The position numbers and the translations under genes were made by a program. A stretch of 61,112 bases of DNA, filler included, from Kipferlia bialata (lineage: Eukaryota): NCBI GenBank assembly GCA_003568945.1. It is 4 parts of 4 records of this genome, joined end to end, with 100 filler letters (N's around TTAATTAATTAA, not from the genome) between each part and the next. Parts side by side here need not be neighbours in the genome. Positions count along the whole stretch, not along the records: positions 30,626 to 45,826 come from BDIP01000729.1; 3 more parts are not named here. One strand, 5' to 3'. Positions within the stretch are counted from its first letter, which is position 1. Every line of letters begins with the position of its first letter. The notes below the pieces were generated by a model. The model saw nothing but the letters and a program-made list of their open reading frames with translations. It was not told the origin of the DNA and did no database searches. This document shows, one piece after another, positions 1 to 61,112 of the stretch.

Positions 1-11
1 GGGGGGGGGGG

Positions 12-54
<43 letters not shown>

Positions 55-244
55 TTAGGAAGGTGGACACTCAGGACACCGGTGTCGGGAGACCTGACCT
101 GTATCATGTCTCAACCCATCAGTTACAATACCACACAAAGCAGCACACTGAAGAGTGGCACATATGAATCCAACCCTCACACCTGCAACCACGGGTGTAG
201 CCCAACGCCACTCATATATTACAGAGATAAATACTCTTCCATAC

Positions 245-282
245 CTGGTACTGAGCCAACGGAAGAAGGATGGGATTCCCAT
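245..282 (-). CDS. First exon of an XRN-family 5'-3' exoribonuclease (XRN1 or XRN2/Rat1); rest of gene lies beyond the contig end
   Basis: MGIPSFFRWLSTR matches the conserved XRN N-terminus MG(I/V)PxFFRWLxxKYP. It is followed by AG|GTATGG. The intron runs into CTAAT-poly(C) at the contig edge. Confidence 0.8.
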
Positions 283-689
283 AGCCTTACCTCTGAAAGG
301 AGTCAGATATGACCAGGATCAAGGTCGAGTTCCAAACCCCTTCTCAGTCAGATGAGTTTTTGTAGGTTATCATTTTTGCCAAAAGGGTAGAGTCTACTCT
401 TTGGTCGAAATTGACAAACGCCCGTTTTTTTAGTCTAGGGGATCTAAAACTCTTTCTAAAGATACAAGACATCCATAGTAGTGATATGAATAACCTGTGA
501 TCATAATAGAGTTGTAAGGAAGCGTTCTAGCATCCTATAGAGACCCCCACTCTATATATAGAACGCGATATCTATATATAGTACTTGATAGAAATATGAT
601 TTATTGTTAAGTTCCAGTATTAATAGAATGGCCTATCATTTCCTGGAAATGTTCCGCTTCTTCAGCGAGTTAGTCGTGAACTACAAGAA
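283..689. promoter_or_regulatory. Probable bidirectional promoter between XRN (-) and the membrane protein gene (+)
   Basis: Divergent ATGs ~400 bp apart, AT-rich, with TCTATATATAG at 551-561 and 571-581. Confidence 0.4.
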
Positions 690-3600
690 ATGGGAGTGCT
701 AGAAGCACTTGCTGAGGGTTCCACTGATGCTAAGATGAAGGCAGACCTTAACGCACTGGCAGCTGAGACTAGGCAGGGCCGTGAGGACATGAAGGTGTGT
801 GCCTTGTCACTTTGCCTTTTGTTGTGCATTATTTCATGTTTCTGGTCGCTAATGTGCACCAGTACAAGGAATTATATGTCTATGCTACGTAAATACCACT
901 CTTGTGGTCTTGTATCGCGACACTTTGCCCGTGTTTTTTGCTTTTTCACAATTTGCCATGTTCAGTTGATTGGCGGTCGATTGATTGTTGTTCGACTCTG
1001 ACACTCAGGGTCTTGGACTTGAGATCTGTAAGGCTAGCTGCAGCAGTCCCGCGTATCTGTTCAGCTCCAAGGCCACAGCTGGTGACTGTGGATGCTGCCT
1101 GTGGATGCCCGCCCTGCTCCTCGCCTTCATCACCTTCTTTGTTGGCTTGGCAGGTACAACGGCACCAATCTCTTCCTACTTCCTTCCATACTAGACTCAC
1201 CTGACACCAGTTATCAAGACACACACTGTAGTGTATGACGGCGGCTTTGGCGGTGGTTTCACCTACAACCATGGCTTCTACCTGCCCACCTCTGCCTTCC
1301 GGGAGAAGGGCCTCGACGGCACACTCACAGTGGCGGTGGACGGTGAGGGCATGTGTATACACGTATATTTGTTTGTGTATGACAAGGTGGTACATCGGGT
1401 GATGGTGACACCATGTATTGGGATGAGTGACAGCAATAGTTATTACGTGCCTGTGCTTACACTCGACTCATTCCCCCATCTCATACCAGGCTTCACCCCT
1501 GGTGCCAGTGCCGAGGACCGCATCGGTCTCTACCACACCATGGTCGAGCCGACCTGGCTCGCAACATCAGACCGCCAATGTGAGTAATTGTGGGGATACT
1601 CTCCCCTCATTCTCTCTCTCTCTTCCTCTCTACCCGTAACTTCACTCACTGTCCAGTCGACGTTACCCCTGGCTCCACCACAGCCAGCAACGGAGACTCC
1701 TGGAAGGTACGCTAATACAGTAATAGGTGTTGTGTGTAGCCGCCTCTCTCTCATCTTCTCTCTTTGCCTCCCTCTCCTCTCACCCCAGGCCCTCCTCCCC
1801 TACAACGGAGACAGCGACTCCAGGTCGGACTATGAGTTCTACATCAACTCCGCCAGCGTGAGTGGTACCTCCTGCTCAGCCGACAAGGTCATCGTGCTCA
1901 TCGACGGCACAGTCATAGGTGCAGCCTCTCTCTCTCTCTCTCTCTCTCCTCTCCACCCCCCCTTTGTCCCTCACCCCCCAGGCACTGCCATGGTTGACAC
2001 TGGTGCCGCTGAGTACATATCCGAGTGCACCAAGCCCAACGGATGTGAGCTGGAGATCACATACGAGTCCACCGCTGGCTGCAGAAGGTATCCACTATAT
2101 ATATATATATATGTACATGTGTGCACTAGCATTCCTGTACTAACTGCAGGGGTCTGACCATCTGGATGGAGGTCCCTGCCTTCTCCCTGGCCGGCAACTC
2201 CGTCTCTGTCTACGACAAGGATTACGAGTACCCCGACGTGAGTGGTAGTGTGTATATCTGTTCTGTACATACCTAGATACTTCCCAACTTAAATACATTT
2301 ATGTGTATAGGTATGGGCAACGACTATGAGTACCCCGATATGAGTCTTATCCCATGTTCTGTACTACCCATATAGATTGAACACACACACACTCTCTCTC
2401 TCCCCCTCCCTCTCTGATTCGCAGGGTGGCTACATCTACGTCTACCCTGAAGCCCTGGATGCCTCCTCCTTCGAGCCCTCCTCTGAGATTGTGTTGACAA
2501 TGCTCATGAACAGAGCCATCCCAGGCGTCGCCATATTCTTCCTCTCCCTCTTGCTCTGGACCATACTGGCATTTGTCGGGGTCGGTCTGTGGTACGTGTC
2601 TACATACATACAAGACAAGTACATGATATGTATCTTACCACCCTCTCTCTCTCCTACCCCACCCCCCCTCACCCCCAGGGCCATCTACATGAAGAGCAAG
2701 AAGACCGACATCGAGTCCGTTGGGGAAGAGGCTGAGGTGCCAGGCAGGCGCAAGATCGAGGGTGCCGCCAGGCGCAAGAGAGAGAGGAGGCAGCAGAAGA
2801 TCAAGGAGGAGAGGGCCAGGAGGGAGCAGGGCGGCAAGAAGAAGGACAACTTCTACTTCAAGCCATGGTTCACAGACCCAAGGTGCGTGGTACCCTCTCT
2901 CTCACACACTCTATATGCTGTCTTACCCCAGGGAGCTTCTCTCCAAGCAGGACCCCGAGGACGTGTTCCGCTGCATCCACCTGACTGCCTGCATCCTGTT
3001 TGTGGCCATGTTTGGTCTGCTGCACCTGCTGACCAGACCCAGCCCAGTGCAGTACCCAGGGTACATCCCAGGTGGGTGGTGGCAGATTGTGTACCTCTCC
3101 ACCGGTCTCTTACCCTCCCCCCCCCTCCTCTCTCTCTCTCTCCCTACCCCAGTCACCCAAACCATTATGAAGACCAAGAACTACATTATTACAACATATA
3201 TGTGTGTGTCCATATATAAGAACGAAATTCCATATATATACACTCACCCCCAGGAACGCAGACCATTGTGGAGACCTCCATGCTGGGCGACAAGAAGGAG
3301 GGCCAGCTGCGTGTGTATGCCTCTGACTACCCTGCTGGCACCGTCACTGTGAAGCAGACCAACGCTATGCCCAGGGCCCTGGACAGTGAGGACGACACCG
3401 ACGTCAGGTTCCAGTGGGGGTTGGACGGGGACCTCCTGGCCTCCGGTGCCACACACACCTCCAAGGTGGGTGTGTATACATTATATATGCAATGGTGCAC
3501 TGTGCATCTTCTATACTCCACTTTACCCCCAGGTGTCCATGGTGGTGGATGAGCCCTCCAAGATGGAGCCCACCTGCTACCTGTACTCCGACTCCTGCAG

Positions 3601-4244
3601 TGGTAGCAGGGTGCTGGCCACCCTAGATGGCACCACCCTCTACGATGGGTCCGTGGCGTCCTTCAACGGGGCCTACGATCTTCCATGTTCCTCTGCTACA
3701 GGCTGTGAGGTAAGGGCATTGGTCTATATTAGATCTACCTGCATTTGGGTTGTTTATCGTCCTATATCATGTTTGTAGACCGACCTGTCTCCGTCCCTCC
3801 GTCTCACTGTCAGGTCAGGCTGGAGTACACAGACACTGCCTCCTGCATGGCCCGGTGTGTCATCGAGCACACAGGGGGGGAGACATACGCCACAGCGTAC
3901 GTGCATATGTCGTTACTCCCATAATCTACCATACACACACACACCCTCACCCCAGCTACGGTGCATACTCCTCCGCTGTCACCGTCGACCAGACCAACAC
4001 CAAGACTGAGATCTGGGGCAGCCACCTCTGGATAGAGGCCGATGACGAGTACGCCGGGTCCACCTTCTGGTCCCAGGACAACTCCATTGTGGTTGAGTAC
4101 ACACCCAAGACCATGGGTCTCGTGGGTGAGCTCCTTGTGTCTCTGTTGGTCATCGGTGGTCTGTGCCTCGTCGGCTGTGCAGTGTGGTACTTTGTGCTGG
4201 AGGCCAGAGAGAAGGCCAAGGAGCAGCCAGAGCCAGAGCCATAG
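690..4244 (+). CDS. Multi-exon hypothetical membrane protein with two tandem TM-ectodomain-TM modules
   Basis: About 14 GT-AG exons join in frame from MGVLEAL... to ...EQPEPEP*. Four hydrophobic segments (LWMPALLLAFITFFVGLAV; IFFLSLLLWTILAFVGVGLW; LTACILFVAMFGLLHLL; LLVSLLVIGGLCLVGCAVWYFV) and two similar Cys-containing loops. Confidence 0.7.
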
Positions 4245-4832
4245 AGGGAGAGAGGGAGAGAGAGAGCGACGTTGTTGTGGACAGGCCCATTCAACTGTCT
4301 GTGTATGTGTGTTAGTGTGTGAATGTGTGTCCTATTTTGGTCGCAGTTCTTTTCAAGCTTTGCCACCCAGTATTAGCAACACTAGTAGATCTAGTATCTG
4401 AGGTGGCCAATTTCTAATACATTTCTTGTATTATGGCGAATAGACTGTCCAGTGTAATCATTTCGTGAGGGCTAGGATCCTATACACTATTATCGACAGT
4501 CTTCTGTGGTACAAGGGCCTTGTTACTGTGGTCCACGGTCCGTGGACTCAGTCTGCGACGCTGACTGCGTAGATCTACACCCTTAGACCAAATGGCCAAA
4601 AACTGTCAGGCCCACTAGCAACACGTGTCTCTCCAAGTAAGGGAGTGTCTCTGGCCCTGGGGATTGTGTCTTGTGGTTGCAGCCTACTACTGGCTGTGTA
4701 CCCACCTTGGGACCCGGCACTGACGGAGAGAGCGGAAGATAGGGGACTCTGTTCCACACCGACCTGCTGACCCAGTCTGGCACAGAGTGACACAAGCACA
4801 GAGAGAGAGAGAGAGGCGCAGTCTAGCTGGAG

Positions 4833-13753
<8,921 letters not shown>

Positions 13754-14461
13754 CACACCAGTCTACATATGGTAGAGAGGGTGGTGGGTGATGGGTATGG
13801 CAGAGGCCTCTCGATAGGAGAAGGGTCCTGCATTCAATTATTGATGGTGGGGTGGATACATGCATCCCATCTAGTACTGTCTCGTCGTTATATGAGTAGC
13901 AACTGATAGATTATCTATTCCTAGTGCTCATGGTGAGGGGGCGACTATAACACTCTTTCTCTCATGTGTATTCCATTATATCTCCGGAAAAGCGCAGCAC
14001 ACGTACGCTCAACAGTAGGACAACTGGTGTGCTGAACAGGCTCAAATGTCAAAAGTCCTCTCCGATTGGGGACCTGAACTCCCCCTCGGAATAGTCGCTA
14101 TCTATAGAGGAAGGAAGAATGTCTCTGATTTCATTGTGACGTCGTGTAAGATTGACAGTGTAGTGTACTCTGAATTGAGTCTACGCACAGAACATCCGCC
14201 CAAGTGGTCAAGCTGACTCTCAACCCAATTAGGTATCAGTATCATCTCTTTCCACTCACTGGAATCGGCACTTGTAGTCGGTTCAACTTTCCCGGTGCTT
14301 GAATCAAGCTTCGACTCAGCTTCAACGGAAACACGATGAACCCTTTTGAATATTGAAACACAAAAATATGCATTTTTAGACGGTGCCCACCTCTGTCCTC
14401 TCTATACTGAGAGGGCGACCCCTACTCACACTGTCCAGTCCCCTCAGGAGTCCCTCAAGAG

Positions 14462-14990
14462 ATGAGCAATGAGAAGGACCAGGATTTAGAGGTCGAGAAG
14501 CTGTTACAGCTTATGCACAGCCTGACCGACGACCTGAGCCGGGGGGCCGAGCACCAGCTGCTCTGTCAGATCGAGACGATGCTGAGGGGGTGCGAGGAGA
14601 TGAGTGCCGGGGCTGCTGAGGCACAGCGGGAGGCAGAGGCGAGGCTGAGCCAGCAGCTGGCCGAGGAGCAGTCTCTGCTGGGCCGGGCCGAGGCGTCGCA
14701 CACCCAGTCCCAGGCCGTGGCAGACGAGGCAGAGGGCATCCTGCAGTCGGAGAAGACAGAGATCACTAAGAGGTGGGGGGTGTACTCAGGGTTCATATAT
14801 GCTCCTGTTTCTCTATGATCTAATATCTTGTCTGTGGTGAAGTATACACAATTGCTGTTTGCACTCGCCTGACCCCAGGGAGGAGCAGACCCAGGACCTG
14901 CGTCTGTTGATAGGCGCCAAGGAGGCAGAGCTGCTGGCTGCAGTGACCAAGGAGACAGAGACAGTCAGGGAGTACGAGGCCCTCGAGTAC
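14462..14990 (+). CDS. 5' part of a hypothetical coiled-coil protein, truncated by the contig end
   Basis: Exon MSNEKDQDLEVEK...EITKR, intron ending CTGACCCCAG, exon EEQTQDLRLLIGAKEAELL.... Rich in E/Q/A/L heptads. Confidence 0.65.
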
Positions 14991-15161
14991 GTATGTGCAC
15001 ATACTTGTTCGTTATAGCTTTGTACGGGATAATGCCCCCCCCCCCCCCCCCACCTATCTGGTTCCTCAACTATTCACTCTACGTCAGTCTGCCAATATCA
15101 AATCTGTGGTTTCATCTCCCTCTCTTCAATTACCAATCGCTGTCGCCATTACCTTCTTTCC

Positions 15162-15213
<52 letters not shown>

Positions 15214-15313
15214 NNNNNNNNNNNNNNNNNNNNNNNNNNNNNNNNNNNNNNNNNNNNTTAATTAATTAANNNNNNNNNNNNNNNNNNNNNNNNNNNNNNN
15301 NNNNNNNNNNNNN
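15214..15313. other. Artificial contig spacer N44-TTAATTAATTAA-N44
   Basis: 100-nt block with a six-frame stop linker at 15258-15269. Confidence 0.97.
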
Positions 15314-15755
15314 TCATGTTGTCTGTGAAAAGACAGAGAGAGAGAGGGGGGGGGAGGGGGGGGAGAGAGCAGATAGAAGGCGGCACGAATTATGTGCACA
15401 TGTATTCACAAAGGGTTAGGTGTCTAGTTGAGAGCTGACTTGGGTGGTTGAGTATATGGCAACAACGAGAGCCAGGACTTGCAGGGAAACTGATGAGTGG
15501 AGTTCCACTGTTATTACATGCACTGCATCCATATAAATGTACTTACACAAGTATACCTGCTTCCTCCTCTGGCATGTTCCGAGGATGGGACTCGAAGTCT
15601 GTTCTTGTAGTGGGTGGATAGGTTAGATGACCTAAAACCAGTAACAGAGTGGTACCACAATTTGTGGTCCACAAACACAATCGGTGTGACATAAGGGTCT
15701 ATTGAAACTCAGACTGCGGTGTGACATATTTTTCTGATCTATCTCTCAGTGTCAT

Positions 15756-16488
15756 ATGTGCGATGAGAGCCGTGAGGATGGGAGGGAAGAAGAGGGGGAG
15801 ACTGAGGGTTGGTACTGGCGGTACAGACTGGAGACTGGACTGAGAGAGCTAGACAGGGTCACGCACATAATCTCCATAGGTAAGTGTATTGCATATGGTT
15901 CTCTCTCTCTCTCTCTCTCTTTCTACAAGGTCACACTCTTAGTCTCTCTATATATAGGTAAGAGTGTGAAAATCTTCTGTCTTTCTGGATACTGGGCTGA
16001 GAGAGCTAGACAGGGTCACACTTGGTGGCCATATGTACAAGAGTGCATTCAGTTGTCTCTCTCTCTCCCTCTCTCTCTTTCTACAGGGGCACACACTTAG
16101 TCTCTAGAAGTAAGAGTGTCACATTCTTCTGTCTCTCTCAATCTCTCTCTGCTTCTGACACAAGGCGAAAATACTGTTCTTGCTCTCAAGGAGAAATCCC
16201 TGGAAGAGTTAGAGGGAGATGGAGAGGGAGAGGGAGAGGTATTTGGAGAGACCGGTATGAGTGGTGTCATACTGAGCAGACAAGACAGAGACTCACTGTA
16301 CAGAGTGTGTGGGGGGACAGGGGCTGTGCCAACAGGTAAGAGAATAGTGAATTTATATTCACTGATATATATATAAATACATTTATATATATGTATATAT
16401 ATATATATATACAGAGAGAGAGAGTCTGTGTGGCAGAGGGTCTTCTTCATTATAGACGGGTATGGAATTCCTGTATATGTATTTTGTG

Positions 16489-16539
<51 letters not shown>

Positions 16540-18426
16540 TAATTATTAATTAATATATATTAATACCAGGGGTCCACCTCCTCTGCTACCTGTGTCAGTG
16601 GGTGTGTCTATGCATATGTATATATTTATATCATGCATACTTATATATATATATATATTATAGTGTATACACTCCTGTCAGGTGTCCATGCAACCTCCTC
16701 TGCTGCGTATGTCAGTGGGTGTGTCTATGTATGTGGCACCAGAAGACCCAGACATCCCCCTATGTCCCCTACTACACAAGGGAGATGGTGCATGAGTAGC
16801 AGATGGGGATCAAGGGTGTGGGAGTGGATATGTGGCATAGTGGGTAGAAGACGGCCCACACCTGCAACACCACATACTTGCCCTCCTACTCCAGACGTAG
16901 AGGGGATGTGTCTGTATGTGTTGGACCTGGCTACTCTAGAGTGGCATACTCTCCAAGCACCCATACACACTAGAGAGGGAGAGAGAGAGAGAGACCCACA
17001 TATACACACTGGAGAGGTAGAGAGAGAGAAGGTCCCACCTATGCAGCATGGAGAGGGAGAGGGAGAAACACAGAAGGACAGTGTGGTGTGTGTGCGTAGG
17101 AAACTCTGGCCTCCCCCCTTGCGTCTACCCTTAGTATATGAGCACAGGGGCATGGTATATGTGGTGGGTGGTAGGTACCAAGTAGAGGGGGGAGAAGGAG
17201 ATATGGCTTGGCGAGAGATAGAGGGTGACTACTCCTCTGATGCGTGGGTCTATGACCCCAGCACCAGTGAGTGGCACACACACACTGCCATGTCAGTCTT
17301 CTCAGCTGGCTCTGCAGTCACATCGGGACATAGTACTTTCGGGGAGACTCAGGTGATTACATGAATATGTATAACAGTATATATTATATACTATACAGAC
17401 TGTCACTCTTCTATGGTGACACTGCATGTGTGTCGACACAGAGTGGCTATGGGGAGAGACAGGTAATCATTCATTTGCTCTATATAGTGGCACAGACACA
17501 CTGCCATGTCACTCTTCTCAGCTGGATCAGCATTCACATCGGGGCATAGTGCTTTCGGGGAGACTCAGGTGAATTCATGGATATGTATAACCGTATACAT
17601 TATATAATCACGCCATCATGTCACTCTTCTATGGTGACACGGCAGGTGTGTCGACATAGAGTGTGTATGGGGAGACACAGGTAATCATTCATTTGTTCTA
17701 TGATAAGCATTCATATATGAGTGTATTGTTGTCCTTCTCAATCTAGGTCTTTGACCTCCCCTACCACTTCACACATAGCGGTGGTGAGTGGAAGAGACAG
17801 GCTGACACACCCATACTCAGAGAGAACAGAACAGTCATGGTAGGTGGATTGTATACTATATGCACATAAGATCTATGTACTGGTATCTATTTGACTCAGT
17901 AGACGAGTGGCAAACACGTACTGCCGCTCTCCCATGGCACTGTGCGTTGCATATCAATGTATATCTACTTTGGCTTATTGATCTTACTGAATAGATTAGC
18001 GGTAGATACGTCCTACTGCTCTCTCATGGCACTGTACACTGCTGGGATAGTGTCACTATGGAGTGGACACAGTGGGAGTGTGAGGACATACCAATGGCAC
18101 TCAGAGATAGGGTGACGGCACAGGTGGTGATACATACATTGGATATACTCTACAGTCTATATCCGTGTACTCGTGTATAGATATGTTCATAGTCGATACG
18201 CCATATGTGACATTACTATCATGGTCCCTGGAAGATCTTCAGAATGAGATACCCTTAGGGTATCAGTATCAGTACACTCACAGGGTATCATACCCTATAT
18301 GGGAACAATGTGTACTGTATTCACGTGCAGGTGTCTGATGGTGAGCTCCTGGGTCTCTCCAACACTGTCCGTGACTCAGTCAGACAGTGGGTCACAGTCA
18401 CACTGGAACCAAAGGGTCTCGAATAG
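15756..18426 (+). CDS. Kelch-type beta-propeller protein (multi-exon)
   Basis: Kelch blade motifs IGENTVLAL, LYVLDLATLEWHTL, WPPPLRLPLVYEHRGMVYVVGG, DAWVYDPSTSEW. Last exon VSDGELLG...PKGLE*. Confidence 0.75.
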
Positions 18427-18723
18427 ATGACAGACTCTACAGTGCCCACATAGATTACACAGTGATAGGACCTACTTGCAGAAGAATCCATATTGTATTG
18501 AAAATCGTAAACATCATCTATATTGGTTTGTAATGGGAGCTGAGACGGCCCAGTACCCTCCTGCCTCCTCAATACCCGAAGTTATCTGAAATATATGTCC
18601 AAATGAAGAGATCGAGTGTCTGTCCCCTATCGACACCACGCCATTACACAAGTATGTTCTCGATACATACATATCGATCTCTCACACACACTGTCTGAGG
18701 TACTCGTCATGTCAATTAGTCTA

Positions 18724-18761
18724 ATTGATTGATTGATTGATTGATCGATTGATTGATTGAT
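18724..18761. repeat. (GATT)n microsatellite; (TA)n, (GA/TC)n and (TACTA)n tracts are also widespread in introns
   Basis: attgattgattgattgattgatcgattgattgattgat. Confidence 0.9.
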
Positions 18762-18762
18762 C

Positions 18763-19373
18763 TCACACACACTGCCTGAGGTACTCGTCGTTGACATCTA
18801 GCAGATAGCACGTCGTCACAGACTCCTCTGACCCCTCAAAGTACTCCAGAGGGCTGGGGTGTTAGACTATATATACATATCCTACATACACACAAGCGGG
18901 TACATACATATACACATGTATGATAATGCTGGATCCTCAAAGTACTCGAGTAGAATTCACTACTCAACATATATGTATACTCCATGTATACTGATTCATG
19001 AAATGCAGCAGTATATGAATTGTGATGTAAATCTTGTATATCAATATCTACGTACCACCCCCCCAGCTCACGGTGCCAGGACACGACGAGGAGCACGTAT
19101 TCTGGAGTGAGAATCCATACATATGTATATATATGTGTGTGCCCACCTATATGCGTGTATCCCATATATTGCATATAAGTACCTCCCACTCTGCATGATG
19201 CATAGTGGCACCCATGTCCTCATCAAGGACATTCATTAGTATATATATATAGATGTATATATATATGTGTGTACATGTATATGCATACACACTGTGTATA
19301 ATTCTCCCACTCTACATGATGCGTAGTGGCACCTATGTCCGTCCACATCAAGGCTATTCATTAATTAACACAC

Positions 19374-19404
<31 letters not shown>

Positions 19405-21032
19405 ATTATGAATATGTATATACAGTATACATAGTTACCTCCCACTTTACACGAAGCGTAGTGGCACCCATGTCAGCCCTCATCACGGGGGACATATACA
19501 CATACACATATGCATATACATGTATGTATATAGCATTACTTGTAATAGTAAGCATACCTCCTAGCACACATGTGGCATAGTGACACCCATGTCCGCCCTC
19601 ATCACGGGGGATGTCATCTGTATATTATATATATATATTATATATATATATATATATGTATGTATATATATAATATAACTATTGATAGTAAGCATACCTC
19701 CTACTATACAGGTGGCGTAGTGGCACCCATGTCCGCCCTCATCACTGGGGATGTCATCTAGGACAGGGCCCACAGTGCCACTAAGGGGTGAGGGGTGTAT
19801 ATAGCTACATATATACATACATAGTGTACATATTAACAGAGAGATAGAGAGAGAGATAGAGAGAGAGTCACTAAGGGGTAAGTAGAATATATATATATAT
19901 GGATTCATATACTCCATATAATGGATATATATACCTGCATGCGTCGTATGCTGCTATGCTGTAGTCACAGACGGCCAGGGCAAGGCCATCGCCCACGGGC
20001 TGGGGTGAGACAAGACAGTAAATATACGTATTCAGTAAAACTATGTATATAAATATATATTAATGTACGTATATATACGTATATAAGTACAATTATATAT
20101 ATGTGTTAATATATACATATACATATATATATCATACTACATCATACTAATATATACCTGGTAGCATGACCCCTTGAGTCCGTCTGAACTGAGGTCTGTC
20201 CAGGTGCCTAAGGGGTGAGGGGAATATATATATATATATACACATATAAATACAATGACATTATAAATGTATATATATATGTATTGTTATTATGTACATA
20301 TATATGTCTGGTAATGTAAAACAAGTCTGAGGTCTGTCCAGGTGCCTAAGGGGTGAGGGATACATGTACACTCGCAAAAGTGTTGGAAATGCATACATAT
20401 ATAAATACAATTAGTACATATGTTCACAAACCCCGCGTGTTGTGCATGGAAACACACACATCCACACACCCACCCACACACACATATATATATACATATA
20501 TATGCATACATACTATTATATACATATACACTCACATACCCTGTGGGTGGTTGAATGTGGCATGGTATGTGTCTCAGTGTCTATACATATTTACACACAC
20601 ACACACACACATATATATATCAATACATACATGTAGTATATATCTATACATATATGTATATCTCTCTATATATCTATCTATCTATACACTCCTTAATATA
20701 TAACCACTTACCCTGTGTGCTGTTGTATGTGGCATGGTATGTGTCTTTCTCATCCCCGGCCATCCCTAGCAGATGGACGGTGCTGAGGGTGAGAATAGTA
20801 TGTAGTAATATATCCATATATAATCAATAAATATATATATACATATATATATGTCAGATGGACGGTGCTGAGGGTAAGAATATCCATATATAGTAAAGTA
20901 GAGTAGTATATTTATACCAATTAATGCATATGTCATACCCAGCACATGGACAGTGCTGAGGGTATACTACCACAGTAAAAACCGTACACCTACTGCACCC
21001 CCTCGTATGTTACCAGTGTATATATAGTAGAA

Positions 21033-21080
<48 letters not shown>

Positions 21081-21177
21081 CCTATATATAATAATAATAT
21101 ATATTATTATACCATATACTATACTATACTCTTACCCTCTCTGCACCCCCATTCCATACAGGGCGTGTCTGTAGTAG

Positions 21178-21211
<34 letters not shown>

Positions 21212-21281
21212 ATCTACTGTATACTATACTATAGCGTACCCTCTCTGCACCCCCATTCCATACAGGGTGTGTCTGTAGTAG

Positions 21282-21315
<34 letters not shown>

Positions 21316-24285
21316 ATCTACTGTATACTATACTATAGCGTACCCTCCCTGCACCCCCATCCCATACAGGGTGTGTCTGTAGTAGTCTCTCTCTCTCTCT
21401 CTCCCCATATATATGTATATATATAATAGTATGCTAGTATATATACATGTACTCTCACCCTCTCTGTACCCCCATCCCATACAGCGTGTGTCTGTAGTAA
21501 TCTCTCTCTCTCTCCCCCCCCCTATATATATGTATATATATAATAGTATGCTAGTATATACGTATGTGCTCTCACCCTCTCTGCACCCCCATTCCATACA
21601 GGGTGTGTCTGTAGTAATCATCGTGGGGTGCGTTGTCTGCAATTGGGTGGACGGGGGGGTTGGCAACACGCTGGGTCAGAATTATGTATAAAGAATATAC
21701 ATACATTGTATCATCGAATATAAATATGTATACTATAGGGGGGTTGGCAACACGCTGTGTCAGAATAATTAGATAACTATATATAGATACTTTAATATAT
21801 ATGCATCATTGGGGTCGCTGCGTGAGTGTCCAAGATATGTTACATTTACAGAAGAACTATGTGTACATATACATATACATATGTATACCATGTCTCACCT
21901 TCCATTTCCCTGTCTCTGTGTTGTAGATCCATGCCTGCAGGGGCTTCCACTTGGACACAGTGAAGGGACCTACGACCAGGAGGAACTAGAGTTAGAATAT
22001 TAAGTAAATATTACTTACTAAAACATACAGTAAATACTATGTATACAGGCAATGGTTACAAAAATGTATATACCACTACCATGTGACAAGAAGGAACTGG
22101 GGTGAGAGAGACAACTGGAGACAAATCAAGAATGTAGACGGGGACAGTCTATGGTATGCTTTACATGCTTAGAACACATATGTTACAAATTTGTGGACTT
22201 GAGTCTTCACCACAAGGCACTAGAGAGAGAGATGGAGATAGAGAGGGGGATTGAAATATGGACACTGTTCATATATATACAGTTACCAAATGTATATATG
22301 TAAACCCTCCTACCTCTGTGTCTGACACACCTATGCCCTGGGGTATATATACCTATACATACATACAATATATACACTATATATACTATACTATGTATGC
22401 ATACATAAACCCACCTCCGTGTCTGACACAGCCACCATCCCTCTGGGGTACCTGACACTGGGGGCACCGGCCTGAGGAGTGAGGATAATATATATGCTAT
22501 ATACATATACTAGATATATATAGTATAGCATATATGATATACTATTAAATAGTGTATAAGTCTCGGGTACCTGACACTGGGGGCATCGCCCTGAGGGGTG
22601 AGGTTATAATAGAATATAGTCACACATATAGTGTATATATAGTATATAGTAATCAATCGTGTATATATCTGGGGTACCTGACACTGGGGGCGTCGCCCTG
22701 AGAGGTTAGGGTACTAAGTAATATAGGCACTCACATATACTATATATATATAGTAGAGTATATATAGTATATACTAATTAATCGGGTATATGTCTGGTAC
22801 CTGACACTGGGGGCGTCGCCCTGAGGGGTGAGGGTACTAAGTAATCATATATGTATATATATATAGTATAATATATATGATATACTATTAAATAGTGTAT
22901 ATGTCAGGTACCTGACACTGGGGGCGTCGCCCTAAAGGTGAGGGTGATAGATATATTATATACACATTCATACATATATACACTTGTGTACATACCTAAA
23001 GCTCTATTCTCTCCTGTCCATTGTCCCGTTGCCATTGAGTACACATACGTACACTATTGTATGATATATGCTATCTACACACCTATAACTCTATCTTGTC
23101 ACACCACTCCCCCCTTGCCATCGAGTACACATGTAGGACAGAGAAAGCCTATAATTACTATATATTTCAAACCTAACATATACCTATATGTATTCATACT
23201 AATACCTCTAGTGTAATCCTATCACACCACTCCCCTCTTGCCATGGAGTACACGTGCAGGGCAGAACATATATATACTACACACTATAGTATATACCTCT
23301 NNNNNNNNNTGCAGGGCAGAACATATATATACTACACACTATAGTATATACCTCTAGTGATATCGTGTCTGTCCATTGTCCTGTGGCCAGTGAGTACACG
23401 TGTAGGGCAGGGGTATCAAGGCCCTCCGGCTCAGGGTTGGGCTCTTGTCTGTCCCTTGTGTTATAATAGTATATTGTAGTTAATAATAGTACATATACTA
23501 CTCTGTGTATATATGCAGGGCAGATGTAAAAACGCCCTCGGGATCCTCGGCGTATTCCTCGTTTCTGGTGTTATATATATGCATATGGGAAATTGCAAAA
23601 TTGAAATATATTTAGTATATATATAATAGTATATATATAACATACAGTAGTAATAAATTATAGTATATAACAGTATACATACCACTGTCTAAACTGGGCC
23701 AGATCCTCCTCTGCCAGCTCAGCCTCGTCAATATCAGACAGCTGAGGGTAAGAAGTATGGAATATATATACACACACACATTATATATGTATGAATAGAG
23801 AGAGGGAGGAAATCCTCTGCCAGCTCGTCAACGGCAGACAGCTAGGGTAAGGTATAAATATATATATATATATATACATTCATATATAAAAATAGACAGG
23901 AGAGAGAGACAGAGAGAGAGTATGGGTGCTTCAACGAATCATCCTCATCTTGGATAGCACTGGACTCTCTCAATCATCCATATATATACATATATATGCT
24001 TACCTCATCCTCGCAGCACTTGACGGGCCTGCCACTGGCGTACACATACACCTTGCCCCCCATACACACACCTGGGGTGACTATAGATTAATAGGTAAAT
24101 TACATCTACATATATACACTTGTACATCTATATATACAAATAATCACTTACCGCATGCCACGCCCTTGTAGGGCACCTCTATCATGGCAGACTCTAGCCT
24201 AGGGGGTGCAGACTCATCAGCCTCGTCATGCACTGGGATGAGTATACATATATACATATGTGTATATAATGTATACTAAAATATG

Positions 24286-24316
<31 letters not shown>

Positions 24317-24628
24317 TCATCAGCCTCGTCATGCACTGGGGGTGAGTATCAATATATACTAAACTTCAGATATGTGTATATAGGATATTCATATACCTAG
24401 TGACTGTTGATGCCTGGGGTATGTGTCATCTGTAGGCCTCTCTCTCTCTCTCTCTCTATCCATATATATAAATATGTGTGTGTTTGTGTATGTATACATA
24501 CTTATATACCTAGTATGACGGTAGATGCCTGGGGTATGTGTCCAGCTGTAGGCCAGCCCCCCTTGAAGCCCAGGAGCATGCAGGTGTTGGCACCAGTCTG
24601 CACACAGCTGGGGTTAGATATGTATATG

Positions 24629-24662
<34 letters not shown>

Positions 24663-24738
24663 GACATATAGACAGAGAGAGAGAGACTTAAGTGTTGGCA
24701 CCAGTCTGCACACAGCTGGGGTTAGGTGTGTATATATG

Positions 24739-24769
<31 letters not shown>

Positions 24770-27700
24770 TGGGAGAGAGAGAATGTGAAAGAGAGAGATC
24801 TATTTCGGCAGAGATACCGTAAATGTACTCGCATGAAACATATGCTCATATACAAAAACATATATAATGTATGTACGTACTCGTATGTGTGAAACGGCCG
24901 GGAAACAGTGAGCTGTCGGCGCTGAGGGTAAGGGGGAGAGAGACAGAGATAGGGGGAGAGAGGCCACTGGCAGTTACGCATATATAAGTATATCCACCAC
25001 ATACCTCTATCACCCTGCCGGCCAGTGGCAGGTAGGAGACAAGGTCTGGGTCGGCCATCAGACGGGACCTCACACCGTTGATGGCAACTGGGGTAAGGAT
25101 AGATAGATATATACTTATACTTTATCCATATACAACATTCCACATACTAACATATACTAATAATACATGTATACACACCTGAAACCTGTGGGTCCATATA
25201 TATACAAATATACATATATGTGTATGAGTGTACACATGTACAATCAATTTTCATGTATAGATACAAACCTGCAACCTCTGGGTCCACAGTGTTCCTCTCC
25301 CTGGTCCCTGGGGGTCAGACGGCATGATATAGTATACATACATACATATATACATACATATATCATCATGATTGAATGAATATACACACACATGTCTAGA
25401 CAGAGTGTGCCTCTCCCTGGTCCCTGGGGGTCAGACTACATGACTCTGTATACACACATACATACATCATCATGACTTTTAGGACCCACACACAAATATA
25501 CGTAAAGAATAGTCCCAATGTACTAGTGTACAATGCAGTATATCAATATACAATATACCTAGGAGTGACGGTATCATACATACTATTATATATATATTTA
25601 TATAAATATACTATTAAATATATATTTGTATATATGCATCAATATATATATATATCAACAATGTATACAATATACCTAGGAGTGAGGGTATCATGCCAGC
25701 CTCGGCCATGTCCCTCAGACCACAGTGCTCACCAGACCTGTATGTTATAATATATAGTTATAATATAGTATATGAACAATAGTATACTATATATCATAAT
25801 ATATGATAATATGGTAATTATATACAATAAGTATATACAATAATAGTATAATAAGTATATACATGTAAGTATATACAATAATAGTATAATTAGTATATAC
25901 ATGTAAGTATATACAATAATAGTATAATTATAATAATACTACATTGTATATGTGTTATACGAGGTGCTCTCCAGACCTGAATGTCAGACATAAACAATAT
26001 AGATTCCATATATATTACGAATGTATATAATATGTATTACACCAAATGGATAATTTATGTATCAGTATAAACTAATGGTCAGACCGAGTTGCTCAGACCT
26101 GTAATGTTAGAAACACATATATACATAATGGGCCATTATACTAACACAAGACCTACAGTATCCACGTGTCTGTAAGTGTGTGAAATTGTTTACTGATTAG
26201 TATCTCGCTGCATGTACCTGATCTTACTGTACTCGAGCAGGGCGTAGATGGCGTTGATCCCCACATATTGCACGTGGGATACGGCCTCTAGAACAGGAAG
26301 AGTGGCCTTGACTGCGAGATAGTCAGCCTCTGGCACCTCTCTCTCTCCCTCTCTCTCCCCCTCACTAAGGGAGAGCATAATCTTGATGACCTTGTGCACT
26401 AGCTGGCTCACAATCACATCCCTATGGTTATATACATATACACACATATATAGATATATATATACACAATATTTATACTATATATACAATACATACTATA
26501 TATATACTATATATAGTAGTTGGNNNNNNNNNNNNNNNNNNNNNNNNNNNNNNNNNNNNNNCTATATATAGTAGTTGGTGACCTTGTGCACAAGTTGGCT
26601 CACAATCACATCCCTAGGGTGAGACTGTGTGTGTATAGAGTGTATGTTATTATGTAGACAGTGTAGACAGAGAGAGAGAGAGAGAGAGAGAGGGTAGATG
26701 GGCAAGCTGGCTCACAATCACACACTATAGATATAGTATATACAATCCACACTATATACTATATACTATATACTATACACACTCCATATAATATATTAAT
26801 ATTCGCTATACTGATGCATGCGACTGTTTAGCAGCACGGTCAGACACCAGTTAACACTACTAACTAAATATACACATATACTATATACATATATCGTATC
26901 CTATCGTATCGTATCGTATCTAATTCACATACCACCGTGGAGCGGCACGGTCTGACTCCAGTATGGCCTGGAAGAGTGGGGTGCACTGTATGTGGGTGGG
27001 TGGACTCATCTACTATTAATCTATATATATATACATATATATATATATATAATATATATATATTCTAAAATATGTATATTAATCCATATATACTATAATA
27101 TATATATATATATACCGGTATTCGGTTGTGTGGACTCATCTACTAAATGTATAAACCATAATATATATATATATACCTGTATGTTGATAGGTGCGGTGAG
27201 TGATGGGTTCTTCTCAAGTGCCTCGACCACTGTACATGCAAGGCTGATGGACCCATTCACTAGGGTGAGTATAGATAGATACATACACATATATATGTAT
27301 ATTAATATGAATATATAGGGTGACTGTTTTTTCAATTATTTTTTTTAATTCTCTTTCCTAGGGTTGATGGACTCATCTATTAATCTACTATACTATACTA
27401 TACTATACTATACTATATACATATGTATATACCTATGTCTAGATCGGTCGAGCCTGAGACCAATGGAGCAAGACGAGAGTACAGCCCTGCCTGGGGGATG
27501 AGTGTGTATAAATATATATATATATATATATACATATCAGTCTGGAACATGAGTGTTCACACATACGTATATATTCATTTATATATATATTCATCAAGAG
27601 TACAGCTGGGGCATGAGAGTGTGTATGTACATAAGTATATATATATGTGTATATATATATATATGTGTATACATATGTACATAAGTATATATATATGTAT

Positions 27701-29398
27701 GTGTCTGGTACATGAGTATGTATATTTGTATATATACGTATATATACATATACATACATATGTCTATGTATTTATATATCTAAGCATGTACACATATATA
27801 TACATATACATATGTATACATATGTATATGAGCATTGGACGCTGTGTAGCATTGGGGCTCCTATATTCTATACATATACATAGTATGGTAAAACTACATA
27901 TACACTATGGGGGCTTATGTATACTATGATGGTCAATATACATACCTCTGTGAGATGTGGCACTGCATTGTGGTTCCTGAACGCTGTTCATATATATACA
28001 TATACTATAATGGTATGCAAGTACTACAATGGTCCGTATATACAACATATTAACTATATATACTATATATATACATATATACCTCTATGAGCAGTGGTAC
28101 TGCATAGTGCTCATTCACAGATATACTTCTATCTATTTTTGTACAATAATGGTCTCTAAATACTACAATGGTGGGTAAATATATACAATATATATAGAAT
28201 ATATCTACATAAATATCTACCTCTATGAGCAGTGGTATACTACAATGGTAAAGGTAAATATATACAATATCTATACAATATATACTATATGCATGTATAT
28301 ATATGTACCTCTATATACTATATACATGTATATATATACCTCTATGAGCAGTGGTGCTACACTGTTGTTCCTCCACGCTACGGAACTGAGCAGGGAGAGG
28401 GTAGCCCTGAGGTGAGATAACAAATGTATATACATATATAGTGGAAATAGAGATATACATAAATGCATGTGTCATAGTGTCACGTGTTGAATCATAAACA
28501 TATACTAGTATTTATATGGTCACTATATGTAATTAGTATACATGTACATGCATACTTGAGCGTGTCTGCTCTGTCCATACATGTCAGCATATAGGCCTAC
28601 ATATAGAGAGCTTCACAATATATCATATACCCACTGCTTATACGCATTAGAACCTACCTGCATGTGTCTGCCCTGTCCATATATGTCAGTACAACATATA
28701 AATACAGTATATATACAATATATATATATTATATGTATACAATATATATACAATATATATAAAAACTATATATATATACAATATATACACACATACATGT
28801 ATATCGATACCTGCATGTGTCTGCCCTGTCCATACATGTCACACATAAACAATAAGTATGCATATATATAATGTATATATAACTATATATATCAATATAT
28901 AATATATATTAATATTGAACCTACCTGCATGTGTCTGCCCTGTCCATACATGTCAGCAGCAGGTCAATTAGCTCAGGGTCGCTGAAAGGTAAGGGAACAC
29001 ACATGCACATATATATACATACATTATATACCAGATATATATGTATATATACACATATCAAATCAGCAGGTCAATTAGCTCAGGGTCGCTGGATGTAAGA
29101 TATAGTAGTATAAATACATACAAGCCACACTTGTGTACATATATACATACACATACATATATATATAAATATACAAGAACCAGGGCATAACAGTTCAGGG
29201 TCTCTGGAAGGGAAAGGGAAAACTGATACACGATATGTACTTTGTATTGATATACTATATATAGTATATTGAACATACCATAATACCACACATACCATAT
29301 ATATATTGTTTATATATGACTTGACTTCACACACATATATACATATATATATATAAATAATATATACCTCCATGTCCGCGGGAGGAAACTCTGTACGG

Positions 29399-29435
<37 letters not shown>

Positions 29436-29840
29436 ATAGGCATATATACACATATATATATATATACCTCCAAATAGGTGCTTGGCTGAGCATGGCAGAC
29501 AGTGCCTGTATGGCATCTACTGGGGTGTGGGCAGAGGCAGAGGTGCCAGATAGGATGGCCTGGTAATATTAGAAGGCATAAATATATATACACACACACA
29601 CACACACATATATATATAATAATATGTATCTATATATATATATAGAGAGTATATGTGGACAGAGGCAGATGTGCCAGATAGGATGGCCTGGTTGTCAGTA
29701 TATATATATACTATATATACAATAGTATGATACACACATATATATACATATACATATATGTATAGTATGTGGGCAGAGGCAGAGGTACCAGATAGGATGG
29801 CCTGGGGTTATTAATGACATGTATTCACACATATATATAT

Positions 29841-29874
<34 letters not shown>

Positions 29875-30238
29875 TGTGTGTGTGTGTGTCCTCAGTGGTA
29901 GAGGTGCCAGATAGGAGGGCCTGGGGGCTGTATATACATATGCATATATATATATATATCAGTGTGTATACATGTGAAGAGAGAGAGTACCTTGCACTCA
30001 GCCAGAGATATACACATATAGTATACATACACATAGTGTATATATACAGTATAGAGAGAGAGGGAGAGGGGGAGAGAGGGAGTAGCTTGCACTCAGCCAG
30101 AGGGATGTCTGGAGATACATACATATGGTAAATACACTATATATATACATATATATATATATATGATTATGTACATACAGTAGAGCAGTACCTTACACTC
30201 AGCCAGAGGGATGACTGGACCGTTGGGGCGGTTCATGC
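18763..30238 (-). CDS. Large multi-exon protein with an N-terminal ARM/HEAT-like helical region and a C-terminal Kelch-type beta-propeller; 5' end possibly incomplete
   Basis: Hand-joined exons: DPELIDLLLTCMDRADTCRATLSLLSSVAWRNNSVAPLLIEAGLYSRLAPLVSG (ARM-like), then GVCMGGKVYVY, LHVYSLATGQW, MVAVSDTEFLLVVG, QAWIYNTETGKWKRVANPP, TVHLLG, IAAYDACSG, ending CYLLDVNDEYLRQCV*. Confidence 0.7.
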
Positions 30239-30392
30239 CTGAGAGAGAGAGAGAGAGGGAGAGAGAGACCGGGGCGGTTCATGGCTGTACTAAGCTATCA
30301 AGATATATAAGTACCCACAATGTATATAAGTACGTATAAGGTGTATAAGTACAAATAGGTATATATGTACGCACGAGTGACTACGTGGAGAG

Positions 30393-30423
<31 letters not shown>

Positions 30424-30482
30424 CATCCAGCAAACGCCGTGACCGAACTGATAGATGGTAGATATATGATATTTAAGGGAGT

Positions 30483-30521
<39 letters not shown>

Positions 30522-30525
30522 GAGA

Positions 30526-30625
30526 NNNNNNNNNNNNNNNNNNNNNNNNNNNNNNNNNNNNNNNNNNNNTTAATTAATTAANNNNNNNNNNNNNNNNNNN
30601 NNNNNNNNNNNNNNNNNNNNNNNNN
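30526..30625. other. Artificial contig spacer N44-TTAATTAATTAA-N44
   Basis: Same 100-nt linker; TTAATTAATTAA at 30570-30581. Confidence 0.97.
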
Positions 30626-30680
<55 letters not shown>

Positions 30681-30703
30681 AGTACTAATATACTAATACC
30701 CAG

Positions 30704-30927
30704 GCCACCCAGCTCAAGACCATCCCTGAGCTGATGGCATCCCTGGAGACAGGGTACAAGGAGGCTGTTAAGGTATATAGAGTATATACATTCTATATAT
30801 ATATATATATATATCATATAATCAGTATATATAGTATAGTATGTACTGTACTCACTATCAGGCCGAGAAGACGTCTGCCAAGAAGGAGGCACCCAGGAGG
30901 GGCAAGGGAAAGCCAAGGAGGCGGTAG
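30704..30927 (+). CDS. Last two exons of an unidentified gene
   Basis: ATQLKTIPELMASLETGYKEAVK | AEKTSAKKEAPRRGKGKPRRR*, with canonical splice sites and a basic NLS-like tail. Confidence 0.6.
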
Positions 30928-31109
30928 AGGAGAGATATTGTTCAATAGATTCACATTTGTAAGATTAATTGGTGATTGATGACACATACAACTAGCCCTA
31001 AACCACAGTCATGTGCGTGTCTCATGGCTTACATGCATACAGTGCCTTACACTGTAACATCGCAAATTCTGAGAAACCCTCAATTGTATACCAGTACCCT
31101 GTTGAGTGA

Positions 31110-33034
31110 TAGATGCCCTCACTGTATACAGATGACCTCTCAGTGCACAAGGCCGCCTGGTTCGCACCTCCTCTCTTCTTGAAGCTGTCTGTAGGTATTA
31201 TTGGGAACGTCCTACACCCAGCGGTGACTGGGTTTTCGTAGTGGTGTCTGCCCACAGCGACCAAAACAACAGAACATCCGTCTAGGTATGAGAAAAATAC
31301 ATAAGTTTACAATACTACTATACTATATAGTAGCCTGCCTTGCGTAAGATATCGTGTATGTGAGGTACTCTCTATAATAATATGTATCAATAGGGGAGAA
31401 CACACCAATATATTGCATATACATACACTTGTATATGAATATTTGTATGTATACAATTACATACTGTATATGGCAGACTGGGCAGGCGATCTCTCTCTCT
31501 CTGTACGGATACATATATGTATATATATATATATATCTCCCTTTGCAAGCATTATTCACATGAATCTATTCATTTAGACAGGTGTACCTCCTTAACGTGT
31601 CGAGCCGGGCTGGCATATGTATATATATATAATAATAGTATATTATATATGTATTATTATAATAGTATACTCATTCATACAGGTGTACCTCCGTAACGTG
31701 TCAAGCCGGGCTGACCTTATAGCCCTCTAAGGGCCTCCTGGCCGTGTGCAGCCGCCTCATAGGCTCCGTCCTCGGACCTGTATATCCATTAATACAGGTG
31801 TACCTCCTTAACGTGTCGAGCCGGGCTCTGGGAACGTACAGCCACAGCAGCATCCCTAAGGTGAGCACATATAAATATATGTAATAGTATATATATATGA
31901 GTCATATGATATATATATATATAATAGTATATATATATGAGTCATATGATATATATATATATAATATAAATATATGAGTCATATCATATATATATATAAT
32001 GTAGTAGTATATATTGGTGCCACCAATTTGGTGGGTAGTGCATCACATGTCAAGCCGGGCTGACCTTATAGCAAATATGTATATATGTATATGTATTATA
32101 TACACACTATATATATATAATAATTACGATATATATAGCATATATTGACTCAATATAATATTGAGTTCTAGGTGTTGCCTGGATACATGCCTCTTATTAT
32201 ACGTATATAGTATATATATACAGACATGCATAGTGAGTACATTACAGACACATACCAGAAGTACAGTGGTCAAATATATATATAATATTATATATATAAT
32301 ATTATTATTTTGTTTAGGTGTAGGGTACTAGGTCTCCGAACCATCGACAATGTCGTACTCACATATATCTATATCTATATATACATATAGTGTGCGTATG
32401 TATATTACAAAATATATGAGTCCATGCATATACTATATACTAGCTGGCCTATATACATATACAGTATGTATGTAGTAAATACTATGTACATGTATAATAC
32501 TAAATATACTAGCTAGACTAGCACCCTTCTTGTGTATAGGGAGTATGTACACTTACCCCACCCACCCCCCTATCTCATTCTTACACACTCTTTTCACCCA
32601 CAGACGATTACTATCAGCATGATACACTCCCCTGTTGCCCTCACAAGACTCACTCAACCTCTCAACCTCAATCTTATCAACAACAGTTATCCCACCATAT
32701 CATTGCTTTCATCCCTGATATAATAGTCATAGTAGTTCTAATTAGCCAGGAATAGTGCCAAACGAGGTCCACTTGTGTGATGCGCCATCGATCTCAACGA
32801 TAAGGGAGGCGGCTGGTGACACCATGTCAAAGGTAGTGCACTTCTCATTGTAGGCTGCGGCTGCTCCTTCACGCACAAGAGGAGGTCAGGTGAGACTCTC
32901 TATTAGAGAGAGAGGGAGAGAGAGAGAGAGAGAGACTGGGCCCTTCACGTATGTATAGTATATATGTATAGTATATATGTATAGTATATATATACAATAT
33001 ACGGACAAGATGAGGTCAGGTGAGACTCTCTATT

Positions 33035-33066
<32 letters not shown>

Positions 33067-34350
33067 GACCCTTCACGTATATATAGTATATATATAGTAT
33101 ATATATATAATATACGGACAAGATGAGGTCAGCGAGGAGGCTCAGGGGATATATATGTATGACCGCAGCCTCAAGCGCTAGGGCAACTGATGGTGATGCC
33201 ATGTCAAAGGTGCATCTATCTATCTATCTATCTATCTATATCTCTCTATATATCTATATCTATATATACACTTTAGTATACAAATAGTATATAATAAGTG
33301 CTGATACCTAGAACGGCCGGCTGATGGTGACGCCATGTCAAATGTGGTGCATCTACCAAGCTTACTACCTGGGACCAAGGGCGGAGACCGTGAGGTCAGA
33401 GATGATTATACATATGTATATATATGTATATATATAGAAAGAGAGAGAGAGAGAGAGTCTGGACCCTGACGGAAATGATGAGGTCAGAGAAGAATATATA
33501 TGTTTATGTATATTATGTATATATGTTTATATATATATACATATATTCATATATACTCGATGAGGTCAGTGAAGAGGGGGCCCAGGCCATTGTAAACCAT
33601 ATGTGTACGTGTAGATTCATGAATAGGATATATATATGTATGGATATATAGGTGTGTGTGCGTGTATGTATAGTACTATACACCTTGGAATAAGGAGGTT
33701 CTCTTTACTTCCAATATGTAGGCTCATCTATAGGTATATACATATGTATACGTTTTGTATATATCAGCACTACTTTTGTATTAGCTTTGTATATGTATAT
33801 ATATAGTTATATAACATATATATATCACATTCATGTATTAGTGTATTTACCGGTTGCGTCACTCACCCCAGACCCGTAAGAGTCACACGGAGTGCCATCC
33901 ATATATGCATATACACACATATAGTTATATATACATATACGGTATATGTAACATATACCTCAGCCACACACACACAGACTCGAACACAGTACCACCCAAT
34001 CACTATAGAGCATGGTGTGCCTCTAGTAATTTAGCAGAGTATCTCTTCGCAGGGTATCATCCAGTCACTATAGAGTAATTTAGCCGATTAACAGGGTATC
34101 TATATCCAACATCAGGCCTCAGCTTCGCTACCTGCGTCCTGAATGTCATCACGGCGGGCCTGTACATAGCTCCCAATGAGGCACATGTCCACTACCGCCC
34201 AGAGCCCAAAGCCTCCAAGCGTGACTACGTAGATGGATCCGTCTCCTATGTCCTTATAATAGATGTCTGTTGTGTCACAACTTGTGAGCTCCGTGTATTG
34301 GTAACATTCTCAGTCAGTGCCATTATGGTTACTCAATGCCAGTGATCTAC
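31110..34350 (+). pseudogene. Possible degenerate gene (scattered exon-like blocks)
   Basis: GC-rich blocks with splice signals (e.g. 31797-31860 VYLLNVSSRALGTYSHSSIPK; 32750-32889; 34094-34345). An in-frame stop occurs and no clean model could be joined. Confidence 0.3.
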
Positions 34351-34700
34351 CTGTGTTTGGCCCCTCTCTCTCTTTCTATATATATATATATAAGTAGCAT
34401 CTATATATAAGTACAAATATGCCTGTGTGGCTGTGTGTGACTCCGTCCACATCTCTCTGACACATGTGTCACATAGTTTATATGTATATATATATAGAGA
34501 GATAGAGAGAGAGAAGTGGTCGCGGGGGTGCAGTCCCACCCCCACTGTGCCCCAATCTTAGTCAGAGACACAGTCTTTGCTACATATACTCTGATACAAA
34601 CACATTTATGGATAACAGTGTTATCATAACATGGACCGCGGCATAAGGTCGATCCTCTCCGGAGATGGAGAACGAAGGTCACTCTATGACTACCGTGAAC

Positions 34701-34748
<48 letters not shown>

Positions 34749-34757
34749 GCTACACCC

Positions 34758-35209
34758 TTAAGTGTCCAGCTGGCAGAGGAGAGCCGTTCCCTGCTTCGTG
34801 AAGAAGGAGGGGTCCTGGAGTGAGATATGTGGATGTATAGAATACTATTATCTATTACTGTCCTAGCTATCTGTATGTGCATATGAATGTGTACTTTCCG
34901 TATATTAATGCGTACGTGAGAGAGACGGGAGAGAGGGAGACATAGAGAGAGAGAGGGAGTACCTGTGCCGTCGGGATGTCCACTGGCATGATGTGGTTGG
35001 TGGATCTACCCGTGGTAGACAGAACACCAGCCCTGGAGGTAAGAATAGAGCATACATCATGTGTGAACATACAAATCCCTAAGTATACATACTGCGCCAC
35101 TCTCCCTGAAGTATCTTCATACTCATACAAACTGATATGTATATATGTATATCCATGCCATCCTACCTGAAGCTAGTCTTGTACAGTGGTGCCTCGTAGT
35201 CTGATACAC

Positions 35210-35257
<48 letters not shown>

Positions 35258-36080
35258 TGTATATATTACATATGCATATAACATCATATATACATGTGTC
35301 TCTCACCTAAAGCTTGTCTTGTAGAGTGGTGCCTCGTAGTCTGAGTCGTCTCTCTCCCAGTTGGGCACTGGGGTGAGGGAGGATATATACAATATATATA
35401 TATACATATAGTAACAAATCATTACTAGACCATATTAGTAGTATGAGTCGTCTCTCTCCCAGTTGGGCACTGGGGTTAGCATGGATACAGTGACATTCCT
35501 AGTATATACAGTATACTTAAAATATAGTGGTGCAATACAATACAATATCCCTATCCCAGTTGGGGACTGGGGTTAGTATCTTACATAGTATGTGGAGAGC
35601 ACTCGTTATCTACAGCAGAATACAAGTCTATGCATACACCCATACCTGGCAAGAAGTGCACGATGGGCAGACGTGGGAACAGCATGCGCTGTCTGGCCTG
35701 AACGAGCTGCATCCTAGACATTAGAAGCTATCGCGTAATTAGACAATGAAACATAGTTAACGTGTAGAATAAGGGGTATCATCGGATTAAGAGACCTCTT
35801 CGCCTGATAAGTCATTGGAATAAGTATATCGCGTAGAGTAGTGCCAATACCTGTCTGGATCGAAGTATGCCCCGTCCAGGTACAGACCCACTCTCATATA
35901 TTGAATATATACATACACACACACACATATATAAATATAAAAATATCCCAACATATATACGAGATTCGTTACCTGTCTGGATCGAAGTATGCCCCATCCA
36001 GGTACAGACCGTGGATCAGCACACCCTCAGACACGCACTCGTCGGGGGTGAGGTCCTCGGGCTCGGTCTAGTATTAGAGG

Positions 36081-36114
<34 letters not shown>

Positions 36115-36180
36115 CTCAGACACACACTCATCAGGTGTAAGGTCCTCGGGTTCGGTCTAAGGGTTAGAGGTATATATATG

Positions 36181-36212
<32 letters not shown>

Positions 36213-36265
36213 CTCAGACACACACTCATCGGGGTTCGGTCTAAGGGTTAGAGGTATATTTATAC

Positions 36266-36306
<41 letters not shown>

Positions 36307-36659
36307 CTCAGTCACACACTCATCGGGTGTAAGGTCCTCGGGTTCGGTCTAGGGGTTAGACACACAGAGCAATGAATGGTGGTGTATATAGTGTGCATAT
36401 ACCTTGTGGGTGAACATGAATCTGAATGCCAGGACATCGATGGGTACAAGGACCAAGTAAATTAAATTAATACTTATACACATACTATATACATATCCCT
36501 TACTGCATATAATATTACTTATATATATATAGACAAAGATATTTACCTTATGGGTGAACATGAATCTGAATGCCAGGACATCGATGGGTACAGAGTGGGA
36601 CCTGGCATAGGTCTGGAGGACACCCGTGATGAAACCCTGGCTATTAGGGGTGTAGAGGG

Positions 36660-36691
<32 letters not shown>

Positions 36692-36886
36692 GCCTGGGGG
36701 AAAAAGAACCCGCTCAGCCAGTATGACTCCGGTCTGCCCTTCTGCAGCCAGGAGCGCATGAACTCAACCCTGGGGTTAGTATATGTATGTATATAAATAT
36801 ATATATAGATACAGAGAGGGCATGTACCTCAGGATGAGGTCTGCGAACCAGCTGGACAGAGACAGGTATATATACATACATAATAG

Positions 36887-36923
<37 letters not shown>

Positions 36924-36991
36924 GGCATGTACCTCAGGATGAGGTCTGCGAACCAGCTGGACAGTGACACGTACATATACATACATAATAG

Positions 36992-37036
<45 letters not shown>

Positions 37037-38009
37037 TGTACCTCAGGATGAGGTCTGCGAACCAGCTGGACAGGGGCTTGAGAGAGGGGTAGGCAGCGGC
37101 AGTCCACATGTCAGGGACCTGGGGTGAGTATAAACATATCAATACAATATATATATATATATACAAGTACTATTGTATATATGTATATCAATGTATATGG
37201 GTAGTCCACATGTCAGGGACCTGGAGTGAGCATAGTGATAAATAAAATAGGGATAGGGTAGTGATATATGATACAGACGAAAACTACTGTGATATTTGGA
37301 GTGACTAATCTATGTATAAAAGGCAGTCTCCTACCTGCCCGATGAAGCATGCCCTGAACACAGACTCCAGCTGGGCACTCATGACAACTAGACCCTGGAC
37401 GTAAGTGGTATATGACTATATACTACTATTTATAGGTATTTATGATATATATATACATATATTAATATATACTTATACATATATGAAGCTTGGGCACTCA
37501 TGACAACTAGACCCTGGGGGTAAGCGGTACATATGTGCGTAGTAATGAACACTAATGAATGTAACATTGAGGACCAACCTTGATACCGGATCTGAGGTCT
37601 GCCAGGGATGACTTGAGGACAGAGAAGCATACATTAAGTATTATATTATATATATATATATATAACATGTATATTACATGTATCTATGTATACCTTGATA
37701 CCGGATCTGAGGTCTGCCAGGGAAGACTTGAGGACAGAGAGGAGGTTGTTGAACCTCTGGACCTGAAATAAGGGTCTAGGTGGAGAGAGAGAGAGAGAGA
37801 GAGGAGGTTGTTGAACCTCTGGACCTGGAGGGTTAGAGAGGGATACACACACACACATATATATATATATATAATAGTATATATGTAATAGTACATATAT
37901 ACCTCCTGCTTCAGTACGACAGCCAGAGAGTGGATCAGTCCAGACTCCAGAGGCTCAAAGAGACCCTCGAGGGCAGTGTCCATGTCAAGCTGGTGTAAAA
38001 AGGGTGTAG

Positions 38010-38053
<44 letters not shown>

Positions 38054-39055
38054 TACACATAGATATATACTATACAAAATAGTCAGAAAGAGAGAGTATA
38101 AACATACCTGCTCGGGCAGTCTCTGCAGCAGGTCGGCAGCTATCCTATCTACAATGGTGTCCTCAGTGTCTGCAGTGGACACAGTCAGGATGCCATAGTC
38201 GCCATCCTCTCTCTCCTGGTGTAAAAAGGGGGGTATGGAGAGAGAGTATAGATGTATGTGTATATACCTCCTCGGGGACTTGTCTCTTCGCCTTAGCAGC
38301 CTGCTTCTCTGCCACAGCTGCTGCCTCTCCCTCTCCCTCTCCCTCTGCCTCTGTCTCTGTCTCTGCCTCAGTGGTGAGGGGCTCTGGCTCGACATAGGCC
38401 TGGAGGGTAAGAACATTAGTGTAATGTGGATGCATATATATGAGGGTGGAGGACAATTGTACAGGACTATATATACCTCGATGGCCGTTGGCTGGATGTT
38501 GAGGACATCTCTGATGACACGGGCACCCTCTCTCTCCCTGGGATCAGAGGAGTAAGTATACATAGACACATATAGTATATACGTATATAGGGTATATACC
38601 TGTACACGAGTGATGAGTTGTCGTGCATGCCAAACACCTCAGGCTCCTCGGACATGGGAAGGGTCTCCACATAGGTCCTGAGGGGTTAGATATATATATA
38701 TATCTGTATCTATATATATATAGAGAGAGAGAGAAAGAGAGAGAGAGATGGGGAGGGTCTCCACATAGGTCCTAGAGGGGTTAGATTAGTAACTATACAT
38801 AGAGAGAGAGAGAGAGATCGATACCTCATGTCAGCCAGGCTGCTTGTGCCATCTGCACAGACATAGTAGATGCCACTATCAGACAGGGGGCAGTCATCAA
38901 CGTCGATGGCCCTGGGGGGTGAGGTATACATAGATAGATATATATATATATATATTCATATACATAGAGAGAGAGAGGGGGGGAACGACAGAGACAAGGT
39001 AGTCATCAACGTCGATGGCCCTGGGGGGTGAGATATGAATATATATAGAGAGAGA

Positions 39056-39095
<40 letters not shown>

Positions 39096-39531
39096 AAGGC
39101 AGTCATCAACGTCAATGGCCCTGGGGGTGAGTGGTGTTGTTATGTACATTCATTGATATATAAGCCCAGGAGGATAGGAACATGTATATCCATATATATA
39201 TAGTTCATCTACATTAAGTAGAATACCTCGAGTCGAAGTACTTGGCCAGCACCGTGTTGAGTAGACGCCTGTCCCAGTCGTCAGTCACTCTGGGGGGTAA
39301 GAGTACACACACATATTTATACTATACACACATATATATATATATACATGATATAGTACATATGTCTGTCCCAGTCGTCAGTCACTCTAGGGGTTAGCCA
39401 TACTGATAACTATATAGAGGTCTAATACACTATTGACCACGTACCTTCCACCGTAGTTGACCTCTGCAATCACATAGCGCAGGGCCTCCCAGGGGATCTG
39501 CTCCTGAAGTGTGAATGAAGGGGGTAGAGTT

Positions 39532-39566
<35 letters not shown>

Positions 39567-42305
39567 GATAGAGAGAGACAATATACCTGCTCCTCTAGGA
39601 ACATTCTCAGTGTCCTCTGTGATACTTCAAAGTCACTGTCGGTGAACTCGTAGGGGATGTTAAACCCATGGGGGCCAAACTTACGCCTCTCCTGACGGTT
39701 AAATTGCAATTCATTCTGTCCAAGTATCGTAAAAATGTCAATACTTACCTGCACAATGGCGTGGAAGAATGCCAGGCTGAAGAGATGTTAGAATATAAAA
39801 TATATATTTTAGTATATTATATAATACCTATATATATATATTAGTATATATATATAATACCTGCACAATTGCGTGGAAGAACGCCAGGCTGAAGAGGAGT
39901 CTCATGGTTAAGTCAATAATTACTGTCCCATTATCGTAAAAATGTCAATAATTACTGTCCCATTATCGTAAAAATGTCAATAATTCTTACCTGCACAATG
40001 GCGTGGAAGAATGCCAGGCTGAAGAGGAGTCTCTTCCAGGGCTCTGGCTTAGAACATCCAGCGAAGTCGGAGTCGTGGAACTCGGTGAATGTCCTTGTGG
40101 TAAGATACAGCGTGAGACAATACACGACATCTACTCTCCATGAGAGAGAGAGAGAGAGAGACTCACCTTGTGAGGTTGGCCTTGAGTCCTCTGGGGGGCT
40201 CGGTGGTCATCTTGACACTGTTCTGGGGTTAGAACAGGTATATGTAAGTGTATACATATATAGACAGAGAGAGAGAGAGATATCAGTCATTTTGACACTA
40301 TTCTAGGGTAAGTAAGAGTATTGTAGAGGGGGAGAGTACTCGATGTGATCATCGCCCTTCGTCAAACATATATATATATATATATATGATATATATAGGG
40401 GATATCAACGCAGCAGTATATATCAAATAATAATGAAGCAACACAGTATATGTAAGGAAGAGAGAGAGAGAGACATGCATGAGGTGTACCTGCAGGACCG
40501 AGATTGGGAATGCCTTGGAGGGCATGGAGGATAGCCACAGCCTGAAGGTAAGGAGATACACATACATACAAAGACATATATATACTACACATATACTATA
40601 TATACTATACAATGCCTTGGAGGGCATGGAGGAGAGCCACAGCCTGGGGGGTTAGTCTATATACGAATACAAACAGAAGGATATAGCATATCTGGTTACC
40701 TGAAGTTCTTGTGTGGGGGTATGGTCAGGTTGGGGTCTGCCTCTGCCTTCCCAGATGCCAGGGCCTCGACATGCCTCTCAAGAGAAGACATCCATGACGC
40801 TGCAAGGTGACAGTTCTTATGTAAGAGGGAAATAGGGGGAGAGAGAGAGAGAGAGAGAGATAGACCGTTACCTGGAGGAAGAGCCAGTTTCCGTCTCTGG
40901 TGGCTCTCTGCATGAGCTTGTAGGCCACAGGACCCTGGCCTAGGGGTGAGGCTAGACCATACATTGTACATTACACACGCACACACACAATCTCTTTGTT
41001 CATTATGCACATACGCTGTCCCAGTGACACCACGTGCATCTACACACAAATCTCTCTCTCAATATATATTGGTATAAAAAAATATACAAATATATATTAC
41101 TATACATACCCTGTCACAGTAACATGTGCATCTACACATAGATCTCTCTCTCTCTCTATCTATACATATACATATATATATAATACTATACATACCCTGT
41201 CCCAGTGACACCATGTGCAGCTGTGTGTCTGGCTGCTGGTTGCAGAAGGCCTGAGGTAAGTATATACATTCAAACAAGTATATGTAGCTCTATCTATTTA
41301 TATATATATGTATCATACACGTGCACATACCTGCAGCTGTGACAGGGGGTCTACACTAGCACTAATTCAGCAGTATAGATAGATACAGGATTGTATAATT
41401 CATATACTATGGATCTATACATACATACATGAAAACTTATAGATTATGCATACCTGCAGCTGTGACAGGGGGTCTGCCCCAGTGCTGAGGATGAAGACTC
41501 TCTCTCTCTCTCAATATATATATATATATATATATATATTATGCACATATATCATACCTGTAACTGCGACAGGGGGTCTGCTCCAGTGCTGAGGATGAAG
41601 ATGAGGGGGCTGGAGGGGCTGGAGTCCTTAAGTTAGCAGTAGGAGAGAGAGAGAGAAAGATAGATAGAGAGAGAGAGAGAGAGGAAGATGAGGGGGCTGG
41701 AGGGGCTGGAGTCCTAGGGTGAGGGAAGAGAGAGAGAGAGAGAGATGAAGGGAGCGCCAGGTTTCTGTACAAAACCATATGTAAAATGAGAGAGAGAGAG
41801 AGAGAGCGTACCTTGAATGCGTCGTCCAGGACCAGGGGTGGGGGCTCGGTGAACCTTCTGTCGAGCTCAGACTCAATGTAGGTGGGGAGGGAGCTAGAAG
41901 TGAGTGGTATTCATATACAGTATAGAGAGTGGGGCCGGTATGTGGCATATATTGTTTAATGCAGTGAATGAGATGAAGTTGACAAGACAAAGCAGTGTAT
42001 TACTATCTACATGATATACATCGGATACGTACCCTGCCAGTCTATGGGGTGCCAGTATCCTCACTAGCATGACACACTGGAAGGGGGACAGGGGGGTGGG
42101 GGGCGGGGTGCCAACAGGGTCATCTGGGGTGAGAGGCAAAACATGTATATATATCCACTATACACCAATGTACATATATAGTATACATACCTCCCTCCAC
42201 CCACTGCGTCCACTCCCTCATGTGTGTGGCCATGTGTACATAGGCATCATACAGAGAGGGCACGTCAAGGACCTAGGGTAAGACACACACACACACACAT
42301 ATATG

Positions 42306-42338
<33 letters not shown>

Positions 42339-44752
42339 GGCACGTCAAGGACCTAGAAAGTTAGAGCGCGACACCTATGTATGTGTGTATATAATACAAG
42401 TGCGAATATGCATACCTCCAGTGCACATATCATTGTCCACTGCTGTGTGCTGAGACCAGAGCCAGAGGGGATGGGGGGGAGGGACTGGCCTGGATATAAG
42501 AGGGGATATATATATAGAGAGAGAGAGGGAGAAAGAGAGAGAGAGGGATAGGACGAGAGAGGAGGGACTGGCCTATGGTAAGGTACCATAACTCACACAT
42601 CTATGTAGATAAATGCAGCACCCGTACCCTTCAGGACCTGCTCAGCTGACACAAAGCCACGGAGGAAGAGGTCCCACTCGTTGGCCTGGGGGTTAGTTTC
42701 ATACACACATACATACACATTCATTTAAGTAGATAGATAGAGAGGTACCTGGGACATACGCGCCCTCTGCAGTATCCTGCTGATACACTCTAGTACTATA
42801 CACCGGTATATATACAATAGTATTGAATAAGTTGAACTATACACTATATCCCACCTGGATCTTTCCGGCTCTCTGCAGTATCCTGCTGACAATCAGGAAC
42901 GAGAAGGTCTGCTTGTCCCTCTCAAAGAGACCTCTGAGGGGTGAGAGTATTAAGAGTGTAGAGAGAGAGAGAGAGAGAGAGAGTCTTCCGTACCTGCACA
43001 CGTTGCTGAACACGGAGTGTGTGATGACGTCTAGGAGGGTGGCAAGCCTGAAGGTGAATAGAGGGTGTAGAGGGAGAGAGAGTGTGTGTGTGTGAGAGGA
43101 TTTAAGGGAGTAGGGAGAGAGAGAGAGAGAGACAGAGAGGGAATGTGTGTGCGAGGATATAAGGGTGTAGGGAGAGAGAGAGAGAGAGATACCTGATGGA
43201 CAGGTCGTCGTTGGGTGCGGATGTCCTGATGCAGGACTCATAGAGAGAGGTGAAGTAGGACAGGGAGAACTGGTACATAGGGTCCTGGAAATAAGGGGAG
43301 AGAGGGAGAGATAGAGCTGAAGTGTAAATGCAAAGAATATAGAAGACTAAGGGTCAAAAGATATACACATATATGAGGTAGAGATACCTGGCTGGCGAGG
43401 CTGGACACAGCGAAGTAGAGCAGGGACCCTCTCACAGCAGCAGGGATGTACTGGTTGCAGGCAGTGGCAATCTCCTAAGAACGTTAGAAATAATGTTCTA
43501 TATTACAAATATAGGAACACTTTACAACCTTTTAAGATGAAATGAATACTTTATATACTTGCATTACCCTAGCCTGTGCCACCCTCTCACTGATGCCCTT
43601 CTCACTCTCTCTCTCTCTCTACATATATATATGTATATACACTATATATGCCCCTACCTTTGCCATAACCTCTGCCTGTGCCACTCTCTCACTGATACCC
43701 TACTCTCTCTCCCTCCCTATACATATATATATACATATATATATATATACACTATATACCTTAGCCATAACCTCTGCCTGTGCCACCCTCTCACTGATGC
43801 TCTGGGATGTCTTCTTGGACTCTGTCAGGGTGTTGATCAACACCTCGTTATCAAGCACATTGCCCTCGGCCTTGGACAGCTCCTGAACGGTTAGACGCTC
43901 AGACGCTCAGACGCATAATGAATGACGACTGATCCACTCTCCCTCTCTACATATTCATAAACAAATACATCATACCTGCAGGATCTTGTCCTCAAGGGCC
44001 TTGAGCTGGGCTCTGTCCTCAGCCATCTGGGGGTGAGACTAGATATATACATGTGTAGTATAATAATACTCTATGAATCAAAGATCCATTGGGCTGGGCT
44101 CAGCCATCAGTGATGATGACTATACAGCCATGCATGTCCACACAGTACCTGCAGAATGAGCTTGGACCGGGTCTCCTCGAGGTCTGGCCTCTCAATGCCA
44201 ACGACGGACTGGGAGTGAGACAAGGAAAGAGAGAGAGTGTGTGTGTGTGTGAGAGAGAGAGAAAGAGAGAGAGAGAACTCCATACCTGCAGCAGCTGCTC
44301 CTCCAGTCCAGGGGTGGTGACAGTCATGTTGATGATACAGAGCTTGACCTGGGGGTGAGGAAGGATTACAGTGCGGGTAGTATACTATAAATGAATATAT
44401 CAGTATGCTTGAAACACTCTGGGCTCCAGTATGAGACACGGTACACTACTACAATACACACAAACATACATAGAAGAATATATATTACTTAGATATACAC
44501 CCTATATCCATTACCTGTGTCTCTGGGCTCCAGTATGGGTTGGCCAGCTTAGATGTCATGTAGAACCTGGGGGTGAGGAGGGGGAGGGGGGGTACAATAG
44601 AGAAATAGACTCATCAATATCCATATGTACTATATAGATACTGTATCTACCCACCTGAATGAGGGGTCGAACTCAATCTCCGAGTCTCCGAGTCTGATCA
44701 TGGTCCTGCCATTGACCTGGAAGGTCTGCCTGAGGTGTAAGAATAAGGGGTC

Positions 44753-44794
<42 letters not shown>

Positions 44795-45082
44795 CGTACC
44801 TTGTGAGGAGAGGGTCCAGGGCTGGGTTGATGTGCTCACCCACATTCTCAACAAGCACAGGGAAGCCTAAGTGTGTAAGTACAGGGTTGAATACATATAT
44901 ACACATATGTAGAAACCACCATTCTCCACAAGCACAGGGAAGCCTAGGAGGTAAGAATAGTTTATAGTATATACACCTAATGAATATCTGTGGCATCCAC
45001 ATACCTAGTCTGATTGCGTTCTCGAGTGCCCTGAGGAAGGTGGGCTGGGATGGACGGAGGACAACCTAGGGTGAGGTATATC

Positions 45083-45118
<36 letters not shown>

Positions 45119-45826
45119 ATATATATATATAGAGAGAGAGGGATTAAACAGTCCCCGTACCAGGTTGTTAGCTGCCTCTCCGTTCTTGATCCACTTGATG
45201 ACTTGTAGACACAAAGCAAGACACTCTAACTATTGTATCCATCAATGCATATTAATATACTCACCAGGTTGTTAGCGGCCTCTCTGTTCTTGATCCACTT
45301 GATGACACAAAGACCCAATGCAACTATAGATATATATTATACTATAAAATGTAAGTTGAAATATCAATATGAAACATTAACTCACCAGGTTGTTTGCTGC
45401 CTCTCTGTTCTTGATCCACTTGATGGCCTGGGCCTGGGGGTCGATGATCAGGGGCCATCTGGGGTCAGGGTACATACTTATATATGAATATATATAACTG
45501 TAGATACACATAGGGAGAGTGAGAGAGAGTACCCATACCTGTTAGACTGTGTGCACACAATGGCGTTGTCAATGGACACACTGTCAGCGGGGAGACCATC
45601 AAGCTGGAACTGCCTAAGGGTTAGATCAATAAAAAGTGTAGAGAGAGAGAGAGAGAGAGAGAGACACTGTCAGCAGGGAGGCCATCAAGCTGGAACTGTC
45701 TGAAGGTGTTAGAGAGATTGAAAGAGAGAGTAAGGGTATTACATGTATCATGTATTACTAATTCACACATCATACCTGACTGTGACGTCATCCACCAGGG
45801 TGTTCTTGAGACTGAACTCATCGGAC
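34758..45826 (-). CDS. DNAH6: Axonemal inner-arm dynein heavy chain (DNAH6-like), AAA5 to C-terminus; 5' part missing
   Basis: RWPLIIDPQAQAIKWIKN, GLEEQLL, RGSLLYF, PLIFILSTGADP, SLGQGQGP, GNWLFLQNCHLA, FRLWLSS, ERRKFGPHGFNIPYEF, NYGGRVTDDWDRR, AYPSLKPLSSW, YWLSGFFFPQGFITGVLQ, RAGVLSTTGRSTN, ending GTALLCQLDT*. The paralog assignment is from memory of the family. Confidence 0.93.
36637..36693 (-). other. GC-AG intron (57 nt) in the dynein gene
   Basis: FFPQ|GCAAGT...CTAATAGCCAG|GFITG restores the conserved GFFFPQGF motif. Confidence 0.8.
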
Positions 45827-45926
45827 NNNNNNNNNNNNNNNNNNNNNNNNNNNNNNNNNNNNNNNNNNNNTTAATTAATTAANNNNNNNNNNNNNNNNNN
45901 NNNNNNNNNNNNNNNNNNNNNNNNNN
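45827..45926. other. Artificial contig spacer N44-TTAATTAATTAA-N44
   Basis: Same 100-nt linker; TTAATTAATTAA at 45871-45882. Confidence 0.97.
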
Positions 45927-48900
45927 CGATCCTCTCGACCACAACGAGACGTACTAGCCATTATACTATCCCAGCGACGTATTTTTTGTATCTGGCTTGC
46001 AGCAATGGGTACTGTTCTTAGTATATATTCTGACCTCAGACCACCTAGTCACCCTCCTGACGTGTGTGGGTGGCATGGAGGCAGAGTGTGTGCAGGCCAT
46101 GAAGGTATATATGTATATATGGTATATATACATATATGTATGCAATATTTTTATATACACATACATGAATGTTTATGGGGATGGTGGAAGAGGGTGTTCA
46201 GGCCATGGCGGTATACATGTTCCATTTGTATACTCTTTATTTCGAGTCCTGATCTTCTCTCTCTCTCTCTCTCTCTCCCTAGACCCTTATATCAGGTTCT
46301 TGACTCTGCTGTCTCTCTCTCTGCCTCTGTCGAGTCCTGTCTGTCAGTGGAGAGGTGCCTGAGGGTCACTGACTTCATGACTCAACCTGGGTGAGTATAG
46401 AAGTATGAGTATTTTGGTATACATACATACATATATACATATATTCTGTCTGGCAGATTCACTGAATATACACTAACCCCAGCCCAGCCATGAACGGTCT
46501 ATACGCTGCCGATGACTCTGTGAGTGACATGGCCATGAGGCTGTTCAAGGAGTGTGTTCGGATAGGTAAGTATAGTGTATGTATACAATATACATCGTCT
46601 AGTAGTGGATAGTGAGATATCAGCTCTTTCGTCTTCGTACTCACTCTATGTATATTCTTCTCTGTCTCTCTGTCTCTCTCTCTCCCTGACCCTTCAGGCA
46701 GATCCCAGCTGGCCCCACACATATGGAGTATACACCTATATAGAGTATATACCTATCTATCGATACATTAGCAAATGATTACATACATCTTCATACATCC
46801 CTCACCCTTCAGGTAGATCCCAGCTGGCCCCACCCGAGGCCACCCAGAGTCAGACACTCACTCAGGTACATCTATCATTCATATATATGTCTAAAGTATA
46901 TATAACATATCACACATTTGCATAGTGATTATGATGTGATACGTACCCGCACCATGTATTGTATGAATGTTTAGTTACACAATATGCACGTGTATTCAAC
47001 TATCTCCCTCAATATGTATATATTTATATATATATTTTATACATATATATATATATATAAACAAGTGTCTAACCCCAGTCCACCCCCACCCCCGAGATCA
47101 CTGAGGAAGAGAGGGAGAGAGAGAGGGAGAAGGAGGTAAGAGACACTGTTTAAGAGAGATACAACATATATGAATATCAATAGATATATATTGACCCACC
47201 CCAGGCCCGTGAGGCAGCTGCCCTCGAGAAACAGGAGCAGAAGGAGAGAGAGAGAGAGAGAGTCAGGGCCGAGAAGGCAGCAGTGTGGGAGAGGGAGAGA
47301 GAGGCAGAGAGAGCTAGGGAGGAGGTAAGAACAATCAATATAGCACCTCTAATTGGTTTTCCGATTGATTTCCGATTGATTTTCCGATTAGTTTTCTGAC
47401 TAACCCCCTTAGGCTGAGCGCATTGAGAGAGAGAGAGAGATTGCCGAGGAGGAGCAGGCAGAGCTTACAAAGAGGGTGCGATCACTAATGTGATGACTTA
47501 TGACACTAATCTAATATCTTCTCTTCCTAGTCTAATGTTTTAGGTCCGTCCGATGTACCCTTCCCTCTCCTCCGAGACTGAGAGGGAGAGAGAGAGAGAG
47601 ACCAAGCCCAAGGCCAAGGGCAAGGGAATGACACTGGGAGGGGCCCACAAGAAGAATGTATGTGTATGTATATGCATATATATACATTCTTGAATGTATA
47701 TATATATAGCCTAACTCTCGGTCCCAGCCTTCGTTAAGCCTCCTCTCTCTCTCTCTCTCTCTCCCTACACCCCTAATCGCAGTCCAAGTCCAAGCCCTCT
47801 TCCAAGCCAAAGGCAAACTTTTGTATTAAATAGTATTACAGTATATAGTATTGTATTGTATTGTATTGTACTCATTTCATTCAAACACTAACTCTCAGTC
47901 CAAGTCCAAGCCCTCCGCCAAGCCAAAGGTACAGCCTAAGCCAGTGGTGCACATGACTCATGAGGAGAAGGTATATAGACTATATGTATATAGTAGTGAG
48001 AGAAAGAGAGAGGAATAGTATTTATAGTGTTAGTGAGAGAGAGAGGCATGAGGCCCGTGGTGCACATGACTCAGGAGGAGAAGGTATATAGACTATATAT
48101 ATATACTATATACATGTGTATATACATGGAGAGAGAGAGAGAGATTGAGAGAGAGAGGCCAAGCCTGTGGTGCACATGACACAGGAGGAGAAGGTGTATA
48201 TATAGGCTATATATCTATACATTGAGACAATGTAATCTCTCTCTAAACATATATGCTTACCCTAGGCAGCTGAGTCCTTTGACTGGGACTCCCTAGGGGA
48301 TGTACCCTCCCCAGACACCAAGAAGGAGAGAGAGGTATATATATACACCATATACATATATATGTATATATATATGTATGTATATACAGTTATATGTATC
48401 ATATATGATACTATACATTCCCCAGACACCAAGAAGGAGAGGGAGATTGAGGTATATATATACACTATACACATATATATATATATGTATATACATATAT
48501 ATATACAGTTATATGTATGATATATGATACTATACGCTCCCTAGACACCAAGAAGGAGAGGGAGGTATATATATATACATATACACTATATATATATATG
48601 TATATACAGATATATGTATCATATATGATACTATACCCTCCCCAGACACTAAGAGGGAGAGGGAGAGGGAGATTGAGGTAAGAGTGTGTGAGAGAGAAAG
48701 GCTGAAGGAGAGAGAGAGAGTCTCATGTGGTGGCATATAATCCTGTAAATATTCTGACACCTAGGCAAGAGAGGCTGAGAGGGAGAGACTGGAGCAGCAG
48801 GCCAGGGAGCCAGACGCAGTGGAGAGGGAGGCGTCTGACTCCCTGGCCTATGACGATGTGTACGACAGGGAGATTGACATCGGAGGTACACTGAATATAC

Positions 48901-61112: not shown

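What the first reader, a model, noticed from the sequence alone, without database searches (positions are those of the whole stretch)
18900..30300. Pervasive tandem duplication of exon edges builds the introns
Seen: almost every exon of the ARM+Kelch gene has 1-5 copies of its own edge in the adjacent intron. Downstream copies carry the exon end plus GT donor (e.g. ~21135, 21236, 21340, 21452 vs real ~21572; ~19185, 19303, 19437, 19556 vs real ~19696). Upstream copies carry the acceptor plus exon start (~22565, 22670, 22797, 22905 vs real ~22440). The same pattern fills the dynein and contig-4 genes and occurs more sparsely in CHD (7830, 9851, 10253, 10346, 10654). Inference: local duplication straddling exon boundaries is a major driver of intron length here. 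I do not recognise it as a described genome-wide architecture.
Basis: seen in the sequence. Interest (0 to 1): 0.82.

Follow-up and report, generated by a model that had tools for sequence, protein, structure and literature searches.

The report
Introns built from stacked exon-edge copies
In the free-living protist Kipferlia, about half of the intron DNA in this window is made of stacked partial copies of the neighbouring exon edges, which were spliced out wherever RNA could be checked, and in most genes they differ from the working exons so strongly at silent positions that they are likely leftovers of other working versions (alleles) of the gene laid down by recombination.

Summary
Real. The window is Kipferlia bialata. 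In 7 gene models, 79 of 155 introns hold 161 partial exon-edge copies ("echoes"), spaced about 109 bp apart. They fill 52% of intron DNA; intron length = 103 + 118 per echo (r = 0.93). DNA-run contigs carry several echoes letter for letter, and a spliced contig uses the outermost sites in 5 of 5 echo-bearing introns checked. Echoes never copy a whole exon; donor echoes precede acceptor echoes in 16 of 16 mixed introns.

Plain duplication and decay does not fit. Echo-versus-exon differences are codon-filtered (0-fold/4-fold 0.27; dynein 0.10), below the ~0.5 floor for a dead copy (0 of 900 simulations reached 0.25), and near-identical echoes mostly have unrelated intron flanks. In the focal ARM+Kelch gene alone the ratio (0.43) does not break the floor.

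Best reading (inferred): edge duplications that survive as unpairable half-exons and are written or refreshed from other working alleles. No allele data were available. The scan saw similar echoes in a sea urchin gene (e1-9861148), whose bias stayed within the floor. No paper describing this architecture was found.

The parts
18763..30236 (-). KIPB_003693 (ARM-like N-terminus, Kelch C-terminus), 26 exons, 25 introns, 46 echoes in 18 introns
19102..19697 (-). 596-bp intron with four donor echoes (19558-19619, 19439-19492, 19304-19350, 19183-19219); removed whole in the spliced contig
20783..21575 (-). 793-bp intron with four donor echoes (21459-21502, 21344-21387, 21240-21283, 21136-21179) followed by two acceptor echoes (20934-20955, 20855-20867); removed whole in the spliced contig
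20208..20711 (-). intron with one donor echo (20540-20574) and one acceptor echo (20327-20345)
21738..21754 (-). acceptor echo of exon 21576-21670
   Evidence: DNA contig 21587-21854
22314..22345 (-). donor echo of exon 22415-22471
22472..23351 (-). 880-bp intron: three diverged donor echoes (23206-23264, 23083-23141, 22996-23044) then four acceptor echoes (22907-22931, 22796-22820, 22668-22697, 22561-22590)
   Evidence: not checked against reads
23504..26851 (-). single and paired echoes: 23504-23545, 23813-23841, 24313-24335, 24397-24438, 24692-24715, 25179-25196, 25401-25423, 25559-25577, 25964-25976, 26575-26613, 26705-26722, 26822-26851
27946..28841 (-). two three-copy donor-echo arrays (27946-27985, 28083-28104, 28221-28247; 28556-28589, 28658-28689, 28811-28841)
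29053..30113 (-). acceptor echoes 29053-29088, 29176-29203, 29654-29687, 29768-29801, 29886-29920; donor echoes 29991-30007, 30086-30113
18682..18708 (-). echo of the coding end plus stop codon in the 3' UTR of KIPB_003693
15756..18426 (+). convergent Kelch gene, 6 exons; 7 echoes in 4 of 5 introns; joints 15879|16165, 17352|17747, 17839|17995 skip them
34758..45826 (-). dynein heavy chain C-terminal part, 46 exons (my model, 39% identical over 1,156 aa to a homologue); 36 echoes in 24 of 45 introns; 0-fold/4-fold ratio 0.10
46040..52818 (+). KIPB_003696, 20 exons; 29 echoes in 11 of 19 introns; ratio 0.22; stop-codon echo at about 52873
48886..49923 (+). 1,038-bp intron: four donor echoes with one shared junction and a mosaic of third-position variants, then three acceptor echoes
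53559..60942 (-). gene of unknown family, 17 exons (my model, open frame); 34 echoes in 14 of 16 introns; ratio 0.15; three stop-codon echoes at about 53410-53532
4833..13753 (+). CHD-like helicase gene (name from motifs, recalled), 32 exons; only 7 echoes in 6 of 31 introns
30626..33700 (+). unmodelled gene fragment with the same 88-216-bp spaced repeats; left out of all counts

Best explanation
The introns are lengthened by units of about 110 bp, each a partial exon edge (median 32 bp) with its splice site plus an intron-like spacer (median 76 bp), and the exon part of each unit is likely written or repeatedly refreshed by recombination with other working alleles rather than simply decaying after a local duplication. 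Shown: the units, their size and polarity, their share of intron length, skipping by splicing in 5 introns, the codon-filtered differences and the unrelated flanks. Inferred, step 1 (birth): a break inside an exon is repaired by one end copying through the exon edge into the intron of a homologous template and rejoining the other end by microhomology or filler, which leaves the old edge behind as an echo; only exons give enough homology between alleles, so units are anchored on coding edges. Inferred, step 2 (turnover): misaligned crossover or gene conversion between echoes and live exons of other alleles expands arrays and makes mosaics. Inferred, step 3 (survival): only half-exons are tolerated, because an echo has no partner site on its other side, so a spliceosome that pairs sites across the exon, or takes the first donor, ignores it; whole-exon copies and acceptor-then-donor orders would be purged.
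For: Differences at 0-fold vs 4-fold sites: 114/1415 vs 114/376, ratio 0.27; array bootstrap stays under 0.5 in at least 99.6% of resamples for 4 trimming rules, also base-stratified without CpG. Simulated dead copies beside a fully constrained exon, run through the same alignment, give 0.54-0.59 and never 0.25 or less in 900 runs; observed for the same proximal echoes 0.25. The ratio follows the gene: dynein 0.10, contig-4 genes 0.15 and 0.22. Holds in single-echo arrays (0.25). Variants private to one echo are also filtered (0.27; first 0.14, middle 0.23, last 0.34). Echoes at least 95% identical in the exon part have intron flanks like unrelated controls (5 of 48 above the 95th percentile; mean 0.17/0.14 against 0.61 for 20% simulated change). 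Echo splice signals differ from the live ones (4.2 of 10 acceptor bases) yet score as well. Four-gamete conflicts in 5 of the 6 arrays with two or more informative sites. No echo covers over 75% of its exon; 16 of 16 mixed introns have donors first; 0 of 91 donor echoes have a branch+AG motif within 110 nt upstream. No comparable repeats in 4,053 bp of intergenic DNA or 2,326 bp of long exons. (GA)4+ lies just before 23 of 90 donor echoes and in 0 of 76 echo-free introns; (CT)4+ lies just after 26 of 70 acceptor echoes. Context: metamonads lack Ku-dependent end joining and all fornicates examined lost Rad51A and keep two Dmc1 copies (PMC8516963, section 8); the species is reported diploid by k-mers (PMC5874029).
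Against: In the focal gene the ratio is 0.43 (0.28-0.70) and in both Kelch genes together 0.47, compatible with plain decay. Dropping the most synonymous echo of each array raises the private-variant ratio to 0.53 (p = 0.07 against 1; a test biased against the reading). The model needs about 20% synonymous divergence between alleles; no allele of this species was in hand and none was found in metagenomes. Some units clearly are recent tandem copies: 27 of 96 spacer pairs within arrays are homologous, 32 of 66 neighbouring echoes share a truncation point, and real-versus-echo flanks are on average slightly more alike than controls (31 of 160 above the 95th percentile). Fast microsatellite turnover could erase flank similarity by itself, and poly-C length shifts inflate the splice-score test. 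The narrow unit size is unexplained. The strongest ratios come from two gene models of my own (dynein is backed by homology, the contig-4 minus gene only by its open frame); the two deposited models together give 0.35 (0.23-0.51).
Confidence: 0.55

Rival explanations
1. Plain tandem duplication in cis (slippage, flap realignment or unequal sister exchange) followed by neutral decay, with survival of half-exon copies only; the silent excess comes from the live exon being protected and mutating faster than intron DNA.
For: Head-to-tail units found by Tandem Repeats Finder (periods 101-137); homologous spacers and shared junctions in young arrays; 11 of 161 echoes have indels and 6 of 1,115 echo codons are stops; Kelch genes sit at 0.47; identity falls with distance (0.91, 0.90, 0.87, 0.88).
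Against: Needs exons to mutate about 6-9 times faster than adjacent intron DNA to reach 0.15-0.10, while the intron flanks are the more diverged part; middle echoes carry filtered private variants (8/447 vs 9/115, p = 0.003 against 1); mosaic arrays.
Confidence: 0.22
2. Echoes are under direct selection to stay coding-compatible, either as spare exon ends that replace the live one when an array collapses or converts, or as parts of rare transcripts.
For: Codon-filtered differences, retained GT (77 of 91) and AG (64 of 70), intact signal strength; non-synonymous changes slightly more conservative than random (p = 0.03).
Against: No splice route can put a half-exon in frame without the TA-rich spacer; the spliced contig matches the live exons with 0 differences; collapse fast enough to select on echoes would also erase the 20-30% silent divergence (inference).
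Confidence: 0.08
3. Echoes are copied from paralogues or from the second subgenome of a hybrid, not from population alleles.
For: Some Kelch-gene echoes are 65-75% identical over 59-64 bp with no indel (17401, 17617, 23206), more like paralogues than alleles.
Against: Arrays hold up to five different variants, more than two subgenomes give; most echoes are over 85% identical (124 of 161), closer than dynein paralogues are expected to be (recalled).
Confidence: 0.1
4. Assembly artefact: a short-read assembler stitched the two haplotypes of a diploid in tandem through microsatellites, so echoes are the other allele.
For: Short-read assembly of a reported diploid; microsatellites at many junctions; N gaps inside some arrays; the silent bias is what alleles show; no long reads seen.
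Against: Separately assembled contigs of DNA run X1 match 16673-18715, 18774-19364, 20693-21027 and 21587-21854 with 0 differences, joining live exons to echoes, at depths 355-382 like the flank (327); three to five distinct copies cannot come from two haplotypes. X1 may be the source sample, so this tests the assembler, not the culture.
Confidence: 0.05

Closest known systems
Human F7 intron 7 37-bp VNTR spanning the exon 7-intron 7 boundary (Borensztajn et al. 2006, PMC1557585; abstract read)
   Same: Tandem copies of an exon end plus donor lie downstream of the real donor, are potentially functional, and the most upstream one is used.
   Different: One locus, short homogeneous repeat, donors only. 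Here half of all introns, both donors and acceptors and stop codons, 110-bp heterogeneous units, codon-filtered differences.
Intron gain by tandem genomic duplication (Yenerall and Zhou 2012, PMC3443670, passages read; PMC4974935 and PMC3265369 seen as search listings only)
   Same: A local duplication of coding sequence ends up inside an intron without changing the protein.
   Different: There an AGGT-containing exon segment creates a new intron; here existing introns grow, the original sites stay in use and no new intron is made.
Concerted evolution of tandem arrays by unequal crossover and gene conversion; one-sided invasion / aborted gap repair with end joining (recalled; one search gave listings only)
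   Same: Mosaic copies, array expansion, short duplications with filler at the junction.
   Different: The homogenised part is only the coding edge, the partner is inferred to be a working allele, and the product is a standing genome architecture, not a rare repair scar.
Earlier scan note e1-9861148 (sea urchin gene with decaying exon-junction copies)
   Same: Many dead tandem copies of exon-intron junctions with a silent bias.
   Different: That bias (43 of 107) was judged to fit protection of the live exon alone; here 172 of 308 unique changes are silent (35 of 45 in dynein), beyond that model.

Membership tests
Boundary-spanning minisatellite (F7 IVS7 type) | Repeat unit includes the exon end and donor; pseudo-sites lie inside the intron | tested here: met
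   91 donor echoes, 77 with GT
Boundary-spanning minisatellite (F7 IVS7 type) | Most upstream donor is used | tested here: met
   4 of 4 donor-echo introns with a listed joint, one contig
Boundary-spanning minisatellite (F7 IVS7 type) | Units homogeneous along their whole length | tested here: not met
   exon part 91% alike, flank mostly unrelated; 27 of 96 spacer pairs homologous
Intron gain by tandem genomic duplication | Duplicated exonic AGGT supplies both new splice sites, creating a new intron | tested here: not met
   echoes abut existing boundaries and are spliced out with the old intron
Tandem exon duplication / alternative exons | Copy has both acceptor and donor | tested here: not met
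   no echo covers over 75% of its exon; 0 of 91 donor echoes have an upstream branch+AG motif; 0 of 16 acceptor-before-donor orders
Neutral duplicate decaying beside a constrained exon | 0-fold/4-fold difference ratio of about 0.5 or more | tested here: not met
   0.25-0.27 overall, 0.15 in non-Kelch genes; met only in the Kelch genes, 0.47
Concerted evolution with working alleles | Recombinant (four-gamete) patterns among copies | tested here: met
   5 of 6 informative arrays; homoplasy not excluded
Concerted evolution with working alleles | Echo variants segregate in live exons of the population | not testable with these tools
   no second isolate found
Retro-copies of mRNA | Copies join exon to exon without the intron | tested here: not met
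   3 weak 16-mer matches, none a true junction copy
Exon definition | Mutating one site causes exon skipping rather than retention | not testable with these tools
   only inferred from use of outer sites over an inner pair of normal length (median 94 vs 83 bp)

The most novel reading that the evidence does not exclude
Kipferlia builds much of its intron DNA by a recombination ratchet: repair from the homologous chromosome installs another allele's exon edge and pushes the previous working edge into the intron, so each intron is a stacked archive of past alleles. One assembly would then hold tens of thousands of population samples, recording about 20% silent diversity and inter-allele recombination in a fornicate that lacks Rad51A and Ku, and would require exon-level splice-site pairing in a short-intron protist.
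Probability: 0.35. Interest if true: 0.92.

Novelty: new variant of a known kind. Interest (0 to 1): 0.8.

Why it matters
It is a concrete, countable mechanism of intron growth that is neither transposon insertion nor microsatellite expansion. If the window's relation holds, the species' mean intron of about 186 bp (my estimate from Table 1 of PMC5874029) implies about 0.7 echo per intron, near 90,000 in the genome (extrapolation). Each echo-bearing intron is a natural duplicated-splice-site experiment: inner sites of normal strength and spacing are ignored, in a group where pairing across the intron is thought to dominate (PMC2397502, passages). If echoes are captured alleles, they give direct evidence of recombination and high diversity in a free-living relative of Giardia, and a readout of what Dmc1-only, Ku-less repair does to a genome. 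Practically, echoes mislead gene finders: my unguided predictor called many as micro-exons.

Tried and rejected
No whole genome is held, so all counts come from 7 gene models in 4 contigs; the fragment at 30626-33700 and a partial gene at the end of contig 1 were not modelled. Reads were laid only on 15400-22330; the rest of the focal gene, dynein and contig 4 are unchecked against reads. No RNA holder is on record; X2 is a guessed RNA run, accepted because it shows GT-AG joints that the DNA run lacks. The bin 21200-21431 had no DNA cover (repeats skipped; a hole proves nothing), and no variant letters were listed (contigs drop variants, so this says nothing on heterozygosity). The dynein exon found no deposited protein; a homologue was used instead. 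Metagenome scan with P0001 found no relative. Rejected as causes of the silent bias: CpG decay and base composition (stratified ratio 0.19-0.36; directions GC>AT 76, AT>GC 57), alignment trimming, mRNA retro-copying. Live acceptors beside echoes are not significantly weaker (p = 0.14). Literature: ten searches found no description; the genome paper has 0 hits for 'duplicat' and 'tandem' (parts 1-2 of 6 read). The library lacks most subscription journals; supplements of PMC8516963, which list this species' end-joining genes, were not opened.
Full report
Setting. The window joins four contigs of about 15.2 kb with N spacers. Two exons retrieve deposited Kipferlia bialata proteins at 100% identity: KIPB_003693 (645 aa) and KIPB_003696 (480 aa). 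They map exactly onto 26 and 20 exons. I built five more models with open frames and GT/GC-AG introns; the dynein model aligns over 1,156 residues with a homologue that Pfam calls dynein heavy chain. In all: 7 models, 155 introns. No whole genome was available.

Observation. Exon-only local alignment finds a flanking-exon copy in 72 of 155 introns at a null rate of 0.1%. Of 85 hits to the upstream exon 63 end exactly at its 3' end, and of 59 hits to the downstream exon 45 begin exactly at its 5' end; none comes within 14 nt of the far end. A splice-anchored search (null about 0.3%) gives 161 echoes, 91 donor-side and 70 acceptor-side, in 79 introns. Units are spaced 109 bp (10th-90th percentile 87-141), made of a 32-bp exon part and a 76-bp spacer. 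Echo-free introns have a median of 83 bp; length = 103 + 118 per echo, r = 0.93; echo arrays take 18,322 of 34,927 intron bases. Density varies: 18 of 25 introns in the focal gene, 24 of 45 in dynein, 14 of 16 and 11 of 19 in contig 4, but 6 of 31 and 2 of 14 in GC-rich contig 1. Three of seven stop codons have echoes too; 4,053 bp of intergenic DNA and 2,326 bp of long exons have no such repeats. Other eukaryotes' dynein loci had 0 echoes in 45 putative introns (weak control).

Not an assembly artefact, as far as tested. On 15400-22330, contigs of DNA run X1 carry live exons and echoes together with no differences and at depths like the flank.

Splicing. One spliced contig of run X2 gives eight canonical joints; five cross detected echoes and all five use the outermost sites, including 19101|19698 and 20782|21576. 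The inner sites are not weak: 77 of 91 keep GT, 64 of 70 keep AG, their signal scores equal the live sites', and the innermost pair encloses a normal-sized intron (median 94 bp). The layout prevents false exons: donors precede acceptors in 16 of 16 mixed introns and 0 of 91 donor echoes have a branch+AG motif upstream. I infer pairing across the exon or first-donor scanning, as shown for human F7 (PMC1557585, abstract), in a group where pairing across introns is thought usual (PMC2397502, passages). Removal of wrong products by decay is not excluded.

The unexpected result. A dead copy changes at all sites, the live exon at silent sites, so differences at 0-fold sites should be at least about half as common as at 4-fold sites. 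Observed: 114/1415 against 114/376, ratio 0.27. It survives bootstrap by array, four trimming rules, removal of splice-adjacent bases, base stratification and CpG removal. Simulated dead copies passed through the same alignment give 0.54-0.59, minimum 0.29 in 900 runs, against 0.25 observed. By gene: dynein 0.10 (0-0.24), contig-4 minus gene 0.15, KIPB_003696 0.22, but the focal gene 0.43 (0.28-0.70) and both Kelch genes 0.47, which do not break the floor; without dynein 0.31; deposited models only 0.35 (0.23-0.51). Variants private to one echo are filtered too, most in the nearest echo (0.14) and least in the farthest (0.34); dropping the most silent echo per array gives 0.53. Five of six informative arrays show four-gamete conflicts. 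Second, echoes at least 95% identical in the exon part mostly have intron flanks no closer to the live flank than unrelated flanks (5 of 48 above the control's 95th percentile), although echoes overall show some flank homology and young arrays share spacers and junctions.

Mechanism. Differences filtered on both sides mean both versions spent most of their separate history as working sequence. The simplest source is other alleles: about 20% silent divergence with little decay since (dynein 4-fold 0.22, 0-fold 0.02). I propose birth by one-ended repair from a homologous template with end joining, turnover by misaligned crossover or conversion, and survival of half-exons only. The data cannot separate direct capture from the homologue from refresh in cis followed by ordinary allelic conversion of the live exon. 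The junctions carry a strand-symmetric mark: read outward from the truncated exon copy, (CT)n follows in both classes; (GA)4+ on the sense strand occurs before 23 of 90 donor echoes and in none of 76 echo-free introns. This may be repair filler or a splicing-driven filter; unresolved. Metamonads lack Ku and fornicates lack Rad51A, keeping two Dmc1 copies (PMC8516963, section 8 and passages); that Dmc1 tolerates mismatches and favours the homologue is recalled, not tested. Nothing here shows the predicted allele diversity; no second isolate was found.

Comparison and novelty. Single boundary-spanning repeats (F7) and intron gain by duplication (PMC3443670, passages) are known; membership fails on homogeneity and on creation of new introns. 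Ten searches found no account of this architecture, and the genome paper does not mention it. The scan's own notes hold nothing for this genome and one similar case in a sea urchin gene, which gave me the F7 lead; its explanation, tested on my data, fits only the Kelch genes.

Verdict. Observation confirmed; the length claim is supported within the window; plain tandem duplication is incomplete. New variant of known processes at an unusual scale, with a testable allele-archive reading. Interest 0.8.

Noticed in passing
window 36637-36693 (-) and 11289-11363 (+): Two GC-AG introns needed to keep the dynein and CHD-like frames open.
   Followed up: partly
window 18328-18853: One X2 contig runs from the plus-strand Kelch gene into the minus-strand ARM+Kelch gene, suggesting overlapping 3' ends of convergent transcripts; a contig does not show a single transcript.
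   Followed up: no
window 30269-30284 (-): Short copy of the start codon and first codons upstream of the ATG of KIPB_003693, seen by eye; under the score threshold.
   Followed up: partly
window about 56235-56260: A donor-echo junction contains an inverted copy of the common pyrimidine/branch-side motif, like templated filler.
   Followed up: partly
window 26986-27432 (-): Two neighbouring introns share a 12-bp motif three times, and the acceptor at 26985 resembles the end of the previous exon, as if an echo had become a splice site.
   Followed up: no
window 17353-17746 (+) and 22996-23264 (-): Kelch-gene echoes only 65-77% identical, several without indels; possibly from paralogues; a 217-bp two-unit block was duplicated at 17353-17680.
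   Followed up: partly
window 57229-57720 (-): About nine copies of the acceptor region, most with only 5-19 exon bases; only three pass my threshold, so counts are lower bounds.
   Followed up: partly
window 1-15213 versus 15314-61112: GC-rich contig 1 has 9 echoes in 45 introns, the other contigs 152 in 110: strong regional or gene-level variation.
   Followed up: no
all modelled introns: Branch point sits directly against the acceptor (YTNAC-pyrimidines-AG in 78 of 155 introns), as recalled for other metamonads.
   Followed up: partly
window 25815-25930, 39912-39985, 8240-8288: Purely intronic tandem repeats exist but have short periods (38, 32, 9 bp).
   Followed up: no

What the first reader, a model, noticed from the sequence alone, without database searches (positions are those of the whole stretch)
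36026..36347. Intronic half-exon 'echoes' keep the amino-acid sequence: differences from the real exon are mostly synonymous
Seen by hand alignment. The dynein exon start at 36026-36067 (ACC GAG CCC GAG GAC CTC ACC CCC GAC GAG TGC GTG TCT GAG) versus its intronic echo at 36115-36156 (ACC GAA CCC GAG GAC CTT ACA CCT GAT GAG TGT GTG TCT GAG) shows 6 changes, all synonymous. Other pairs: 41558-41599 vs 41454-41495 (4 changes, all synonymous, including TTA/CTG Leu); 35307-35344 vs 35167-35204 (3/3); ~45575-45613 vs ~45661-45699 (all synonymous); ~39990 vs ~39860 (2/2); CHD ~9149-9171 vs ~9228-9250 (2/2). Each echo has only one splice site and ends in microsatellite, so canonical splicing should not translate it, and neutral decay should mostly give non-synonymous changes. 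Inference: something exposes echoes to protein-level selection. Options are recurrent recombination or conversion that swaps echo and exon, DNA- or RNA-level deletion between the direct repeats, former mutually exclusive exons, or recent capture of strongly diverged alleles. Counter-examples exist (a frameshifted echo at ~36213-36240 and some non-synonymous changes).
Basis: partly seen in the sequence, partly recalled or inferred. Interest (0 to 1): 0.92.

Follow-up and report, generated by a model that had tools for sequence, protein, structure and literature searches.

The report
Untranslated half-exon copies keep protein code
In this intron-rich genome, likely a protist's, half of the exons examined have partial copies of themselves in the neighbouring introns that the main transcript skips where tested, yet these copies keep the amino-acid sequence and a full-strength splice signal, likely because recombination keeps swapping them with the coding exon.

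Summary
Real, window-wide and not explained by the ordinary null. 66 of 133 curated exons have 140 intronic half-copies (control 2 hits in 526). Upstream copies carry the acceptor, downstream copies the donor; none is a whole exon. Echo/exon differences are 124 synonymous to 80 non-synonymous (pN/pS 0.20; dynein 28:2, 0.02). This beats context-matched neutrality and also the null in which only the working exon is selected (expected 83-86; dynein 12-16). The scan saw similar echoes in sea urchins, where that null sufficed; here it fails, except in one gene. Echo acceptors score like real ones although most intron flanks no longer align, synonymous divergence (~0.19) does not depend on flank likeness, and copies are mosaics. 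In one 3-kb stretch RNA contigs used only real exons, and DNA contigs showed echoes in cis at single-copy depth. Best reading (0.5, inferred): recombination inside the shared exon part swaps echo and exon halves in a very diverse, outcrossing population. A toy model needs allelic silent diversity of about 0.15-0.25, which is untested; this strain showed no variants. Organism not established.

The parts
35973..36067 (-). Real dynein heavy chain exon (95 nt, Dynein_C region)
   Evidence: Used by RNA contig 9 of run X2 with 0 other letters and a GT-AG joint on its 3' side; Pfam PF18199 E=0.0016; open frame
36115..36156 (-). 5' echo 1: acceptor plus first 42 nt of the exon, 6 synonymous differences
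   Evidence: not itself covered by listed DNA contigs (repeat skipped)
36213..36240 (-). 5' echo 2 with a 14-nt deletion, 2 synonymous differences in the aligned part
36307..36348 (-). 5' echo 3: 5 synonymous and 1 non-synonymous (Ser/Thr, near the free end)
   Evidence: DNA contig 36320-36436 at depth 421
36068..36114 (-). Spacer: (TC)n(TA)n run plus the real branch point and acceptor; like spacers follow echoes 2 and 3
   Evidence: sequence
36349..36402 (-). 54-nt GT..AG segment between the 3' echo of the upstream exon and 5' echo 3; looks like a complete intron
36403..36448 (-). 3' echo of exon 36547-36636 with its own donor, 1 synonymous difference
   Evidence: one DNA contig (36407-36580, depth 506) spans echo, intron and exon in cis
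36547..36636 (-). Real upstream dynein exon
   Evidence: RNA contig 9; PF18199 E=1.7e-6
35851..35888 (-). 3' echo of exon 35973-36067 with donor, 1 synonymous difference
   Evidence: on DNA contig 35447-35898, depth 415
34758..45613 (-). Dynein heavy chain, C-terminal 1139 aa, 45 exons, 33 echoes at 20 exons
   Evidence: 38% identity over 1165 columns to P0108
6619..13753 (+). SNF2/CHD-like helicase gene, 27 curated exons, 6 echoes
18763..30238 (-). Gene B (weak Kelch match in one exon), 26 exons, 41 echoes
46040..52818 (+). Gene D (curated in two parts, 18 exons), 26 echoes; array at 48974-49552 shares a 9-nt in-frame deletion
53559..60942 (-). Gene E (unnamed), 17 exons, 34 echoes; five-copy array at 54542-55089

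Best explanation
The echoes are half-exon tandem copies, each with one splice signal, that likely keep the protein code because recombination inside the 20-60 shared bases repeatedly swaps them with the coding exon. Shown: the layout (acceptor half upstream, donor half downstream, about 110 nt period), the synonymous excess, full-strength echo acceptors, unrelated intron flanks, mosaic copies, and skipping by the main transcript in one stretch. Inferred: short duplications with one break in an exon and one in an intron are the only ones splicing tolerates, since a copy with one splice site is ignored. A crossover, deletion or conversion between echo and exon, on the same or the homologous chromosome, then puts the echo half and its splice site into the coding position and copies coding alleles into echo positions. 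Selection removes products that change the protein or lose the splice site, while silent variants from a diverse allele pool circulate. Exchange stops where homology stops, so intron flanks drift apart. Echoes that escape exchange decay.
For: pN/pS 0.20 (family bootstrap 0.13-0.27), dynein 0.02 (0-0.065). One-sided-selection null rejected overall and in dynein, E and D2; that null run through the same finder gives 0.39-0.49. The ratio follows the host gene (dynein versus the rest p=3e-5). Echo acceptors score like real ones (median 7.8 versus 7.9; branch motif 49 of 55 versus 126 of 133 real and 139 of 1399 decoy AGs), though 75 of 118 flanks match their own real flank no better than the best of 12 unrelated ones. 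pS is 0.17-0.20 in all three flank-score classes and uncorrelated with flank score or pN. Echo-echo fourfold divergence 0.22 is like echo-exon 0.19. 10 of 13 informative site pairs in 3 arrays show all four combinations. Synonymous changes are not polarised towards rare codons (69:55, against 74-77% under one-way drift). A toy model gives pS 0.12-0.26 with ratio 0.08-0.12 when allelic diversity is 0.11-0.25 and exchange is fast.
Against: No exchange product was observed. The model needs allelic silent diversity near 0.15-0.25 and outcrossing; without outcrossing the toy ratio stayed at 0.4 or more in the settings near the observed pS, and at low diversity pS fell to 0.02-0.03. DNA and RNA contigs of this sample showed no variant letters in the 3 kb laid. 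The toy model never reached the dynein ratio of 0.02 (lowest about 0.07). The predicted rise of amino-acid changes towards the free end is significant with a 6-nt trim (p=0.025) but not with 8 or 10. Gene B alone does not reject the one-sided null (p 0.08-0.10). Four-gamete patterns can also come from recurrent mutation. Simple conversion would not by itself preserve branch points in unrelated flanks; that needs crossover or deletion products.
Confidence: 0.5

Rival explanations
1. One-off capture of diverged alleles: each echo is half of a formerly coding allele, left behind by an illegitimate exchange between homologues; it is short-lived and unselected once in place.
For: Explains the gene-specific ratio, strong splice signals, symmetric codon changes and a constant pS floor without selection in place; non-synonymous counts are overdispersed and distal copies carry more (pN 0.054 versus 0.028), as decay would give.
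Against: Echo and flank would share one history, yet echoes identical to the exon over 32-41 nt have flanks that do not align (e.g. 59812-59852, 60367-60398), while 16 units with alignable flanks show 10% flank mismatch (a set chosen for likeness) and pS 0.18. It needs the same untested diversity, and echo lifetimes near 1-2% of allele age (dynein zero-fold sites 1 of 531, fourfold 22 of 124).
Confidence: 0.22
2. Echoes are translated in minor transcripts, through an internal AG|GT splice (Rogers type), template switching or another non-canonical join to the rest of the exon.
For: Needs no high diversity. Sites reachable through a matching AG|GY have a lower ratio than others (0.09 versus 0.20, p=0.02). 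Contigs drop minor forms, so cannot exclude it.
Against: Using the echo site as a plain alternative site is in frame and stop-free in 10 of 113 cases. The 1037-nt RNA contig has no echo base in the eight listed pieces. pS should rise with age but does not.
Confidence: 0.1
3. Frequent somatic or programmed DNA deletion between echo and exon (echoes as repair patches for breaks in fragile introns) exposes them every generation.
For: Explains the kept acceptors and codons together; NHEJ is reported absent and homologous repair central in metamonads (PMC8516963, passages), if the organism is one.
Against: No joint skipping a unit was listed in DNA contigs at about 400-fold depth (contigs drop rare forms). 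Frequent deletion should leave mostly young units with alignable flanks, but most do not align.
Confidence: 0.08
4. Ordinary dead duplicates: only the exon is selected, and CpG or GC-to-AT bias makes up the rest.
For: Sufficient for gene B alone; CpG changes are frequent at synonymous sites (16 of 48); 2 stops and 8 frame-breaking indels occur in echoes; all six focal changes run GC to AT.
Against: Rejected overall and in dynein under trinucleotide-matched nulls and by simulation; CpG sites where the change alters the protein changed in 1 of 59; the result holds for trims of 0-10 nt and two score cut-offs (0.14-0.25).
Confidence: 0.04
5. Assembly artefact (co-assembled alleles or homeologues), or remains of mutually exclusive exons.
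For: Short-read style scaffolds with gaps and microsatellites; echoes 36115-36240 are not covered by listed contigs.
Against: Single contigs span echo and exon in cis (36407-36580, 35345-35473) and echo and exon contigs have like depth (415-506 versus 425); a more distant dynein-like sequence was picked up as a loose end but no near-identical second copy was. No whole-exon copy among 140.
Confidence: 0.06

Closest known systems
Tandem repeats spanning an exon-intron border (human F7 intron 7 VNTR, named in scan notes e1-7787398 and e1-9861148, paper not read; sea-urchin junction echoes of those notes)
   Same: Head-to-tail copies of an exon end with its splice site inside the adjacent intron, skipped by splicing.
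   Different: There the copies are described as dead, with a silent excess that exon-only selection explains; here that null fails, half of the exons are affected, and both donor and acceptor sides occur.
Silent-cassette gene conversion (Borrelia vls, Neisseria pilS/pilE; PMC4534519, passages read)
   Same: Unexpressed partial gene copies that recombine into the expressed copy through short shared stretches.
   Different: Those serve antigen variation at one locus and change the protein; echoes sit in introns of housekeeping genes, keep the protein unchanged, and no dedicated machinery or direction is known.
Concerted evolution of partial duplicates by ectopic conversion (PMC3449122, passages read)
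   Same: Homologous parts kept alike while non-homologous flanks diverge.
   Different: Here the units are 20-60 nt, intronic and untranslated; conversion alone does not lower pN/pS without outcrossing and diversity.
Intron gain by tandem duplication of an AG|GT segment (Rogers model; ATP2A1, PMC3265369, abstract read)
   Same: Short intragenic tandem duplication made harmless by splicing.
   Different: There both breaks lie in the exon and a new intron results; here one break lies in an intron, no new intron is made, and 96 of 140 echoes lack a matching AG|GY.
Exon-focused crossing-over in hypervariable Schizophyllum commune (PMC4209137 and PMC4576712, abstracts read)
   Same: Shows that synonymous diversity of 0.13-0.20 exists and that crossovers then favour exons, the conditions the best explanation needs.
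   Different: Allelic crossovers in a fungus; the abstracts mention no half-exon copies, and such diversity is not shown for this organism.

Membership tests
Dead exon-junction tandem repeat | Copy includes one splice site and part of the exon, in the adjacent intron | tested here: met
   55 of 57 upstream echoes start at the acceptor, 75 of 83 downstream echoes end at the donor
Dead exon-junction tandem repeat | Copy evolves neutrally (pN/pS about 0.45 or more against the exon) | tested here: not met
   0.20 overall, 0.02 in dynein; null 0.39-0.49; gene B alone is compatible
Mutually exclusive / duplicated exons | Whole exon copy with both splice sites | tested here: not met
   0 of 140; largest covered fraction 0.75
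Mutually exclusive / duplicated exons | Copy appears in mRNA | tested here: inconclusive
   Not in the one RNA contig laid on 3 kb; contigs drop minor forms
Rogers-type intron gain | AG|GT inside the duplicated stretch at matching positions | tested here: not met
   Present in 44 of 140 only
Alternative 5'/3' splice sites | Use of the second site gives an open frame | tested here: not met
   10 of 113 in frame and stop-free
Silent-cassette conversion / concerted evolution | Mosaic sequence among copies | tested here: met
   10 of 13 site pairs with four combinations, 3 arrays; recurrent mutation not excluded
Silent-cassette conversion / concerted evolution | Shared part homogeneous while flanks diverge | tested here: met
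   pS independent of flank likeness; 75 of 118 flanks unalignable
Silent-cassette conversion / concerted evolution | Recombinant products observed between cells, progeny or isolates | not testable with these tools
   One sample, contigs only; no relatives found
Silent-cassette conversion / concerted evolution | Diversifying function at a dedicated expression locus | tested here: not met
   Protein is conserved, and echoes occur in all five genes modelled

The most novel reading that the evidence does not exclude
The genome runs a general system of spare exon halves: intronic copies with their own splice sites are routinely recombined into the coding position, at DNA level during break repair or at RNA level by a non-canonical join, often enough that selection maintains them without extreme population diversity. 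Splice junctions and intron ends would then be replaced continually.
Probability: 0.15. Interest if true: 0.93.

Novelty: new variant of a known kind. Interest (0 to 1): 0.76.

Why it matters
It is a case of protein-level and splice-site constraint on sequence that the main transcript skips, across ordinary genes: echoes make up 4433 of 31192 intron bases here. If the exchange reading holds, one inbred genome carries a record of its species' allele pool, from which silent diversity and gene-wise constraint can be read, and it predicts diversity near the highest reported for eukaryotes. It also offers a route for fast turnover of intron ends and splice sites, makes selection on non-coding duplicates through recombination directly testable, and warns that gene finders will mis-splice such genomes (an unconstrained finder took echo pieces as exons).

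Tried and rejected
No whole genome is held, so all counts come from this window. No run on record as RNA was listed; X2 is a guessed RNA run, and both runs are contigs of one sample that may be the window's own source. Reads could be laid on 34400-37400 only; the rest of the dynein gene is unchecked against reads. Searches for relatives found nothing: proteins, metagenome contigs; no second allele could be compared. Non-synonymous differences are not more conservative than chance (BLOSUM p=0.30) and stops are not depleted (2 versus 3.6). A gradient of amino-acid changes towards the free end did not survive longer trims. A 7-12 nt overlap of upstream and downstream echoes in 7 of 18 two-sided exons (post-hoc p=1.5e-4) suggested insertion of a new exon into the old one, but several overlaps are alignment overshoot; not adopted. 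Down- and up-echoes share an intron no more than chance (14 versus 12.2). A single common age for all echoes is disfavoured (dispersion 1.04 versus 0.80, p=0.008), and so are exponential ages (1.62, p<0.001). A loose end at 37073 that looked like an extra variant is the mixed consensus of two known echoes (by reading). Literature searches for the phenomenon listed no paper describing it; the library lacks most subscription papers and no supplements were opened.

Full report
Setting. The window is four pieces joined by N runs around a 12-nt linker at 15214-15313, 30526-30625 and 45827-45926. No whole genome is held. I modelled five genes by hand after a first automatic parse: a SNF2/CHD-like helicase, gene B, a dynein heavy chain, gene D (two parts, one low-complexity stretch left out) and gene E, 133 exons in all. 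Each gives an open frame with AG/GY borders (the first D2 exon was then moved by one base). Pfam and blastp support dynein and the helicase. For one exon of gene E the echo helped me choose the frame, which phase continuity then confirmed. Introns are short (median 90 nt without echoes) with the branch motif fused to the acceptor (126 of 133). From recall this suggests an intron-rich free-living fornicate such as Kipferlia; I did not test that. The passages read of that genome's paper and of a metamonad intron paper (PMC5874029; PMC6679479) do not mention such copies.

Observation. A local-alignment search of every exon against its two flanking introns found 140 echoes in 84 families at 66 of 133 exons; 526 exon/non-adjacent-intron pairs gave 2 hits. 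55 of 57 upstream echoes start at the exon's first bases (AG kept in 53) and 75 of 83 downstream echoes run to its end (GT in 63). Median length is 31 nt, the period to the nearest echo 81-146 nt (10th-90th percentile), and none covers more than 75% of its exon. All four pieces carry echoes (6, 41, 33, 60). Only 36 of 140 end at a dinucleotide run of 8 nt or more, though those overlap the run more than chance (p=0.016).

Reads. In 34400-37400 one RNA contig (run X2, a guessed RNA run) uses eight listed real-exon pieces with no other letter and five listed GT-AG joints. DNA contigs span echo plus exon in cis (36407-36580, 35345-35473), and echo-bearing and exon contigs have like depth (415, 421, 506 versus 425). 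No variant letters were listed in either run. Echoes 36115-36240 were not covered. Contigs drop rare forms, and both runs are one sample.

Synonymous excess. With 6 nt trimmed from each free end and shared changes counted once, there are 124 synonymous and 80 non-synonymous differences, pN/pS 0.20 (family bootstrap 0.13-0.27). Five neutral nulls matched for base, CpG or trinucleotide expect 54-61 synonymous. By gene: dynein 28:2 (0.02), CHD 3:2, D2 23:12 (0.15), E 32:19 (0.19), B 37:39 (0.33). The proper null for a dead copy is one-sided: the exon still gathers silent changes. I had noted this, and a scan note on a sea urchin uses it to explain a like pattern. Here it expects 83-86 overall and 12-16 in dynein, against 124 and 28; E and D2 reject it, B does not. 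Simulated one-sided data passed through the same finder give 0.39-0.49. Trims of 0-10 nt and two score cut-offs give 0.14-0.25; dynein has 11, 4, 2 and 1 non-synonymous differences at trims 0, 3, 6 and 10, so most lie at free ends. A lower threshold adds decayed copies (dynein 41:7 per echo, control 11 of 526). A test without gene models agrees.

Clues to mechanism. (1) The ratio follows the gene (p=3e-5), which decay alone would not do. (2) Echo acceptors are as strong as real ones; echo donors are slightly weaker (p=0.02). A donor-like GT[AG] right after an upstream echo is scarce (5 of 57, against 15 of 57 further on and 36% in introns), as expected if a second site would turn the echo into an exon, though composition may contribute. 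(3) Of 118 anchored echoes without N, 75 have intron flanks no closer to their own real flank than the best of 12 unrelated flanks, yet pS is 0.19, 0.17 and 0.20 from most to least alignable class. Exon part and flank therefore have different histories. (4) pS is uncorrelated with pN; pN is strongly overdispersed, and pS mildly. (5) Arrays are mosaics (10 of 13 pairs) and echo-echo differences are also mostly silent (fourfold 0.22, zero-fold 0.057). Variants private to one echo are less filtered (41:38) than shared ones (33:9; p=0.006). (6) Silent changes show little direction (GC to AT 55, reverse 39; commoner codon in exon 69, in echo 55). (7) Some echoes are broken: 2 stops and 8 frame-breaking indels among 11 distinct indels, so echoes are not constitutively coding.

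Explanation. The layout follows from survival: a short duplication is tolerated only if it carries one splice site (inference). The constraint is best explained by recombination within the shared bases, which places the echo half and its splice site in the coding position and refills echoes from coding alleles (inference). A toy population model (few replicates) shows the price: exchange in a clonal line gives ratios of about 0.4 or more; ratios of 0.08-0.12 with pS 0.12-0.26 arise only with fast exchange (200-400 times the mutation rate), outcrossing or exchange between homologues, and allelic silent diversity of 0.11-0.25. Such diversity is known in Schizophyllum, where crossovers favour exons (abstracts), but this sample shows no variants where checked, and the model did not reach 0.02. 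Metamonads are reported to lack NHEJ and lean on homologous repair (passages), which would help if the organism is one. One-off allele capture is the nearest rival and may be the same process at another time scale. RNA-level use and per-generation deletion remain open because only contigs were available.

Novelty. Junction-spanning repeats, silent cassettes and concerted evolution are known. Eight literature searches listed nothing on half-exon copies under protein-level constraint, within a library that lacks most subscription papers. The scan holds two notes on sea-urchin junction echoes, judged dead copies, and none on this genome or sequence. I rate it a new variant of a known kind: the pattern is solid, the mechanism inferred.

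Noticed in passing
window 15214-15313, 30526-30625, 45827-45926: N runs around a 12-nt all-frame-stop linker: the window is four joined scaffolds, so neighbouring genes across these points are not neighbours.
   Followed up: yes
window 53401-53560, 52873-52893, 18682-18708: Echoes of the last exon's end, stop codon included, lie in 3' untranslated regions, where no donor is involved.
   Followed up: partly
window 17270-17483 and 17486-17701: A 216-nt tandem unit in a Kelch-repeat gene holds an exon end, a spacer and an older echo (nested echo); 190 identities, 20 mismatches.
   Followed up: partly
window 48974-49552: Four echoes share a 9-nt in-frame deletion against exon 48765-48885 and differ from it only at synonymous sites.
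   Followed up: partly
18 exons with echoes on both sides, e.g. 59644-59729, 51582-51626, 35307-35367: Upstream and downstream halves overlap by 7-12 nt in 7 of 18; partly alignment overshoot, worth a genome-wide test for split-exon insertion.
   Followed up: partly
window 36694-36769 and 11217-11288: Exons modelled with GC donors.
   Followed up: no
window 37091 (loose end in both runs): A contig matches part of the dynein exon and continues with other sequence that reads like another dynein heavy chain.
   Followed up: no
window 34758-45613: 44 introns in about 3.4 kb of dynein coding sequence (about 13 per kb); phases over all genes 56:28:43, with phase 2 above phase 1.
   Followed up: no
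window 1-15213: The GC-richer piece (54%) has few echoes (6 at 27 exons) compared with the three AT-richer pieces.
   Followed up: no
window 47194-47326: An exon of gene D reads with a frame break inside a GA run, possibly a collapsed microsatellite; left out of the models.
   Followed up: no
window 31567-31827, 32880-33470: Further short direct repeats outside the five modelled genes; frames not determined.
   Followed up: no
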